DNA from: a bacterium
GTDB taxonomy: Bacteria; Patescibacteriota; Patescibacteriia; Patescibacteriales; GWC2-42-12
Length of the DNA stretch: 49,820 bases
Reading direction: 5' to 3'
NCBI GenBank assembly: GCA_043807825.1
Contig: JAZDFM010000029.1
Span: 1-49,820, forward strand
Part shown: positions 1-49,820 of the stretch, piece by piece
Layout: every line of letters starts with the position of its first letter
How positions within the stretch are numbered: position 1 is the first letter of the stretch
Position numbers and translations under genes: made by a program
Notes under the pieces: generated by a model
What the model was told of the DNA's origin: nothing
What the model saw: only the letters and a program-made list of their open reading frames with translations
Database searches by the model: none

Positions 1-116
1 CTAACTGGTTATTATGCAACCTTTTTGGTTGATAACAGCAAAAATTTGTATTCTATGCAAACTTTTGTTATTATTTAAACAAGAAGTTGTAATGCTTTAA
101 TTATAGTAAAATTTTT

Positions 117-950
117 ATGGAAACGCAAACATTGGCAACGGGTTTATTCCAAAAAACCGAAGAATTATTGAGATTGAGAAATTATAGCTCCAAAACTATT
201 AAAAGTTATTTATTTTATATTAAGGATTTTTTACTTTTCGCTAAGCAAAATAAAATTTTAAACAAAGATGAGGCGGTTAAATGTTTTTTACTAAATAGGC
301 AAGACAATGGCAACGCTCCGCAAACCATCAATTTGGCGCTTAACGCGATTAAATTTTTTTATCGCGAAGTCATAAAGTCTCCGGAAAAAATTGATTTAAA
401 ATTCGCGAAAAGAAATAAAAGATTGCCGATTGTTTTATCGCGGGCGGAAATTAAAAAAATTATTTTCAACACCGGCAACAACAAACATCGTCTTATGATT
501 TCTTTGGGGTATGGAGCCGGTTTGCGAGTGAGCGAAGTTTTAAATATAAAAGTAAAGGACCTTAATATCGCGGAATTGACTATTCACATCAAAGAAGCAA
601 AGGGAAAAAAAGATCGTATTACCGTGTTCCCCGAAAAAATGATCGCGGATATTCAAAATCTTATAGCCGGCAAAGAAGGCAACGACTTTGTTTTTGAAAG
701 CAATAGGGGCGGGAAATTAACAACGACTACCGCGCAGAAAGTTTTTGAGAACGCTTTGAAAAAATCCAGTATTCAAAAAGACGCTACTTTTCATTCATTA
801 AGGCACAGTTTCGCCACGCATTTATTGGAAAATGGCGTTGATGTGCGGTATGTGCAGGAGTTATTGGGGCATGCCAATATCAGGACAACGCAGATTTATA
901 CGAAAGTTACCAATCCGATGTTGAAAAACATTAAAAGTCCGTTGGTTTAG
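117..950 (+). CDS. tyrosine site-specific recombinase, XerC/XerD-like integrase family
   Basis: 277-aa ORF. The C-terminal HSLRHSFATHLLENGVDVRYVQELLGHANIRTTQIYTKV matches the R-H-R-Y catalytic region of tyrosine recombinases. N-terminal SAM-like core-binding region (KTIKSYLFYIKDF). Confidence 0.85.
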   Translation: METQTLATGLFQKTEELLRLRNYSSKTIKSYLFYIKDFLLFAKQNKILNKDEAVKCFLLNRQDNGNAPQTINLALNAIKFFYREVIKSPEKIDLKFAKRNKRLPIVLSRAEIKKIIFNTGNNKHRLMISLGYGAGLRVSEVLNIKVKDLNIAELTIHIKEAKGKKDRITVFPEKMIADIQNLIAGKEGNDFVFESNRGGKLTTTTAQKVFENALKKSSIQKDATFHSLRHSFATHLLENGVDVRYVQELLGHANIRTTQIYTKVTNPMLKNIKSPLV

Positions 951-960
951 CAGTTGGTTT

Positions 961-1108
961 AAAGAATGAGATTGCCGCGCTCCCTTTGGTCGCTCGCAAT
1001 GACAAATGACAAAAGAATGAGATTGCCACGCTCCCTTTGGTCGCTCGCAATGACAAATGACAAAAGAATGAGATTGCCGCGCTCCCTTTGGTCGCTCGCA
1101 ATGACAAA
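961..1108 (+). repeat. three tandem 51-bp copies of a GAGATTGC...GCAATGACA REP-like unit
   Basis: The unit aaagaatgagattgccgcgctccctttggtcgctcgcaatgacaaatgac starts at 961, 1012 and 1063. Copy 2 has one substitution (a at 1028). The period of 51 nt equals 17 codons, so it reads through as MRLPRSLWSLAMTNDKR x3. Confidence 0.9.
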
Positions 1109-1115
1109 ACATTAT

Positions 1116-2123
1116 ATGATTAAAGCATTGGTATTATTATCCGGCGGTTTGGATTCCGTTTTAGCGGCGCGCGTTTTAATGGATCAGGGAATTGAAGTCG
1201 TCGGATTATGTTTTAAAAGTTATTTTTTTAATTCCGAACAAGCTAAAAAATCCGCTCTCGCGCTGGGCATTGAATTAGTTGAAGCTGATTTTTCGGATGA
1301 GCATTTGGCAATGGTGAAAAATCCGAAATACGGTTATGGAAAAAATATGAATCCGTGCGTTGATTGCCACGCGCTGATGCTGAAAAAAGCGAAAGAAATA
1401 ATGGGAAAATCCCGCTATGATTTCGTTGCCACGGGAGAAGTTTTGGGACAAAGGCCGATGTCGCAGAACAGGCAGGCTTTGAAGACGGTGGAAAAAGCCG
1501 CGGGCATGGAAGGAAAATTATTAAGGCCGCTGTCGGCCAAGCTTTTGGATGAAACGGAAATTGAAAAATCAGGCAAGGCGGAAAGGGAAAAATTATTTGA
1601 TATCAGCGGGCGATCTCGCAACGCGCAGATGCGGATGGCGGAAAAATACGGCATTAAAGAATACGCCAGTCCGGGAGGAGGATGTATTTTGGCCGATTCG
1701 GAATTCGGCGCGAAATTGCTTAAAATGTTTGAATATTGGCCTGATTGCGGCGGCCATGATGTTGAATTGTTGAAATGCGGGCGAGTGTTTTGGTTTAAAA
1801 ATCAACGAGGAAGCGACATTTTGTTTGTAATAGGCAGAAATCAGAAAGATAACGAACGATTGGAAAAATTTGCGAAGAGGGACGATATAATGATAGAATT
1901 GGCAGAAGAGAACGGTCCCGCGAGTTTGATAAGAGGAATGGAGAATAAGCCGCGAATAATGGATAAAATGCCTGAAATAAATGTGCCTGAAAAGTTGGAA
2001 ATCAGCGGTTTGAAAATGGGAGAAAATAAAAGCGAAGCTGAAATATTCGCGGCAGTTATGGCGCTCACCGGATATTATTCGGTTAAAGCCAGAGGAAAAA
2101 AAATGAAATTTATAATTAAATAA
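1116..2123 (+). CDS. PP-loop ATP pyrophosphatase, tRNA thiolation enzyme (ThiI/MnmA-like)
   Basis: SGGLDS PP-loop right after the ATG at 1116 (MIKALVLLSGGLDS). NPCVDCH and ATGEVLGQRPMSQ motifs resemble MnmA/ThiI adenylation domains. The ORF-track start at 966 lies in the tandem repeat and is rejected. Confidence 0.65.
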   Translation: MIKALVLLSGGLDSVLAARVLMDQGIEVVGLCFKSYFFNSEQAKKSALALGIELVEADFSDEHLAMVKNPKYGYGKNMNPCVDCHALMLKKAKEIMGKSRYDFVATGEVLGQRPMSQNRQALKTVEKAAGMEGKLLRPLSAKLLDETEIEKSGKAEREKLFDISGRSRNAQMRMAEKYGIKEYASPGGGCILADSEFGAKLLKMFEYWPDCGGHDVELLKCGRVFWFKNQRGSDILFVIGRNQKDNERLEKFAKRDDIMIELAEENGPASLIRGMENKPRIMDKMPEINVPEKLEISGLKMGENKSEAEIFAAVMALTGYYSVKARGKKMKFIIK

Positions 2124-2130
2124 ATAAATT

Positions 2131-2685
2131 ATGAAAAAAACTCTTATCATTTTGGCGATTGTCGCCGTAGTCTCGGGCTTGTATGCTTGGGGAATTTACA
2201 ACAAAATGGTTGCGGCTAACGAAGGCGTGGACAATATGTGGGCGCAGGTTGAAAGTCAGTATCAAAGGCGATTTGATTTGATTCCGAATTTGGTTGAATC
2301 GGTTAAAGGCGCGATGGCGCAGGAACAAAAAGTTTTCGGCGATTTGGCCGAAGCTCGCTCGCATTATTCCGGAGCTTCCACTGTGAGCGAAAAAGCCGCC
2401 GCCGCCGGACAAGTTGAAAGCGCTTTATCCAGATTGCTCGTGGTTATGGAAAATTACCCGCAGTTGAAATCAACGGAAACCGTGCAGACTCTGATGGCGC
2501 AATTGGAAGGAACGGAAAACAGGATCAGCGTGGAAAGAAAAAGATTCAATGACGCGGCGCGAGATTTCAATGTTATGATCAAGCGCTTTCCGGCCAAATT
2601 GTTCGCCGCTTTTTACGGCTTTTCGGAAAAATCTTACTTTGAATCGGCTACCGGAGCGGAAAACGCGCCATCGGTGAATTTTTAA
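2131..2685 (+). CDS. lemA: LemA family membrane protein
   Basis: N-terminal TM helix, then NMWAQVESQYQRRFDLIPNLVESVKG and the MENYPQLKS motif typical of LemA. Followed by a TPM-domain gene, as is usual for this pair. Confidence 0.85.
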   Translation: MKKTLIILAIVAVVSGLYAWGIYNKMVAANEGVDNMWAQVESQYQRRFDLIPNLVESVKGAMAQEQKVFGDLAEARSHYSGASTVSEKAAAAGQVESALSRLLVVMENYPQLKSTETVQTLMAQLEGTENRISVERKRFNDAARDFNVMIKRFPAKLFAAFYGFSEKSYFESATGAENAPSVNF

Positions 2686-2702
2686 AAATATTAAAGCATT
2701 AG

Positions 2703-2844
2703 GCCATGCGCGGCAAATTGTTTTTTTGCTTAGATAAAATTTGGGCGTTTTTTGCAAAAATTATTTTGTTAATTTTTTGTGATAATTTTTGTAAAAAATC
2801 GCTACAATTTTATATGCGCAAAAAAACAATTTGCCGCGCATGGC
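2703..2844. repeat. 142-bp element with perfect 27-bp terminal inverted repeats (MITE-like, inverton-like or long hairpin)
   Basis: gccatgcgcggcaaattgtttttttgc at 2703-2729 is the exact reverse complement of 2818-2844. The 88-bp AT-rich spacer contains tgtgataat (extended -10-like). Confidence 0.85.
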
Positions 2845-2857
2845 ATTGGCCGGCAAA

Positions 2858-3724
2858 ATGAAAAAAATATTTTTTTTAATTTTTTTGTTTATCGCGATGC
2901 CAGTTTCGGCTTACTATAATCCGGGACAGCCAAGCGGTTTTGTCAATGATTATGCCGGAATTTTGTCCGGCGAGGAAAAGCAAGCGCTGGAAAGTAAGTT
3001 ATCGCAATTTGAAAAAGAAACCGGAAACGAGATAGCTGTTGTTTTAATTGGAAGCCTGCAAGGCGACACGATTGAAAATTTCGCGGTTAAATTGTTTGAA
3101 GATTGGAAAATCGGCAAGAAAGGCAAAGACAACGGCGTTATGATTTTGGCGGCGAAAGATGATCGGAAAATGAGGATAGAAGTCGGCTATGGCTTGGAAG
3201 GCGCTTTGACCGACGCGCAGTCAAATTGGATTATAAACAAAATGATGCAGCCGGCGTTTCGCTCCAATGATTTTTACGCCGGAATTGACGGAGCGGTTTT
3301 TGAAATAATGTCCGCGGCGCAAGGGGAAATTATTCCGAGCGAAAACGGCGGGCAAGAAAACAAGCCAGCGAGAAATTTTGATTTTTTTTGGTTCGGAAGT
3401 TTTATTTTTATCTGGATAGCCAGCATTTTGGGCCGTTCCAAATCGTGGTGGGCCGGCGGAGTTATCGGCGCGGTTGCCGGGATAATCATCGGGATCATAA
3501 AAGGCTTTTTGTTTTTCGGCATAATTTCCATGGCTGTTTTGGCGCCGTTAGGCTTGCTGTTTGATTATTTTGTGTCAAAAAAATATCAAGCCGGAAAAGC
3601 CGGAGGCCATATTCCGTGGTGGATCGGCGGCGGACGCGGCGGTTCGTCCGGCGGCTTTGGCGGAGGTTTCGGCGGCTTTGGAGGCGGTTCGTCCGGCGGC
3701 GGCGGATCAAGCGGAAGCTGGTAA
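2858..3724 (+). CDS. TPM domain protein (YgcG-like) with glycine-rich C-terminus
   Basis: Signal-like MKKIFFLIFLFIAMPVSA. FVNDYAGILS...IAVV...MRIEVGYGLEG is the TPM/phosphatase-fold signature. C-terminal TM segments and a GGFGGG tail. ATG at 2858 is preferred over the TTG at 2831, which lies inside the inverted repeat. Confidence 0.8.
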   Translation: MKKIFFLIFLFIAMPVSAYYNPGQPSGFVNDYAGILSGEEKQALESKLSQFEKETGNEIAVVLIGSLQGDTIENFAVKLFEDWKIGKKGKDNGVMILAAKDDRKMRIEVGYGLEGALTDAQSNWIINKMMQPAFRSNDFYAGIDGAVFEIMSAAQGEIIPSENGGQENKPARNFDFFWFGSFIFIWIASILGRSKSWWAGGVIGAVAGIIIGIIKGFLFFGIISMAVLAPLGLLFDYFVSKKYQAGKAGGHIPWWIGGGRGGSSGGFGGGFGGFGGGSSGGGGSSGSW

Positions 3725-3748
3725 ATTAAATAAACATAACAATACAAT

Positions 3749-5173
3749 ATGCAAAAAACAAATTATCAGGACATGGAAAAAAAATTAACGGCGCAAAGAA
3801 AAAACGCTTGGGAAGTTTGGGATGAGAAAACAGCCAAGCAAGCTTTTGTTTTTTCCGAAGAGTACAAGAAATTTTTGAATAAAAGCAAAACTGAGCGCGA
3901 AGCCGTGTCAGCGAGCGCGGTTTTGGCAGAGAAAGCCGGTTTTAAAAATATGGATTCCGTGAAATCGCTTAAAACCGGAGATAAAATTTACTCTGCCAAT
4001 CGCGGAAAAAGTTTGTTTTTGGCGAAAATCGGAAAAAAATCTATGAGCCATGGATTCAATATGATCATGCCGCATATTGATTCTCCTCATTTGGATTTAA
4101 AGGTTATGCCTTTGTATGAAGATGAAAATTTGGCGTTTTTAAAAACTCATTATTACGGCGGAATCAAAAAGTACCAATGGCCGACCATAGCTTTGGCTTT
4201 GCATGGGCAAGTTTATCTGGAAAATGGAAAAAAAATAGAAATAAATATCGGCGAGAAAGACAGCGATCCGATTTTCATGATCACCGACCTTCTGCCGCAC
4301 ATAGACCGGCACGGAGCGCCGGGCTCAAAAGTTGAATCAAAAGAAGTGCAAGGCGAAGACCTTAATTTGGTAGTCGGGTCAATACCGATCAAAGATGAAA
4401 AAATAAAAGAAAAAGTGAAATTGGCGGTTTTGGAGTATTTATGGAACGAATACGGAATCAAGGAAATTGATTTGGCCAGCGCCGAATTAAGAGCCGTGCC
4501 GTGCGAAAAAGCCAGGGATTTGGGTTTTGACAGAAGTTTGATCGCGGCTTTCGGACAGGATGATTTGGTCTGCGCTTACGCGGCTTTAATGGGAATTATA
4601 GATTCAAAAGCCGGCGAAAAAACGCAAATTTTGGCTATGGTTGACCGCGAAGAAATCGGCTCGGCCGGCAATACAAGCGCCAATTCGTATTTTTTGGAAA
4701 CTTTTGTTTCGGATTTGTTAAAATTGTCGGAAGGGAAAGGCGGCATGCATTATGTTTATAAAGTTTTTTCAAAAAGCCGTGCCATCAGCGCCGATGTCGC
4801 GGCCGGATTGGATCCCGATTACAAAGAAGTTTTTGACGCGCGAAACTCTTGCCGCTTGGGCTTTGGACTGGCCATAGAAAAATACACTGGCTTCGGCGGC
4901 AAATATTCGGCCAGCGAAGTTTCCGGAGAATTTATGCGCGAGCTGATGACATTGTGCGATAAAAATAAAAATATCGTTTATCAGCTTGCCGGAGGGCTTG
5001 GCAAAATTGACAAAGGCGGCGGCGGCACGATTGCCAAATATTTGGCCAATCGCAATATGGAAGCCATTGACGCCGGCGTCGCTTTATTCAATATGCACGC
5101 GCCATTGGAAATTTCTTCAAAAGCCGATATTTTCTGCGCTTATTCGGGGTATAAAATTTTTCTTGAAAATTAG
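3749..5173 (+). CDS. M18-family aminopeptidase (aspartyl aminopeptidase-like)
   Basis: 474 aa. The HIDSPHLDLK motif, the DREEIGS metal-ligand region and overall length match the M18 zinc aminopeptidase family. Confidence 0.75.
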   Translation: MQKTNYQDMEKKLTAQRKNAWEVWDEKTAKQAFVFSEEYKKFLNKSKTEREAVSASAVLAEKAGFKNMDSVKSLKTGDKIYSANRGKSLFLAKIGKKSMSHGFNMIMPHIDSPHLDLKVMPLYEDENLAFLKTHYYGGIKKYQWPTIALALHGQVYLENGKKIEINIGEKDSDPIFMITDLLPHIDRHGAPGSKVESKEVQGEDLNLVVGSIPIKDEKIKEKVKLAVLEYLWNEYGIKEIDLASAELRAVPCEKARDLGFDRSLIAAFGQDDLVCAYAALMGIIDSKAGEKTQILAMVDREEIGSAGNTSANSYFLETFVSDLLKLSEGKGGMHYVYKVFSKSRAISADVAAGLDPDYKEVFDARNSCRLGFGLAIEKYTGFGGKYSASEVSGEFMRELMTLCDKNKNIVYQLAGGLGKIDKGGGGTIAKYLANRNMEAIDAGVALFNMHAPLEISSKADIFCAYSGYKIFLEN

Positions 5174-5205
5174 TTTTTCTTGAAAAAATCAGCTATAATA
5201 TATTT

Positions 5206-6909
5206 ATGCCAAACAGCCAATCAATCAAAGATTTGTTCAGCGATGCGTCCGGGCAATCGCCAAATGATGAAAGCGCTTCGGCCAAATTCGCGGTCAAAGA
5301 AAAAAAATTGAAAATCAAAGAGCTTGAACGGCTCACCAAGCAGGCGGCGGATAATTCCGGATTGCCGTATGTTGATTTGGCCGGTTTTCCCATCAGCCCG
5401 GAAGCTTTGGTTTTGATTGACGAAGCCGAAGCCGCGGCGATTAAAACTCTGTGTTTTTTTTACGACGGCAAAAATATCCGTTTGGGAAGTTTGAATCCCG
5501 GCGAAGAGGATGTGAAAAAAATGTCTGATAAGTTGGCGGAAAAATATTTCGCGGATGTAAAAATTTATCTGATTACGGAGAATAGTTTTAATTACGGCAT
5601 GGAAATGTACAAAACAATACCCAAAGTCAGGGAAGTTGTGAGAGGGGTGAAAATCACCGAAGAAGAATTGAACAAATACGGGGAAAAATTTTCCAGCTTC
5701 AAAGATTTTCAGGAAGAAATAGTCAAAGCGCAGGTTACTGAAATAGTCTCCATGATTATGGCCGCGGCCGTAAAATCAAATTCATCGGACATACACATTG
5801 AAGCCGAAGAAAAATCAATAAAAGTGAGGTTCAGAATTGACGGAGTTTTGCATGATGTCGCGATAATAGATAAGTCGTCATGGGAAAAAATAATTTCGCG
5901 CATGAAGCTTTTAGCCGCCGTGAAAATAAATGTTACGGACAAGCCGCAAGACGGCAGGCTGTCTATTTATCTGAAAGACGAACGGGTTGATATTCGCTCT
6001 TCTTTTTTGCCGACCAATTTTGGCGAAAGCGTCGTGATGAGGCTTTTGCGGTCAAACGCCGTCGGATTGGAATTCAATGATTTAGGCATAAGGGGCAGGG
6101 CTTTTGAACAACTGAAACGGGAAGTGGAACGCCCGAACGGAATGATTATAACTACAGGTCCGACAGGCTCGGGGAAAACCACCACTCTTTACGCGATTTT
6201 AAGAAAATTGAACAATCCGGAAACAAAAATAATAACCATTGAAGATCCGATTGAATACCAGCTGGCGGGAGTCAACCAATCCCAAACAAGCAAAAATTAC
6301 ACTTTTGCCCAGGGTTTGCGGTCAATCGTGAGGCAAGATCCGGATATTGTCATGGTTGGAGAAATCCGCGACCTTGAAACATCGGAAATAGCGATTCAAG
6401 CGGCTTTGACCGGGCATTTGGTTTTATCAACCATCCATACCAATGACGCGTCCGGCACGGTGCCGAGATTTTTATCCATGGGCGCCAAGCCGTATTTATT
6501 GGCTCCGGCTTTGAACGCCATGATCGGGCAGAGGTTAGTCAGAAAAATCTGCGCGAAATGCAAGCGGGAATCCAAGCTTGACGATGAAACTTTAAAAAGG
6601 GCCAAAGATCTGCTGAACGGGCTTTTGGAAGAAGACAAGAAAAAAATTGATTTTGGCAATTTGAAATTTTATGCCGGCGGCGGCTGTGAAGCTTGCCAAG
6701 GCATCGGCTATAAAGGCCGCGTGGGAATTTATGAAGTTTTGACCATGAATCAGGAAATTGAAAAATTGATTTTAGGCGGGCAGGCGAGCGAATACGATAT
6801 GAGCGACAACGCTAAGAAAAACGGCATGATAACCATGGCGCAGGACGGCTTGCTGAAAGCGCTTGACGGCATAACCAGCGTTGAAGAAGTGTTCAGAGTG
6901 TCGGAGTAA
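5206..6909 (+). CDS. pilB: type II/IV secretion ATPase, PilB/GspE family
   Basis: N-terminal GSPII_E_N-like domain, Walker A GPTGSGKTTT, Asp box/Walker B DPDIVMVGEIRD, His box, and the tetracysteine motif CAKC...CEAC typical of PilB/GspE. Confidence 0.9.
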   Translation: MPNSQSIKDLFSDASGQSPNDESASAKFAVKEKKLKIKELERLTKQAADNSGLPYVDLAGFPISPEALVLIDEAEAAAIKTLCFFYDGKNIRLGSLNPGEEDVKKMSDKLAEKYFADVKIYLITENSFNYGMEMYKTIPKVREVVRGVKITEEELNKYGEKFSSFKDFQEEIVKAQVTEIVSMIMAAAVKSNSSDIHIEAEEKSIKVRFRIDGVLHDVAIIDKSSWEKIISRMKLLAAVKINVTDKPQDGRLSIYLKDERVDIRSSFLPTNFGESVVMRLLRSNAVGLEFNDLGIRGRAFEQLKREVERPNGMIITTGPTGSGKTTTLYAILRKLNNPETKIITIEDPIEYQLAGVNQSQTSKNYTFAQGLRSIVRQDPDIVMVGEIRDLETSEIAIQAALTGHLVLSTIHTNDASGTVPRFLSMGAKPYLLAPALNAMIGQRLVRKICAKCKRESKLDDETLKRAKDLLNGLLEEDKKKIDFGNLKFYAGGGCEACQGIGYKGRVGIYEVLTMNQEIEKLILGGQASEYDMSDNAKKNGMITMAQDGLLKALDGITSVEEVFRVSE

Positions 6910-6917
6910 AAATATTT

Positions 6918-7487
6918 ATGATAAATAAAAAATTCGTTCAAAAATTAAAGCGCGAATACGATGATTATGAAGGCGAGCGCCGCCAAATTATCAGCTTGTC
7001 AAACGCGGTTTTGCATGATTCCAAACGGGTGATTTTCGCTTTGCACCGCTTTGATGAAAATAAAGCAGGCGAATCTTTGGCCGTAATTGAAAAAATTTTA
7101 ACTGATCTTGAAAAAAAATTCGGGCATGCCAGATTATCGCAGGAAGGCTCTTACAAAGCCGGAGTTGAAGAATATGTTGAAGCTAAAATGCTGAATAAAT
7201 TGGTGAACGGAGAAAAGATTGATTTTATAAAAAATTTGGAAATAAATTGCGAAAGCTATTTGTCGGGAATCTGCGATTTGACCGGCGAATTGGTAAGGCA
7301 AGCTGTTAATATCGCGGCATCCGGAAAAACCGAACAAGTCGCGAAAATAAAAAATATCATTGATGAAATTATGTCCGAATTGGTGGAATTTGACATGACC
7401 GGATATTTGCGGACAAAATACGACCAGGCCAAAGGCAATGCCAGAAAAATAGAGCAAATCGGATATGAAATAAATTTAAGAAAATAG
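6918..7487 (+). CDS. translin family protein
   Basis: 189-aa all-helical protein. SYLSGICDLTGELVRQAV matches the YL.G..DL.GEL.R translin signature. The architecture resembles archaeal translin-like proteins. Confidence 0.65.
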   Translation: MINKKFVQKLKREYDDYEGERRQIISLSNAVLHDSKRVIFALHRFDENKAGESLAVIEKILTDLEKKFGHARLSQEGSYKAGVEEYVEAKMLNKLVNGEKIDFIKNLEINCESYLSGICDLTGELVRQAVNIAASGKTEQVAKIKNIIDEIMSELVEFDMTGYLRTKYDQAKGNARKIEQIGYEINLRK

Positions 7488-7496
7488 AGCGAGATT

Positions 7497-8630
7497 ATGT
7501 CTAAAAATTACATATTGGCGGTCGCCACTTTAATAGGCGCGATTATCGGGGTTGGTTTATTCGCCATTCCGTCAATCGTCAACAAAGCCGGTGTCGCGCC
7601 GTTTTTTGTTTATCTTGCCGTTCTCGCGGTTATACAATATTATCTGCATCTGCTTTTCGCCGAAGTGATTTTGTCAACCAAAACAAAACATCGCCTCCCC
7701 GGGTTTGCCGGAAAATATATCGGCGCGAAAAGCAAAAAATTGTCTTTTGTTATTGATATTGTCGGATCCTATGGCTCAATGCTGGCTTATATCATCGTGG
7801 GCGGCCTTTTTTTGCGCCAGCTTGCGGCCGCCTATTTCGGCGGAAGCGTTTTTTTGTATTCAACAATTATTTTTGCCTTTGTTTCTTTGATTGTTTTTTT
7901 TGACATTAAGATGATCGCCGGAACCGAATTTATTTTGACTTCATTGCTGATCGCCGCCATCGGGTTGATCGCTTGGCGCGGATTCGGGCATATTAGATTG
8001 GACAATTACCATTTGGTTGAATGGAAAAATATTTTTTTGCCGTACGGCCCGATATTTTTCGCGGTTGGCGGAGGAGCCGCGATTCCGGAAGTCTGCCGCC
8101 TGATGTCCGGGCAAAAGGAAAAAATAAAAAGCGCGATCGCCTGGGGAACTTTTATTCCGGCCGCGCTGATGATGGTTTTTGTCTTGGTTGTTTTGGGCAT
8201 CACCGGAGAAAACACTTCGCCTGACACTTTGTCCGGATTAAGCTTGGTTTTGAAAGACGGAGTCGTGATTTTTTCTTTGATTTTCGGATTATTGGCTATT
8301 CTAACTTCCTACATTATCACGGCCCAGGCCACGGAAGAAATTTACCAGTGGGATTTCGGAGCTAAAAACAAGCGCGCGTGGTTTTTGGCTTGTTTCGCGC
8401 CTTATTTTTTATATTTAATCGGCTGGACGGATTTGATAAAAATTATAAGCTTTACCGGAGCGGTTTTGGGCGGATTGTCCGGAATTATTCTGATTTGCAT
8501 TGTGTTTAAAGTGAAGGCCAAGCCGGAAAAAATTTCTTGCGTCCAATGCGTTTTGAACAAGCCGATAGCTTACGGATTGTGCCTGATGTTTATTCTTGGC
8601 ATGGCTTATGAAATTTTCGCGAATTTATGA
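7497..8630 (+). CDS. amino acid transporter family membrane protein (Aa_trans / Trp_Tyr_perm-like)
   Basis: 377 aa, about 11 hydrophobic helices. The N-terminal LIGAIIGVGLFAIPS motif is typical of this permease superfamily. Confidence 0.55.
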   Translation: MSKNYILAVATLIGAIIGVGLFAIPSIVNKAGVAPFFVYLAVLAVIQYYLHLLFAEVILSTKTKHRLPGFAGKYIGAKSKKLSFVIDIVGSYGSMLAYIIVGGLFLRQLAAAYFGGSVFLYSTIIFAFVSLIVFFDIKMIAGTEFILTSLLIAAIGLIAWRGFGHIRLDNYHLVEWKNIFLPYGPIFFAVGGGAAIPEVCRLMSGQKEKIKSAIAWGTFIPAALMMVFVLVVLGITGENTSPDTLSGLSLVLKDGVVIFSLIFGLLAILTSYIITAQATEEIYQWDFGAKNKRAWFLACFAPYFLYLIGWTDLIKIISFTGAVLGGLSGIILICIVFKVKAKPEKISCVQCVLNKPIAYGLCLMFILGMAYEIFANL

Positions 8631-9139
8631 AATTTTTAATCATATCCGACATACATGACAATTCTGCCAATTTGGAAAAATGCGCGCGATGGGGGAAAAG
8701 CGAAAAAATAGAAAACGCGATTTGTTGCGGAGATGTCGCCAACGCGGAAACTTTAAAGCGCCTTGCCGAAAATTTTAAAGCCGTGTATTTGGTGAGAGGC
8801 AACATGGAAATATATGGCGAATCGGAAATTGAAAAATATGAAAATATAAAGTATGGCGGCCGGTTCGGGGTATTTGAAATTAGCGGAAAAATAATCGGCT
8901 TGTGCCATGAGCCGCGGTTTATGGCACAAGTTTTGGAAATAAAAAAATGCTCCGTGATTTTTTACGGGCATACTCACAAACCGTGGATTGAAGAAAAAGA
9001 CGGAATAATCTCCGCCAACCCCGGAACTTTGGGGGGAGTGTTCAATAAAGCCAGTTTCGCTGTTTGGGACAGCGAGAGCGGCAAATTGGAATTGAAAATA
9101 TTGGAATTATTACATATGGAGCGCGCGATATGTTTTTGA
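8627..9139 (+). CDS. metallophosphoesterase, YfcE/MJ0936 family
   Basis: MKFLIISDIHDN, GD, RGN and GHTHKPW motifs. The start overlaps the upstream stop (ATGA). Confidence 0.85.
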   Translation: MKFLIISDIHDNSANLEKCARWGKSEKIENAICCGDVANAETLKRLAENFKAVYLVRGNMEIYGESEIEKYENIKYGGRFGVFEISGKIIGLCHEPRFMAQVLEIKKCSVIFYGHTHKPWIEEKDGIISANPGTLGGVFNKASFAVWDSESGKLELKILELLHMERAICF

Positions 9140-9167
9140 TTGACAGCCGGCCGATATTTGATAGAAT
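9140..9167 (+). promoter_or_regulatory. sigma70-like promoter for proS (TTGACA-16-TAGAAT)
   Basis: ttgaca at 9140-9145 and tagaat at 9162-9167. Only 9 nt separate the -10 box from the ATG at 9177, so the mRNA would be near-leaderless. Confidence 0.5.
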
Positions 9168-9176
9168 GTACATATT

Positions 9177-10871
9177 ATGAAATATTCAAAGTTATTCGGC
9201 CGGACCATCAAAACAATTTCAGGAGATTTGAAATTGGCAAGCAACAAGTATCTTTATCAAGCCGGGTTTATAAGAGAATCCGCGGCCGGAAGATATTATT
9301 ATCTGCCGCTTGGAATGATTGTTCGCGATAAAGTTTCAAAAATAATTGAGCAAAAAATGGACAAAAGCGGGGCGCAAAAAATGCTGGCTCCGGTTTTGCA
9401 TCCGCTGGAATTATGGAAAGAAACCAATCGCGCCGAATCGGTAAGTTTTGAATTGATGAAAGTCAAAGACAGAAACGGCTCCGAATTCGCTTTGGGAGGC
9501 ACGGCTGAGGAAATGATAGTTGATTTGGTTAGGAAATTCAATGTGAGCTATAGCGATTTGCCTTTTCATATTTACCAGTTTTCAACGAAATTCCGCGATG
9601 AATTAAGGGCGCGCGGAGGTTTGTTGAGATTGCGGGAGTTTTTAATGAAAGACGGATATTCTTTTCATGCAGACGAAAATGATTTCAAGAAAGAATACGA
9701 GAAGATGAAAAAAACATATAGCGATATTTTTAAAGCGCTGGGCATGGAAACTTTGATTGTAGAATCTGACAACGGATATATTGGAGGAGACTATTGCCAT
9801 GAATTTATCGTGGAAAGCCCGGCCGGCGAAAGTTGTTTTCTTTATACTGAAGACGGTTCGTACGCGTCGCATGAAGACACGGCGAAATTTTTAAAAGAGA
9901 AAAAAAATGCCGATGAAAAAGAAGAAAAATTAACCGAAGCGCAAGCGCCCAGAGGCAAAACCATGGATGATGGAGTGAAATTTCATAAATTGCCTTTATG
10001 GCGCCAGATAAAAGATGTGATGTTTGTTGATGAAAAAGGCAGATTTATTTTAGCCGTTATCCGGGGAGATTTGAATGTGAATGAAACCAAGCTGAAAAAT
10101 ATGGTCAAAGCAATTGAGCTTCGCCATGCCACCGACGAAGAAATCAGGGAATTGGGAAGCGAACCCGGATTTATTTCTCCTGTCGGAATTGATAAAAAAG
10201 TTTTAGTTGCCGCGGACGATTCTTTGAAAAACGTAAAAAATTGCTACGGAGGATCAAACAAAAAAGATGTTGATTTGCTCAATGTCAATATGGGCAGGGA
10301 TTACAAGCCGAATCTGGAAGGCGATATTGCCATGGCCGAACAAGGCTTTTTGAGCGAACAAGGCAAAAAACTTTTGTCTGGCAAGGGGATTGAAGTCGGC
10401 AATATTTTTCAATTAGGTCGCCATTACAGCGAGAAAATGAAAGCTTGTTTTACGGATAAAAACGGCAAGGAAAAATTGTATTACATGGGATGCTACGGAA
10501 TCGGCGTTGATCGGACAATCGCCGCCATTGTTGAAAAAAATCATGACGGCAAAGGCATAATCTGGCCCGAATCCGCGGCGCCTTTCAAGGTTCATCTGAT
10601 AGTTTTGGGAAAAGACGGAAAAATTTATAAGCAAGCCGAAGAAATATATGAAAAATTATTAAAACATGGCGTGGAAATTTTGTACGATGACAGGATTGAT
10701 GTTATGGCCGGAGAAAAATTCGCTGACGCGGATTTGATCGGTTTGCCTCTGCGGATCGTTATCAGCGAAAAATCTTTGAAAGCCGGAGGTATGGAAGCAA
10801 AGCCGAGAAACAGCGAAAAAAGCGAAATCGTTAAAATTGAAAATTTAGAAAAATTTATCAGCGAAATTTAA
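9177..10871 (+). CDS. proS: prolyl-tRNA synthetase (bacterial type with INS editing domain)
   Basis: 564 aa. N-terminal SKLFGRT...AGFIR...AGRYYYLPLG, class II motifs, and a central YbaK-like insertion. Confidence 0.95.
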   Translation: MKYSKLFGRTIKTISGDLKLASNKYLYQAGFIRESAAGRYYYLPLGMIVRDKVSKIIEQKMDKSGAQKMLAPVLHPLELWKETNRAESVSFELMKVKDRNGSEFALGGTAEEMIVDLVRKFNVSYSDLPFHIYQFSTKFRDELRARGGLLRLREFLMKDGYSFHADENDFKKEYEKMKKTYSDIFKALGMETLIVESDNGYIGGDYCHEFIVESPAGESCFLYTEDGSYASHEDTAKFLKEKKNADEKEEKLTEAQAPRGKTMDDGVKFHKLPLWRQIKDVMFVDEKGRFILAVIRGDLNVNETKLKNMVKAIELRHATDEEIRELGSEPGFISPVGIDKKVLVAADDSLKNVKNCYGGSNKKDVDLLNVNMGRDYKPNLEGDIAMAEQGFLSEQGKKLLSGKGIEVGNIFQLGRHYSEKMKACFTDKNGKEKLYYMGCYGIGVDRTIAAIVEKNHDGKGIIWPESAAPFKVHLIVLGKDGKIYKQAEEIYEKLLKHGVEILYDDRIDVMAGEKFADADLIGLPLRIVISEKSLKAGGMEAKPRNSEKSEIVKIENLEKFISEI

Positions 10872-10886
10872 TTTTTAATTACAAAT

Positions 10887-11810
10887 ATGAAAAAATTGAT
10901 ATTGCCAAGTTTGTTGATTGCGTTATTGCTCGGAGGATGTTCTCTTAAGTTTCCAGAAGGCAAGACCGCTAAAAAAATTCTCGGACCCGAACAAGCCAAA
11001 GCCACGGCGGAAAAATTCATCAATGAAAATTTATTGCCGGAAAGCACTAAAGCGACTGTCAAAAATGTAACCGACGAGGGCGATGTTTATAACATAAATC
11101 TTGAAGTTGAAGGCAAAGATTACACTTCTTACATGACCAAAGACGGGGCCAAATTTTTTCAATCCGGAATTGACATGGAAAAAATGGCTCAAGAAAACAA
11201 AACGCAGAATCAGGATGCCGCGGTTCAAACTGAAACTGTTGTTCCAAAAAGCGACAAGCCGAAAGTTGAATTGTTCATTATGACCTATTGCCCTTACGGA
11301 TTGCAGGCGGAAAAAGGAATTTTGCCGGCTTTCAAAGCTTTGGGGGATAAAATAGACGCCAGCATAAAATTTGTTCATTATTTCATGCATGGCGACAAGG
11401 AAGAGCAGGAAACATACAATCAAATCTGCGTCAGAGAAGAACAGCCGGCGAAATTCAACGCTTATCTTGATTGTTTCACGATAGAAGGCGATAGCGCGAA
11501 ATGCCTTGATAAAGCCGGAATTGATAAAGCGAAATTAAATAGCTGCGTTAAATCTAAGTCTAAAGACATGTATAAAGCCGATTCGGAGTTAAGCCAAAAA
11601 TACGGAGTGGAAGGAAGCCCGACTTTGGTTATCAATGGAGTTAAATCCGATGCCGGCCGCGACGCGGCCAGCTATTTGGCCGGAATTTGCGCGGCTTTCA
11701 ACAACGCGCCTTCACAATGCTCTGAAAAACTTTCTTCATCGTCTCCGTCCGCGGGTTTCGGAGCCGGAAGCGATAATTCGGGATCGGAAAACGCCGGATG
11801 CGGGCAATAA
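10887..11810 (+). CDS. lipoprotein with thioredoxin-like/DsbA-like domain
   Basis: Lipobox LLLGGC. The CPYG redox motif in VELFIMTYCPYG and GSPTLVINGV are typical of the DsbA/thioredoxin fold. Confidence 0.65.
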   Translation: MKKLILPSLLIALLLGGCSLKFPEGKTAKKILGPEQAKATAEKFINENLLPESTKATVKNVTDEGDVYNINLEVEGKDYTSYMTKDGAKFFQSGIDMEKMAQENKTQNQDAAVQTETVVPKSDKPKVELFIMTYCPYGLQAEKGILPAFKALGDKIDASIKFVHYFMHGDKEEQETYNQICVREEQPAKFNAYLDCFTIEGDSAKCLDKAGIDKAKLNSCVKSKSKDMYKADSELSQKYGVEGSPTLVINGVKSDAGRDAASYLAGICAAFNNAPSQCSEKLSSSSPSAGFGAGSDNSGSENAGCGQ

Positions 11811-11830
11811 ATAAACATTTGATAAAAAAT

Positions 11831-12304
11831 ATGAAAGAGCAAATAGATTTTTCGGAAGTTAAAAAAGAATTGTTAAAACAAGTATTAACAAAAAAAGAAC
11901 GAATAAGCTCTTTTCCTTCGGAAGTTAAAAAAAAATTATTAAGACAAGTATTAACAAAATTAGATGAAGTTAACAATCATTGGCAAAATATCAATGATAA
12001 TTCCGGTATTATTGGTGGAAACGCGCAAAGTTGCGGAATGCATGAATGGGAGGTAAGAAATTTGGAAAAAGAAGTTGCCGGAGAATTAGCTGCTATTGAT
12101 TTTAATAGAGAAGATTTAACAGAGGAAGATTCAAAAATTATAAATAATTATTTATCAATGGGCGATATTGGAATTTTGCAAGAAATTATTGCCAAGAAAG
12201 CAGATATTGAATACAGAGATCCGTTTGATGATAACCCTACGCATGCATCAGGGTCGGCTGAACAAATATTGAAAGAAATAGAAAAAGAAAAAAAATTAAA
12301 TTAA
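11831..12304 (+). CDS. hypothetical protein with internal 22-aa repeat
   Basis: ATG at 11831 follows the upstream stop. A 66-nt in-frame direct repeat (ttcggaagttaaaaaa...caagtattaacaaaa at 11851 and 11917) encodes SEVKK.LL.QVLTK twice. No family recognised. Confidence 0.5.
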   Translation: MKEQIDFSEVKKELLKQVLTKKERISSFPSEVKKKLLRQVLTKLDEVNNHWQNINDNSGIIGGNAQSCGMHEWEVRNLEKEVAGELAAIDFNREDLTEEDSKIINNYLSMGDIGILQEIIAKKADIEYRDPFDDNPTHASGSAEQILKEIEKEKKLN

Positions 12305-12333
12305 CCGGCTGTCAAATATGAGATGTATAACCC

Positions 12334-12361
12334 TTGCAATTTTCGGTTATTAGTGTATAAT
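12334..12361 (+). promoter_or_regulatory. sigma70-like promoter for rpsA (TTGCAA-16-TATAAT)
   Basis: ttgcaa at 12334-12339 and tataat at 12356-12361, in the intergenic region upstream of the S1 gene. Confidence 0.55.
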
Positions 12362-12457
12362 TGACGGATAACTAAATAAACGCCAATAATTAAGCCTTTG
12401 GCATTGGCGGCCGAAGGGCTTTTCTGCGAAGAAAGGTTAAGAGTATTTTTTTATTTT

Positions 12458-13549
12458 ATGAAACAAGACAACATGTCCGATGATGATTTTCAGAAATTAT
12501 TGGATTTGGAAAACGCGAAAATTCCCCAAGCAGGAGATATTGTGGAAGGCGTTGTTTTATCATCTTCAAAATCCGAAGTTAAACTTGATATTGACGGAAT
12601 GGTTACCGGAGTCGTGCGCGGGCGCGAGCTTTATTTTGAAGCCGAAGAATACGCGAATTTAAAGCCCGGAGACAAAGTTGAAGCGACTGTGGTTGAAGAA
12701 GAAAATGAGAATGGAGATTTGGAATTGTCATTCAGGAGCGCGGGCCAGCAAAAAGCTTGGAGCGCTTTGTTTGACGCTTATGAAAACAGGAAAATATTGA
12801 AATTCAGAGTCAATGACGCGAATAAAGGCGGTTTGATCGTGAGCTATGGGCAAATCCAAGGATTTTTGCCTGTTTCCCAATTGGCTCCGGAAAATTATCC
12901 GCGCGTCAATGGAGGCGATAAAAGCAGGATTTTAGACAAGCTTAAATCTTTTATCGGCTCCGATTTTGAAGCGAAAATCATGACTTTGGATGAAAAAGAC
13001 GAAAAATTGATTATCAGCGAAAAAGAAGCTTGGCAGGAAAAGCAGAAAGATATAATTTCAAAATATAAAGTCGGCAGCGTGATTGAAGGAGTAATTACGG
13101 CTTTGACCGATTTTGGAGTGTTCATAAGCTTCGGAGAAAATTTGGAAGGCTTGATCCATATTTCGGAGTTGGCTTGGCAGAGAATTGACGATCCGTCGGA
13201 TTTGTTTAAAGCGGGAGACAAAGTCAAAGCTGAGATTATTTCAATTGAAGGGTCAAAAATATTTTTGTCGGTAAAAAAACTTTTGAAAGATCCGTGGGAT
13301 GGCGTTGAAAATAAATATAAAGTCGGGCAATCTGTTTCCGGCATTATACTTAAAGTCAATCCATTCGGCTTGTTTGTTGAATTAGATCCTGATATTCACG
13401 GGTTGGCGCATATCAGCCAGATCAATTTGGCGCCTGACCAGAAAATCAATGACGCGTTTCATTCAGGAGATAAAAAAGAATTTACGATTGTTTCAATTGA
13501 GCCGAAAGATCATCGTTTGGGGTTGTCATTCCAGCCGGAAGTTAAATAA
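12458..13549 (+). CDS. rpsA: 30S ribosomal protein S1 (four S1 domains)
   Basis: Repeated S1/OB motifs (G..V.G.V......G..V....G..GF.P.S). The ATG at 12458 (MKQDNMSDDD) is preferred to the upstream non-ATG start of the ORF track. Confidence 0.9.
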   Translation: MKQDNMSDDDFQKLLDLENAKIPQAGDIVEGVVLSSSKSEVKLDIDGMVTGVVRGRELYFEAEEYANLKPGDKVEATVVEEENENGDLELSFRSAGQQKAWSALFDAYENRKILKFRVNDANKGGLIVSYGQIQGFLPVSQLAPENYPRVNGGDKSRILDKLKSFIGSDFEAKIMTLDEKDEKLIISEKEAWQEKQKDIISKYKVGSVIEGVITALTDFGVFISFGENLEGLIHISELAWQRIDDPSDLFKAGDKVKAEIISIEGSKIFLSVKKLLKDPWDGVENKYKVGQSVSGIILKVNPFGLFVELDPDIHGLAHISQINLAPDQKINDAFHSGDKKEFTIVSIEPKDHRLGLSFQPEVK

Positions 13550-13567
13550 ATTTTAGAAAAAAATAAA

Positions 13568-13611
13568 AACGCCTCTAACGCAAGCAAAGTTCCGGGAGGC
13601 GTTTTTTTTTG
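13568..13611 (+). terminator. rho-independent terminator after rpsA
   Basis: 8-bp stem aacgcctc/gaggcgtt followed by a T9 run. Confidence 0.75.
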
Positions 13612-13636
13612 TAGAATGTAAGAAAGATGTTATAAT
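13609..13636 (+). promoter_or_regulatory. promoter for the glyQS leader (TTGTAG-16-TGtTATAAT, extended -10)
   Basis: ttgtag at 13609-13614, tg at 13628-13629, tataat at 13631-13636. Predicts a leader of about 157 nt. Confidence 0.6.
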
Positions 13637-13675
13637 GATATGTAGTTTAATAATTAGAATTTGCGATGTTAATTG

Positions 13676-13777
13676 GCAGTTGGCTGAAATCAGCGATTTT
13701 TTCGTTGCGGAACTCGTCCGCCTGTCGTCGTACTCAAACAGTCCTCGCTTCAAAAATCACTAATTTCAGCCAACTGC
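13676..13777 (+). other. 102-nt long-stem hairpin / inverted-repeat element in the glyQS 5' leader
   Basis: Arm 13676-13701 (gcagttggctgaaatcagcgattttt) pairs with 13752-13777 at 24 of 26 positions. The 50-nt loop contains the gcgga/tccgc sub-hairpin. Confidence 0.7.
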
Positions 13778-13799
13778 TTTAGATCCGCTGTTAAAAAAT

Positions 13800-15206
13800 A
13801 TGGGAAACAAAAACGATAACGCGATATTGGAAAAAATCGTTTCTTTATGCAAAAGGCGGGGTTTTATATTTCCGTCTTCGGAAATTTACGGAGGCTTGTC
13901 GGCTGTTTATGATTACGGCCATTATGGAATATTGTTGAAAAATAATATCAGAGATTCTTGGTGGAAAAGCATGGTTCAGGAACGGAGCGATGTCGTCGGT
14001 CTTGACAGCGCGATTTTTATGCATCCGAAAACATGGGTTGCTTCCGGGCATGTGGAAGGATTCAACGACCCTCAAGTTGATTGCAAAATTTGCAAAAACA
14101 GATTCAGGGCGGATCATCTTTTAAAAAATTACGGCATTGAAGCCGATAAAGCGACTGTCGGAGAAATCAACGGATATTTGTCCGAGCTGAAGAAGAATAA
14201 AAAGTTAAAATGCCCGAGTTGCGGTTCTTCCAATTTGACGGACGCGAAAATATTTTCGCTGATGGTCAAGTCAAACATCGGCTCTCCCACGGAAGAATTC
14301 AAAGAAGAAAATGTCGTGTATTTAAGGCCGGAAACTTGCGGAGGGATATATTTGGAGTACAAAAATACGGTTGATTCTTTAAGAAAAAAGCTTCCGTTCG
14401 GCATTGCTCAAGTGGGCAAGGCTTTCAGAAATGAAATTGTCGCTCGGCAATTTATTTTCCGGACAAGAGAATTTGAACAAATGGAAATGCAGTATTTTCT
14501 CCATCCGGATATGATGAAAGAAAAATATGAAATGTGGAAAGAAATAAGGTGGAATTGGTATTTGGCGAACGGCGTTCCGGCGGATAAAATAAAATGGTTC
14601 AAACATGAGAAGCTCGCGCATTACGCTTCGGAGGCTTATGATATTTTGTATGATTTTGAGGCGTTGGGAGGATTTGACGAAGTTGAAGGAGCGCATGCCA
14701 GAGGAAATTGGGATTTGTCCCGCCATTCGGAATTTTCCGGCGTTAAGCTTGATTATACGGACGAGAAAACCGGCGAAAAATTTATTCCTCATATTATGGA
14801 AACATCGGCCGGGCTTAACAGATTGCTTTTAATGTTCCTTGATTTGGCTTATTCGGAAGAAAAAATCGGCGATGAAACCAGAATTGTCATGAAATTTCCC
14901 AAGCATTTGGCGCCGATAAAAATCGCGGTTTTCCCGTTGCTGAAAAACAAGCCCGAGCTTGTCAAAAAAGCCAAGGAATTGTATTTCAATCTTTCCCGCG
15001 ATTATATGTGCGAGTTTGACGATAATGGAAATATCGGAAAACGCTATCGCCGGCAGGATGAAATCGGAACTCCGTATTGCTTAACTGTTGATTTTGAAAC
15101 TCTTGAAGACGAAAAAATCACCGTGAGAGACAGAGATACGATGAAACAGGAAAGAGTGGCGATTTCAAATTTGAATGATTTTTTCGCGGGTAAATTTAAT
15201 GTATAA
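13800..15206 (+). CDS. glyQS: glycyl-tRNA synthetase (dimeric alpha2 type)
   Basis: 468 aa. N-terminal RRGFIFPSSEIYGG...YDYG, class II motifs and a C-terminal anticodon-binding domain. Confidence 0.95.
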   Translation: MGNKNDNAILEKIVSLCKRRGFIFPSSEIYGGLSAVYDYGHYGILLKNNIRDSWWKSMVQERSDVVGLDSAIFMHPKTWVASGHVEGFNDPQVDCKICKNRFRADHLLKNYGIEADKATVGEINGYLSELKKNKKLKCPSCGSSNLTDAKIFSLMVKSNIGSPTEEFKEENVVYLRPETCGGIYLEYKNTVDSLRKKLPFGIAQVGKAFRNEIVARQFIFRTREFEQMEMQYFLHPDMMKEKYEMWKEIRWNWYLANGVPADKIKWFKHEKLAHYASEAYDILYDFEALGGFDEVEGAHARGNWDLSRHSEFSGVKLDYTDEKTGEKFIPHIMETSAGLNRLLLMFLDLAYSEEKIGDETRIVMKFPKHLAPIKIAVFPLLKNKPELVKKAKELYFNLSRDYMCEFDDNGNIGKRYRRQDEIGTPYCLTVDFETLEDEKITVRDRDTMKQERVAISNLNDFFAGKFNV

Positions 15207-15216
15207 TTATAAATAA

Positions 15217-17046
15217 ATGAAAAACTTAATTAAAAATTTCTTGATATTTTTTACCGTGTTTTTAATGATAGCGTCGCTGTTCAGCATTTTGGCCGGAGGC
15301 AAAAAATCCGAACAAGCCGGCATTGAAACTTTAGTCGGCCAGATCAATAATCAGGAAATAAGCAAAATAGCCATATCCGGAAATGAAATAACCGCGTTTT
15401 TGAAAGACGGGAAAAGCGAGATTATAAAAAAAGAGCCTGGAGACACTTTTTCCCAAATCGTGAAAAATTATAATATTGATCCGGAAAAGTTGAGCGGATT
15501 GTCGGTTGAAGTGAAGGATGAGCAAGGATTGGGGTATTGGTTTTCGGTTATTCTGCCTTTTTTGATTCCATTTTTATTGATCAGTGTTTTTATTTATTTT
15601 ATGATGCGTTCGGTGCAGGGAGCCAATTCAAAAGCCATGTCGTTCGGCCAGTCGCAAGCCAGGGAAACCGGCAAAGAGTTCAAGGGCAAAGTGACATTCA
15701 AAGATGTGGCCGGAGCCAAAGAAGCAAAAGAAGAATTGTCCGAGGTTGTTGAATTTTTAAAAAATCCCAAGAAGTTTTCCGAGCTTGGAGCGCGCACGCC
15801 GCGCGGAGTTTTGCTTTTGGGCAGTCCGGGAACCGGAAAAACTTTGCTGGCTCGCTCTGTTTCCGGAGAAGCGAGCGTTCCGTTTTTTTCCATTTCAGGA
15901 TCGGAATTTGTTGAAATGTTCGTCGGGGTCGGAGCTTCGCGCGTAAGAGATTTGTTCAGAAAAGCGAAAAAGAGCGCGCCTTGCATAATTTTCATTGATG
16001 AAATTGACGCGGTCGGCCGCCGGCGCGGAGCCGGTTTGGGAGGATCTCATGATGAACGCGAGCAGACTCTGAATCAAATATTGGTGGAAATGGATGGTTT
16101 TGATCCCAACGCCAATGTCATTGTCATCGCGGCGACCAATCGTCCGGATGTTTTGGATCCGGCCTTGTTAAGGCCCGGGCGTTTTGACCGCCGGGTTATT
16201 TTGGACGAGCCTGATTTGGCGGATAGAGAAGCTATTTTGAAAGTCCATTCAAAAGAAAAGCCGTTCGGCAAAGATGTGAGCCTGAAAAGGGTGGCGGAAA
16301 GAACGCCGGGATTTACCGGAGCGGATTTGGCCAATCTTTTGAATGAAGCCGCGATTTTGGCGGCTATGAAAAATAAAAAAATCATAGATTTGGAAGAAAT
16401 TTTTTCTTCCATTGAAAAAGTGATGATGGGGCCGGAAAGGAAGTCAAGAATTTTATCGGATAAAGAAAAAAAGATAACCGCTTATCATGAAGCCGGCCAT
16501 GCCATTGCCGCGCATTTTCTTCCGCATAGCGATCCCGTGCAGAAAGTTTCCATTATCGCGCGCGGCCAAGCCGGCGGGTATACTTTAAAACTGCCGCTTG
16601 AAGACAAGCATATGTATTCAAAAACCGAGTATGTGGAAGAAATCGCCGTCTTGCTTGCAGGATACATTGCCGAACAAGAAATTTTCGGAGAAGTTACGAC
16701 CGGCGCCACTTCCGACTTAAGGCGCGCTACGAATTTAGCCAGAAAATTGATCACGGATTTCGGCATGAGCGAATCGCTGGGACCGCGGACTTTCGGTGAA
16801 AAAGACGAGATGATATTTTTAGGAAGGGAAATACATGAACAGCGTGATTACAGCGAAAAAGTCGCTGAGCAGATTGATAAAGAAATATCAAATTTCATTG
16901 ACCGGGCCGCGCATCAGGCAAAAGGCTTGATTAAATCAAAGCATGAATTTTTGGAAAAAGTCGTAGCCGAGCTTATGGAAAAAGAAACTTTGGAGAAAGA
17001 AGAGTTTGAAAAAATCGTGGGCCCGAAATTGAAAGAAGAAGTTTAA
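15217..17046 (+). CDS. ftsH: ATP-dependent zinc metalloprotease FtsH
   Basis: Two N-terminal TM helices, AAA+ Walker A GSPGTGKT, Walker [12 protein letters not shown], and the HEAGH zinc site. Confidence 0.97.
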
Positions 17047-17145
17047 CGCAAGCCTTCTTCTGAAGATGCTTAAAAATAAAATTTGTGGTATAATATAAAT
17101 ATAATAATTAAATTTCGCTTTATAATAGCGATTAAAGGAGGCTTT

Positions 17146-18126
17146 ATGCCATTTTACAGAAATATTTTAAAACAATCATTATCGCTCACATGGCGCAATA
17201 AATATTTTTGGTGGTTTGGAATTTTCGCCGCCTTGCTCGGCAACGGCGGAGAATTTGAAATTTTATTCAATAATCCGAGCGCCAATCCCGGCCAAAATTT
17301 GTTTCCTTTTTGGAACAGAATCGCCGCCACGGGTTTGTTCAGCAGGCGATCTTTGGAAAATATCGGCCATCTTTTCAAGAGCGACACTTTAAACATGGTT
17401 TTTATCTCAGCCGTTTTATTGATTATTTTGGCTGTTTTTTTATTTTTGGTTTGGATAATCACAGTTTCCCAGGCGGCCATAGTGAACAATTCAGCTTCGG
17501 CCATCAAGAATAAAAAACATGTTTTTAAAGATGGCGTAAATTCCGGAATTTTAAATTTTTGGCCGGTATTAAGCTTGAATATCATGATTAAAGCCATTAT
17601 ATCCGCTCTGCTTTTTGCCGTCAGCATCCCGATTTTTTTCAAAATGAATTTTAACTTCAATTTATTGCATATCGCTTTTTTGGCGGTGGCGGTTATGGCG
17701 GCTATAATTTTATCTTTTATAATGAAATACGCGATTGCCTGCGTTGTTATCAACAAAAGCAAAGTTTTTCCCGCGATTAAGCAAAGCTGGGTTATTTTCA
17801 GGAAAAATTGGCTTATAAGCTTTGAAATGGCGGTTATTTTGTTTTTCATAAATTTATTGATCACATTCGCCGCAATTTTATGTATTCTTGTTTTGGCTGT
17901 GCCGTTTTTGTTCTTGGCCACAGTTTTTTCTTCTTTTTCCGTATTATGCTCATGGCTGATTGTTATTTCCGCTTTGGCCGTTTTTCTGTCCATTATAGTT
18001 TTCTCCGGAGCCATTTTGTCTGTTTTTCAAATTTCTTCCTGGACCGGTTTGTTCATTGAGCTGGATAAAAACAGCGGCGAAAGCAAATTAGCCAGAATAG
18101 CCAATAATATTATTAACGCGCGATAA
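17146..18126 (+). CDS. polytopic membrane protein, function unknown
   Basis: aggagg RBS 6 nt before the ATG at 17146. An extended -10 (tggtataat) ends at 17094. Multiple hydrophobic helices and no recognised family. Confidence 0.6.
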   Translation: MPFYRNILKQSLSLTWRNKYFWWFGIFAALLGNGGEFEILFNNPSANPGQNLFPFWNRIAATGLFSRRSLENIGHLFKSDTLNMVFISAVLLIILAVFLFLVWIITVSQAAIVNNSASAIKNKKHVFKDGVNSGILNFWPVLSLNIMIKAIISALLFAVSIPIFFKMNFNFNLLHIAFLAVAVMAAIILSFIMKYAIACVVINKSKVFPAIKQSWVIFRKNWLISFEMAVILFFINLLITFAAILCILVLAVPFLFLATVFSSFSVLCSWLIVISALAVFLSIIVFSGAILSVFQISSWTGLFIELDKNSGESKLARIANNIINAR

Positions 18127-18140
18127 AATCCGCCGATAGA

Positions 18141-18169
18141 AAAAGCATGACAGACAGTTATGCTTTTTT
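18141..18169 (+). terminator. rho-independent terminator
   Basis: aaaagcat / atgctttt stem followed by a T run, directly after the stop at 18126. Confidence 0.6.
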
Positions 18170-18172
18170 ATA

Positions 18173-18201
18173 TTGCAAATTTGCCTGTCTTGTGCGAGAA
18201 T
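18173..18201 (+). promoter_or_regulatory. promoter for ruvA (TTGCAA-17-GAGAAT)
   Basis: ttgcaa at 18173-18178 and gagaat at 18196-18201. 9 nt separate the -10 box from the ATG at 18211 (near-leaderless). Confidence 0.45.
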
Positions 18202-18210
18202 AAGATTATT

Positions 18211-18786
18211 ATGATCTCATATTTGAAAGGAAAAATTAAGCATAAAGGCAACGGTTTTACGGTATTGGATGTCAATGATGTTGGATATAAAATTTTTGTT
18301 TTGCCGTTATTTTATGGCGATTTGAGCGTTGGGCAGGAAATTGAATTTTATACATACCAGCAAGTCCGCGAAGACGCTTTGAATTTGTACGGATTTAAAA
18401 ATATGGAAGATTTGGAACTTTTTGAACTTTTGCTTTCGGTTTCCGGCATCGGACCCAAATCGGCCTTGGGAGTAATGTCTGCTGCGAATGCCGATGATAT
18501 AAAAGAATCAATTTATATCGGCGATCCGGCGTTATTGACAAAAGTTGCCGGCATAGGAAGAAAAACAGCGGAAAGAGTTGTTTTGGAACTTAGGGAAAAA
18601 ATCGGGAAACTTGGCGGCAGTGAAAAATTCGCCGCCGGCAAATTCGGCTCAAGCGATGAGATAGACGCTTTAATGGCCTTGGGATATTCTTTGGGGCAAG
18701 CTCGCGAAGCTCTGAAAGGAGTCGGCGCTGAAATACAAGACAGCGGCGAAAGAATCAGGAGCGCGTTAAAAGCGCTTGGAAGATAA
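18211..18786 (+). CDS. ruvA: Holliday junction DNA helicase subunit RuvA
   Basis: MISYLKGKI start, OB domain, two HhH motifs (GIGPKSA, GIGRKTAERV) and C-terminal domain III. Confidence 0.92.
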   Translation: MISYLKGKIKHKGNGFTVLDVNDVGYKIFVLPLFYGDLSVGQEIEFYTYQQVREDALNLYGFKNMEDLELFELLLSVSGIGPKSALGVMSAANADDIKESIYIGDPALLTKVAGIGRKTAERVVLELREKIGKLGGSEKFAAGKFGSSDEIDALMALGYSLGQAREALKGVGAEIQDSGERIRSALKALGR

Positions 18787-18815
18787 TTGTTTCTTTTTTA
18801 TTAGAAGATTGAATT

Positions 18816-19304
18816 ATGGAAAATAAAAAAAATAATTTTGCGTTTATAGATGGCCAAAATCTCAATCTTGGCATTCAAAATTTGGGCTGGAAATTGAATT
18901 TTTGGCGTTTTAGAAAATATCTTGCTGAAAAATATTCGGTGATTACGGCGTATTATTTTATTGGCTATATGCCCGGCAATCAGCCGCTTTATTCTGAATT
19001 GCAAAAAGCAGGTTATGTATTAGTATTCAAGCCAACTATTCCGGACGGAGATGGAAATGTAAAGGGAAATATAGATGCGGATTTGGTTTTGCAAGCAATG
19101 ATTGATTTTTTAAATTACGGTCAAGCGATTATTGTTTCAAGCGATGGCGACTTTTATTCACTTGTAAAACATCTTTATCAAAATAACAAATTGCGTTTTG
19201 TAATGAGTCCATATGTTAAAACATGTTCAGTGTTATTGAAAAAAGAAGCAAAGGAGAAAATTATATTTATGAATAATTTGCGTGAAAAGCTTGAGTATAA
19301 ATGA
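18816..19304 (+). CDS. NYN (LabA-like) domain protein
   Basis: FIDGQNLN, DADLV and IVSSDGDF acidic motifs of the NYN/PIN-like nuclease fold. Confidence 0.8.
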   Translation: MENKKNNFAFIDGQNLNLGIQNLGWKLNFWRFRKYLAEKYSVITAYYFIGYMPGNQPLYSELQKAGYVLVFKPTIPDGDGNVKGNIDADLVLQAMIDFLNYGQAIIVSSDGDFYSLVKHLYQNNKLRFVMSPYVKTCSVLLKKEAKEKIIFMNNLREKLEYK

Positions 19305-19425
19305 AAAAACACCGCCGAGGGACAAAACCCGAGGAAGTGCTTTTTCTTGTGGATGCATAAAGCGTAGCATAATTGATTATAAAAAGTCAATAAGCAGTTT
19401 TTGCAGAATGGTAATTTATTAAAAT

Positions 19426-20421
19426 ATGCGGATAATAAACATAATTGAAAAAAAACAGCTGAATGATTTTGTCGGCGGAGAAAAGCGCGCCCAATTTCTG
19501 CAATCTTGGCAGTGGGGAGAATTTCAAAGGGAAGTGAGCGGCATTATTTGGAGGATAGGGGTGGAAGAAAACGGAAAACTAATCGCGTCCGCCAAGCTTG
19601 TAAAAAAGCAGTTGCCGATTGGCCGCAGTTATTTTTATTGCGGGCGAGGGCCGGTTATAGCAGAAAACGCTAAATCTGAAACTGAAAATATTTTGAATTT
19701 TTTATTTGAAGAAATAAAAAAAATCGCCGAAGCCGAAGCTGTTATGTTTTTGCGCTTTGAGCCGACTTTCAAATTTGAACTTGCAAATAGCCGGCTGGAG
19801 GAAAATTTTCAGATTTTTAAAACAATTGATGTCCAGCCAAGCAAAACCCTGATTTTGGATTTAACAAAATCAGAAAGCGAAATTTTAAAGCAGATGCGCC
19901 AGAAAACCCGCTATAATATTCATTTGGCCGAAAAAAAAGGCGTAAAAATAATTGAGGCCGCAGAAAGAGATTTTGAAGAATTTTGGCGGATTTTATCAAC
20001 CACCGGCGACCGCGACGAATTTAATCTGCACGGCAGAAGCTATTATAAAGCCATGTTGAAAATGGATTCTGATTTTATTAAATTGTCATTCGCGAGATAC
20101 GGCGGCAATACGCTGGCGTCCAGCTTGTCCGTTTTTTTCGGAGATACAGCCGTTTATATCCATGGCGGGTCGTCAAACGAAAACCGCGAAACAATGGCGC
20201 CGTACGCTTTGCAATGGCATAATATCATGCTGGCTAAAAAATCAGGATTTAAATATTATGATTTTCACGGCATTGATGAAAAAAAATGGCCCGGAGTGAC
20301 GAGATTTAAAATCGGCTTTGGCGGAGAAATAGCCGAATATCCGGGAACTTTTGATTTGGTTTATGACGCTGGATGGTATAATATTTATAAAATGGTAAGG
20401 AAAATCAGGAGAACATTTTAA
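19426..20421 (+). CDS. FemAB-family peptidoglycan interpeptide aminoacyltransferase
   Basis: 331 aa. FLQSWQWGEF, KTRYNI.LAEKKGV and FDF.GI motifs are typical of FemX/FemAB transferases. Confidence 0.8.
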   Translation: MRIINIIEKKQLNDFVGGEKRAQFLQSWQWGEFQREVSGIIWRIGVEENGKLIASAKLVKKQLPIGRSYFYCGRGPVIAENAKSETENILNFLFEEIKKIAEAEAVMFLRFEPTFKFELANSRLEENFQIFKTIDVQPSKTLILDLTKSESEILKQMRQKTRYNIHLAEKKGVKIIEAAERDFEEFWRILSTTGDRDEFNLHGRSYYKAMLKMDSDFIKLSFARYGGNTLASSLSVFFGDTAVYIHGGSSNENRETMAPYALQWHNIMLAKKSGFKYYDFHGIDEKKWPGVTRFKIGFGGEIAEYPGTFDLVYDAGWYNIYKMVRKIRRTF

Positions 20422-20424
20422 ATT

Positions 20425-21813
20425 ATGGAAATATTATTGAATAAAATAAAAAAATATATTCCTACAAAACTATTTAAGGCCATGCAACCAGCCTATCATT
20501 TTTTATTAAGTTTTTGCGCTTCGGCTTTATGCGGCTGGCCTTCTTCCAAAATTATTGTTATAGGCGTAACCGGAACGACCGGAAAAACAACAGCGGTTTA
20601 TTTGATCGCGAAAATGTTCGCTTCGGCCGGGTATAAAGCCGGATTTACTTCAACCGCGATTTTCAATGATGGAAAAAAAGAATGGCTGAATAATAAAAAA
20701 ATGACCATGCCGGGCAGATTTTTTACGCAAAGGATGCTTAAGAAAATGGTAAAAAATAAATGCCAATACGCGATAATTGAAACAACTTCGCAAGGCATTG
20801 AGCAGTTCCGCCATAAATTCATAAATTACGACATTTTGGTTTTTACCGGCCTTTATCCCGAACATATTGAAGCCCATGGGAGTTTTGAAAATTATAAGAG
20901 AGCCAAAAGCAAATTGTTCGCGCATTTGAAGCAATGCAAGACAAAATACTCCAATGACAAAAAATTCGTGGTTAAAGCTGAAAACGGATTCAAAAAAATA
21001 TCAGCCAACAGAGTTAAAAAAACCATTATAGCCAACGGCGATGATAAATACGCGGATTATTTTATGGATTTTTGGGCGGAAGAGAAATTGTTTTATTCAA
21101 AAGAGAAAAGAGCGGGAGCGGTTGAATATGGAGACATTAAATCGGAAAAATCTGGTGTGAGCTTTAAAATCGGAGGCGATGAGGTGAAATTGAATTTATT
21201 AGGCGAGTATAACGCGGCCAACGCCATGTCGGCGGTTTGCGCCGGATTGAGCCAAGGGGTTGGCTTGGAAAAAATAAAATCAGGTTTGGAAAAAATCAGC
21301 GGCGTTCCCGGCAGAATGGAGGTTATAAAAAACGCGGATTCGGATTTTATCGCGATAGTTGATTACGCTTACGAACCTGAAGCTTTGCGTAACGCGTATG
21401 ATGCTGTTTTAAAATTGGAGCATAATAAAATTATTCATGTTTTAGGTTCGGCCGGTGGAGGGCGAGACGCGGCCCGAAGGCCGAAATTGGGTGAAGTGGC
21501 CGGCCAAAACGCCGATTTCGCGATAATTACCAATGAAGACCCTTACGATGAAGACCCCGCGATAATAATAGATCAGGTGGCTGATGGAGCTATTGTCGCG
21601 GGAAAAATTGAAAACGAAAATTTGTTTAAAATTCAGGACAGGCGCGAAGCCATTAAGAAAGCTTTGTCTTTAGCAGGGATTGGTGATATTGTTTTGATAA
21701 CCGGCAAAGGCTGCGAGCAAGCGATTTGCGCCGCCAATGGCGTAAAAATTCCTTGGGATGATAGAAAAGAAGTTGAAAATGAGCTGAAAAATTTAAGCAA
21801 TAATAAAAAATAA
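20425..21813 (+). CDS. murE: Mur ligase family protein, MurE-like
   Basis: GVTGTTGKTT P-loop, ETTSQG, the FTGLYPEHIEAHGSFENY..AK..LF central motif, and a C-terminal Mur ligase domain (GSAGGGRD). Confidence 0.75.
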   Translation: MEILLNKIKKYIPTKLFKAMQPAYHFLLSFCASALCGWPSSKIIVIGVTGTTGKTTAVYLIAKMFASAGYKAGFTSTAIFNDGKKEWLNNKKMTMPGRFFTQRMLKKMVKNKCQYAIIETTSQGIEQFRHKFINYDILVFTGLYPEHIEAHGSFENYKRAKSKLFAHLKQCKTKYSNDKKFVVKAENGFKKISANRVKKTIIANGDDKYADYFMDFWAEEKLFYSKEKRAGAVEYGDIKSEKSGVSFKIGGDEVKLNLLGEYNAANAMSAVCAGLSQGVGLEKIKSGLEKISGVPGRMEVIKNADSDFIAIVDYAYEPEALRNAYDAVLKLEHNKIIHVLGSAGGGRDAARRPKLGEVAGQNADFAIITNEDPYDEDPAIIIDQVADGAIVAGKIENENLFKIQDRREAIKKALSLAGIGDIVLITGKGCEQAICAANGVKIPWDDRKEVENELKNLSNNKK

Positions 21814-21824
21814 TTTTTATTTTT

Positions 21825-22361
21825 ATGGAATTATATTCTCCTGAATTTTATGATAAGCACAAAGGTTATTTAAAAAATTCGAGTGAAATCGCGAAAAATT
21901 CCGAAATGAGTCAAGATGAATTTGAGTCTTGGAGAGAGATTGATATAAAGGGGTATCGCAGTTATATATTGTTTATTATAAATTGCCCAAAACAGATTCA
22001 AGATTTTCTTAATATGGAGATGAAAGGCAAAGCGGAAAAATGTTTAGTCGCATTGGATGAAATTTGCAAAAAATTCATCGCCAGCATAGAGCGGATAAAT
22101 GCCGATAATTTAAGCGATTCATTTATGATTGATGACATTTTGATTCTTAAAGAAAAAGGCGTAAAAACGCTGGAAGAAGTTAATGATTTGATTATTGCCG
22201 GGTATAAAAATAATAGCATTACCGATGATTTTATTAAAGAAATAAATGAAAAAATGTATTTTTTTATTGAATCGGGGAATGAGATGAGTAATAACGGAAG
22301 ATATTTATTATACAGATCAAGAATAGGCGGAAAGCAAAATAGAAGCGATTTTTTGAATTAG
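21825..22361 (+). CDS. hypothetical protein (AT-rich orphan)
   Basis: 178-aa ORF with no recognisable motif. Noticeably more AT-rich than its neighbours. Confidence 0.45.
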   Translation: MELYSPEFYDKHKGYLKNSSEIAKNSEMSQDEFESWREIDIKGYRSYILFIINCPKQIQDFLNMEMKGKAEKCLVALDEICKKFIASIERINADNLSDSFMIDDILILKEKGVKTLEEVNDLIIAGYKNNSITDDFIKEINEKMYFFIESGNEMSNNGRYLLYRSRIGGKQNRSDFLN

Positions 22362-22514
22362 CGCTTTATTTGAAAAAATATTTTTTCTGTGTTTGCCCTG
22401 TGGATAATTATTATTGCCATGGCAAAAAAATAAATATATGGGTTATATATTATGGCTAAAATTAAAGAAAATAAATTAAACTTGCATAATTTTACAATAG
22501 AATTTTAAAAACTC

Positions 22515-22543
22515 TTGACAAGCATAATGATTGTTGTTAGTAT
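22515..22543 (+). promoter_or_regulatory. promoter in the long rpoB upstream region (TTGACA-17-TAGTAT)
   Basis: ttgaca at 22515-22520 and tagtat at 22538-22543. Confidence 0.5.
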
Positions 22544-22939
22544 TTAATAAGTTTTCAACAAGTTAAAATTTATATAATAAAATAAAGCTCTTTCTGCATC
22601 TGTTTTTTATCAAGGATGGCAGAATAAAATTCAACGGCTCCGTCAAAGCGGTAATAAGCAGGATGGAAAGGTGTATACTGGCCGTTTTTTTGTTATCAAA
22701 AAAGAAAATCCCCATAATTACGCATATTTTTAAATCTTAAATAAGTGAAAACTTATCTCGTCAATTAAAAATATTCACAGACAACTCAACAACAAACAGA
22801 TGATTGAGTTTTTTGTTTTTTTATCAAGGGACTGCCGCCGAATACCGTATTCGCCCTAAATTTCCAAATTTACTCAAAATTGTGAAAATTTATGCTCGAA
22901 AGAGCATTCGGTGGCAGTCCAGTTAAATCGCTAAAAAAT

Positions 22940-25900
22940 ATGTCTAAAAACAAGCAAATGGCAAGGAAATTTTTTACTGAAACAAGATCGGCGATTGATT
23001 TGCCTGATTTGATTGAAATTCAAAAGGATTCTTATAATTGGTTTTTGCGCGAAGGCTTGTCGGATTTGTTTGAAGAAATTTCTCCGATAACGGATTTTAT
23101 AGGGCGCAATCTTGAATTATCTTTGGAAAATTATTATTTGGACGAGCCTAAATTTGATGAAAGCGAAAGCAAGTCCAAAAATATCACTTATGAAGCGTCT
23201 CTCAGAGTAAAGGCGAAATTATCAAATAAAAAAACCGGCCAAACAGTTTCGCAGGAAGTATTCTTGGGGGATTTCCCTCTAATGACCAAAAATGGCACTT
23301 TCATAGTCAACGGAATTGAAAGAGTCGTTGTGTCCCAGCTAATCAGAAGCGCCGGAGTTATTTTTACCTCGGAATTCATAAAAGGCAAAAAATATTACGG
23401 AGCCAAAGTGATACCCAATAGAGGAGCTTGGCTTGAAATTGAAACCGACATAAACAATGTTATATGGGTGAGGATAGACAGAAAGAGAAAAGTCGCGATT
23501 ACTTCCTTGTTAAGGGCTTTCGGATATTCAACGGACGAAGAAATAAGACAGCTTTTTTTGGATGAAAATGGAAAATCTGATGAAATCGGAGATGAAAAAA
23601 GCCTGTCCGGATATATTGAAGCTACCTTATCTAAAGATATCGCTAAAAATGAAGCCGAAGGATTGAAAGAAGTGTACAAGAGAATCAGGCCGGGAGATTT
23701 GGCGACAACCGATAACGCCAGACAATTGATCCATTCAATGTTTTTCAGATTTGACCGCTATGATTTTGACCGCGTCGGCCGTTATAAAATGAACAAAAGA
23801 TTCGGCCAGAATATTCCGAATAATAAAGAAAACAGAGTTTTAAGAAGAGAAGATTTGATCACCATCATTAAAGAAGTCGTCAGATTGAACATTACTCAAG
23901 AAAGAGAAGACGATATAGACCATCTTGGAAATCGCCGCGTCAGAGCTATCGGAGAATTGATCCAAAATAAATTCAGAGTGGGTTTGGCCAGAATGGAAAG
24001 AATAGTAAGAGACAGAATGAGCATTATGGATATAGACAGCTTGACCCCGAATAAATTGATAAACGCCCGCCCGGTTATAAGCGTGGTCAAAGAATTTTTC
24101 ATGTCTTCCCAATTGTCTCAATTTATGGATCAGACTAATCCTTTGGCAGAACTTGAACATAAGCGAAGATTGTCAGCCATGGGTCCGGGAGGTTTGACTC
24201 GCGAACGCGCGGGTTTTGAAGTGCGCGATGTGCATACGACTCATTATAGCCGCATTTGCCCGATTGCCACTCCCGAAGGGCCGAACATCGGCTTGGTCGG
24301 CCATTTGGCCAGTTATGCCAGATTGAACAGTTATGGTTTTATTGAAGCTCCTTACAGAGTGGTTTTGCATGACATTGAGAATGATCCGGCGAAAACTCTT
24401 GATAAAACGGCGCGCGAAGATATTTATGAAATTCATGGCGATAAAAAAGGCAAGTTGATCGTTAAAGCCGGAGAAGTTATTGATAAAAAAATCGCGGCCG
24501 AGCTTAAAGAAAAAATGGGGCATATTATTATTCCGATCGTTCCTGTTTTGGGAGATGAAATCGTATATCTTGACGCTTTTGAAGAAGAAAAATATATCAC
24601 AACTTCATCCACGGCTCCTGTTGACGACAAAGGGCATTTTACGGTTGAAAAAGCCGAAGTGAGAAAATACGGCCAGCCTTCCATTGAATCGGTGGAGAAA
24701 ATAGATTTGATAGGCGTGGCTCCCAACCAAATAGTTTCAGTCGCCACTTCTTTGATTCCGTTTTTGGAGCATAACGACGGCATAAGAGCTTTGATGGGAA
24801 CAAACATGCAACGCCAAGCCGTGCCTTTGATAACAGCCGAATCTCCGATTGTGGGAACGGGGATGGAAGCGCGCGCGGCCGCCGATTCCGGCCATATCGT
24901 TTTGGCCGAAGACGACGGGGAAATTGTTAAAATTGACGGAAGAGCGATTGAATTTAAAGACAAAAAAGGAAAAATATCAAAATATGTTTTAAATAAATTT
25001 TTGCGATCAAACGCTTCAACATGCATAAATCAGCGCCCGGTTGTCAATCGCGGAGATAAAATTAAAAAAGGCGATGTTTTGACAAGCAGTTCGGCGATTG
25101 ACAACGGAGAATTATCTCTCGGCAGAAATGTGCTTGTCGCTTTCATGAGCTGGGAAGGGTTTAATTATGAAGACGCGGTGATTATTTCCGAAAAATTGAT
25201 GAAAGAAGATGTTTATTCTTCCATTCATATAGAAAACTACACGATTGATGTACGCGACACCAAACTCGGGCCTGAATTGATAACCAGCGACATCCCGAAT
25301 ATAAGCGAGGAAAAATTAAAAGATTTGGATGAAAGCGGCATCGTCAGAATCGGAGCTGAAGTTTCTTCTGGCGATATATTGGTGGGGAAAATTACGCCTA
25401 AAGGCGAAACCGAATTATCCGCCGAAGAAAAACTTTTACGCGCGATTTTCGGAGAAAAAGCCAAAGATGTCCGAGATTCTTCGCTATATTTGGAGCATGG
25501 CGAACACGGCAAAGTAGTTGATATTAAAATATTTTCGCGAGAAGATGGAGATAAATTGGCGGCCGGAGTAATACAATCAATTCAAATAACCGTGGCTAAT
25601 TTGAGAAAAATTCAGATCGGAGACAAGATGGCCGGACGATACGGAAACAAAGGAGTTATTTCAAAAGTGGTGCCTGTTGAAGATATGCCTTATTTGGAAG
25701 ACGGCACTCCGATTGAAATAATTTTATCGCCTTTGGGAGTTGTTTCAAGAATGAACCTCGGACAGCTTTTGGAGACTCATTTAGGATACGCGGCCAAAAA
25801 ATTAAATTATAAAATAGCGGTTCCTCCGCTTAACGGAGTGAGCGAAGCCAAGATTAAAGAAGAATTGGAAAAAGCCGGTTTGCCGACGGATGGAAAAATG

Positions 25901-26362
25901 ACGCTTTATGATGGAAAAACAGGCGAAGCTTACGATAATAAAGTGGTAATCGGGTATAAATATATATTGAAATTGAACCACATGGTTGAAGATAAGATGC
26001 ACCAAAGGTCAATCGGCCCTTATTCTTTGATCACTCAGCAACCTTTGGGAGGAAAAGCCCAATTCGGAGGCCAGCGTTTTGGAGAAATGGAAGTTTGGGC
26101 GCTTGAAGCTTATGGCGCGGCCCATTGCTTGCAGGAAATATTAACAATCAAATCAGATGATGTGCCGGGCAGAAGCAAAGCTTACGAGGCAATCATTAAA
26201 GGCGAGCCGATCAGAAAATTGAATGTTCCGGAATCGTTTAATGTTTTAGTCAGGGAATTGAAAGGGTTGTGCTTGGATGTTGAACTTATGCAAGGCGATC
26301 AGGTTATAAATTTGGAAAGACAGGGGGATGACAAGCCGGCGGAAGAAATAGAGCGTAAATAA
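22940..26362 (+). CDS. rpoB: DNA-directed RNA polymerase beta subunit
   Basis: Conserved LPDLIEIQKDSYNWFL near the N-terminus and the full set of beta-subunit blocks. The ATG at 22940 is preferred. The ORF-track start at 22892 lies inside a leader hairpin. An alternative start is at 22958. Confidence 0.95.
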   Translation: MSKNKQMARKFFTETRSAIDLPDLIEIQKDSYNWFLREGLSDLFEEISPITDFIGRNLELSLENYYLDEPKFDESESKSKNITYEASLRVKAKLSNKKTGQTVSQEVFLGDFPLMTKNGTFIVNGIERVVVSQLIRSAGVIFTSEFIKGKKYYGAKVIPNRGAWLEIETDINNVIWVRIDRKRKVAITSLLRAFGYSTDEEIRQLFLDENGKSDEIGDEKSLSGYIEATLSKDIAKNEAEGLKEVYKRIRPGDLATTDNARQLIHSMFFRFDRYDFDRVGRYKMNKRFGQNIPNNKENRVLRREDLITIIKEVVRLNITQEREDDIDHLGNRRVRAIGELIQNKFRVGLARMERIVRDRMSIMDIDSLTPNKLINARPVISVVKEFFMSSQLSQFMDQTNPLAELEHKRRLSAMGPGGLTRERAGFEVRDVHTTHYSRICPIATPEGPNIGLVGHLASYARLNSYGFIEAPYRVVLHDIENDPAKTLDKTAREDIYEIHGDKKGKLIVKAGEVIDKKIAAELKEKMGHIIIPIVPVLGDEIVYLDAFEEEKYITTSSTAPVDDKGHFTVEKAEVRKYGQPSIESVEKIDLIGVAPNQIVSVATSLIPFLEHNDGIRALMGTNMQRQAVPLITAESPIVGTGMEARAAADSGHIVLAEDDGEIVKIDGRAIEFKDKKGKISKYVLNKFLRSNASTCINQRPVVNRGDKIKKGDVLTSSSAIDNGELSLGRNVLVAFMSWEGFNYEDAVIISEKLMKEDVYSSIHIENYTIDVRDTKLGPELITSDIPNISEEKLKDLDESGIVRIGAEVSSGDILVGKITPKGETELSAEEKLLRAIFGEKAKDVRDSSLYLEHGEHGKVVDIKIFSREDGDKLAAGVIQSIQITVANLRKIQIGDKMAGRYGNKGVISKVVPVEDMPYLEDGTPIEIILSPLGVVSRMNLGQLLETHLGYAAKKLNYKIAVPPLNGVSEAKIKEELEKAGLPTDGKMTLYDGKTGEAYDNKVVIGYKYILKLNHMVEDKMHQRSIGPYSLITQQPLGGKAQFGGQRFGEMEVWALEAYGAAHCLQEILTIKSDDVPGRSKAYEAIIKGEPIRKLNVPESFNVLVRELKGLCLDVELMQGDQVINLERQGDDKPAEEIERK

Positions 26363-26390
26363 TTATAAATTTCATAAAATATCCACTCAT

Positions 26391-29300
26391 ATGCTTAATC
26401 CGATAAAAACAACCGATTTTGACGCCATTAAATTAAAATTAGCTTCGCCTGAAGAAATTTTAAAATGGTCTCATGGAGAAGTAATTCGTCCGGAAACCAT
26501 AAATTACCGCACGCAAAAGCCGGAGAAAGACGGATTATTTTGCGAACGGATTTTCGGTCCGTCAAAAGACTGGGAATGTTATTGTGGCAAATACAAAAAA
26601 ATCAGGTATAAAGGCGTAATTTGCGATAAATGCGGCGTTGAAGTTACCAGAAGCTTGGTAAGGCGCGAAAGAATGGGTCATATAAAGCTTGAAGCGCCAG
26701 TAAGCCATATTTGGTTTCTTAGAGGCACTTCTTCAAAAATAGGTTTGATTTTGGATTTACCAATGCAAGCCATGGAAAAGGTTGTTTATTTCGCGAGTTT
26801 CGTAATTTCGGATGTTAATGAAGATTTGCGGCTGGCGACGATTGAACAGATAAAACAGGAATATAAAAGCAAAAGAAAATCCATTGAAAACGATTGGCAG
26901 AAGCAAGTTAATGAAATTAAAAACAAAAAAGGCAAATTGCTTTCTCAAGGGGAAAGCGAATCGGATATTGAAAGAATGTTAAGCGCGGAGATAGAATCTT
27001 TGGAAAAGATAAAACACGACAAACTTGATAATTTGGAGCAAGCTTTTGAACAGGCGCAGAAAGAATTGAAAGATTTGAAGCCTTTAACCATAATTTCCGA
27101 AAGCGCGTACCAAAATTTGAGTTTAAAATACGGACATATTTTTACCGCCGATATCGGCGCCAGCGCCATCAGAAAACTTTTGGAAAAAATTGATTTGGAT
27201 AAAACCATTGAAATCGTAAGCAAAGAACTCGTTTCAGCGATTGATTCAAAAAAAGATAAAATGATCAGGCGTTTGAAATTGTTGAAGAGCTTAAAGGCCA
27301 ATAATTTGAGGCCCGAATGGATGGTTTTGAATGTTGTTCCGGTGATACCGCCGGATTTAAGGCCGATGGTTCCTCTTGACGGCGGCCGTTTCGCAACTTC
27401 CGATTTGAATGATTTATATCGCCGAATAATAAATCGTAATAACAGGTTAAAGCAGTTGATTGAGCTTAACGCTCCCGAAGTGATATGCCGCAATGAAAAA
27501 AGAATGTTACAGGAAGCGGTTGACGCTTTAATTGATAATTCAATCAGGCACGGCAAAACAGTCGTCGCTTCCACCGGCCAAAAAAGAATGTTGAAATCTT
27601 TAGCCGATTCTTTGAAAGGCAAACAGGGAAGATTCAGGCAGAATTTGCTTGGAAAAAGAATTGATTATTCCGGCAGAAGCGTTATCGTGGTCAACCCCAA
27701 TTTGAATTTGGACCAATGCGGTTTGCCGAAGAGAATGGCTTTGGAATTATTCAAGCCTTTCATAATCAGCAAACTTATCAACAAAGAAATCGTGCATAAT
27801 GTTCGCAGCGCTTCGCGTTATATTGAATCGGGCAAAGACGAGGTTTGGGATATACTTGAAGATATTGTTAAAAAATCGTATGTTATGCTGAACCGCGCGC
27901 CGACTTTGCATCGTTTGGGAATTCAGGCTTTTAAGCCGATTCTTATTGAAGGCTTGGCCATACAGATCAATCCTTTGGTTTGCACTGCTTTTAACGCCGA
28001 TTTTGACGGAGATCAAATGGCTGTTCATGTGCCTTTGACAGAAGAGGCTATCGCGGAAGCCAGAGACATTATGCTGGCCAGCCACAATTTGTTAAAGCCC
28101 GCGACCGGAGATCCGGTGGTCGCTCCTAACCAGGATATAGTTTGGGGAGCTTTTTATATCACCAACATAGACGATGATTATTTGAACGCCGATGAGAAAA
28201 AGTTGAAAAATTTTTATTCGGTTGACGACGCTAAATTGTCTTATGACATGAAAAATATTAAGCTTCAGCAAAAGATCAGAGTGATTATTGACGGCGAATT
28301 TGTGATTACAACAGTCGGACGAGTCATATTCAATGAAGTTCTGCCTGTTAAATTGCGCTTTGTCAATGAAACCGTCGGCAAAGGAAAATTGAAAAATTTG
28401 GTAAAAGAATGTTTGAGATTTTACGGAGAACAGCAAACAATTGACTTGCTGGATGATTTGAAAAAAGTCAGTTTTAAATATATCACCAAAAGCGGATTGT
28501 CATGGGGAATGGACGATATACCTCACCTTTATGAAAAAGATGAAATGATTTCCAAGGCTTCGGAGCAAGCTGAAGAAATAAGAGAACAATACCGCGACGG
28601 ATTGCTTACAGACAGCGAACGCTACAGCAAAACAATTGAGCTTTGGACTACGGTGAAAGAAAAGGTTATTGAAATATGCAAAAACCATCTTCCAAAAAAC
28701 GGGCCGGTTTATTCAATGATTGAATCGGGCGCGCGCGGTTCTTGGGCCCAGCTAACTCAAATAATAGGAATGAAAGGTTTGGTAACTTCTCCCTCAGGAG
28801 ATATTATTGAATTGCCGGTTAAGGGAAATTTTAAAAAAGGATTCAGCGTTTTGGAATATTTCATATCAACCCACGGCGTGCGAAAAGGTTTGTCAGATAC
28901 CGCTCTTAGAACTTCCAACGCAGGTTATCTTACAAGGCGTTTAGTTGATGTTTCGCAGGATATCATAGTTGTTAAAGACGATTGCGGAGACGAAGAAGGC
29001 TTGCTGTTAACAAAAAAAGAAAGCGAAGAAATGGGAGTGAATTTGATTAAGAGAGCGACGGGCAGATTTTTGGCCGCTGATTTGAAAAATAAAAACGGCA
29101 AAGTCTTGATAAACGCCGGAGAGCTTGTAACCGAAGAACTGGCTGAAAAAATAGCCAAAGAAAATATTGAAGAAGCCAGAATAAAATCCGTTTTGACTTG
29201 TAAAGTGCACAGAGGAATTTGCGCGAAATGCTACGGTTATGATTTGGCTTACAATAAAACCGTTAAAATCGGAACGGCAGTTGGAATTATCGCGGCCCAG

Positions 29301-30323
29301 TCAATTGGAGAACCTGGAACTCAGCTTACAATGAGAACATTTCATACCGGAGGAGTGGCGGGGCAGGAAGATATTACGCAGGGACTTCCAAGGGTGGAAG
29401 AAATTTTTGAAGCTCGCCCTCCGAAAAAGAAAGCTTTCATAGCCGATGTGGCCGGAAAAGTTAAAATTGAAACCGCCCAAAGGACTATCGCCGGAGAATC
29501 CGGAGAAATAGTTGTTTCAAATCCGCAATCAAAAATTTTGAAAATATACTATAACGGTTCGGAAAGCGACGCGTATTCTTTCGCCGAAGCTATTCGCGAA
29601 GCCGGAGCCAAACAATCGGAGAAAGTCAAATTGCTGGTAAAAGAAGGCGATGAAGTTGTTAAAAACAGCGAGTTGTTTTCTGTCGGAGAAAAGGTCTTTA
29701 AATCCAAAAAAGCCGGTTTGGTAAAATTGGATGCCAAGTCGGTTAAAGTCGTAAGCGACGCGGAAAGAGTTAAAGAATATATTGTTCCCAAGGGTTTCGG
29801 AATATGGGTTAAAGACGGGGATGAAGTCAAAATCGGAGATCAATTGACCGAAGGATCTTTTGATTTGCACCAGTTGTACCAGCTTCGCGGAAAATTGGAA
29901 GCGCAAAAATATATTATCAAAGAAATCCAATATGTTTATTCGTCTCAAGGACAGCCGTTAAACGACAAGCATATAGAAATAATCGCCCGCCAGATGTTCG
30001 CGCGCGTTTATGTCAATAACGCGGGAGACACTGAATTGTTGCCCGGAGAAATAGTTGAAAAGGCCATTTTTGACAGGACTAACGAGGATTGCAAAAATAA
30101 AAATAAAAAAGCGGCCGAAGGCGATTTCTTGCTGTTGGGAATAACCAAATCTTCTTTGACCACAAACAGCTTTTTGTCGGCGGCGTCATTCCAGGAAACA
30201 GCCAGAGTTTTAATTGACGCGGCCGTAACCGGAAAAATTGATAATCTTGAAGGGTTGAAAGAAAATGTCATTATCGGCCGTCCGATTCCGGCAGGCACGG
30301 GCTATCGGCAGAAAGCGGATTAA
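26391..30323 (+). CDS. rpoC: DNA-directed RNA polymerase beta' subunit
   Basis: Zinc finger CYCGKYKK..YKGVICDKCGVEV, catalytic NADFDGDQM, 1310 aa. Confidence 0.97.
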   Translation: MLNPIKTTDFDAIKLKLASPEEILKWSHGEVIRPETINYRTQKPEKDGLFCERIFGPSKDWECYCGKYKKIRYKGVICDKCGVEVTRSLVRRERMGHIKLEAPVSHIWFLRGTSSKIGLILDLPMQAMEKVVYFASFVISDVNEDLRLATIEQIKQEYKSKRKSIENDWQKQVNEIKNKKGKLLSQGESESDIERMLSAEIESLEKIKHDKLDNLEQAFEQAQKELKDLKPLTIISESAYQNLSLKYGHIFTADIGASAIRKLLEKIDLDKTIEIVSKELVSAIDSKKDKMIRRLKLLKSLKANNLRPEWMVLNVVPVIPPDLRPMVPLDGGRFATSDLNDLYRRIINRNNRLKQLIELNAPEVICRNEKRMLQEAVDALIDNSIRHGKTVVASTGQKRMLKSLADSLKGKQGRFRQNLLGKRIDYSGRSVIVVNPNLNLDQCGLPKRMALELFKPFIISKLINKEIVHNVRSASRYIESGKDEVWDILEDIVKKSYVMLNRAPTLHRLGIQAFKPILIEGLAIQINPLVCTAFNADFDGDQMAVHVPLTEEAIAEARDIMLASHNLLKPATGDPVVAPNQDIVWGAFYITNIDDDYLNADEKKLKNFYSVDDAKLSYDMKNIKLQQKIRVIIDGEFVITTVGRVIFNEVLPVKLRFVNETVGKGKLKNLVKECLRFYGEQQTIDLLDDLKKVSFKYITKSGLSWGMDDIPHLYEKDEMISKASEQAEEIREQYRDGLLTDSERYSKTIELWTTVKEKVIEICKNHLPKNGPVYSMIESGARGSWAQLTQIIGMKGLVTSPSGDIIELPVKGNFKKGFSVLEYFISTHGVRKGLSDTALRTSNAGYLTRRLVDVSQDIIVVKDDCGDEEGLLLTKKESEEMGVNLIKRATGRFLAADLKNKNGKVLINAGELVTEELAEKIAKENIEEARIKSVLTCKVHRGICAKCYGYDLAYNKTVKIGTAVGIIAAQSIGEPGTQLTMRTFHTGGVAGQEDITQGLPRVEEIFEARPPKKKAFIADVAGKVKIETAQRTIAGESGEIVVSNPQSKILKIYYNGSESDAYSFAEAIREAGAKQSEKVKLLVKEGDEVVKNSELFSVGEKVFKSKKAGLVKLDAKSVKVVSDAERVKEYIVPKGFGIWVKDGDEVKIGDQLTEGSFDLHQLYQLRGKLEAQKYIIKEIQYVYSSQGQPLNDKHIEIIARQMFARVYVNNAGDTELLPGEIVEKAIFDRTNEDCKNKNKKAAEGDFLLLGITKSSLTTNSFLSAASFQETARVLIDAAVTGKIDNLEGLKENVIIGRPIPAGTGYRQKAD

Positions 30324-30356
30324 AAAATGTTTATTTGTTCTTTTAGATAAAAAATA

Positions 30357-30394
30357 AAAAAGGCATTGCGGTGAAAACCATGATGCCTTTTTTA
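30357..30394 (+). terminator. rho-independent terminator after rpoC
   Basis: aaaaaggcat...atgccttttt stem followed by a T run. Confidence 0.75.
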
Positions 30395-30409
30395 TTTGAA
30401 GAAAAATTT

Positions 30410-30452
30410 GACCCCTTTAATAAAGGGGTCGCCCGTTAGGGCGGGGGATTTT
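30410..30452. repeat. double-hairpin palindromic element (CCCCTTTAATAAAGGGG type), probable terminator for porB
   Basis: gacccctttaataaaggggtc is a perfect palindrome, followed by the cgcccgttagggcg hairpin and ggggatttt. A related copy sits inside porB at 31085-31118. Confidence 0.8.
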
Positions 30453-30476
30453 AATGTAGCGTTAAAAAGATGGCGG

Positions 30477-31403
30477 TTATAATCCGTATTTTTTTATATT
30501 TTCATCGGCTAATTTTTGGATGTAAGCTATTTGCGATTTGCCGCGTTCATCTTTGAATAAATGCTTAAAACGCCCTTGCGGTTTTAAATAATCTTCAACC
30601 GGCTGGCGTTTTTCCGGCAGTTTGATCACTTCTCCAAGCTGTCCGTTAACATATTCCACAGCCGGATAGATTCCGGTTAAAACCGCCAATTTGGCGATGT
30701 TTAATGTTTGATTTGGTTCAATTTTCCATCCGGGAACGCATGGCGACAAAATTTGGACATAAGACGGGCCTTGGGTTTCGGCGGCTTTTTTTATTTTTTT
30801 GATTATATCCAGCGGATAAGCGGCTGTGGTTTGCGCCGCGTATTTAAGGCCATGCGCCAAAGCTATGGCTATCATGTCTTTTTTCATGAAATGAGATCCT
30901 GCCGGCGTGGTTGTGGTATTGGCCGCCCAGGGAGTCGCCGCGCTTGCCTGCGCCCCGGTATTCATATAGCCTTCATTGTCATAGCAGATATAAATGATAT
31001 TTTCGCCCCTTTCCCACATTCCGCTGATAAGACCCAAGCCAATGTCAAACGAGCCTCCGTCTCCGCCTTGCGCGACAACTTTAATACCCCCTTTAATAAA
31101 GGGGGGCAGGGGGGATTTATTTTTTTCTTTGTGATCCAGAGCCGCTCTGATTCCCGAAGCTACGGCGGCCGCGTTTTCAAACAAAGAATGGATCCATGGC
31201 ATGCCCCAGCTTGATTCGGGATAAGGAGTGGTGACAACTTCCAAGCATCCGGTGGCATTGGCGATGATCGTATTCGGTCCGAGCGTGTCCGCTACTAATC
31301 GCGCCGCGATTATTTGAGCGCATCCGGCGCAACCGCGATGGCCCGGGGAGAGGAGCGAGGGCTTGGTGTTTGCGTTTTTTTTGGCTGTTATTGTATTGTT
31401 CAT
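30477..31403 (-). CDS. porB: pyruvate/2-oxoacid:ferredoxin oxidoreductase beta subunit (TPP-binding)
   Basis: GHRGCAGCAQ, GCLEV..TPYP, GGDGG..DIG and YDNE.YMNTG motifs of POR/OFOR beta subunits. Confidence 0.9.
   Translation of the reverse strand: MNNTITAKKNANTKPSLLSPGHRGCAGCAQIIAARLVADTLGPNTIIANATGCLEVVTTPYPESSWGMPWIHSLFENAAAVASGIRAALDHKEKNKSPLPPFIKGGIKVVAQGGDGGSFDIGLGLISGMWERGENIIYICYDNEGYMNTGAQASAATPWAANTTTTPAGSHFMKKDMIAIALAHGLKYAAQTTAAYPLDIIKKIKKAAETQGPSYVQILSPCVPGWKIEPNQTLNIAKLAVLTGIYPAVEYVNGQLGEVIKLPEKRQPVEDYLKPQGRFKHLFKDERGKSQIAYIQKLADENIKKYGL
31085..31118. repeat. palindromic element inserted in frame within porB
   Basis: ccccctttaataaaggggg followed by caggggggattt. It encodes KSPLPPFIKGG just before the conserved VVAQGGDGG block. 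Confidence 0.75.
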
Positions 31404-31427
31404 ATTTTATTAGAAATTAGAAATTTT

Positions 31428-31646
31428 TTAATTCGTTTCCATTACTTGCTTCTTAATGCCTCCGAGTCTGATTTTATCCGTTTGGCCGATAAATTTGGTC
31501 GCGTTCAGTATTTCAATTAAAACCGGTTTTTTGTTTTTTGACAAGTGAATTATGAAGTTGCCGAATTCCAAACAATGGTCAATCGGATCTTTTGACAATT
31601 CCCATGATATTAAGTTTGCATCAAGATCGTATCGCATATTACGCAT
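31428..31646 (-). CDS. DUF2283-like small protein (putative antitoxin partner)
   Basis: MRYDLDANLISWELS...VLIEILNATKF resembles the YD.e.D.ly / GiEil pattern of DUF2283. It overlaps the upstream DUF4258-like gene by 8 nt. Confidence 0.55.
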   Translation of the reverse strand: MRNMRYDLDANLISWELSKDPIDHCLEFGNFIIHLSKNKKPVLIEILNATKFIGQTDKIRLGGIKKQVMETN

Positions 31647-31860
31647 TTTTTATCGGAAAAAATGTGATTATTTTAAAAATATCCCCGTCTTTTTTATAAA
31701 TAACTTTTATATTTTCTTTTTGAGCGGCAAAAAGCCCGTCTTTTTTTCCTGTTTTATCGGGCGCGCCTATCGCGTCTTCAATTTGTTCGCGCGTAAAAAA
31801 TATTTTATGCTTATTTAAGATATCAAATTTTGATTCCGCGTATTTAGTAAAGTAAAGCAT
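31639..31860 (-). CDS. DUF4258-like small protein (putative toxin)
   Basis: 73 aa. The FTKYAESKFDILNKHKIFFTREQIEDAI layout resembles DUF4258, which commonly pairs with DUF2283. Confidence 0.5.
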   Translation of the reverse strand: MLYFTKYAESKFDILNKHKIFFTREQIEDAIGAPDKTGKKDGLFAAQKENIKVIYKKDGDIFKIITFFPIKNA

Positions 31861-31862
31861 AT

Positions 31863-32102
31863 TTATGAGTTATAAGTATGATCATTTTTTCGCTCTATGG
31901 TTAAAATTGATATTTTTTCATCGCCGAGGCGATAAATAATTCTGATTTTTCCTTTACGGACGCGGTAAATATCCTGTCGGCCTTTTAGTTTTTTTATATC
32001 AAGATTATCAAAATCACGGCAATTGATTTTAATTAGAATCGTTTTAATAATTTCTTTTTCTTCGGCCGCCATTTTTTTCAGCGTTTTGGCGATTTTATCC
32101 AT
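31863..32102 (-). CDS. RelE/ParE-family type II toxin
   Basis: 79 aa. KKLKGRQDIYRVRKGKIRIIYRL....ISILTIERKNDHTY matches the RelE/ParE core pattern. It starts 3 nt after the Phd-like gene. Confidence 0.7.
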   Translation of the reverse strand: MDKIAKTLKKMAAEEKEIIKTILIKINCRDFDNLDIKKLKGRQDIYRVRKGKIRIIYRLGDEKISILTIERKNDHTYNS

Positions 32103-32105
32103 AGG

Positions 32106-32318
32106 TTATAAACGCGATAATATTTCTTTAATATCAACGCCGCCTTTTTTTATTTTGGTGAAGTCAATAATTTCCTCCCATTGTTCTTCCTGAAGAGGAG
32201 ATATGCGAAACAAAGGCTTTGATTGCTTAAAAACTATAAATGATTCGCCATTGGCGATGCGTTTAGCGTAATCAATCATATTTTCCCTTAAAGTTTTTAA
32301 ACCGACGGTATTTTCCAT
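32106..32318 (-). CDS. Phd/YefM-family antitoxin
   Basis: 70 aa. GLKTLRENMIDYAKRIANGESFIVFKQSKPLFRI is the Phd/YefM N-terminal fold pattern. Confidence 0.7.
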   Translation of the reverse strand: MENTVGLKTLRENMIDYAKRIANGESFIVFKQSKPLFRISPLQEEQWEEIIDFTKIKKGGVDIKEILSRL

Positions 32319-32324
32319 AATTTT

Positions 32325-32377
32325 AAAGTTAATTTTTAAATTAACTTTAGTTTAACAAAAAATTAACTTATTGTCAA
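32325..32377 (-). promoter_or_regulatory. promoter (TTGACA-17-TAAACT) with 24-bp palindromic operator for the Phd/RelE pair
   Basis: On the minus strand, ttgaca lies at 32372-32377 and taaact at 32349-32354. The palindrome aaagttaatttttaaattaacttt (32325-32348, 11-bp arms) sits between the -10 box and the ATG. An extra half-site aattaactt is at 32361-32369. Confidence 0.65.
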
Positions 32378-32390
32378 TTGAAAAATATTT

Positions 32391-33473
32391 TTAAAAGTTG
32401 CACCATTTGCTGTTAGCTTCCCACGGGCCCCAACCCGAACCGCCGGCTAACCTTTTGGCGTTGCTGACGCTTATAGCCGGATTGGAGGCGGCGGCCACGC
32501 ATTTATTGTATAAAACAACATCGGTTACAGAGCAACTCGGACTGCTATTGACCCATGCTTTGTTGCCGAAAGCGTCAGGGCAATTCAGTTTGTTGTTGTT
32601 TTCATCTATCAAATAATTCGCCGACAAATTAAATTGGAACAAACCCCAAACAGCGTAATAATCGCCATTGCCGCATTTGGTTAAAGGATTTTTTGCATCG
32701 GCTTTGCCGGAACTTTCCGCCATACAGATGGCTGACGCTTCTCCGGCCTTATCGCCGAAAGCGGACATTTTGAATATGGAGCATTCGCCGGTTTCCGTCG
32801 GCTTGCATTGTCTGGAAAATTCTTCCGTGTTTTTCGGTTCCGGAATTTGACCGGCTATCTGAATATTGATCGGATTGAAATTAACTAAAGCAGGATTAAC
32901 TTGATAAAGAATAGTATAAGAGCATAAAGCTATGATTAGTCCGGTTAGGCTCGCGCCGATCCACGCTTTGGCTTCGCCGATCATGGTGGCGCTGCCGCCG
33001 GCGATTATCCAGAGAACGCCACCGACCATCAAAACCACGGCCGCTAAAATGCCGACTATGCCGATGGCGTATTTGTAAATTCCGGCGATGTATTCGCCGA
33101 TCCATGGGTAACTGCAGACTTTTTTGCCGTTTTGCTCCACGCATTTTATGGCGCTGCCTTTGGTTAAAATAAGGCCGGGTATGTCTATTTGAAATTGAAA
33201 ATCAGGAATTTTTATTTCCGGCATAGTGTCGTTGACTTCGTGCGGTATAGTGGTTTCCACAACGCAAGAATAAGTTGCTTTTCCGCCGATAGTGCTTCCG
33301 CCGGTTTGAATGCATAAATAGCCGCTGTCGCATGTTTTGTCGCCAAGGCCGGAGCAAGGTTTTCCTATTATCATTTCCGCCGAAACTGAAGGTGAAAATG
33401 AAAAAAATAATAACAGCAAGCTGAAAAATTGCGCGACAATAACTATGTATGAAATTTTATTTTTTGGATCCAT
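32391..33473 (-). CDS. exported protein: N-terminal Cys-containing region, TrbC/VirB2-like pilin hairpin, C-terminal lysozyme-like domain
   Basis: Signal peptide ending SVSA. Two-TM core IYKYAIGIVGILAAVVLMVGGVLWIIAGG...GEAKAWIGASLTGLIIALCSY fits the type IV secretion pilin pattern. The C-terminal ICMAESSG...VWGLFQFN...GWGPWEANSKWC with 8 Cys resembles the lysozyme/SLT fold. Confidence 0.7.
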   Translation of the reverse strand: MDPKNKISYIVIVAQFFSLLLLFFSFSPSVSAEMIIGKPCSGLGDKTCDSGYLCIQTGGSTIGGKATYSCVVETTIPHEVNDTMPEIKIPDFQFQIDIPGLILTKGSAIKCVEQNGKKVCSYPWIGEYIAGIYKYAIGIVGILAAVVLMVGGVLWIIAGGSATMIGEAKAWIGASLTGLIIALCSYTILYQVNPALVNFNPINIQIAGQIPEPKNTEEFSRQCKPTETGECSIFKMSAFGDKAGEASAICMAESSGKADAKNPLTKCGNGDYYAVWGLFQFNLSANYLIDENNNKLNCPDAFGNKAWVNSSPSCSVTDVVLYNKCVAAASNPAISVSNAKRLAGGSGWGPWEANSKWCNF

Positions 33474-33476
33474 AAA

Positions 33477-34328
33477 TTAGTTGCACATTGCGCCTGATTG
33501 TGTTGATTCGCAATCTCCGTTGCAACATTCATAATTGGCGAATAGCGGGTCAGAGCATAAAAAATTGGTATTTTTGCATGGTTCGCATTTTTTATTTTTG
33601 CAATATCCTTTTCCTCCTTTTGGGGTATTGCAAATTTCATGGTCGTTTTCGCTATTGCAATCCGATGGCAATTCTTCATTGCAAACATATACTCCGTTAA
33701 CGCTTTCGCAATTTCCTCCGCAACATTCTGGATTTGATGAGCATTTGAAACCTTGTTTCAAGCATTGTTGGCACTCTCCATTTTGGCAATATCCGCTTTG
33801 GTTATTAACGACGCAATAATTTCCGTCTTGGCTGCAATCATAATAAATATTCGCGCTGTTTGTTTTTTTATCTGCAACTTGTTGAATCGCCGTTGTTTTT
33901 AAATCTACCAGTGCCGGATTGACCGTGGCTAAAATCACATAAGAGCATAAAGCGATAAGCAAACCGGCGAACGAAGCGCCTATCCACGCCTTGGCTTCGC
34001 CGATGGCGGCGGAATTTCCTCCGGCTATAATCCACATTACGCCGCCGACCATCAAAACCACGGCCGCCAGAATGCCGACTATGCCGATGGCGTATTTGTA
34101 AATAGCTCTGATGTAGTTTGCTATGTTGCCTGTGCTTTTGTCGCTTGAATCAAATTTATAATCTCCGACCTGAACTTGCGGAATGAATTCAATGCCATCA
34201 TCAGCGGCTTGTCCGGCGTTCGGCGCGAAAGTTAAAAATAATAAGCAAGAAAGCTGAAAAATAAAAATCGCCAGGAAAAGAATTGTTAAAATTTTCGGAA
34301 AATGTTTTAGCATAAATTTTTGGATCAT
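33477..34328 (-). CDS. exported protein: TrbC/VirB2-like pilin hairpin with C-terminal tandem 10-Cys knottin-like modules
   Basis: Signal peptide ending AGQA. Same two-TM core as the downstream paralog (55 of 66 residues identical). The C-terminal 119 aa hold 20 Cys in two modules with conserved spacing. Confidence 0.7.
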   Translation of the reverse strand: MIQKFMLKHFPKILTILFLAIFIFQLSCLLFLTFAPNAGQAADDGIEFIPQVQVGDYKFDSSDKSTGNIANYIRAIYKYAIGIVGILAAVVLMVGGVMWIIAGGNSAAIGEAKAWIGASFAGLLIALCSYVILATVNPALVDLKTTAIQQVADKKTNSANIYYDCSQDGNYCVVNNQSGYCQNGECQQCLKQGFKCSSNPECCGGNCESVNGVYVCNEELPSDCNSENDHEICNTPKGGKGYCKNKKCEPCKNTNFLCSDPLFANYECCNGDCESTQSGAMCN

Positions 34329-34359
34329 AGATCAAGCCCGGGATGACTGGAGCAGGGGA

Positions 34360-34632
34360 TTATAAATGCCGGTAGATATCGTGATTGCCAATTGAGATAA
34401 AAAGGATGTCGCCGTTTTTCTGTCGTTCAAAAATAATTCTATAGTTGGCGTTGATGGAAATTGACCAAATACATTTAAATTCACCGCGCAGTTCATGCAG
34501 GCGCAGGGAAGGATGAAGCGGGTTTGCTTTAAAAATTTTTTCTTTTTTTATAGCAATGTCTAAAAGTTCTTTAGGCAATTTTTTTAAATTTTTAATAAAA
34601 CTTGTTGAATATTCAATCTTTTTAACAATCAT
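34360..34632 (-). CDS. RelE/ParE-family type II toxin (mRNA interferase-like)
   Basis: 90 aa. NPLHPSLRLHELRGEFKCIWSISINANYRIIFER...ILFISIGNHDIY matches the RelE/YafQ-type pattern. It overlaps the antitoxin gene by 4 nt. Confidence 0.75.
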   Translation of the reverse strand: MIVKKIEYSTSFIKNLKKLPKELLDIAIKKEKIFKANPLHPSLRLHELRGEFKCIWSISINANYRIIFERQKNGDILFISIGNHDIYRHL

Positions 34633-34859
34633 AAAAGATAGGCCAAGGAGTCGGCTTTTATTGTTTTTCCGTTTTTATATTCTTCCCGAGACTCTATGAT
34701 AGCTGCCATTAATTCTTTGTCAGATATAGTATTATTATTGTCCGCTTCAAAAAGATATTTAAAATATTCGCTGATTGAAGCAAAGCCGCTGTGTTTTATA
34801 TGGTTTTTTAATTTTTTTACCATGTTTTCCGGCAGAGAAACGCTTATGACTTGTCTCAT
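34629..34859 (-). CDS. ribbon-helix-helix antitoxin
   Basis: 76 aa. The N-terminal VISVSLPENMVKKLKNHIK...SISEYFKYLF strand-helix-helix layout fits an RHH fold. It lies upstream of and is translationally coupled to the RelE-like gene. Confidence 0.65.
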   Translation of the reverse strand: MRQVISVSLPENMVKKLKNHIKHSGFASISEYFKYLFEADNNNTISDKELMAAIIESREEYKNGKTIKADSLAYLL

Positions 34860-34888
34860 AAATATATTGGTTAATTATTATGTTATAA

Positions 34889-34917
34889 TTGTATTACAAT
34901 CGTAATACAATGTCAAG
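34889..34917 (-). promoter_or_regulatory. promoter (TTGACA-17-TACAAT) with palindromic operator for the RHH/RelE pair
   Basis: On the minus strand, ttgaca lies at 34912-34917 and tacaat at 34889-34894. The inverted repeat gtattac/gtaatac (34892-34898 and 34903-34909) overlaps the -10 hexamer and the spacer. Confidence 0.7.
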
Positions 34918-34945
34918 ATTCAATCTATTCTTGCCGCTGGCTTCT

Positions 34946-34970
34946 GGATTCCCGCCTGCCAGGAATGACG
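34946..34970 (+). repeat. REP-like palindromic unit, GGATTCC...GGAATGACG variant
   Basis: ggattcccgcctgccaggaatgacg has the same frame (GATTxC loop GxAATGAC) as the GAGATTGC family and sits immediately beside a family member. Confidence 0.6.
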
Positions 34971-34977
34971 AAACCGT

Positions 34978-35019
34978 GAGATTGCTTCGTCGGACGAGTA
35001 CGGCCTCCTCGCAATGACA
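34978..35019 (+). repeat. REP-like unit, GAGATTGC...GCAATGACA family
   Basis: gagattgcttcgtcggacgagtacggcctcctcgcaatgaca ends 2 nt from the porA stop codon. Confidence 0.8.
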
Positions 35020-35021
35020 AA

Positions 35022-36200
35022 CTATTTGCCTACAAACTGTGCTCTATCGTTTTTTTTATTTGCTTTTTTAATTATTTTTTTAATCATCTCAACCGTAATA
35101 TCCCTGCCACCAAGGCCGACAATGAAACTGGAGACATTGGCATTTGTCGCGCCTTGAACAACGGCTTTGATGTCGGAAGCCAGCGGTCCGATTTGCCCCA
35201 GCGAAATTGATTTGTCTATGACAGCGATGTTTTTCGCGCGTTTTATTATTTTTAAAATTTGTTCTGATGGAAAAGGTCGGAAGCATTTAATTTTCAAGAT
35301 GCCGATGTCCGAGCCGGCGGCGGCGTGTTTTATGGTTCCGCAAACCGATCCCATGGCGATGACTATGGTGTCAGGGTTTTTAGGGCCTATATATTCCATT
35401 AAACCATTTTCTATTCTTAGTTTTAATTGGTTTAATTTTGAATTTTGAATTTTGAATTTTGAATTGAATGCCGTAAACTCTTTGTTGATGGCGTTAAGGC
35501 TATTCTCCAAATCTTCGTGCAGTTCTTGCCGGATTTCCATATAATGGGCCGGAGTAGCCAAAGCTCCCAAGGTGGCGGGGTTGGCCGGATCCAAATATTG
35601 GCCGGGTTCGGGATTGTAATCAGGAAGATATTTTTTAATCTGTTCGGCTTCGGGTATGATAACCGGCTCGTAAGTGTGCGTCATGATGAATCCGTCAACA
35701 TTGACCATAACCGGAATTTTTAATTTTTCGGCGATTTTGAAAGCCATAATATGTTGGTTGACGGCTTCCTGATGGTTTTCCGCGAATAGCAAAATCCATC
35801 CCGCGTCCCTGATCGCCATCACATCCTGCTGATCGTTCCAGATATTTATTGGCGCTGATACGGCTCTGTTGGCGCATGTCATGACAATCGGCAATCTCAT
35901 TCCCGCGATATTGTAAATCACTTCGGCCATAAGCAAAAGCCCTTGCGAGCTTGTGGCGCTGTAAGCGCGCGCTCCGGCGGCGCTGGCTCCGGCCACGATA
36001 GAAGCGGCCGCGAATTCGCTCTCGGCCCTCACATATTCATAATCAGCCTGTCCGTCGGCTTTGAATTTTGCCAGGTCTTCAACAATATGGGTTTGAGGAG
36101 TGATTGGGTAGGCGGAAATCACGGCGGGGCGGATATTTTTAACTGTTAGGGCGATAGCGCGAGAGCCTTCAAGTATTTGTTGTTTATTTTTATTATTCAT
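35022..36200 (-). CDS. porA: pyruvate/2-oxoacid:ferredoxin oxidoreductase alpha subunit
   Basis: GSRAIALTVKN...AYPITPQT...SE.AA....GAS.AG.R..TATSSQG pattern. The ATG at 36200 (MNNKNKQQILEG) is preferred. The ORF-track extension to 36446 runs through a REP element and overlaps porD. Confidence 0.9.
   Translation of the reverse strand: MNNKNKQQILEGSRAIALTVKNIRPAVISAYPITPQTHIVEDLAKFKADGQADYEYVRAESEFAAASIVAGASAAGARAYSATSSQGLLLMAEVIYNIAGMRLPIVMTCANRAVSAPINIWNDQQDVMAIRDAGWILLFAENHQEAVNQHIMAFKIAEKLKIPVMVNVDGFIMTHTYEPVIIPEAEQIKKYLPDYNPEPGQYLDPANPATLGALATPAHYMEIRQELHEDLENSLNAINKEFTAFNSKFKIQNSKLNQLKLRIENGLMEYIGPKNPDTIVIAMGSVCGTIKHAAAGSDIGILKIKCFRPFPSEQILKIIKRAKNIAVIDKSISLGQIGPLASDIKAVVQGATNANVSSFIVGLGGRDITVEMIKKIIKKANKKNDRAQFVGK
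35434..35461. repeat. heptanucleotide repeat (aattttg x4 plus a partial copy) inside porA
   Basis: Four exact tandem copies on the plus strand encode FNSKFKIQNSKL in an apparently expanded inter-domain linker. Confidence 0.85.
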
Positions 36201-36214
36201 ATAAAATTGTTCGC

Positions 36215-36269
36215 GAGATTGCTTCGTCGTCCCCCACCAAAATTTGGTGGGGGACTTCTCGCAATGACA
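36215..36269 (+). repeat. REP-like unit, GAGATTGC...GCAATGACA family, with nested perfect hairpin
   Basis: gagattgcttcgtcgt + cccccaccaaaatttggtggggg + acttctcgcaatgaca, in the 76-nt porD-porA spacer. Confidence 0.85.
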
Positions 36270-36276
36270 TGAGGAA

Positions 36277-36525
36277 TTATTTTTCTTCAGGTTCCATTTC
36301 AATGGCTTTAAACGGGCATTCAGCGGCGCATAATCCGCAGCCTTTGCAATATGACAGATCGCCATCATAATATTTTTCGCCGGTTTGATGAATCGCGTTT
36401 TCAGGGCAGATTCTTTGGCAAATTCCGCAAGCCGAACATTTGTCATGCAAAAATTTCGGTTTAATTGATCTCCATGAACCTGTTTTATTTATTATTGAGG
36501 TAGATGGTTTAACGGCAATTTTCAT
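36277..36525 (-). CDS. porD: oxidoreductase delta subunit, 2x[4Fe-4S] ferredoxin
   Basis: CSACGICQRICP and CKGCGLCAAECP cluster motifs, 82 aa. Confidence 0.9.
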   Translation of the reverse strand: MKIAVKPSTSIINKTGSWRSIKPKFLHDKCSACGICQRICPENAIHQTGEKYYDGDLSYCKGCGLCAAECPFKAIEMEPEEK

Positions 36526-36534
36526 AAATAAAAT

Positions 36535-37074
36535 TTAATTTTGATACGCCATTTCTATGGCTTTGATATTTTTATCAATCAAATCTTGATTTCCGGAAAA
36601 TTTTTCTTCAATGGCCTGTTTAAGAGATTCAAGGCTGACTATGCCGGTTATTTTCGCGAAAGCTCCCAAAATAACGGTGTTAACTATATTTTTCCCGATT
36701 ATTTCCAAAGCTATTTTGGACGCGTCAATGATATGAATATTTGATGCCGGCAATTTGATTTTCAATTCCCGTTTGTCTTTGGCCGTATTGATGATAGCGA
36801 TGGTTTTTTTACCCGCGCCCTTGGCCACGTCAATGCTTTCAAGCAAACTGGCGTCCTGAATAATCAAAATATCCGGATTTTTAATTTGTTCTCTGGTTAT
36901 TATCGGATTATCGTCCACGCGCGCGAACGATTCCACGGGCGCGCCAGTCCTTTCCACGCCGAAAGATGGAAAAGCTTGCGCCTGCCGGCCGCTTTTAAAC
37001 GCGGCTATGGCTATCAATTCGGCGGCGGTTACAACTCCTTGGCCTCCTCGGCCGTGAATTCTTATTTGTATCAT
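36535..37074 (-). CDS. porG: oxidoreductase gamma subunit
   Basis: IRIHGRGGQGVVTAAELIA...FPSFG.ERTGAP is the POR/OFOR gamma signature. Confidence 0.9.
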   Translation of the reverse strand: MIQIRIHGRGGQGVVTAAELIAIAAFKSGRQAQAFPSFGVERTGAPVESFARVDDNPIITREQIKNPDILIIQDASLLESIDVAKGAGKKTIAIINTAKDKRELKIKLPASNIHIIDASKIALEIIGKNIVNTVILGAFAKITGIVSLESLKQAIEEKFSGNQDLIDKNIKAIEMAYQN

Positions 37075-37082
37075 AAAAATTT

Positions 37083-37760
37083 TTATTTTTTCAAATCCTC
37101 AATTATTTTAACAAACACATCATACGGTATGTCTCCCGATATTTTATAGCCGTTGATAAAGTAAGTCGGCGTGCCAGCGTTTCCGAATGATTGCCCGTCA
37201 GACAAGTCTTTTTGAATTTGCGGAAGATATTTTTTTTGATCAAGGCAATTTTTAAATTTCGCGGCATCGGCGCCGATTTGTCCGGCTAAAGACATAAGAT
37301 GATCGGCGGTGTTCACGCCTTGGTTTTGGAACAGCTTGTCATGCATTTGCCAAAATAACCCTTGTTCGCCGGCGCATCGCCCGGCTAACGCCAAATCGGT
37401 TGAATATTCTTGCATTATCGGGTAATCGCGCCAAATGAATTGGACTTCGTTTTTGTATTTTAAGCTTATTTCCCTGGAAGTTTTAAATGATTGCGCGCAC
37501 GCGGAGCACGCGAAATCTCCGAATTCAACTATTGTTATTTTCGCGTTTTCGGAGCCTGTCCAATAATGTTCTCCTTTGGAAGCATTATATGTTTGTCCGC
37601 TTAATTTTGTTTCGGATTCTTTCAGCTTAATTTGGGCGTTTTTTATTTCACTTATGAAATAAAAAATACTGGCGGAGACAAAAAATAAAATTATGGCGGA
37701 AAAAATAATCGCCAAAACGCCTTTCCATGTTTTAATCCAAGGTTTTTTTTCGTTTTCCAT
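37083..37760 (-). CDS. membrane-anchored DsbA-family thiol:disulfide oxidoreductase
   Basis: N-terminal TM anchor. VEFGDFACSACAQ carries a CxxC motif, and GTPTYFING is a cis-Pro-type motif of the DsbA fold. Confidence 0.8.
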   Translation of the reverse strand: MENEKKPWIKTWKGVLAIIFSAIILFFVSASIFYFISEIKNAQIKLKESETKLSGQTYNASKGEHYWTGSENAKITIVEFGDFACSACAQSFKTSREISLKYKNEVQFIWRDYPIMQEYSTDLALAGRCAGEQGLFWQMHDKLFQNQGVNTADHLMSLAGQIGADAAKFKNCLDQKKYLPQIQKDLSDGQSFGNAGTPTYFINGYKISGDIPYDVFVKIIEDLKK

Positions 37761-37808
37761 TGAAAAATTTAGAAATTAGTTTTAATATGAATATTATAGC
37801 ATTTATTT

Positions 37809-37946
37809 ATGGATAAACAAAATTTTGACAATTTGGATGTTGAGCTTGAAAAGCTGCTGAACGAGCGCGAAAAAAGAAAGAGAAAGCGCATGAAAGTGAG
37901 CGGAGCGGCGGTAAAAAACTTGCAAAAAATCATTGTTGCAAAATAA
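37809..37946 (+). CDS. possible small protein (45 aa), not in the ORF track
   Basis: ATG to TAA ORF encoding MDKQNFDNLDVELEKLLNEREKRKRKRMKVSGAAVKNLQKIIVAK, in an otherwise empty 260-nt gap. No RBS or family support. Confidence 0.25.
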   Translation: MDKQNFDNLDVELEKLLNEREKRKRKRMKVSGAAVKNLQKIIVAK

Positions 37947-37963
37947 TCGCAAAGATGTATAAT
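37936..37963 (+). promoter_or_regulatory. promoter for pdaD (TTGCAA-16-TATAAT)
   Basis: ttgcaa at 37936-37941 and tataat at 37958-37963. Confidence 0.55.
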
Positions 37964-38022
37964 AGATTTGTCGCTTTTAAGCGATTATTATTTTAATAAT
38001 TTAAACGGAAAAATCAAAAAGT

Positions 38023-38643
38023 ATGTTCACACCGAAAAAAATGTTTCTCACAAAAGGAGTCGGAGTCCATAAGGACAAATTGGCTTCGTTTGAGCTGGCT
38101 CTCAGAAATGCCGGAATCCAGCATTGCAATTTGGTGACTGTTTCAAGCATCCTGCCGCCTCATTGCCAAATGGTGTCAAAAGAAAAAGGAGAAAAGATGC
38201 TTTATCCGGGGCAGATTGTTTTTTGCGTTTTGGCAAGAAGCGAGACTAATGAGCCCAATCGTTTGGTTTCCGCCTCTATCGGCGTTGCCAGGCCAAGCCA
38301 TGAAGATGATTACGGCTATCTGTCCGAACATCACGCTTTCGGGGAAGTGGCCAAAAAAACCGGCGATTACGCCGAAGATTTGGCGGCTACCATGCTTGCC
38401 ACCACCAAAGGCATTGAATTTGATTCTGATAAAGCGTGGGATGAAAGAAAGCAGATTTATATTTCCAGCGGGCATATTTTCCGCACGATGAATATCTGCC
38501 AATCGGCCGAAGGCAATAAGCATGGCTTATGGACGACTGTCATAGCTGTCGCTGTTTTTTGCGAATACAGTTTCCATAAAGATGTCGTCTGCCCGATAAT
38601 CAAAGATGAATTTGAAAGTTATAACGGCAAGATAAAAAAATAA
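38023..38643 (+). CDS. pdaD: pyruvoyl-dependent arginine decarboxylase
   Basis: FLTKGVGVH...[20 protein letters not shown] includes the Ser-Ser self-cleavage site typical of PvlArgDC. Confidence 0.85.
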
Positions 38644-38662
38644 TCGGCAGGCAAAAAAATGT

Positions 38663-39106
38663 ATGGCTTTGCGGAAATATCAAGCCAAAAGAAAATTTTC
38701 CAATACGCCCGAGCCTAAAGGCGCGGTTAGAAAACGCGGGTTATCGCGTTTTGTGGCGCAAAAGCACGCGGCTCGCAATTTGCATTATGATTTCAGGCTT
38801 GAGCATGAAGGAGTTCTGAAATCATGGGCCGTTCCGAAGGGCGTGCCTGAAAAAGCGGGAATTAAAAGATTGGCCGTTCAAGTTGAAGACCATCCGGTTG
38901 AGTATATAAATTTTTCAGGCGTAATTCCCAAAGGCGAGTATGGCGCCGGAACAGTTGAAATTTGGGATAGCGGAAAATGGCGGGCGATTGGCGGCAGTTT
39001 GGAAAGCGGCGGCCTGAAATTTATTTTGTCGGGCAAAAAGCTCAACGGCGAATATGTTTTAGCCAAGATGAAAGACGGAAAAAATTGGCTGATATATAAA
39101 AAATAA
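38663..39106 (+). CDS. stand-alone LigD-type 3'-phosphoesterase domain protein
   Basis: RFVAQKHAARNLHYDFRLEHEGVLKSWAVPKG and GEYGAGTVEIWD are hallmark motifs of the LigD PE module. 147 aa with no ligase or polymerase domain. Confidence 0.85.
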   Translation: MALRKYQAKRKFSNTPEPKGAVRKRGLSRFVAQKHAARNLHYDFRLEHEGVLKSWAVPKGVPEKAGIKRLAVQVEDHPVEYINFSGVIPKGEYGAGTVEIWDSGKWRAIGGSLESGGLKFILSGKKLNGEYVLAKMKDGKNWLIYKK

Positions 39107-39125
39107 AAATATGTGATCATGTGAT

Positions 39126-41522
39126 ATGGAAAAATATGACCATAAAAAAATAGAGTTGAAATGGAAAAAAAAATGGGAGAAAAGCAAACTGTATAAAATT
39201 TCAGGCAAGCAAGACAAGCCGAAATATTATGTTTTGGATATGTTTCCGTATCCCTCCGGAGAAGGTCTTCATGTCGGGCATCCGAAAGGATATATCGCCA
39301 CTGACATATTGGCCCGCATGAAAACGATGCGGGGATATAATGTCCTGCATCCCATGGGCTGGGACGCTTTCGGCCTGCCGGCGGAAAATTACGCCATCAA
39401 AAACAAGGTTCATCCGCGGGAGGCGACTGAGAAAAACATTAAAACTTTTAAAGCTCAGCTTGGAAAACTCGGCTTCTTTTATGATTGGGAACGGGAGATA
39501 AACACAACCGATCCTGAATATTATAAATGGACGCAGTGGGCGTTTTTGCAAATGTTCAAAAAAGGGCTGGCTTACGAATCGCGTGAACCGATAAATTGGT
39601 GTCCGTCCTGCAAAACCGGCTTGGCTAACGAAGATTTGGAAAACGGAAAATGCGAAAGGTGCGGGAGCGATATTGAAAGAAAGCCGATGAGGCAATGGGT
39701 TTTAAAAATAACCGATTATGCCGACAGGTTGCTTGCCGATTTGGATAAATTGCCCGGCTGGGAAGAGTCTATCAAGGAAATGCAGAGAAATTGGATCGGA
39801 CGTTCCGAAGGAGCGGTAGTTAAATTTTCAATTTCCAATGATGAAATTGATTATTTGGAAGTTTATACAACCAGGCCGGATACTTTGTTTGGCTGTACAT
39901 ATATGGTTGTTTGCCCGGAACATAAACTAATTGCGAACCATAAAGAGAAAATTGATAATTACAATGAAGTTGAGAAATATATTGATAAATCAAAGAAAAA
40001 ATCTGATTTAGAGAGAACGGATTTGGCAAAAGAAAAAACAGGAGTTAAAATTGAAGGCTTGGCCGCGATCAATCCGGCCAATAATGAAGAGATTCCGATT
40101 TTTGTAGCTGACTATGTTTTAGCCGGATACGGAACAGGCGCGATTATGGCCGTGCCGGCGCATGATGAGCGCGATTGGGAGTTCGCGAAGAAATACAATT
40201 TGCCGATCAGGCGAGTTGTTAAATCTGATAAAGATTTGCCATATTGCGAAGAAGGCGTAAATATAAACTCCGGTTTTTTAGATGGTTTGGAAACCAAACA
40301 AGCCAAAGCAAAAATAATTGAGTGGCTGGAAGAAAAAAAGATTGGAAAAAAAGCGGTAAACTATAAATTGAAAGATTGGGTGTTTAGCCGGCAGAGATAT
40401 TGGGGCGAACCGATTCCGATTGTTCATTGCGAAAAATGCGGAGCTGTCGCTGTTCCCGAGAAAGATTTGCCGGTTAAGCTTCCGGAGGTTAAAAATTACG
40501 AGCCGAGCGGAACAGGCGAGTCGCCGCTGGCCAATATCGCGAAATGGGTAAATACAAAATGCCCGAAATGCGTAGGACCGGCCAAAAGAGAAACCAATAC
40601 CATGCCGCAGTGGGCGGGGTCAAGCTGGTATTATTTAAGATATATTGATCCGAAAAATAGGAAAGCGTTAGTTGACAAAACCAAAGAAAAATATTGGTCG
40701 CCGGTTGATTTTTATGTCGGCGGAGCGGAACACGCCACCAGGCATCTGATCTACGCGCGTTTTTGGCATAAATTTTTGCATGATATCGGCGCGGTAAATT
40801 ACGAAGAGCCGTTCACGCGATTGCGGCATGTCGGATTGATTTTGGCCGAGGACGGGCGCAAGATGTCAAAGCGCTGGGGAAATGTTATCAATCCTGATGA
40901 AATCGTGGAAAAATACGGAGCCGACGCTATGCGCGTCTACGAAATGTTCATGGGGCCGTTTTCCCAGCCGTGCGCGTGGAATACGAATGGGCTGATCGGC
41001 GCCAGAAGATTTTTGGAAAATGTTTATAAAATTAAGCCAAAAATTTGTTCGTCAACCGGCGGAAGAAGGCTGGAAAATCTGTTGCATAAAACAATCAAAA
41101 AAGTATCCGAAGATATTGAAGATTTTAAATTCAATACGGCTATTTCCCAAATGATGATTTTTGCCAATGAGTCGGAAAAAGAAATTTCAAAATCGGATTT
41201 TGAAAATTTTTTAATAATTTTATCTCCTTTCGCGCCGCATTTATGCGAGGAATTATGGAGCGAGTTGGGAAATAAAGAAAGTATTTTCAAGCAAAAATGG
41301 CCCGAATGCGATAAGAATTTAATTAAAGACGAAACAATAAATTTGGTGGTTCAAGTTAATGGAAAATTACGCGATAATCTTGAAGTTTCGGCTGATATTA
41401 GCGAAGAAGAAGCAAAAAAAAACGCAATGGAAAGCGAAAAAATCAAGAAATGGATTGATGGAAAAGAAATTTTGAAGGTGATTTTTGTCAAAGGAAGATT
41501 GGTGAATATAGTTTTGCGTTGA
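39126..41522 (+). CDS. leuS: leucyl-tRNA synthetase
   Basis: HVGH (HIGH) and KMSKR (KMSKS) motifs, CP1 editing domain, 798 aa. Confidence 0.97.
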   Translation: MEKYDHKKIELKWKKKWEKSKLYKISGKQDKPKYYVLDMFPYPSGEGLHVGHPKGYIATDILARMKTMRGYNVLHPMGWDAFGLPAENYAIKNKVHPREATEKNIKTFKAQLGKLGFFYDWEREINTTDPEYYKWTQWAFLQMFKKGLAYESREPINWCPSCKTGLANEDLENGKCERCGSDIERKPMRQWVLKITDYADRLLADLDKLPGWEESIKEMQRNWIGRSEGAVVKFSISNDEIDYLEVYTTRPDTLFGCTYMVVCPEHKLIANHKEKIDNYNEVEKYIDKSKKKSDLERTDLAKEKTGVKIEGLAAINPANNEEIPIFVADYVLAGYGTGAIMAVPAHDERDWEFAKKYNLPIRRVVKSDKDLPYCEEGVNINSGFLDGLETKQAKAKIIEWLEEKKIGKKAVNYKLKDWVFSRQRYWGEPIPIVHCEKCGAVAVPEKDLPVKLPEVKNYEPSGTGESPLANIAKWVNTKCPKCVGPAKRETNTMPQWAGSSWYYLRYIDPKNRKALVDKTKEKYWSPVDFYVGGAEHATRHLIYARFWHKFLHDIGAVNYEEPFTRLRHVGLILAEDGRKMSKRWGNVINPDEIVEKYGADAMRVYEMFMGPFSQPCAWNTNGLIGARRFLENVYKIKPKICSSTGGRRLENLLHKTIKKVSEDIEDFKFNTAISQMMIFANESEKEISKSDFENFLIILSPFAPHLCEELWSELGNKESIFKQKWPECDKNLIKDETINLVVQVNGKLRDNLEVSADISEEEAKKNAMESEKIKKWIDGKEILKVIFVKGRLVNIVLR

Positions 41523-41554
41523 CAATAATTTTTGTTGAGAATATAATGTAAAAT

Positions 41555-41713
41555 ATGGAACAGCAAAATATTACAAAAGAATTAAAGCAGGGCCATGAAA
41601 ATATTGAATTGCGTCTTTCAAATGTGGCATATCGCTTTGAGCTTGAAGAAGTGAAAGAAATGGTTAAGATTTTAAAAAAACAAGTTGAAATGTTGCAAGA
41701 AAGAGTTTTATAA
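41555..41713 (+). CDS. possible small coiled-coil protein (52 aa), not in the ORF track
   Basis: ATG at 41555 to TAA at 41711, encoding MEQQNITKELKQGHENIELRLSNVAYRFELEEVKEMVKILKKQVEMLQERVL. The 3' end overlaps the convergent gene by 6 nt. Confidence 0.3.
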   Translation: MEQQNITKELKQGHENIELRLSNVAYRFELEEVKEMVKILKKQVEMLQERVL

Positions 41714-42493
41714 ATTCGCCAAAAGCCAATTTCCATCCGCTTGTTTTTCCACATAAAAATTAACATTCGCTTTATACCAGGAAAAATATACTTCAGCAGA
41801 GTATGTTTTTTTATTTTCCGTTGAGCCGGATAATTTCGCGCCGGACATAATATCGCCCAGCGTTAATTTTCCTTCCGCGTCTAAAAATTCCATAGTGTAT
41901 TCAACAGCTTTTCGCATTTCAGGAATAAAACAAGACATCGCTTCTTCTGTTTTTCCGCTTCTGATAGCGTTGGCCGCGGAAGAAAATATTCGGCCGGCGC
42001 CGCTATTTTCTTCTGGCGAAATTGAAGGAGCGGTTGGCGTCATTGAAAAATATCCGGTATTTATTTTATTCAAATTTTCATCTGTAATCCCAAGCCCTAA
42101 ATCCCGCATAATATTAAAAGCGTCTTGCGGCCGTCCCAGATAATACGCTTTTTTGTTTTTCGGATAAATATAGTAAGCTTCGCCGTTTTTTTCAACATCA
42201 AGCAATATTTTCCCAGAAACATAATCAGGATAAACAACATGGCCGGCGATAAATTCATGGGCCGCACCCAGGCTTAAGTCGCGCATAATGCCGAAAGCGT
42301 CGGACGGCCTGCTCAAATAATATTTTTTTTGGTCATTCGGATACATATACCATGCCTCGCCGCGAGATTGAACTTGAAGCAAGATATATCCGGATAATCG
42401 CCGGCTTAAGTTTTCTTCGGCAAAAACCGAACGCGGAGCCAGCGCGAGAACGCATATTGAAAAAATCGTTATTAAATATTTTTTTATAAGCAT
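41708..42493 (-). CDS. secreted protein with two ~45-aa GEAWY...YYL.RP.DAF.IMRDLGLG repeats
   Basis: Signal peptide ending VFA. Two clear internal repeats and a C-terminal globular domain. No family named with confidence. Confidence 0.6.
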   Translation of the reverse strand: MLIKKYLITIFSICVLALAPRSVFAEENLSRRLSGYILLQVQSRGEAWYMYPNDQKKYYLSRPSDAFGIMRDLSLGAAHEFIAGHVVYPDYVSGKILLDVEKNGEAYYIYPKNKKAYYLGRPQDAFNIMRDLGLGITDENLNKINTGYFSMTPTAPSISPEENSGAGRIFSSAANAIRSGKTEEAMSCFIPEMRKAVEYTMEFLDAEGKLTLGDIMSGAKLSGSTENKKTYSAEVYFSWYKANVNFYVEKQADGNWLLANL

Positions 42494-42553
42494 AAGATTG
42501 AATGACTTTTTCAGGCTAATTTGATATAATAAATTTATAATTTTAAAAAATAT

Positions 42554-43045
42554 ATGTTCAACAAAAAAAAGATGATTTTATTGGCTGCGAGCTTGTTAAT
42601 CGCCGGTTTTATAATTTTTGTAATTTTCAGCTCGCCAAGCGCTTCTTATAACAGCGCGGCTGATGCCGCCGGCGGATTTCCATATCAAATCGGCCTGACA
42701 AATGCTGTTATAATCCCTTGTTTTACAACAGGAAATCCTCCGGTGTGCGCCGGGGGAGAGCTTTGCGCAATAAAGGATCCGGCTTCATGCGCGCTTTATT
42801 CCGAAATAAGCGGCAGTCCGGCAGGCGGAATGGGAAGCAATGGAATTTTTTTAAAAACAGCGATCGCAAAATCCGGGTTGGTTTCTGGCGGGCAACTAAT
42901 AGCAGGCGGTATGTCTCCAGCCGCCATGGATAACGGAGTATTGGCTTCGGCCGGAGGCTGTTTCGGGTGCGTCGCGAAACAAAATTTGGCTGATAAAATT
43001 TTTATTTTTTTTGATAAATACATTATAGCAGGATTTAGAAATTAA
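42554..43045 (+). CDS. membrane-anchored/exported hypothetical protein (Gly/Ala/Cys-rich)
   Basis: N-terminal TM helix, 6 Cys, no recognised motif. Confidence 0.5.
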   Translation: MFNKKKMILLAASLLIAGFIIFVIFSSPSASYNSAADAAGGFPYQIGLTNAVIIPCFTTGNPPVCAGGELCAIKDPASCALYSEISGSPAGGMGSNGIFLKTAIAKSGLVSGGQLIAGGMSPAAMDNGVLASAGGCFGCVAKQNLADKIFIFFDKYIIAGFRN

Positions 43046-43059
43046 GTGAAAATTACCGT

Positions 43060-43884
43060 ATGGATTTGCTAAATGAAACAAAGGCGATATGCAAATTGAA
43101 CAATATCAAGCCTTCCCGTTCGCGCGGGCAGAATTTTTTAATTGAAGAAGATATATACAATCAAATTATTGAGTCGGCCGATTTGCGCGAAGACGATATT
43201 GTTTTGGAAGTTGGTCCCGGTTTAGGATTTTTAACCGCAAAGCTGGCTGTTAAAGCGAAAAAAGTAATCGCCGTGGAATTGGATGATAAATTAGTTGAGG
43301 TATTAAAATACAGATTAGAAAAGCAAAATATTAAGAATGTGGAAGCGATCAATGAAAATATTTTAAATTTTAAGAGCGAAAGAAATTTTAAAATTGTGGC
43401 GAATTTGCCGTATAATATAACTTCGGTTTTTTTAAGGAAATTTTTATCCGAATCTGAAATTAAGCCGAAGCTGATGGTTTTGATGCTGCAGAAAGAAGTG
43501 GCTGAAAGAATTTGCGCCAAAGCCGGACAAATGAGTCTGCTTTCGGTGTCGGTTCAGTCTTGCGCCAAGCCGGAAATTTTGCTGACGGTTTCAAGAAAGA
43601 ATTTTTGGCCCGAACCCGAAGTTGATTCCGCGATTGTGAAAATTTCGCCGGACAGCCGAAATTTTTTCAGCGATAAAATAAATGAAAAAGATTTTTTCCG
43701 TTTGGTAAAGTCGGGTTTCAGCGCCAAAAGAAAGATGCTGAAAAATAATTTGGCGTCCGGTTTCGGAATAAGCCAAGCCGAGTCTGAAAACAGAATAACA
43801 AGCGCCGGATTTAATCCTAAAATCAGGGCGCAGGAATTGTCGGTGGAAGATTGGGAAAAATTGTTTGTATTTTTCGCGAAATAA
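43060..43884 (+). CDS. rsmA: 16S rRNA (adenine1518/1519-N6)-dimethyltransferase
   Basis: GQNFL, the LEVGPGLG SAM motif and NLPYNI. Confidence 0.92.
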   Translation: MDLLNETKAICKLNNIKPSRSRGQNFLIEEDIYNQIIESADLREDDIVLEVGPGLGFLTAKLAVKAKKVIAVELDDKLVEVLKYRLEKQNIKNVEAINENILNFKSERNFKIVANLPYNITSVFLRKFLSESEIKPKLMVLMLQKEVAERICAKAGQMSLLSVSVQSCAKPEILLTVSRKNFWPEPEVDSAIVKISPDSRNFFSDKINEKDFFRLVKSGFSAKRKMLKNNLASGFGISQAESENRITSAGFNPKIRAQELSVEDWEKLFVFFAK

Positions 43885-43903
43885 TGTATAATAAAATAAT
43901 AAT

Positions 43904-45130
43904 ATGCCTATTTTTGATTTACAAAAAATAAGAAATGATTTTCCGATTCTCGGCCAAAAAATTTACGGCAAGCCTTTGGTTTATTTTGACAATGCCGCCA
44001 CGACGCAAAAACCCAAGATCGTAATAGACAAAATAAGCAAGCTGTACGCCGAACATAACAGCAATATCCATCGCGGAGTTCATTATTTAAGCGAAGAAAT
44101 GACTAAAATGTATGAATCAGCCAGGCAAAAAGTCCAAAATTATTTGAACGCCAAGTCAATGCAGGAAATAATTTTCACCAGCGGAGCTACCGGTTCAATC
44201 AACGCGGCCGCGTATTCTTTCGGAGAAGCGTATATAAAAGAAAACGATGAAATTATTCTGTCTGAAATGGAACACCATTCAAATATTGTGCCTTGGCAAA
44301 TTATGTGCCAGCGAAAAAACGCAAAAATTAGAGTAATTCCAATCAATCAGAAAGGCGAATTGTTGCTTGGCGAGTATGAAAAATTGATCAATGAAAAAAC
44401 GAAATTGGTCGCTGTAACACATGTTTCAAATTCTCTGGGAACAGTCAATCCGGTCAAAAAAATCGCGGCTATCGCGCATAAAAACAATATTCCGGTTTTG
44501 GTGGACGGCGCTCAAGCCGTTCAGCACGAGAAGATTGATGTTCAGGATATTGATTGCGATTTTTACGCTTTTTCAGGCCATAAAATATACGGGCCGGCCG
44601 GAATCGGGGTTTTGTACGGAAAAGAAAAATTTCTTGAAAATATGCCTCCATATCAAGGAGGCGGAGATATGATTGACCGCGTCCGATTTGAACATACGAC
44701 TTATAACGATTTGCCTTTTAAATTTGAAGCCGGCACCCCGAATTACATCGGAGCTGTCGGATTGGGCGAGGCTTTGGATTATCTCTCTTTAATCGGGCTG
44801 AAAAATATACAAGAGTATGAAAAAAAATTGTTGGATTACGCCGCAAGCAAATTGTCGGCGATTGGCGGATTGAAATTATACGGCTCCGCGGAGAATAAAA
44901 TCTGCATTTTTTCTTTTTTGTTGGACAATATCAGCGCGTATGACACCGGCATGATGTTGGATAAAATTGGCGGAATCGCCGTGCGCACCGGCCACCACTG
45001 CACGCATCCTCTTTGGGAATATTATGGGATTGAAGGCACGGCCAGAGCGTCTTTGGTATTTTACAACACTTTTGAAGAAATAGATTTTTTTTGCGAGACT
45101 GTTAAAAAAGTCCAAAAAATGTTCGGTTAA
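43904..45130 (+). CDS. sufS: cysteine desulfurase, SufS-like (class V aminotransferase)
   Basis: YFDNAATTQKP, the SGHK PLP-lysine motif and the RTGHHCT active-site Cys loop. Confidence 0.9.
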   Translation: MPIFDLQKIRNDFPILGQKIYGKPLVYFDNAATTQKPKIVIDKISKLYAEHNSNIHRGVHYLSEEMTKMYESARQKVQNYLNAKSMQEIIFTSGATGSINAAAYSFGEAYIKENDEIILSEMEHHSNIVPWQIMCQRKNAKIRVIPINQKGELLLGEYEKLINEKTKLVAVTHVSNSLGTVNPVKKIAAIAHKNNIPVLVDGAQAVQHEKIDVQDIDCDFYAFSGHKIYGPAGIGVLYGKEKFLENMPPYQGGGDMIDRVRFEHTTYNDLPFKFEAGTPNYIGAVGLGEALDYLSLIGLKNIQEYEKKLLDYAASKLSAIGGLKLYGSAENKICIFSFLLDNISAYDTGMMLDKIGGIAVRTGHHCTHPLWEYYGIEGTARASLVFYNTFEEIDFFCETVKKVQKMFG

Positions 45131-45162
45131 TTTTTCGGCGGCAATAAACTGAAACCATCTCT

Positions 45163-45582
45163 ATGAGCATACAAGAAATACAGGAGGAAATTATCAGTGA
45201 ATTCAAGGATTTTGAAAATGATTTTGATAAATACAATTATTTGATAGCGTTGGGAAAAAAATTGCATCCGATTGACTTGAAGTATAAAACAGAAGACAAT
45301 CTGATCCGCGGCTGCCAATTGAAAGTATGGTTTTATTCGGAATTCAGGGATGGAAAAATTTTTTACGATATTTACAGCGTTTCAGATATCACGAACGGAA
45401 TTATTTTTCTTTTGAAAAGAGTTTTGTCGGGCAGGAATCCGGAAGAAATCAAAGATGTTGATTTGTATTTCATTGACAGAATAGGATTGAGAGAAAATTT
45501 TTCCCCAACACGGGCGAACGGCCTTTGGAAAATGGAGAGAAGAATGAAAGCTGAAGCCGCGGCTTTACGCCTTAATTATTAA
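45163..45582 (+). CDS. sufE: SufE-like sulfur acceptor
   Basis: 139 aa directly after sufS. IRGCQLKVW contains the conserved acceptor Cys context of SufE. Confidence 0.8.
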   Translation: MSIQEIQEEIISEFKDFENDFDKYNYLIALGKKLHPIDLKYKTEDNLIRGCQLKVWFYSEFRDGKIFYDIYSVSDITNGIIFLLKRVLSGRNPEEIKDVDLYFIDRIGLRENFSPTRANGLWKMERRMKAEAAALRLNY

Positions 45583-45594
45583 AAAATATTTTTT

Positions 45595-46023
45595 ATGCAA
45601 AGATGCATGATCTATAACAGGTCTTTGAGATTTTCAAAAACCGTTTACGGAATTTTGGCTTTAATCGCTTTTTTTATCCAGAGCCAATGGTTGATTTTCT
45701 CGATCAGCGTATTGATGATTTTTGAAATTTTTTCCATAAAAATCAGCATTCCGTACCAATTTCATGTTTTTGCCAGCAAGAAATTTTTTGCGCAAAGATA
45801 TAATCCGATAGAGAAAGAATCCGGAGAATTGGCTTTTGTCTGCGGATTGGCGGGCGGGCCTTTATTCATCGGTTTTTTGCTTCTTTATTTCGGAAAATTC
45901 ATCGGATTCGCCTGGATTTTGATTTTAGCGATCGCGTTTCTTCTGCTTTTATCCGGCATGGCCGGACTTTGCGTCGCGTCTTTGTCGTATGTTATTTTTA
46001 AAAAGATTTTTAACGCGTCATAA
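45595..46023 (+). CDS. small polytopic membrane protein (DUF4395-like)
   Basis: Four hydrophobic segments. The family assignment is by rough resemblance only. Confidence 0.45.
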   Translation: MQRCMIYNRSLRFSKTVYGILALIAFFIQSQWLIFSISVLMIFEIFSIKISIPYQFHVFASKKFFAQRYNPIEKESGELAFVCGLAGGPLFIGFLLLYFGKFIGFAWILILAIAFLLLLSGMAGLCVASLSYVIFKKIFNAS

Positions 46024-47145
46024 ATGGAAAAAATGGAAAAAGATGAAGAAATTCAAAATAAAAAAATAGGCTGCCCCGAATATGTCAATAAGAACTGTTG
46101 GCTTGTAAAAACTTTGAATTATTCGGCATCTGAGCGTTGCCGATACTGCGAATTGAAATTCAGGCATTGTTTGTTTTTCCAGTATTTGGCCATCAGCTTT
46201 ATTTTGGTTGTTTTTTTGCTATCCGCGTCTTTTGCGATTGAAGGAGAAATTCCGAAATCGGTTGTAATTTCCATTTTCGCGTTCACGATCATATACGGAT
46301 ATTTTTTTAATATTAGCACGGAGAAAATTATCAAAGCCAATTTTTTGCAGAGGAAAGCCAAGGAGGCGTTGGAAAAATTGGCGATGGAGCTTGAAGAAAA
46401 AGTTGAGCGAAGAACAAGAAATTTAAAAAAAGCCAACGAACAGCTAAAAGAACTTGACGCGGCAAAATCAGAATTCATTTCCATAGCTTCGCACCAATTG
46501 CGCACGCCCCTAACCGTAATTAAGGGGTATATTTCAATGATGTTGGAAGGAAATTTCGGGGCGTTGACCGCCAAAGAAACAGAATCTCTTGAAAAAGTTT
46601 TTTTATCAAATGAAAGGCTGATTCAGCTGGTTGAAAATTTGCTTAACATTTCGCGCATTGAATCCGGAAAATTGCAGTTTGATTTCCGCGAAACCGACAT
46701 CAATAAAATGATTGAAGGCGTCATTGACGAATTATCAGGCAATGCCGAAAAGAAAAATTTATCTTTGCTGTATAAGCCGCCGGCCAAGCCTTTGCCCATG
46801 ATTAAAGTGGATGATGAGAAAATCAGGCAGGTTGTCATAAATTTGATTGACAACGGCATAAAATATACCAAAAAAGGCGATGTTTCAATCCACTTGGAGC
46901 GGCGAGAAGACAAAGTAAGATTTTGCGTTGAAGATTCCGGCATGGGCATCAGGCCGGAAGATATGGTTAATTTGTTTAAAAAGTTTTTCCGCGGAATGAG
47001 CGCTTCTTTGTTTCATACCGAAGGCACGGGCCTTGGATTGTATGTTGCCCGCATGATGATTGAAGCTCATCATGGCAAGATTTGGGCGGAATCCGGCGGA
47101 ACGGGCAAAGGAAGCAAATTTTGTTTTGAATTGCCGATAGAATAA
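46024..47145 (+). CDS. sensor histidine kinase with N-terminal cysteine cluster
   Basis: HisKA H-box SEFISIASHQLRTPL, N/G1/G2 boxes (NLIDNGIKYT, DSGMGI, GTGLGL). Five Cys within residues 17-49, ahead of two TM helices. Confidence 0.88.
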   Translation: MEKMEKDEEIQNKKIGCPEYVNKNCWLVKTLNYSASERCRYCELKFRHCLFFQYLAISFILVVFLLSASFAIEGEIPKSVVISIFAFTIIYGYFFNISTEKIIKANFLQRKAKEALEKLAMELEEKVERRTRNLKKANEQLKELDAAKSEFISIASHQLRTPLTVIKGYISMMLEGNFGALTAKETESLEKVFLSNERLIQLVENLLNISRIESGKLQFDFRETDINKMIEGVIDELSGNAEKKNLSLLYKPPAKPLPMIKVDDEKIRQVVINLIDNGIKYTKKGDVSIHLERREDKVRFCVEDSGMGIRPEDMVNLFKKFFRGMSASLFHTEGTGLGLYVARMMIEAHHGKIWAESGGTGKGSKFCFELPIE

Positions 47146-47163
47146 TTTTTAAATTCAATAAAT

Positions 47164-47583
47164 ATGCAAAATGAAAAAAAAGAAAAATTAAGCGAAAACG
47201 GCGGAGAGATAGCCAAAATATTATTAGTTGAAGACGATTCGTTTTTGCGGGATATATGCGAAAAAAAATTAAAAAAGGAAGGTTTTAATGTGGAAACCGC
47301 GGTTGACGGCCGAGAAGCCGTAGAAAAAGCCGGCGAGTTTAAGCCTGAACTTATTTTGCTTGATATCATTCTGCCGGTTATGGACGGTTTTGAAGTGTTG
47401 AAGCGAATTCGTTCGCATAACGATGAATCGGTTAAAAAAACGCCGGTTATTATGCTGACCAATCTCGGGCAAGAGGAGGACAGTAAAAAAGCTTTGGCTT
47501 TGGGGGCGAACGATTATTTGGTGAAAGCGTATTTCACCACGGAAGATATAATTCAGAAAATAAAAAAGAGATTGGGATTATAA
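47164..47583 (+). CDS. receiver-only response regulator (CheY-like)
   Basis: LLVEDD, the LLDIILPVMDG phospho-acceptor Asp, and LTN...K. No output domain. Confidence 0.9.
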   Translation: MQNEKKEKLSENGGEIAKILLVEDDSFLRDICEKKLKKEGFNVETAVDGREAVEKAGEFKPELILLDIILPVMDGFEVLKRIRSHNDESVKKTPVIMLTNLGQEEDSKKALALGANDYLVKAYFTTEDIIQKIKKRLGL

Positions 47584-47619
47584 TCAAATCATGCTATAAT
47601 AAATATAAATCAATAATTT

Positions 47620-48003
47620 ATGCAAATCGGAAAAGTGAAAGAAATAAAAAAAATCAACGCGATATCGTTTGCAAACGCGGCGGCGTTAATGTATGGTTTT
47701 GTCGGATTTTTCGCGTCTTTTGTTTTGGCCGTATCGGTTATCGCTTTTCTTATCGCGAATGAAAATTCCGGAGGTTCCATTATTTTGATAACTTTATTCA
47801 ATATCGGAGCGGGATTGCTATTGGGAATTTTGTCTTTTGCATTCACGGCTTCAATCGGTTGGATTATGGGATACGCGGCCGCCGGGATTTATAATTGGTT
47901 CGCCAAGAGATCGGGAGGAATTAAAATTGAATTGGCCGATTTCATTGACGCGCCCGAAATAAGCAATCAAGATAATATAGTAAAGATTGAAGATAATTTA
48001 TAA
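47620..48003 (+). CDS. small membrane protein, unknown function
   Basis: 127 aa with three hydrophobic helices. Confidence 0.5.
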   Translation: MQIGKVKEIKKINAISFANAAALMYGFVGFFASFVLAVSVIAFLIANENSGGSIILITLFNIGAGLLLGILSFAFTASIGWIMGYAAAGIYNWFAKRSGGIKIELADFIDAPEISNQDNIVKIEDNL

Positions 48004-48007
48004 TTTT

Positions 48008-48310
48008 ATGCCGCAAATCAACGATAGTCGCGATTTATTGAATATAACCATAGCTTTGTCAATTCTGCTGTTCACATTTTTTTCATGCTGGGCGATTTAT
48101 TATTTGGCGAAAATTTTACAGCAATTTTTTAAAGTTATCAAAGAGGTGCGGGATCGCCTGAATAAATTTGATGAATTGATGAAAGTCATAAAAGAAAAAA
48201 TAGACCATAGCGCCTCTTATTTGTTTTTGATCGGTGAAGGAGTTAAAAAATTGGTTGAAGCGATAAAAGAAAGATCGGATAAAAAGAAGAAAAGCAAAAA
48301 ATCGCAATAA
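48008..48310 (+). CDS. small membrane-anchored coiled-coil protein, unknown function
   Basis: The ATG at 48008 follows the upstream stop. One TM helix, then a charged helical region and a Lys-rich tail. Confidence 0.45.
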   Translation: MPQINDSRDLLNITIALSILLFTFFSCWAIYYLAKILQQFFKVIKEVRDRLNKFDELMKVIKEKIDHSASYLFLIGEGVKKLVEAIKERSDKKKKSKKSQ

Positions 48311-48316
48311 AATTTT

Positions 48317-49820
48317 TTATTTTATATATCCGCATTCTTTGTTTGAGCATTTGGTTTCGCCTTTCTTGGCGTCTTCAATCAGCAGGCTGCCGCAGTCGGG
48401 GCATTTTTCTCCAGTTGGTTTTCCCCAAAAAGCGGTTTTGCAGTCAGGATATTGGTCGCAAGCGTAAAAAATTCCGCGCTTGCTTCGTTTTTGGATTATT
48501 TCTCCTTTGCCGCAGACAGGGCATTTTATTCCCGTGCTGTTATTCCCTCCGGCGATATTTTTTAAATTTTTGCATTTGGGATAAGCCACGCATGCCAAAA
48601 ATGGACCGAATTTTCCGATTTTAACCGCCATCTCCGAACCGCATTTTTCGCATTTTTCGCCTTTGTATTTTTCTTTAAGCTTTTCTATCTCTTTGCTGTC
48701 GGCTTGTCCGTTGCGATTTTTGTCCGATCCGGGCAGTGATTTTATGTTTTTGCATTCCGGAAAAGCGCTGCACGCCAAGAATTTTCCATAACGGCCGGTT
48801 TTGATTATCATGGGCGCTCCGCATTTGTCGCATTTTTCGTTTGATTTTTCTTCGGGCATAATGTCTTGTTTATTTATTTCTTGATATTTATTTTCCAAGT
48901 TGTCATGAAACGGCCGGTAAAATTCTTCAATCACCGGTTGCCATTCAGCATTTCCGTCCGCGATCGCGTCCAAGTCGTTTTCCAATTTGGCCGTGAATTG
49001 ATAATCAACGACATTGGGAAAATGTTCAACCAGCAAGTCGTTGACCACAAAAGCGATATCGGTTGGCTCAAGCCGCTTGCTTTCGTCGCGGCGCGCGTAG
49101 TTCCTGTCAATTATCGTGGCTATTGTCGGGGCGTAAGTTGACGGGCGGCCGATGCCGTATTTTTCCAGCTCTTTAACCAAGCCGGCATCGGAATATCTGG
49201 CCGGCGGTTTGGTGAAATGCTGGTCTTTTTTTATTTCTTCCACTTTAAGCTTTTCTTTCATTTTTAATTCAGGCAGTTCTATATCTTGGCTTTTTTCCGG
49301 ATAAATTTTCAGATAGCCGTCAAATTTGAGAATTTGGCCGTTGGCCCTGAATTGATAAGCGGTTTTTCCGGCGTCAATGTCAACAACCGTCGCGTCAACC
49401 AAGGCTTCGGGCATTTGGCTGGCCAAAGCCCTTTGCCAGATCAGTTTATATAATTTGTTTTGATTGGGATTGAGTTTGCCGGAAACCGATTCAGGGGAGC
49501 GCGAAGCTTCGGAAGGCCTGATGGCTTCATGCGCTTCTTGCGCGCCTTTTGATTTTGTTTTGAATCGGCGCGGAGATTTGAGCGCGTAATCGGCGCCTAA
49601 TTCGGATTTTAAATATTCGGAAGCGTCTTCAAGAAATTTGTCGGCCAGATTCAGCGAGTCGGTTCTCATATAAGTTATGAATCCTATTTCATAAAGCTGT
49701 TGAGCGATCATCATGGTTTGCTTGGCCGAGAATCCGAGCCAGCGGTTGGCGGTTTGCTGGAGGCTGGAAGTCGTGAAAGGTTTGGGCGGCTGTCTTTTGG
49801 CTTGTTTTTTTTCCAAATCA
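48317..49820 (-). CDS. topA: DNA topoisomerase I, C-terminal part (5' end beyond the window)
   Basis: ITYMRTDS and GIGRPSTYA motifs, followed by four C4 zinc ribbons (CDKCG...C..FPEC type). The ORF is open to the window edge. Confidence 0.93.
   Translation of the reverse strand, partial: DLEKKQAKRQPPKPFTTSSLQQTANRWLGFSAKQTMMIAQQLYEIGFITYMRTDSLNLADKFLEDASEYLKSELGADYALKSPRRFKTKSKGAQEAHEAIRPSEASRSPESVSGKLNPNQNKLYKLIWQRALASQMPEALVDATVVDIDAGKTAYQFRANGQILKFDGYLKIYPEKSQDIELPELKMKEKLKVEEIKKDQHFTKPPARYSDAGLVKELEKYGIGRPSTYAPTIATIIDRNYARRDESKRLEPTDIAFVVNDLLVEHFPNVVDYQFTAKLENDLDAIADGNAEWQPVIEEFYRPFHDNLENKYQEINKQDIMPEEKSNEKCDKCGAPMIIKTGRYGKFLACSAFPECKNIKSLPGSDKNRNGQADSKEIEKLKEKYKGEKCEKCGSEMAVKIGKFGPFLACVAYPKCKNLKNIAGGNNSTGIKCPVCGKGEIIQKRSKRGIFYACDQYPDCKTAFWGKPTGEKCPDCGSLLIEDAKKGETKCSNKECGYIK

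Follow-up and report, generated by a model that had tools for sequence, protein, structure and literature searches.

A probably layered block of pilin-like and toxin-like genes between porA and porB in a clade of Patescibacteria

Introduction

Four-subunit pyruvate:ferredoxin oxidoreductases are encoded by operons of the porGDAB type, e.g. in the Thermococcales (PMC4058850). Adjacency of the alpha and beta genes is typical of such operons rather than a property of the enzyme, and it is broken in the Patescibacteria DNA described here (the window, 49,820 nt), where a 3.6-kb gap lies between porA and porB. This raises the questions of how unrelated genes came to occupy an operon of central metabolism, whether they arrived together, and how porB is transcribed behind them.

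The por operon

The array reads dsbA-porG-porD-porA, then eight co-oriented ORFs (31404-35021), then an intact porB; the ORF map bore out the gene order and coordinates given in an earlier note on this DNA, as well as its placement of all eight ORFs on the same strand as the operon. The genes, promoters, REP-like palindromes and terminator-like hairpin of this array were all read on the minus strand. The first gene (37083-37760), 8 nt upstream of porG, encodes a DsbA-like thioredoxin-fold protein (Pfam Thioredoxin_4, 4e-28; DSBA, 2e-15) that carries a membrane anchor at its N-terminus and a CxxC at residues 85-88 (TM and Cys analysis); the gene is syntenic in relatives, among them outgroups in which porA and porB are adjacent. 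It is followed by porG, the gamma subunit gene (36535-37074; POR, 3e-43), by porD, encoding a delta-subunit ferredoxin with two [4Fe-4S] clusters (36277-36525; Fer4, Fer4_7), and by porA, the alpha subunit gene (35022-36200; POR_N, 5e-74; PFOR_II, 1e-24), whose stop codon occupies 35022-35024. The porD-porA spacer is filled by a REP-like element, and for this reason alone the porA ORF extends to 36446; the gene truly begins with the ATG at 36200 (MNNKNKQQ...), where orthologue alignments start. The beta subunit gene porB (30477-31403; TPP_enzyme_C) encodes a protein that matches a solved PFOR beta subunit, 9bt4_C, over its full length (residues 8-295, E 2e-92), with CAGC, TGCLEV, GDG (TPP-binding) and PC motifs in the alignment and the conserved cluster cysteines in place.

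With gamma, delta, alpha and beta subunits all present (POR; two Fer4; POR_N and PFOR_II; TPP_enzyme_C), the predicted enzyme is by domain content a four-subunit POR. The operon shares its four genes, their domains and the gamma-delta-alpha-beta order with those of the Thermococcales and with the heterotetrameric PFOR 9bt4. It differs from them in being led by a dsbA-like gene and in the eight genes and 3.6 kb between alpha and beta, a distance of 1.8-3.9 kb across the clade.

A conserved core between porA and porB

About 2.4 kb of the gap constitutes a core that was kept in every close relative with enough sequence for its presence to be scored (~95 contigs in total). The core comprises genes for two VirB2-like membrane proteins (pil1 and pil2), orf73 and a gene for a DUF2283-like protein, in an order that is constant in relatives; tblastn and ORF maps gave porA-pil-pil-[variable]-orf73-[variable]-DUF2283-porB in 13 independent close relatives, and of the block in the window only two toxin-antitoxin (TA) cassettes and the REP elements vary. 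A second scan, anchored on orf73 instead of porB, found the DUF2283 gene and porB within 245-792 nt downstream in 44/44 loci with at least 1.5 kb of downstream sequence, porA upstream in 20 of the 21 loci whose upstream sequence extends for 4 kb or more, and porA-to-porB spans of 1.77-3.94 kb, most of the compared loci being metagenome contigs of which some may be near-duplicates of one population. The arrangement can be rearranged: locus L159 reads porA-orf73-pil-pil, and L005 lacks porA in the 10 kb upstream but retains DUF2283-porB although the region upstream has been replaced. The core roughly matches the por genes in its slow evolution, and in comparison with L092, a relative of ~89% identity, the eight inserted genes all have dN/dS values in the range 0-0.16, by which all of them are predicted to be functional and under purifying selection.

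The two large ORFs, pil1 (33477-34328) and pil2 (32391-33473), were described earlier as pilin-core exported proteins. Their matches to T4SS_pilin (PF18895) reach 23.5 and 22.1 bits against a gathering score of 26.6, but orthologues score up to 30.1, and the hydrophobic segments of both proteins lie at the expected positions. The pil1 product, whose orthologues also lie between porA and porB, combines a signal/anchor and a two-helix, VirB2-like hairpin (T4SS_pilin) with a C-terminal domain that contains 20 cysteines. That of pil2 has a signal, a Cys-containing N-terminal domain, the hairpin and a C-terminal lysozyme-like (SLT_3) domain, which recurs as an SLT domain in the L088 and L090 orthologues and is replaced by a VanY/M15 peptidase in some other relatives. 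The hairpin regions of the two proteins are 69% identical; the rest is unrelated. The pair resembles the VirB2-like pilin arrays of Patescibacteria (PF18895; PMC12102498) in being tandem, divergent and predicted to be exported and membrane-anchored. Unlike those arrays, it lies inside a central-metabolism operon and not near virB4, and each protein bears a large additional domain, rich in cysteine in pil1 and resembling lysozyme or VanY in pil2. No VirB4 was found among the window ORFs scanned; the only secretion ATPase in the window is a T2SSE-type protein (5206-6909).

The remaining core genes had been called a DUF4258/DUF2283-like pair. The 73-residue orf73 product (31639-31860) has no Pfam match, but its AlphaFold2 model (pLDDT 90.9) shows the beta-alpha-alpha-beta4 fold of the RelE/ParE (BECR) superfamily, with RelE, YafQ, YoeB and ParE as the top PDB matches in Foldseek (TM 0.55-0.67, probability ~1.0). 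The window protein did not match DUF4258 (PF14076), a BECR-fold family; one of 12 orthologues did at E 0.099, and matches at E 1e-4 to 2e-3 are confined to remote relatives; orf73 lacks a C-terminal tail and one loop that these DUF4258-like relatives possess, and is a short form distantly related to the family. The 69-residue DUF2283-like protein (31428-31637) probably starts at the ATG at 31637, the listed ORF beginning at 31646, and its stop codon lies 24 nt from the porB ATG, the distance earlier noted for the distal edge of the block. Its own match to DUF2283 (PF10049) is weak (16.8 bits; cutoff 23), but 16/16 orthologues match (best E 1.2e-5), and in all relatives the gene immediately precedes porB. 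DUF2283 domains act elsewhere as protein-binding regulators, as in FseA/QseM (PMC4755241). In small size, RelE-like fold and pairing with a small gene, orf73 and its neighbor recall DUF4258 proteins with small partners and DUF2283 proteins of the FseA/QseM type; in contrast to DUF4258 proteins, orf73 falls below the Pfam threshold and lacks the tail, and unlike the patchily distributed DUF4258 pairs, this one is vertically conserved and locked to porB. The subfamily is small and was found only in por context, with 184 sequences in 5.8 billion and 119 representatives in 1.84 billion.

Toxin-antitoxin cassettes and REP-like palindromes

At the porA|pil1 junction, Pfam matches, a promoter scan and homology edges delimit a mobile cassette (34355-34917), predicted to be a type II TA module, in which the gene for an RHH antitoxin (34629-34859; RHH_1, 21.5 against a cutoff of 20.5) overlaps by 4 nt that for a RelE/YafQ/HigB-like toxin (34360-34632; HigB-like_toxin, 29.4 against 27; YafQ, 29.9 against 30; also a ParE match). 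The consensus promoter with operator reported earlier was recovered here as TTGACA-17-TACAAT (34916-34888), with 11/12 matches to an E. coli-type consensus that may not fully apply to Patescibacteria, and an overlapping palindrome with 10-nt arms (34911-34888). Promoter and palindrome are conserved in other RHH/RelE cassettes whose upstream region is present, and homology to eight other cassettes starts at ~34917 regardless of flank. The cassette is absent from L081, the closest TA-free relative. Among the genome contigs searched it occurs only in the window, and in metagenome loci it lies upstream of either pil1 or orf73, the latter in L101, L124, L127, L138, L141 and L153.

A second mobile cassette (31863-32377) occupies the pil2|orf73 junction in a subset of relatives, including L003 and L004. 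The earlier note had proposed two pairs, RHH/RelE and Phd/RelE; the former exceeds domain thresholds, whereas the latter is weak by this measure. The Phd-like antitoxin (32106-32318) has no Pfam match and its orthologues match Phd/YefM weakly (E 0.004 and 0.035), and the ParE-like toxin (31863-32102) scores 18.1 bits against a ParE_toxin cutoff of 23, but gene order, sizes and promoter/operator all fit the Phd/YefM and ParE type. A promoter (TTGACA-17-TAAACT with a TG extension, 32377-32349, from a scan with the same E. coli-type consensus, which may not fully apply here) is accompanied by a palindromic operator region with repeats AAGTTAAT/ATTAACTT (32326-32369). This block is conserved in 14 loci, and homology among them begins exactly at TTGACA. 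No other minus-strand site in the region scores as high as the two cassette promoters, and both are conserved along with their palindromes. As in RelE/ParE-superfamily type II TA modules with RHH or Phd antitoxins (PMC11980606), antitoxin precedes toxin in overlapping or nearly abutting pairs, each with a sigma-70-like promoter and a palindromic operator. Unlike typical modules, these behave as self-contained cassettes whose left edge is sharp, every comparison placing the start of homology at the -35 TTGACA; the junction of the operon at which they lie differs from genome to genome, and some in relatives are flanked by direct repeats of the orf73 5' end of up to 79 nt.

In relatives, the first 26 codons of orf73 form an insertion hotspot for co-oriented cassettes, none of them accompanied by a recombinase; the ~9 independent units whose cargo types were seen are all co-oriented, and only such cargo would be tolerated because the other orientation would cut off porB.

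Two REP-like palindromes (34980-35016 and 34946-34968) lie downstream of porA, where none are expected by chance, and another, CATTGCGAG...GAAGCAATC, occupies the porD-porA spacer (36217-36266). The earlier note took the pair downstream of porA as the edge of an island. The palindromes are real, but they do not mark an edge: both sites lack them in L092, whose block has all eight genes. Members of this family, present in 26/173 related loci, are short, GC-rich, repeated and intergenic, occur on both strands, and are polymorphic for presence between close relatives; they are independent, recent small insertions. Being multi-copy, polymorphic and short, they resemble REP/MITE intergenic palindromes, but differ from known families in lacking an Rfam match and in being apparently shared across a Patescibacteria clade.

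Origin of the split

In a porB tree (rough neighbor-joining, one protein), all split loci form one clade, sister to L011 and L012, whose porA-porB gaps measure 141 and 15 nt; in loci farther away on the tree the gaps measure 10-267 nt. Outside the split clade, porA and porB lie 10-270 nt apart in every locus except L017, L026 and L027, the last a short contig with no porA seen upstream. L017 and L026 are CPR loci, likewise with no porA seen upstream of porB, and the solo porB of L026 adjoins dnaE and an OMP decarboxylase-like gene. Adjacency as the ancestral state, as the earlier note implied, is thus supported by loci outside the clade. Since the split loci form one clade with adjacent-porAB sisters, the split is best viewed as one old, vertically inherited event. 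Non-POR genes do divide porA from porB, as the term accessory insertion implied, but the core is common to all close relatives. Synteny accordingly shows two patterns, adjacent porAB in sister lineages and a core found in every close relative with enough sequence; the single gene order that would have spoken against an insertion is found within the clade, yet sister lineages retain adjacent porAB.

We favor, with a probability of about 0.8, the reading that the 3.6 kb is a layered mosaic of an old clade-wide core, later TA cassettes and, youngest, REP-like palindromes. The ancestor shared by a Parcubacteria/Falkowbacteria-like clade of Patescibacteria would have had a dsbA-porGDAB operon in which a block encoding one or two VirB2-like membrane-anchored surface proteins, the RelE-fold orf73 and the DUF2283-like protein became fixed between the alpha and beta genes; that block would since have been inherited vertically under purifying selection. 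Small type II TA cassettes, each with its own promoter, would then have entered, RHH/RelE at porA|pil1 and Phd-like/ParE-like at pil2|orf73, and REP-like palindromes would have inserted in spacers last. The layering is visible in L081, which has neither cassette (porB 85% identical), and in L092, which has both cassettes and no REP elements.

The earlier picture of a recent, strain-level island, in which eight unrelated genes arrived as one unit, draws on their accessory-looking content (TA pairs, exported proteins), on the GC content of the small genes (31-36% against 39-48% in the por genes) and on the REP-like elements at the porA-proximal side. We consider it very unlikely: the four core genes occupy the same place in all close relatives, their proteins are 55-81% identical to those of relatives, similar to porB at 63-85%, and L092 holds all eight genes with no REP elements. 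A genomic island or integrative element was likewise rejected, the core being present in all relatives and 31404-35021 containing no recombinase, integrase, transposase or flanking direct repeats; the sole tyrosine recombinase in the window (117-950) is 30 kb away from the block. Less probable still, indeed barely credible, is that the operon is not truly split and the beta-like gene, as the earlier note had allowed, serves another 2-oxoacid oxidoreductase. Nothing speaks positively for it, solo porB genes far from porA in some other CPR lineages being the nearest parallel, and against it stand the single copy of each subunit gene in the window, the full-length match of porB to the beta subunit of a four-subunit PFOR, porA/porB identities that co-vary from relative to relative (e.g. 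69/66, 76/78 and 79/76%), and the adjacency of the same dsbA-porGDAB genes in sister lineages.

Transcription and possible coupling to porB

The only strong minus-strand terminator in the region is a terminator-like hairpin after porB (30410-30430; 9 pairs and a T run), likely the end of a transcription unit converging on rpoC. As judged from sequence, the dsbA-to-porB array would be transcribed in one direction up to this hairpin, and transcripts that reach porB probably have to pass through the block. Where relatives lack cassettes, spacers of 3-12 nt would leave read-through of the core as the only route to porB. In the present genome, two autoregulated cassette promoters may add transcription. 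The earlier note had left porB to read-through or to an internal promoter that it did not see; through-transcription is probable, and 32377-32349, conserved in 14 loci, is a candidate internal promoter that would read into orf73-DUF2283-porB.

The strict linkage of orf73 and DUF2283 to porB in all 44 scanned loci invites the further idea that the pair is a domesticated, TA-derived module that influences how POR is expressed or assembled, for example through processing of the long por transcript by a RelE-fold RNase or through binding of the DUF2283 protein to PorB. Such coupling would account for the constant association of the pair with porB, and it fits the retention of DUF2283-porB in L005, the confinement of this small subfamily to por context, dN/dS far below 1, the missing tail and loop, which suggest altered activity, and the protein-binding roles of FseA/QseM (PMC4755241). 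We nevertheless regard it as unlikely, given that vertical inheritance and the reliance of porB on upstream transcription can also explain the linkage, that some loci accommodate REP elements or a 23S_rRNA_IVP gene between orf73 and DUF2283, and that sister lineages run POR without the pair. Somewhat less doubtful, though still rather unlikely, is the notion that the first 26 codons of orf73 constitute a capture site for promoter-carrying, recombinase-free cassettes, gathered in an integron-like array and retained since their outward promoters feed porB. The likeness to integron cassette arrays and defence-TA hotspots lies in varied, small, mostly TA-like cargo at one site in one orientation and in the persisting footprints of earlier units; unlike integrons, no integrase or attC-like site was seen beside the array, the cassettes supply their own promoters, the site falls within a housekeeping operon, and a gene's 5' end makes up the repeat. 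If the capture-site reading is correct, each insertion would restore an intact orf73 and leave a truncated copy, orf73-DUF2283-porB would serve as the landing pad and at the same time prevent loss of the array, and TA and defence-type genes would be arrayed inside an operon of central metabolism.

The layered mosaic that we favor would mean that, in a clade of ultra-small Patescibacteria, a central-metabolism operon carries surface-protein and toxin-like genes as a block passed down by descent.

The por array and the genes that interrupt it

On the minus strand of the window, 13 co-oriented genes with short spacers run from 37760 to 30477 (window ORF map) in the order membrane-anchored DsbA-like protein, porG, porD, porA, eight ORFs, and porB. 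The earlier note had described a block (31404-35021) splitting porA from porB, and this observation is confirmed by the ORF order, by Pfam support for all four subunits of the ferredoxin oxidoreductase (POR), and by PorB itself, which aligns along its entire length with 9bt4_C, the beta chain of a four-subunit PFOR of known structure (E 2e-92), and retains the TPP and cysteine motifs; each POR subunit is encoded only once in the window. The porA ORF as listed (35022-36446) is overlong, as orthologues begin at the ATG at 36200. The false N-terminal extension of 82 codons overlaps porD and arises because the reading frame runs through a REP-like palindrome (36217-36266) that fills the porD-porA spacer and is not found in L092, a relative of about 89% identity. 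The array is flanked by housekeeping genes: FemAB, Mur ligase, rpoB, and rpoC genes to one side, and LigD_N, LeuRS, KsgA, and SufS/SufE genes to the other. The porB sequences nearest to that of the window come from sources named Patescibacteria, Parcubacteria or Falkowbacteria.

The gene calls made earlier for the eight ORFs, all on the minus strand, proved essentially correct by Pfam, predicted structure, and orthologue matches. Pfam identifies an RHH antitoxin (34629-34859) and a RelE/YafQ/HigB-like toxin (34360-34632), whose genes overlap by 4 nt. Next come two genes for VirB2-like proteins, each with an N-terminal signal/anchor and a two-helix VirB2-like hairpin: pil1 (33477-34328), whose C-terminal domain bears 20 cysteines, and pil2 (32391-33473), which ends in a lysozyme-like domain. 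Their scores against T4SS_pilin (PF18895) fall slightly below threshold and those of their orthologues lie above it; VirB2-like genes are common in Patescibacteria and are often arrayed (PMC12102498). The C-terminal domain of pil2 is exchanged between relatives, some having a lysozyme-like SLT/SLT_3 domain and others a VanY/M15 peptidase, with the VirB2-like membrane hairpin kept in all (compared at window 32391-33473, L003 190-1035, L006 652-1620, and L088 8270-9490).

The remaining four genes are small. A Phd-like/ParE-like pair (32106-32318 and 31863-32102) has weak Pfam support, and a search for proteins of known structure resembling the Phd-like antitoxin in sequence yielded only a marginal match to VapB46 (E 0.06) and otherwise noise. 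The 73-residue product of orf73 (31639-31860) has no Pfam match and is predicted to adopt a RelE/BECR fold (pLDDT 90.9), its best PDB matches being the toxins RelE, YafQ, YoeB, and ParE. Only 119 relatives emerged from a profile search of 1.84 billion representatives; orf73, a short form, lacks the C-terminal tail of the longer ones, and two of ten remote, longer relatives scanned match DUF4258 weakly. The last gene (31428-31637) is a weak DUF2283 match alone, and 16 of 16 orthologues match. Compared with L092 (about 86-93% nucleotide identity), all eight genes show dN/dS values of 0-0.16, like the por genes, and therefore are functional genes under purifying selection rather than debris.

Conservation of the split

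Relatives were sampled by a porB-based scan with one genome per species, followed by tblastn with all por and block proteins. Every close relative with enough sequence carries porA, one or two pil genes, orf73, the DUF2283-like gene, and porB, and the same order appears on contigs recovered through porB or orf73 protein matches. The wider synteny is shared too, with arginine decarboxylase/LigD_N, then dsbA-por through porB, then convergent rpoC-rpoB. Metagenome contigs were also scanned with an orf73 profile, which avoids the bias of a porB query. In all 44 loci whose contig extended 1.5 kb or more downstream, the DUF2283-like gene and porB were within 245-792 nt; porA was upstream in 20 of the 21 with at least 4 kb upstream, a pil gene stood between in 19 of those 20, and porA-to-porB distances ranged from 1.77 to 3.94 kb. 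Outside this clade, the porA-porB gap is 10-270 nt at almost all loci, and the CPR bacteria represented by L011, L012, L059, and L077 have the same dsbA-porGDAB array unsplit. The exceptions (L017, L026, and the short contig L027) have no porA upstream of porB. In a neighbour-joining porB tree, the split loci form one clade, to which the unsplit L011 and L012 are sister.

The simplest reading of these gene orders is a single old insertion between porA and porB that has been vertically inherited since. An assembly artefact is rejected because the order recurs in dozens of independent assemblies (NCBI, JGI, ENA, Logan). The earlier proposal that the whole 3.6 kb is an accessory island with a REP-like edge stood for the two toxin-antitoxin cassettes only: the core of pil1, pil2, orf73, and the DUF2283-like gene occurs in the same order in every close relative with enough sequence, no convincing direct or inverted repeats flank the entire block, and L092 has all eight genes and neither REP-like block, being about 90 nt shorter after porA and about 70 nt shorter between porD and porA. 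The palindromes therefore are later, independent insertions and mark no island edge. Base composition was dropped as a criterion for foreign origin: AT-richness is common to the small genes, the long-resident orf73 and DUF2283-like genes included, and GC content therefore cannot date the insertions.

Several loci depart from the common arrangement. L159 (4551-7527) has the unusual order porA-orf73-pil1-pil2, and L005 (8657-10942) keeps DUF2283-porB with an alpha/beta-hydrolase-like gene (called by eye) upstream and no porA within 10 kb. Genomes labelled Peribacteria/Gracilibacteria (L026 5078-10909; L017) carry a solo porB without porA within 10 kb, adjoining dnaE and an OMP-decarboxylase-like gene in L026, so break-up of the por operon is not unique to the split clade. 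At the opposite end of the array, the pyruvoyl-dependent arginine decarboxylase gene beside dsbA (window 38023-38643) is missing in L092 (1265-1473) and replaced by a PLP-dependent Orn/Arg decarboxylase in L088 (2877-4250); this site is a second variable spot.

Cassettes, palindromes, and a hotspot at orf73

Of the 3.6 kb, the cassettes and REP elements together account for about 1.2 kb. Both toxin-antitoxin pairs are missing from L081, which by porB (85% identity) is one of the two nearest relatives and in which every spacer between porA and porB measures 7-12 nt. In the window, L092, and L118, the RHH/RelE pair precedes pil1, and in L101, L124/L134, L127, L138, L141, and L153 it directly precedes orf73; its homology begins at about 34917, at the -35 TTGACA, in all comparisons, whatever lies upstream. 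The Phd-like/ParE-like pair, present in a subset of relatives and as decayed remnants in others, likewise has its own TTGACA as its starting point in 14 loci, whose upstream sequences fall into four unrelated contexts. Both pairs therefore are discrete cassettes, each led by its own promoter. The RHH/RelE operator (window 34888-34911; L092 4161-4184; L101/L124) keeps its palindromy while half-sites differ between cassettes (TGTATTAC..GTAATACA versus TGTAATAC..GTATTACA), and the middle 4 nt of the window operator stand inverted in L092. Between window 31639-32318 and L092 6705-7387, the Phd-like, ParE-like, and orf73 genes are near-identical (dS 0-0.08) and the flanks are not (dS 0.2-0.8), which suggests a recent recombination tract across the cassette and orf73. 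Of the 173 loci retrieved, 26 contain the palindrome family, chiefly within spacers of the por region; an Rfam scan of 30300-38100 assigned it to no known RNA family and gave a sub-threshold sRNA match at the terminator only.

In about 32 loci, the intact orf73 is preceded by one or two additional, incomplete copies of its 5' end, which break off after codon 8/9, 11, about 20, or 26 and are nested in some cases. The RHH/RelE cassette of L101 lies between 79-nt direct repeats (335-413 and 988-1066; 96% identical) that correspond to orf73 codons 1-26. Comparable repeats of 50-63 nt occur in L127 (826-888 and 1594-1656), L138, and L117/L119/L122, with the L119 copies at 4110-4166, 4913-4990, and 6001-6213. 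The cargo between remnant and intact gene comprises both toxin-antitoxin cassettes, genes for an AAA_14-DUF4143 ATPase and a 143-aa secreted protein, a nucleotidyltransferase and HEPN-like gene pair (identified by eye), and a DinJ-like gene coupled with one of 126 aa. All of it has the orientation of por. In several relatives, a gene for a 23S_rRNA_IVP four-helix bundle, recognized by Pfam (L006 1923-2300; L008 9467-9718) or sequence similarity (L135 2942-3334; L143 3689-4066; L162 6238-6624), separates orf73 from the DUF2283-like gene, and the two therefore need not abut. A recurrent ORF of about 40 codons immediately upstream of orf73 (L145 1260-1382; L149 731-853; L108 541-663; L090 3972-4112) joins orf73 codons 1-8 to the last 25 residues of the Phd-like antitoxin and is probably the deletion footprint of an earlier cassette. 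The window itself holds no truncated remnant.

No recombinase was seen with the hotspot cargo in the relatives' loci. Entry at the orf73 5' end fits Campbell-type recombination of excised circles, homology-facilitated illegitimate recombination after DNA uptake, and the action of an unlinked recombinase alike. The window also encodes a tyrosine recombinase (117-950; Phage_integrase plus SAM-like domain), possibly of Xer type, and a T2SSE/PilB-type ATPase (5206-6909); both lie 25-30 kb from the por array, and no tie to the cassettes was found.

Transcription into porB

A single strong terminator-like hairpin follows porB (30430-30410), and promoter-like and operator-like sequences are present and conserved. 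The REP hairpins are unlikely terminators because they have no T run. The array would form one transcription unit from upstream of dsbA, with porB reached by read-through across the core, and two presumably autoregulated cassette promoters (34916-34888 and 32377-32349) would add input in the window genome. The latter, with a TG extension and AAGTTAAT/ATTAACTT repeats, would read directly into orf73-DUF2283-porB and so supplies a candidate for the internal promoter that had been missed. A porB-specific promoter in the 24-nt spacer was rejected, as the sole match (31431-31404) reaches as far as the ATG and cannot drive porB. The uniform orientation of the cargo would fit selection against blocking transcription into porB.

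Chromosomal toxin-antitoxin pairs are ordinarily patchy in distribution. The RelE-fold/DUF2283 pair may be trapped beside porB merely by operon structure; that it has acquired a role in por expression seems improbable.

Implications

The components are all of known kinds: a four-subunit POR, Patescibacterial VirB2-like genes (already known; PMC12102498), RelE/ParE-superfamily toxin-antitoxin modules, and REP-like repeats. DUF4258 is known as a putative BECR family (PMC11980606; bioRxiv 10.64898/2026.08.28.747851), and DUF2283 regulators are known (PMC4755241). A literature search combining Patescibacteria/CPR and POR with toxin-antitoxin or pilin, of incomplete coverage and leaving novelty unproven, found no description of the arrangement, whether as a stable, clade-wide break between the alpha and beta genes of porGDAB, a RelE-fold/DUF2283 pair strictly linked to por, or a cassette hotspot embedded in an operon.

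Knowledge of POR itself is unchanged. For annotation, an "orphan"-looking porB is normal in the split clade, and the VirB2-like genes here are not part of a T4SS locus. For toxin-antitoxin biology, the locus provides separate, sharply bounded cassettes that are led by promoters and leave direct repeats as footprints yet lack a recombinase, together with a RelE-fold/DUF2283 pair whose behaviour is that of housekeeping genes. For operon evolution, whatever inserts seems to be filtered for orientation by selection for read-through. In the reduced genomes of Patescibacteria, a core energy-metabolism operon can hold foreign genes stably over long evolutionary time and can later act as a landing site for toxin-antitoxin cassettes.

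Follow-up and report, generated by a model that had tools for sequence, protein, structure and literature searches.

Two adjacent genes of a bacterium of the Patescibacteriota encode proteins in which one membrane hairpin is joined to different cysteine-rich domains. This raises the question of what the hairpin is, on which side of the membrane its domains lie and whether the pair has to do with T4SS pilins. We addressed it computationally in the window, i.e. the whole 49,820-nucleotide stretch of contig JAZDFM010000029.1 that was analysed, and in relatives of both genes.

Two adjacent genes share one membrane hairpin

The ORFs lie exactly as the initial annotation described them, as two minus-strand genes for signal-peptide proteins separated by a 3-nt spacer (AAA):

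33477..34328, minus strand: gene B, 283 aa; signal peptide, hairpin, Cys-rich head; predicted VirB2-like modular pilin (ORF, PF18895, dN/dS)
32391..33473, minus strand: gene A, 360 aa; signal peptide, 6-Cys N-region, hairpin, lysozyme-like head; predicted VirB2-like modular pilin (ORF, PF18895, SLT_3, dN/dS)

At the start of both proteins, a positive n-region leads into about 20 hydrophobic residues and then an AxA-type site, which is VSA↓E in A, with a leader of 32 aa, and GQA↓A in B. After the leader, hydropathy, sequence and AF2 models agree on two long hydrophobic helices with a 4-residue loop between them:

34206..34328, minus strand: B signal peptide (aa 1-41), Sec-type and long, with AGQA↓A at its end
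33906..34133, minus strand: B hairpin core (aa 66-141); helix, AGGN loop, helix, NPALV at the end; AF2 helices 66-101 and 106-136; dN/dS 0.041
32883..33107, minus strand: A hairpin core (aa 123-197); AF2 helices 123-157 and 162-192, pLDDT 84-89; dN/dS 0.061

When A and B were compared by BLASTP, a single common block was found (62 of 90 residues identical, E 1e-35) and nothing significant beyond it, all other HSPs having E > 20, which agrees with the earlier observation that the two proteins are alike only in their core. A recount of the 66-residue core again gave 55 identical positions, and the hairpins are 83% identical. At the DNA level the cores share 149 of 198 positions (75%) and only 58% of third codon positions, so that the likeness of the proteins has been kept by selection and not by recent gene conversion. 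No ORF in the window other than A and B contains the core; homologue searches returned 438 sequences for A and 372 for B.

The hairpin and the PF18895 pilin family

The hairpins of both proteins match the Pfam family PF18895 (T4SS_pilin), A with E 5.9e-5 and 23.5 bits over model positions 4-68 of 71, and B with E 1.7e-4 and 22.1 bits over positions 2-68 of 71. Nearly the whole model is covered, at scores 3-4 bits short of the curated gathering cut-off of 26.6. Among relatives, 112 of 128 match PF18895 at E <= 1e-3, and four of their cores reach or exceed the cut-off when scanned by themselves (26.8-42.7 bits); the 91-aa core matches 14,859 representative clusters at E <= 1e-3. The architecture of the family (Sec-type leader, two hydrophobic helices, short loop) is present in A and B. 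Its small size is not, since A has 360 aa and B 283 aa compared to about 125-185 aa for the stand-alone pilins characterised so far, but this length is a variant architecture and does not speak against membership in the sequence family. These sequence comparisons support the assignment of both hairpins to PF18895, the family of VirB2-like pilins of Patescibacteria. None of the outcomes that the initial annotation had named as refuting its reading was observed, the lack of a match to T4SS pilin families being one of them.

That annotation had also ascribed to the core the layout of TrbC/VirB2-type pilins. The helix-loop-helix arrangement and the PF18895 match bear this out, but a link to the classical TrbC/VirB2 proteins was found neither at the sequence nor at the fold level. 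PF04956 (TrbC/VirB2) is not matched by A, B or the four cores of relatives even at E <= 10, a core profile found no solved pilin among PDB sequences, and phmmer searches of PDB sequences with A and B gave no relevant match. Foldseek with the full-length AF2 models of A and B against the PDB returned no pilin structure and no match of any kind at E <= 0.001, with generic helical hairpins prevailing; an NCBIfam search found nothing. The sole, indirect link of A and B to TrbC/VirB2 is that two PF18895 pilins of Southlakia also match PF04956. An identity as type IV pilins (class III) was rejected, given leaders of 32 and 41 aa, AxA sites and no G↓F/M-x-x-x-E motif.

A lysozyme-like head and a cysteine-rich head

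Outside the hairpin the two proteins are made up of three further regions:

33108..33377, minus strand: A N-terminal extracytoplasmic region (aa 33-122); 6 Cys; AF2 confidence low to medium
32394..32813, minus strand: A head (aa 221-360); predicted SLT_3 / GH23-like lysozyme-like domain with 8 conserved Cys; AF2 pLDDT mostly > 90
33480..33836, minus strand: B head (aa 165-283); two tandem 10-Cys modules; AF2 beta-hairpins of low confidence

The head of A matches SLT_3 (Pfam PF18896) with E 0.0016 and 19.3 bits, below the cut-off of 27. In relatives, 23 sequences match SLT_3 at E <= 1e-3 (best 2.3e-8), and a homologue from Saccharibacteria (L064:9818-10747) scores 32.3 bits, above the cut-off; in Saccharibacteria a hairpin-SLT_3 gene adjoins one for an M23 peptidase, as in L064. 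Residues E253, S254, G277, L278, F279 and Q280 (ES and GLFQ) are invariant or nearly so in alignments of 48 and of 16 sequences, and when the head was aligned by hhalign to true SLT tails, its ES...GLxQ motifs lined up with ES...GLMQ (E 7e-4, probability 27%). Foldseek with the full-length AF2 model of A against the PDB and BFVD returned no lysozyme and nothing at E <= 0.001, generic helical hairpins dominating, and an A-head profile had no relevant match among PDB sequences. The sub-threshold SLT_3 match and the invariant catalytic motifs are the basis for predicting a lysozyme-like domain. A has 6 Cys in the N-terminal region, which had initially been described as Cys-containing, and 8 in the C-terminal domain.

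The last 119 residues of B contain 20 Cys, as had been counted before, in two 10-Cys modules that are 36% identical and match in Cys spacing (C-x6-C-x8-C-x4-C-x2-C-x6-C-x5-CC-x3-C-x8-C). The last six Cys of the repeats follow C-x6-C-x5(9)-CC-x3-C-x8-C, a spacing that would fit the pattern of inhibitor-cystine-knot (ICK), knottin-like modules. For this head no match was found in Pfam, in PDB sequences (phmmer) or by Foldseek against the PDB with the low-confidence full-length AF2 model, and a homologue search with the head alone as query gave zero candidates with enough common words. B-type orthologs have a conserved leader (median identity 56%, P36 and A41 invariant) and hairpin (79%), whereas their tails (20%) are widely divergent and unalignable with one another.

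The heads are predicted to lie outside the cell

The topology proposed in the initial annotation, with both variable ends outside the cell, agrees with the cysteine statistics. An even number of Cys is found in 234 of 239 heads (p about 1e-62), which indicates disulfide-bonded domains outside the cell, and Cys makes up 8% of heads compared to 1.1% of cytoplasmic proteins. In addition, a gene for an oxidoreductase stands at the head of the same-strand block:

37083..37760, minus strand: DsbA-like thioredoxin-fold oxidoreductase (Pfam Thioredoxin_4 4e-28, DSBA 2e-15)

A dsbA gene lies beside pilin-core genes in 49 of 80 GTDB loci, seven of these without POR genes, and the DsbA-like protein is a candidate for the disulfide catalyst of the heads.

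One hairpin, many heads

A survey of relatives for the core on other C-terminal domains, as the initial annotation had suggested, was productive. The sub-family with the same hairpin has about 63 BLAST-distinct clusters of C-terminal heads, and each of its 241 members carries a C-terminal extension (at least 24 aa, median 162 aa). Seven kinds of head domain were recognised, SLT_3 (23), SLT (20), 3D (18) and, once each, amidase, VanY/M15, glucosaminidase and NlpC/P60. All of them act on peptidoglycan; the remaining heads are Cys-rich and have no known domain. The N-region of A, captured in an ANterm profile, marks the paralog in the second slot in relatives, so that within the same syntenic slot an A-type N-region and hairpin are found with SLT_3, SLT, 3D or unknown heads. 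Some proteins have two to four hairpins in tandem, e.g. P0240 with four hairpins and an SLT domain. These architectures support the view of the hairpin as a conserved carrier of exchangeable outer domains in a modular PF18895 sub-family.

An old module in a por operon

The pair is embedded in an operon of POR genes:

30477..37074, minus strand: POR operon around the pair, with porG 36535-37074, porD about 36280-36525, porA 35022-36200 and porB 30477-31403 (Pfam; porD by tblastn)
34888..34916, minus strand: sigma-70-like promoter, TTGACA-17-TACAAT, 11/12, a consensus match only; upstream of an RHH/RelE pair, B and A
30410..30430, minus strand: terminator-like hairpin, the best in the scan, with a 9-bp stem and a T run directly behind porB, where the transcription unit would likely end

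Falkowbacteria-like genomes repeatedly show the order dsbA-porG-porD-porA-[B-type]-[A-type]-porB but differ in the head of the second-slot protein, and POR synteny with the pair holds in 56 of 80 GTDB loci. Complete genomes with the module include CP066698.1 and OW818634.1. The por operon adjoins rpoBC and mur genes, only RHH/RelE and ParE-like cassettes vary at the locus, and scans of the window for tRNA and Rfam families found nothing. Two other readings of the locus were ruled out. One is a mobile island or other recent insertion between porA and porB, as synteny holds where A proteins are only 43-81% identical. The other is a degraded porD, as the gene is intact and the 82 aa by which the porA ORF is extended at its N-terminus overlap it in another frame. 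The pair is probably co-transcribed with the dsbA-por operon.

Both genes evolve under purifying selection (dN/dS 0.155 for B against its L086 ortholog, 0.156 for A), as functional genes do. By region, dN/dS is 0.04-0.06 in the hairpins and 0.10-0.14 in the tails, the latter ruling out positive selection on the heads between close relatives. The hairpin has 11 invariant residues across 150 sequences and is about as conserved as the POR subunits; the linker after it is poorly conserved and of low AF2 confidence. When A hairpins were compared with B hairpins, the likeness was greater within a genome than across genomes in 39 of 41 genomes. Taken together, the low dN/dS, the POR-like conservation, this same-genome likeness and the tandem multi-hairpin proteins suggest a role for the hairpin beyond that of an anchor. 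Recent tandem duplication or gene conversion was ruled out by the 58% identity at third codon positions and by the presence of both types across 41 genomes. Of the earlier description as tandem paralogs, the adjacency and the common hairpin stand, but the pair is an old, vertically inherited syntenic module and not a local tandem duplication.

What the hairpin might carry, and where

We consider it reasonably probable, at roughly 60%, that A and B are carriers with a PF18895 pilin hairpin and exchangeable outer domains, displayed at the surface as follows. The precursor would enter the membrane via Sec and lose its long AxA-type signal peptide. The helices would form a hairpin with the AGG(S/N) loop and an invariant Lys in the cytoplasm and both ends outside, an orientation suggested by the sequence and supported by the Cys statistics. 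Disulfides among the 6 + 8 Cys of A and among the 20 of B would be formed by the DsbA-like enzyme of the gene block, and the hairpins may associate laterally, either in membrane oligomers or in a VirB2-type filament built by a VirB4-type machine encoded elsewhere. The heads would then be located on the cell surface, that of A cutting glycan strands as a muramidase or lytic transglycosylase of the GH23-like type, be it in the cell's own wall for passage of the apparatus or in a host wall, and that of B as a variable disulfide-knotted binding module. Over evolution the heads would be replaced and the hairpin would stay fixed. A and B may display or deliver effectors or take part in an attack on a host, as the initial annotation suggested.

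Several observations speak against such carriers: the lack of T4SS genes nearby and of a PF04956 match, PF18895 and SLT_3 scores below the cut-offs and no lysozyme in the Foldseek search. Moreover, the characterised pilins of Patescibacteria are bare, and the housekeeping operon would fit a housekeeping wall enzyme equally well. We also know of no VirB2-type pilus with a head of 120-170 aa on every subunit.

Genes for VirB4, VirD4 and VirB6 are absent from the window and from the 10 kb around the syntenic loci L001, L003 and L005. The earlier statement that the window has no T4SS ATPase or channel gene is correct for these three, but a gene for a PilB/GspE-type ATPase is present at 5206-6909. 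In other lineages the fusion of the hairpin to SLT_3 does have VirB4 as a neighbour: in L022 it follows a VirB4 gene at a distance of 3.5 kb downstream, with a gene for an Rce1-like intramembrane protease in between, and in L024 it is beside VirB4 as well. In Table S1 of a survey of Patescibacteria, Falkowbacteria assemblies are scored as VirB4-positive, and the same survey found a pilin near virB4 in only 1135 of 1948 assemblies (PMC12102498). An extracellular filament has not been demonstrated for any pilin of Patescibacteria (reviewed in PMC12857230).

The strongest competing explanation, which we nevertheless regard as rather unlikely, is a plain two-helix anchor without any role in a T4SS or pilus. 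A would then serve the cell itself as an autolysin or as a muramidase that makes space, and B would be an unrelated surface protein. It would account for the vertical inheritance of the pair in a por operon beside rpoBC and mur genes with no T4SS genes nearby, for the peptidoglycan-acting nature of all recognised heads and for a head (at least 24 aa, median 162) on every member of the sub-family. A mere anchor would not be expected to have a dN/dS of 0.04-0.06 and 11 invariant residues in 150 sequences, though, and the T4SS pilins that Southlakia depends on come from the same family. The fusions beside VirB4 in L022 and L024 also count against it, and the multi-hairpin chains and the co-evolution of A and B hairpins point to contacts between hairpins.

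The carrier reading can be extended to VirB2-like pilins of Patescibacteria as all-purpose carriers, which in Falkowbacteria-like lineages would form a T4SS-dependent filament or a membrane-proximal hairpin oligomer with a wall-cutting A and a variable cystine-knotted adhesin B. The result would be an enzyme-armed pilus of the conjugative type that would bind and breach a host wall, be co-transcribed with POR and its own disulfide catalyst and be retargeted by head swaps. In this full form we think it unlikely.

A pro-protein seems more doubtful still. In such a scenario the heads would be cut off near the invariant NPxLV junction and freed as a lysozyme and a Cys-rich toxin- or bacteriocin-like peptide, a layout like that of conotoxin or defensin precursors. 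The conserved leader and hairpin of B-type proteins next to unalignable Cys-rich tails would fit, as would the poorly conserved, low-confidence linker after the hairpin and the Rce1-like protease gene between VirB4 and the hairpin-SLT_3 gene in L022. In the window, however, neither a cleavage motif nor a dedicated protease was found, no immunity-like gene lies downstream, where the small genes resemble cytoplasmic toxin-antitoxin proteins, and a tail dN/dS of 0.10-0.14 gives no signal of an arms race between close relatives. Finally, polymorphic interbacterial effectors, with the hairpin as a T4SS trafficking domain and the heads as injected toxins like the peptidoglycan hydrolases of bacteria-killing T4SSs, would match the pattern of a conserved N-terminal part with many alternative wall-degrading C-terminal domains, but are very improbable given a Sec signal peptide and two membrane helices that fit insertion into the producer's membrane and not translocation of a soluble substrate, no immunity genes, and stable chromosomal synteny instead of variable islands.

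Relation to known systems

Classical TrbC/VirB2/TraA pilins, as in F and T pili, have a long signal peptide, two hydrophobic helices, a short basic loop facing the cytoplasm or lumen, and termini outside. This layout is like that predicted for A and B, but no similarity in sequence or by Foldseek is detectable. Classical conjugative pilins are not known to have a C-terminal domain, and in some of them the two ends are joined into a ring, which would not be possible with a large head.

Closer to A and B are the PF18895 pilins of Patescibacteria, which have a Sec-type leader, a two-helix hairpin with a short loop and adjacent paralogs and are likewise restricted to Patescibacteria. They include the essential array of small T4SS pilins SEML1_0014-0019 of Southlakia epibionticum (about 126-185 aa; PMC10633639), and 441 tandem arrays of VirB2-like pilins have been reported in Patescibacteria (PMC12102498). 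The described members are bare proteins of about 125-185 aa in virB4 clusters whose paralogs are 25% (at most 54%) identical, whereas A and B have large disulfide-rich heads, 83%-identical hairpins and a place in a por operon without a nearby T4SS gene.

The wall hydrolases of the VirB1 type in monoderm T4SSs (PrgK, TcpG, CwlT, TrsG; PMC12102498) are, as proposed here for A, membrane-tethered extracytoplasmic peptidoglycan glycosidases or peptidases, and their range of heads (SLT, glucosaminidase, NlpC/P60, M15, amidase) overlaps that of the A/B sub-family. They have a simple N-terminal anchor and are separate from the pilin, in contrast to A with its enzyme fused to a VirB2-like hairpin; in Southlakia, too, the lysozyme and the M15 peptidase are separate genes (PMC10633639). 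The modular type IV pilins, e.g. PilB of Streptococcus sanguinis (PMC8179133), follow the same logic of a small conserved pilin module with a grafted adhesin, lectin or peptidase in many architectures. They are of an unrelated class, in which a prepilin peptidase removes a short class III leader and only one helix is present, at the N-terminus, in contrast to the AxA Sec leaders and hairpin of A and B. No papers on these fusions or this synteny were found in a limited full-text search; Pfam architecture pages and the automatic NCBI name 'pilin' already imply the family.

As to how ultra-small episymbionts attach to a host and penetrate its wall, few components have been shown to be essential, and the VirB2-like pilins belong to these in Southlakia. 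The fusion of their hairpin, in a large sub-family, to peptidoglycan-cleaving enzymes or variable disulfide-rich modules leads to the testable idea that pilins present enzymes and binders at the surface, which would extend the principle of the modular pilin from type IV pili to T4SS-type pilins. The conserved placement within a dsbA-por operon would tie a surface apparatus to core metabolism in an unexpected way and provides an easy genomic marker of the module.

Two paralogs built on one hairpin

Genes A and B were confirmed as real ORFs on the minus strand with 3 nt between them:

32391-33473, minus strand: gene A, ORF of 360 aa
33477-34328, minus strand: gene B, ORF of 283 aa

Both N-termini show, in sequence, a basic n-region followed by ~20 hydrophobic residues and then an AxA-type site. 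The 66-residue core is indeed identical between A and B at 55 positions, and BLASTP confined the likeness to one block (62/90 identical, E 1e-35) with nothing further, as the initial annotation had proposed. AlphaFold2 modelled this core as two long helices with a 4-residue loop between them. The core DNA is just 75% identical overall and 58% at third codon positions, indicating that protein identity has been maintained by selection; the third-position value rules out recent gene conversion as its source. The C-terminal 119 residues of B do contain 20 Cys, arranged as a tandem pair of 10-Cys modules that match in Cys spacing and share 36% identity, and A carries 6 Cys ahead of the hairpin and 8 behind it.

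The proposal that the core is a type IV secretion system (T4SS) pilin was upheld at the family level: the Pfam family T4SS_pilin (PF18895) matches A and B over nearly the whole model (E 5.9e-5 and 1.7e-4; 23.5 and 22.1 bits, both under the gathering score of 26.6), but a direct link to VirB2 was not found. PF04956 (TrbC/VirB2) matched neither A, B nor four cores of relatives, pilins were absent among the PDB sequence matches of a core profile search, and Foldseek of the A and B models returned no pilin. Judged from sequence, the PF18895 assignment is solid for the family as a whole, since 112/128 relatives scanned with Pfam match it, four diverse cores from relatives run alone score 26.8-42.7 bits, many relatives carry the NCBI name "pilin" and the 91-aa core, searched exhaustively, matches 14,859 representative clusters (E <= 1e-3).

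Exchangeable heads, probably outside the cell

All 241 collected sub-family proteins have a C-terminal extension, or head (median 162 aa), and these heads form ~63 BLAST-distinct clusters on one hairpin sub-family, bearing out the idea that they are exchangeable. In a Pfam scan of 128 relatives every recognised head domain was peptidoglycan-acting, namely SLT_3 (23/128), SLT (20/128), 3D (18/128) and Amidase_2, VanY/M15, Glucosaminidase and NlpC/P60 (1/128 each); heads without a recognised domain are Cys-rich and without known family. The lysozyme-like domain claimed for A matches SLT_3 and conserves catalytic-type motifs, but the match is sub-threshold and Foldseek gave no fold support, the full-length model recovering helical-hairpin matches only and no lysozyme fold. 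Motifs E253-S254 and G277-L-F-Q280 and all 8 head Cys are invariant or nearly so in alignments of relatives, and hhalign placed the motifs, weakly (E 7e-4, probability 27%), onto ES...GLMQ of true SLT heads. Head B had no family or fold match and was modelled as beta-hairpins at low confidence (AlphaFold2).

The Cys count is even in 234/239 heads (binomial p about 1e-62) and Cys accounts for 8% of the residues in heads versus 1.1% in the window's cytoplasmic proteins, which points to disulfide-bonded domains outside the cytoplasm. Together with the helix count, this agrees with the earlier placement of both variable ends outside; with or without leader cleavage, the number of helices predicts an N-region and head on the outside and a short loop facing the cytoplasm. 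The plus-strand stretch 10887-12304 encodes a second protein with weak DsbA/thioredoxin likeness (307 aa) and after it an overlapping 168-aa ORF without family match; the two may be another disulfide-handling pair.

Operon context and synteny

A and B are enclosed by a 2-oxoacid:ferredoxin oxidoreductase (POR) operon, the minus-strand order being dsbA-like, porG, porD (intact), porA, RHH/RelE cassette, B, A, ParE-like pair, DUF2283-like pair and porB:

37083-37760, minus strand: DsbA-like gene, first of the same-strand block
34360-34859, minus strand: RHH antitoxin and RelE/YafQ-type toxin, between porA and B
31863-32318, minus strand: 70-aa and 79-aa (ParE-like) pair, directly downstream of A
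31428-31860, minus strand: small genes of 73 aa and 72 aa (weak DUF2283 match), between the pilin genes and porB

Downstream of porB comes a strong terminator-like hairpin, convergent with rpoC. The same gene order recurs in other contigs whose A proteins are just 43-81% identical to that of the window, ruling out a recent insertion of the pair into the por operon. Among 80 GTDB species loci, many from genomes labelled Falkowbacteria, pilin-core genes adjoin POR genes in 56 (with dsbA also in 42 of these), dsbA only in 7 and neither in 17. The slot directly after porA always holds a hairpin with a Cys-rich head lacking an enzyme domain (55 cases). In the second pilin gene, located before or after porB, the A-type N-region (the 6-Cys part before the hairpin) and the hairpin are kept, but the head is SLT_3, SLT, 3D or unrecognised, which shows that heads have been exchanged at an orthologous locus.

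The RHH/RelE pair, preceded by a near-consensus promoter (34888-34916), occurs in few relatives only (L006, L057, L086) and thus represents a variable insertion. The ParE-like pair is 100% identical in protein to L086:6705-7160 (dS about 0-0.02 versus 0.2-0.7 for flanking genes) and looks, from these sequences, like a toxin-antitoxin cassette lately exchanged within an otherwise diverged operon. The 73/72-aa pair sits at the same place in 19/43 GTDB loci with porA and porB (identity 52-85%), an unusual stability for toxin-antitoxin-like genes. The Patescibacteria-type dsbA-por-pilin block also appears in several MAG records (L009, L015, L016, L022, L023 and other GTDB loci) filed under 'uncultured Gammaproteobacteria' or 'Bdellovibrionales'; these titles are probably taxonomic mislabels. 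A tyrosine recombinase/phage-integrase-family gene (117-950, plus strand) lies at the left window edge, ~30 kb from A/B, with no sign of a relation to the pair.

A possible link to type IV secretion

The reported absence of T4SS ATPase and channel genes from the window held for VirB4, VirD4 and VirB6, but a full-length PilB/GspE-type ATPase (5206-6909, plus strand; Pfam T2SSE, E 1e-119) is present as the sole secretion-type ATPase; its gene is flanked by those for an M18 aminopeptidase and a translin-family protein, and no other pilus genes surround it. It is plausible that a T4SS machine is encoded elsewhere in the genome, because Falkowbacteria assemblies are scored VirB4-positive in the part of Table S1 considered here (PMC12102498). 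Two relatives (L022, L024) have a VirB4 homologue and a large, conserved protein of 785 aa immediately upstream of a hairpin-SLT_3 fusion. The order at L022:4534-10750 is VirB4, a 157-aa ORF, an Rce1-like (CPBP) intramembrane protease, which could be a pilin-processing enzyme, the 785-aa protein (no Pfam match) and the hairpin-SLT_3 gene; the 785-aa protein is kept upstream of such genes in L023, L024, L030, L041 and L078. In Saccharibacteria and Doudnabacteria the fusion comes after an M23 peptidase gene, within a conserved run (L064:6804-12177, L072, L044) of GluRS, M23 peptidase, hairpin-SLT_3, a ~150-aa gene and a second hairpin protein, unlike both the por and the VirB4 contexts.

A probable modular pilin pair

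Between the window and L086, its closest syntenic relative, dN/dS was 0.156 for A and 0.155 for B, 0.061 and 0.041 for their hairpins and 0.10-0.14 for the heads. Both are clearly functional genes, most constrained in the hairpin, and no positive selection was seen at this distance. Over the GTDB loci, conservation of the hairpin is about that of the POR subunits, whereas B-type heads are unalignable. Hairpin identity between A and B is higher within a genome (median 67.5%) than across genomes (53.3%), in 39/41 genomes, and in window-like genomes the two hairpins are closer to each other than A orthologs are among themselves, indicating co-evolution or old gene conversion. In some proteins of the representative library (P0240, P0241, P0244, P0246 and others) a single chain carries 2-4 tandem hairpins with linkers of ~35 aa, P0240 having four followed by a classical SLT domain. 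Taken together, selection, within-genome likeness and multi-hairpin chains argue that hairpins contact one another and are more than plain anchors. This speaks against a housekeeping autolysin on a plain anchor, which we consider unlikely though the most serious alternative. Pro-protein carriers that release their heads are improbable, and polymorphic effectors delivered by a T4SS more improbable still.

Already known are the PF18895 family, VirB2-like pilins found throughout Patescibacteria, its frequent tandem arrays (PMC12102498) and the essentiality of its pilins in Southlakia epibionticum, two of which also match PF04956 (PMC10633639, supplementary table). The PF18895 literature found describes only pilins that are small and bare, with VirB1-type hydrolases as separate proteins, and the "modular pilins" found are type IV pilins, unrelated to the A/B hairpin class. 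In the literature searched we found no description of the fused-head sub-family, of head swapping at a fixed locus or of a B+A pair within a dsbA-por operon.

We believe that A and B are best read as a modular VirB2-like pilin pair. We prefer none among filament, membrane oligomer and mere anchor as the form of the carrier. The hairpin would serve as a conserved carrier for heads that may be oxidised by the co-encoded DsbA and displayed outside the cell, one a lysozyme-like enzyme and the other a variable cystine-rich binder.

Follow-up and report, generated by a model that had tools for sequence, protein, structure and literature searches.

A pilin-hairpin protein of a Patescibacteria bacterium carries a predicted lysozyme-like, peptidoglycan-cleaving domain

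Why would a pilin-like membrane protein end in a domain that resembles a lysozyme, and whose cell wall would such a domain cut? This question is raised by a gene in a 49,820-nucleotide stretch of DNA (hereafter the window) from an ultrasmall groundwater Patescibacteria bacterium, for which a preliminary description made from the sequence had proposed a lysozyme-like or lytic transglycosylase-like domain fused to the second of two pilin-core proteins. Our analysis supports that interpretation of the domain as a genuine lysozyme-like cell-wall-cutting domain. For the protein as a whole, the best explanation is an exported, hairpin-anchored peptidoglycan-cleaving enzyme, to which we assign a probability of about 0.5. 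The gene and the parts of its product are as follows.

32391..33473, minus strand: whole gene, a pilin-hairpin / SLT_3 fusion of 360 aa (open reading frame list; Pfam T4SS_pilin and SLT_3 matches)
33378..33473, minus strand: predicted Sec signal peptide, residues 1-32, read from sequence, with a putative cleavage site between ...SPSVSA and E
33237..33377, minus strand: hypervariable N-terminal head with Cys, residues 33-79 (identity among homologues)
33081..33236, minus strand: "stem" N-terminal of the hairpin, residues 80-131 (VNDTMP...PWIGEYIAG), conserved in same-genus orthologues
32898..33080, minus strand: VirB2-like two-helix membrane hairpin, residues 132-192 (TM1, short loop, TM2; PF18895 and hydropathy)
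32808..32897, minus strand: 30-residue linker (193-222) from TM2 to the enzyme domain, with low pLDDT where the modelled segment starts
32394..32807, minus strand: SLT_3 lysozyme-like domain, residues 223-360 (138 aa; PF18896, structural model and conservation)
32712..32717, minus strand: Glu253-Ser254, proposed catalytic acid and partner (conservation; end of model helix 30-50)
32715-32717, minus strand: codon GAA of Glu253
32628..32645, minus strand: GLFQFN, residues 277-282, candidate substrate-groove motif in the beta region (conservation; alignment)
32391-32393, minus strand: stop codon

The proposed 138-aa C-terminal domain maps exactly onto residues 223-360 (32394-32807, minus strand), and the motifs quoted for it (ASAICMAESSGKADAKNP, YYAVWGLFQFN and GGSGWGPWEANSKWCNF) all lie there, as do its eight cysteines (223, 231, 250, 267, 298, 314, 325 and 358). 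The fusion itself was likewise confirmed, with the N-terminal part carrying a PF18895 hairpin and the gene being the second of two adjacent pilin-core genes. The PF18895 match spans residues 124-189 (23.5 bits by hmmscan on the fusion protein; 26.7 bits, above cut-off, in the genome scan), and hydropathy segments fall at residues 128-166 and 170-197. Preceded by a signal peptide with, as read from the sequence, a basic N-region, a hydrophobic core in the hydropathy profile and a small-x-small site, this two-helix hydrophobic hairpin has the makings of a VirB2-like pilin. As in VirB2/TrbC pilins, two hydrophobic helices follow the signal peptide, with both termini predicted to lie outside, and the genome also encodes a VirB4 ATPase and a PrgI/VirB3 homologue; classical members of that group, however, are about 70-120 aa long and have no enzyme domain, whereas the window protein adds an N-terminal head of 47 aa and an enzyme domain of 138 aa. 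Among 44 full-length homologues, many of which carry PF18895, median identity is highest in the SLT_3 domain (63%), with 40% in the linker, 36.5% in the stem and 8.5% in the N-terminal head; this head is missing or different in same-genus orthologues, and the hairpin is near-identical among them.

The SLT_3 family (PF18896, "Lysozyme like domain", in the lysozyme-like clan) has a gathering cut-off of 27 bits, and the window domain scores below it (22.5-23.0 bits, E 1.1e-4 to 1.6e-4). The profile was matched, though, by 28 of 29 close members and by 46 of 47 diverse family members (best E 4.8e-11); the same-genus orthologue in G309 scored 34.4 bits, and distant relatives tied in by a domain profile (E 1e-24 to 1e-27) scored 37.3, 32.4 and 29.2 bits, above the cut-off. 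Judged by these profiles, membership of the window domain in SLT_3 holds by transitivity through its relatives rather than by its own score. Classical SLT was matched weakly by 14 of the 47 and the C-type lysozyme family Lys (PF00062) by one, while in NCBIfam and PHROGs the domain matched nothing. The profile similarity to the lysozyme-like clan on which the preliminary description depended is present, and because the domain is shared by the 44 close homologues and by 837 clusters at 50% identity, with key residues conserved, the motifs are not a product of chance.

We assessed conservation across 187 diverse relatives, drawn from clusters below 50% identity. Glu253 is conserved in 187/187 and Ser254 in 99%, and within GLFQFN the values are 100% for Gly277 and Gln280, 97% for Leu278, 96% for Phe279 and 99% for Asn282. 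An AlphaFold model of the domain (pLDDT 91.1, pTM 0.84) runs from a long helix (30-50), through a small beta region whose short strands include GLFQFN, to three helices. The surroundings of Glu253 and the disulfide pairs were judged from secondary structure and co-variation. Glu253 is residue 49 of the model, at the C-terminal end of the long helix, so that a confident model does position a candidate catalytic acid where the lysozyme-like arrangement predicts one, at the end of a helix that is followed by a small beta groove region, and the order E-S ... GL(F/M)Q(F/I)N does parallel that of the lysozyme-like superfamily.

Comparison with solved structures points in the same direction, weakly. 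Foldseek against the PDB returned C-type lysozymes in 13 of 16 matches and MltF in 2 (E at least 0.26, TM 0.37-0.54), and against BFVD the named entries were mostly SLT, LT_GEWL and phage tail lysozymes (E at least 0.47). Lysozyme-fold proteins thus dominate the matches, which we use as a pattern rather than as proof, an E below 0.1 never having been reached in the two PDB runs and one BFVD run. Sequence searches of the PDB with the single domain and with a narrow 29-sequence profile gave noise or nothing, whereas a broader 47-sequence profile gave weak lysozyme matches, 22 of 23 of them to C-type lysozymes.

The genomic setting of the fusion gene includes two further features.

33477..34328, minus strand: first pilin-core gene of the pair, 283 aa (PF18895), 3 nt upstream of the fusion gene
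37083..37760, minus strand: DsbA-like thioredoxin gene at the head of the por cluster (Pfam Thioredoxin_4 and DSBA)

The first pilin-core protein has the same hairpin and a different, Cys-rich C-terminal head. The two pilin cores match at 58 of 80 residues, the hairpin DNA matches its paralogue (34048-34103) at 54 of 56 nt, and a pilin gene occupies the first-pilin position in every relative examined. Both genes belong to a conserved cluster, dsbA-porG-porD-porA-pilin-pilin-porB, in which the fusion gene lies between porA and porB. The DsbA-like gene holds the same position in 5/5 distant loci and wherever a same-genus or same-family contig reaches, and the two-pilin slot is kept in 5/5 distant loci; among genomes of the same genus and family whose contig covers it, most keep it too. 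Since the slot is conserved in distant and near relatives, we rejected, for the pilin genes, the idea that the 3.6-kb porA-porB block is a recent accessory insertion; within it only the toxin-antitoxin pairs look added. There is no VirB4 gene on the fusion gene's 49.8-kb contig, the VirB4 and PrgI homologues being on another contig (C6); the gene thus does not lie in or beside a type IV secretion system (T4SS) cluster as a VirB1-type gene does, and its por-slot position is conserved in relatives. Other hairpin proteins of the genome bear adhesin-like Ig, TIG and fn3 heads. A scan of the genome contigs returned four loci only, and a search of sequencing runs returned no RNA runs, giving groundwater DNA metagenomes only, with 9% of sampled words.

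Several features place the domain outside the cell. Across the 187 sequences, cysteine presence co-varies as the pairs 231-250 and 267-314, 298-325 is near-invariant, and 223-358 is left over; these pairs, the signal peptide and the neighbouring DsbA-like gene together argue from sequence for an extracellular position, and the DsbA-like protein is likely to be the oxidase for the exported Cys-rich heads, a link drawn from gene neighbourhood. The fusion protein would be exported by Sec, lose its signal peptide and be held in the membrane by the VirB2-like hairpin, with the hypervariable head at one terminus and the disulfide-stabilised SLT_3 domain, on its 30-residue linker, at the other, both probably outside. 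The hairpin would then act as a display anchor, either in the membrane itself or, should it polymerise, on a pilus of the T4SS type.

Comparison within the genus bears on what the domain does. In same-genus genomes an orthologous second pilin, with a near-identical hairpin, occupies the same porA-porB slot, and its head is SLT_3 in G304 and G309 (34 bits in the latter), classical SLT in G310 (49 bits) and G302 (77 bits), and 3D/MltA-like in G305 (31.5 bits) and G301 (20.5 bits). Of the 10 genomes of the genus in which the slot can be read, 8 keep a recognisable glycan-cleaving head. For the heads of G303, G306, G313 and G311 an assignment to LAS/M15 peptidases, made by eye from H..G.(A/C)VD...H.H, was dropped as too weakly supported; the G303 head has a weak Hedgehog N-domain match (E 0.12-0.4), and nothing backed the assignment for the other three. 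That SLT_3, SLT and 3D heads replace one another on an orthologous pilin supports peptidoglycan cleavage and constitutes comparative evidence that wall cleavage is probably the selected function. We consider it very probable that the C-terminal domain of the fusion is an extracellular domain that cleaves peptidoglycan glycan strands.

Whose wall it would cut is a finer question. We lean, tentatively, toward a neighbouring (host) cell, whose wall would be the main target where the two cells make contact. A foreign target is favoured by the hypervariable N-terminal head, by the turnover of heads within the genus, by the patchy distribution of the domain (10/301 phylum genomes; 4/11 same-genus genomes), by the presence of a housekeeping MltG in the genome and by the adhesin-like Ig, TIG and fn3 heads of its other hairpin proteins. 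The conserved housekeeping cluster in which the gene sits fits action on the cell's own wall no less than action on a host's.

That the enzyme opens its own cell's wall is a realistic possibility, if on present evidence a doubtful one. Here the pilin-tethered enzyme would open the producer's peptidoglycan for a T4SS channel or pilus, as a surrogate for VirB1, PrgK or TraG fused in cis to a VirB2-like subunit. Monoderm T4SSs require a peptidoglycan hydrolase, and a recognisable VirB1 is missing in most Patescibacteria with VirB2 homologues (PMC12102498), which suits such a role. We found no hydrolase among the ORFs scanned in the T4SS region of contig C6 (PrgI, VirB4), and the genome has no PF01464 or PF06725 match, the fusion gene being its sole SLT_3 match; the retention of a glycan-cleaving head in 8/10 readable slots, the shortness of the 30-aa linker and the conserved housekeeping location fit as well. 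Against this, the fusion gene is unlinked to the T4SS genes of the genome, a housekeeping lytic transglycosylase, MltG, is present, and rapid head exchange and a hypervariable N-terminal head would be unexpected for an enzyme acting on its own invariant wall. None of the 30 other genomes sampled from its family and order has the domain, moreover, and 96-97% of phylum genomes lack it while still having pilins. PrgK (pCF10) and TraG (pIP501), the peptidoglycan hydrolases of monoderm T4SSs, offer a parallel, being membrane-anchored modular wall cutters whose lytic domains vary between systems; they partner a VirB4-type machine, and the same MPF-FATA ancestry has been proposed for Patescibacteria (PMC12102498). 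They differ, however, in having an ordinary TM anchor, genes in the T4SS operon and the donor's own wall as substrate, whereas the window protein has a pilin-module anchor and its gene lies elsewhere.

A broader proposal, in keeping with a host-directed enzyme and in our view rather unlikely in its full form, is that the hairpin serves as a modular scaffold that bears swappable lytic heads (SLT_3, SLT, 3D/MltA-like and possibly peptidase) at one end and a hypervariable recognition head at the other, the whole acting as a host-range determinant. Recombination would use the near-identical hairpin DNA as its handle, heads would turn over in step with the wall chemistry or the lysozyme inhibitors of the host, and the protein would breach the host wall at the contact site.

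Returning to the preferred reading of a peptidoglycan-cleaving enzyme, its chemistry can be narrowed by comparison with two lysozyme-like groups. In hmmsearch and hhalign alignments, Glu253-Ser254 is matched to Glu35-Ser36 of C-type lysozymes and GLFQFN to GI(F/L)QIN, and the position equivalent to Asp52 is Ser in 120 and Val in 63 of 187 sequences. No second catalytic acid is conserved across the 187 sequences, and the acidic residues nearby vary, which favours a mechanism of the lytic transglycosylase type over that of a retaining C-type lysozyme. A lytic transglycosylase reaction, with a 1,6-anhydro-MurNAc product, is accordingly the most likely chemistry. The SLT_3 domain would cleave the MurNAc-GlcNAc backbone of peptidoglycan; Glu253, where the long helix ends, would act alone as general acid/base, and the substrate groove would be formed by the GLFQFN strand. 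What the analysis shows directly is the identity of the domain, its conservation, the layout of the predicted fold, the synteny and the replacement of heads, whereas topology, catalysis, product and target are inferred.

Like GH23 enzymes (SLT PF01464; E. coli Slt70 and MltE; VirB1), the domain has Glu-Ser at a helix end and a GL(M/F)Q strand, and it is predicted to share their lysozyme-like fold and one catalytic acid; in sister species a true SLT domain takes the place of SLT_3 on the orthologous pilin. Of the SLT signature, ES and GLFQ are present, but the PF01464 score is 13.5-13.8 bits against a cut-off of 21.3, and no AYNxG motif was seen in the domain, where Ala339 (in SNAKRL) alone is conserved (98%). 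It differs from GH23 further in its four probable disulfides, in a pilin hairpin in place of a lipid anchor or a soluble form, and in a gene outside a T4SS operon.

That the domain is instead a true homologue of C-type lysozymes (GH22; hen egg-white, human), with a retaining Glu/Asp mechanism, we regard as very unlikely. These are its best structural and PDB-sequence matches, hhalign places ES, G(L/I)FQ(F/I)N and W..W...C in register with them (p = 0.001), and it shares the layout (F/A)ES...G(I/L)(L/F)Q(I/F)N...W..W...C, a similar size and eight cysteines including a probable N-to-C disulfide clamp. Yet the hhalign probability is 11-21%, the matches have E 0.3-1.7 and TM up to 0.54, Pfam Lys matches 1/47 members against 46/47 for SLT_3 and 14/47 for SLT, and the domain is bacterial and membrane-tethered. 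Membership in PF00062/GH22 was rejected on the lack of an Asp52 equivalent (Ser or Val stands there) and on a cysteine pairing, from co-variation, that differs from 6-127, 30-115, 64-80 and 76-94. The resemblance to C-type lysozymes that had been noticed is thus real at the superfamily level (22/23 PDB profile matches, 13/16 Foldseek matches) and does not extend to the second acid or the disulfides. Least probable of all is a non-catalytic lysozyme-like fold that binds glycan or peptidoglycan and makes the pilin an adhesin rather than an enzyme, for although inactive lysozyme-fold proteins such as alpha-lactalbumin exist and other hairpin proteins of the genome bear adhesin-like heads, Glu-Ser and GLFQ.N hardly vary among the 187 sequences and the other heads in the slot are catalytic families with intact motifs (ES...GLMQ...AYN in the SLT heads).

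The combination of domains is itself already in databases. Uncharacterised Patescibacteria proteins carry T4SS_pilin (PF18895) and SLT_3 (PF18896) in the same order, precomputed Pfam places both on the homologues P0013 and P0029, and a pilin-core HMM built from homologues matches 101 of 143 distant representatives; of the rest, nearly all non-fragments show a two-TM hairpin that precedes the domain by 40-60 aa. The window copy differs in lying just below both curated cut-offs and, in its lineage, in sitting in the dsbA-por cluster and not beside T4SS genes, and it adds a member to a known architecture. In the searchable literature we found no description or experimental study of the pilin-SLT_3 fusion in CPR and no enzyme assay of any SLT_3 family member.

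Patescibacteria depend on host cells, and T4SS and pilin arrays are reportedly essential in the single Patescibacteria lineage tested by genetics. In a census, most genomes with VirB2-like pilins were without VirB1, pilus biogenesis being apparently independent of it (PMC12102498). A wall-cutting domain within a pilin offers a concrete answer to how a T4SS machine might cross the cell wall. Being small (about 140 aa), autonomous and strongly conserved, the domain is a tractable entry to the biochemistry of SLT_3, a family that looks intermediate between bacterial transglycosylases and C-type lysozymes.

The C-terminal domain at 32394-32807 corresponds exactly to residues 223-360 of a 360-aa fusion protein encoded at 32391-33473 (minus strand), whose ORF is separated by 3 nt from the end of a preceding 283-aa ORF at 33477-34328. 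Both adjacent ORFs match Pfam T4SS_pilin (PF18895) across a two-helix hydrophobic hairpin, and translation of the fusion ORF recovered, as first described, the motif strings and eight cysteines within the domain. Using sequence, hydropathy and comparison with 44 homologues, we delimited the following parts of the fusion protein (percentages are median identities).

Residues 1-32: predicted signal peptide
Residues 33-79: hypervariable, Cys-containing N-terminal head (8.5%)
Residues 80-131: conserved stem (36.5%)
Residues 132-192: hairpin (58%)
Residues 193-222: 30-residue linker (40%)
Residues 223-360: C-terminal SLT_3 domain, the best-conserved part (63%)

VirB2/TrbC pilins have both ends outside the cell, and by analogy the hairpin of the fusion protein, once its signal peptide is removed, would also leave both ends outside. 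The TM1-coding stretches of the two pilin paralogues (33025-33080 and 34048-34103) agree at 54 of 56 nt, while their cores share only 58 of 80 residues at the protein level; the near-identical TM1 DNA may reflect gene conversion or serve as a handle for recombination.

The window domain scores 22.5-23 bits (E about 1e-4) against Pfam SLT_3 ("Lysozyme like domain", PF18896), below the 27-bit cut-off, and matches SLT (PF01464) only faintly. SLT_3 is matched by 28 of 29 close homologues and by 46 of 47 diverse relatives (best E 4.8e-11), with SLT found in 14 and C-type Lys in one of these 47. A search of 1.84 billion representatives with the domain profile returned 837 clusters with E of 1e-3 or lower, 338 of them at 1e-10 or lower, and the distant relatives it found score 29-37 bits across the full SLT_3 model. 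Across 187 aligned sequences, Glu253 is invariant and Ser254 99% conserved, as are Gly277 (100%), Leu278 (97%), Phe279 (96%), Gln280 (100%) and Asn282 (99%) of the GLFQFN motif, along with Cys298 (98%), Cys325 (99%) and Trp351 (99%). At the family level, this is strong sequence evidence for SLT_3 membership.

We built two AlphaFold models of the domain, the second from a 47-sequence alignment (pLDDT 91.1, and no lower than 88 in any of the five models; pTM 0.84). In the model, Glu253 (position 49 of the segment used) falls at the C-terminus of a 21-residue helix; short strands carrying GLFQFN come next and then three helices, a predicted lysozyme layout. Foldseek against the PDB gave 16 weak matches (E at least 0.26; TM 0.37-0.46 by query, up to 0.54 by target), including 13 C-type lysozymes (hen, pheasant, turkey, human, shrimp) and two MltF structures, and named matches among viral models, also weak (E at least 0.47), were mostly SLT, LT_GEWL and phage tail lysozyme. 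A broad domain profile run against all PDB sequences found 23 weak matches, 22 of them C-type lysozymes, aligning the ES...G(I/L)FQIN and C-terminal W..W...C segments, and hhalign recovered the same register with hen and human lysozyme (p = 0.001). None of these structural statistics is significant singly, and the pattern across them is uniform. The preliminary description had read the domain as lysozyme-like, a reading that hinged on structural or profile similarity to the lysozyme-like clan and on a positioned catalytic acid in a confident model; taken with the uniform structural pattern, the Pfam result supplies similarity at the profile level, the model predicts a conserved Glu at the canonical helix end of the fold, and the reading is thus supported.

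The likeness drawn to both SLT transglycosylases and C-type lysozymes held for motif order, which fits GH23 and GH22 alike, but the domain falls fully within neither class. Against GH22, the Asp52-equivalent position is Ser (120) or Val (63) of 187 sequences, the acidic residue directly upstream of it in the window (Asp271) is not conserved, and the deduced Cys pairs differ from C-type pairing: Cys231/Cys250 co-vary (140 both, 44 neither, 3 mixed), as do Cys267/Cys314 (148 both, 34 neither, 5 mixed), Cys298 and Cys325 are almost fully conserved, and Cys223-Cys358, the pair left over, is a probable N-to-C clamp. Against classical SLT, the profile score lies below cut-off and no AYNxG motif was seen in the window domain. 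We therefore assign the domain to SLT_3, most simply as a putative lytic transglycosylase with one catalytic Glu; a goose-type hydrolytic mechanism would also be compatible with the sequence. Overall, we consider it quite likely (roughly 85%) that the protein is an extracellular, disulfide-bonded, pilin-hairpin-tethered enzyme that cleaves peptidoglycan glycan strands with Glu253 as the acid.

The source genome (G000; about 0.83 Mb, 92% complete) is of Patescibacteria type, and 9% of the words sampled from the two pilin genes recur in groundwater metagenomes. The pilin pair is flanked as follows.

37083-37760: DsbA-like gene, upstream, with porG
35022-36446: porA, upstream of the pilin pair
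34360-34859, minus strand: RHH antitoxin and RelE/YafQ/ParE-like toxin (Pfam), adjoining the pilin genes
31428-32318, minus strand: four small ORFs with no Pfam match, separating the fusion gene from porB
30477-31403: porB, on the other side of the pair

We compared this cluster (30477-37760, minus strand) with loci L006-L010, L025-L032 and L035-L049 of other genomes. The order dsbA, porG, porD, porA, pilin, porB, pilin-SLT_3 was found in five of five distant contigs with homologues (domain identity 52-78%), with one variant among them (porA, pilin, pilin-SLT_3, porB). All seven same-genus genomes with a contig across the slot between porA and porB carry pilin-core genes there, two wherever the contig reaches far enough, and most further same-genus or same-family genomes have one or two. 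The arrangement dsbA-like, porG, porD, porA, two pilins, porB is kept across the genus, and in a large part of the family as well. Recent insertion of the pilin genes into the por operon is rejected because the slot is conserved across relatives; they are long-standing residents, and only the toxin-antitoxin-like pairs look like additions in the window. One contig with this dsbA-por-pilin cluster, CAZCQW010000002.1 (L004/L008), whose neighbourhood agrees with those of the other relatives' loci, belongs to a public MAG titled 'uncultured Gammaproteobacteria bacterium', a label that looks wrong.

Same-genus orthologues of the second pilin have an almost identical stem and hairpin with a different C-terminal head, as listed here (G301-G310 are same-genus genomes).

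G000 and G304: SLT_3 directly behind the linker (22.5-23 and 20.8 bits)
G309 and G307: SLT_3 behind a Cys-rich spacer (34.4 and 18.3 bits)
G310: classical SLT (49 bits)
G302: classical SLT (77 bits)
G305: 3D domain, MltA/YuiC-type fold (31.5 bits)
G301: 3D domain (20.5 bits)
G303 and G306: unassigned head, without Pfam score
Orthologues with SLT or 3D heads: L027 8503-9753 (minus), L037 2342-3535 (minus), L026 8434-9381 (minus), L025 5357-6517 (plus)

The SLT heads carry ES...GLMQ...AYN. Glycan-strand-cleaving heads from three Pfam families occupy 8 of 10 readable same-genus slots, indicating non-orthologous replacement by functional analogues; such replacement, the best evidence available in our analysis, suggests that peptidoglycan cleavage would be the selected function. 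In four pilins, orthologous or related, the head matches nothing in Pfam (L029 3608-4852, plus; L039 190-1035, plus; L043 1701-2900, minus; L046 996-2267, plus). By eye, these heads share a motif of the type H..G.(A/C)VD ... H(I/V)HISV, which recalls LAS/M15 zinc peptidases, and the G303 head alone of the four gave weak Hedgehog N-domain/LAS-like matches (E 0.12-0.4).

Among 143 distant representatives, 101 match the pilin-core model, and nearly all of the others, fragments aside, show a two-TM hairpin that precedes SLT_3 by 40-60 residues. About twenty of the latter, of 850-1135 aa (including P0072, P0077, P0092, P0098, P0107 and P0180), combine very large N-terminal regions without Pfam match with a C-terminal two-TM hairpin and SLT_3, and look like giant-headed versions of the design. 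The SLT_3 domain is patchily distributed, occurring in 10 of 301 phylum genomes and 4 of 11 same-genus genomes and absent from all 30 other genomes of the family or order examined.

Nine T4SS_pilin matches occur in the genome. Two of these, proteins of 576 and 1788 aa (L033, contig C31, 2128-3858 and 3771-9137, plus strand), carry Big_5, TIG and fn3 domains after the hairpin, adhesin-like heads showing that the hairpin in this genome bears diverse extracellular heads. The T4SS core (PrgI/VirB3-like, VirB4) lies on another contig than the fusion gene: at L034 (contig C6, 3133-6213, plus strand), a PrgI/VirB3-like ORF precedes two others, one of 255 aa that weakly matches the TraC N-domain and one of 635 aa that is P-loop VirB4-like; VirB4 may be split in two.

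We tentatively prefer, at a little under even odds, action on a foreign (host) wall, which is favoured by the hypervariable N-terminal head that the polypeptide also bears, the rapid turnover of heads and their patchy distribution, a housekeeping MltG encoded elsewhere in the genome, and the adhesin-type heads of the sister proteins. We give somewhat lower odds to a VirB1-surrogate role, in which the enzyme would open the producing cell's own wall. In its favour, T4SSs of monoderms require a hydrolase, none was recognised among the ORFs scanned near VirB4 on contig C6, neither SLT nor 3D is matched in the genome, whose only SLT_3 match is in the fusion gene, some lytic head is nearly always kept in the slot, and the linker is short. 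The host-wall and own-wall roles are not mutually exclusive.

With PF18895 and PF18896 both in Pfam and the two-domain architecture in precomputed annotations, the fusion is known as a database object, and a 2025 census of Patescibacteria T4SSs used PF18895 (PMC12102498); the literature we searched returned no description of SLT_3 or of a pilin-lysozyme fusion. The fusion is thus a further case of a known but unstudied design, and features particular to the window are its conserved slot in the dsbA-por cluster, the series of SLT_3, SLT and 3D heads inside a single genus, the putative disulfide map and C-type lysozymes as nearest solved folds.
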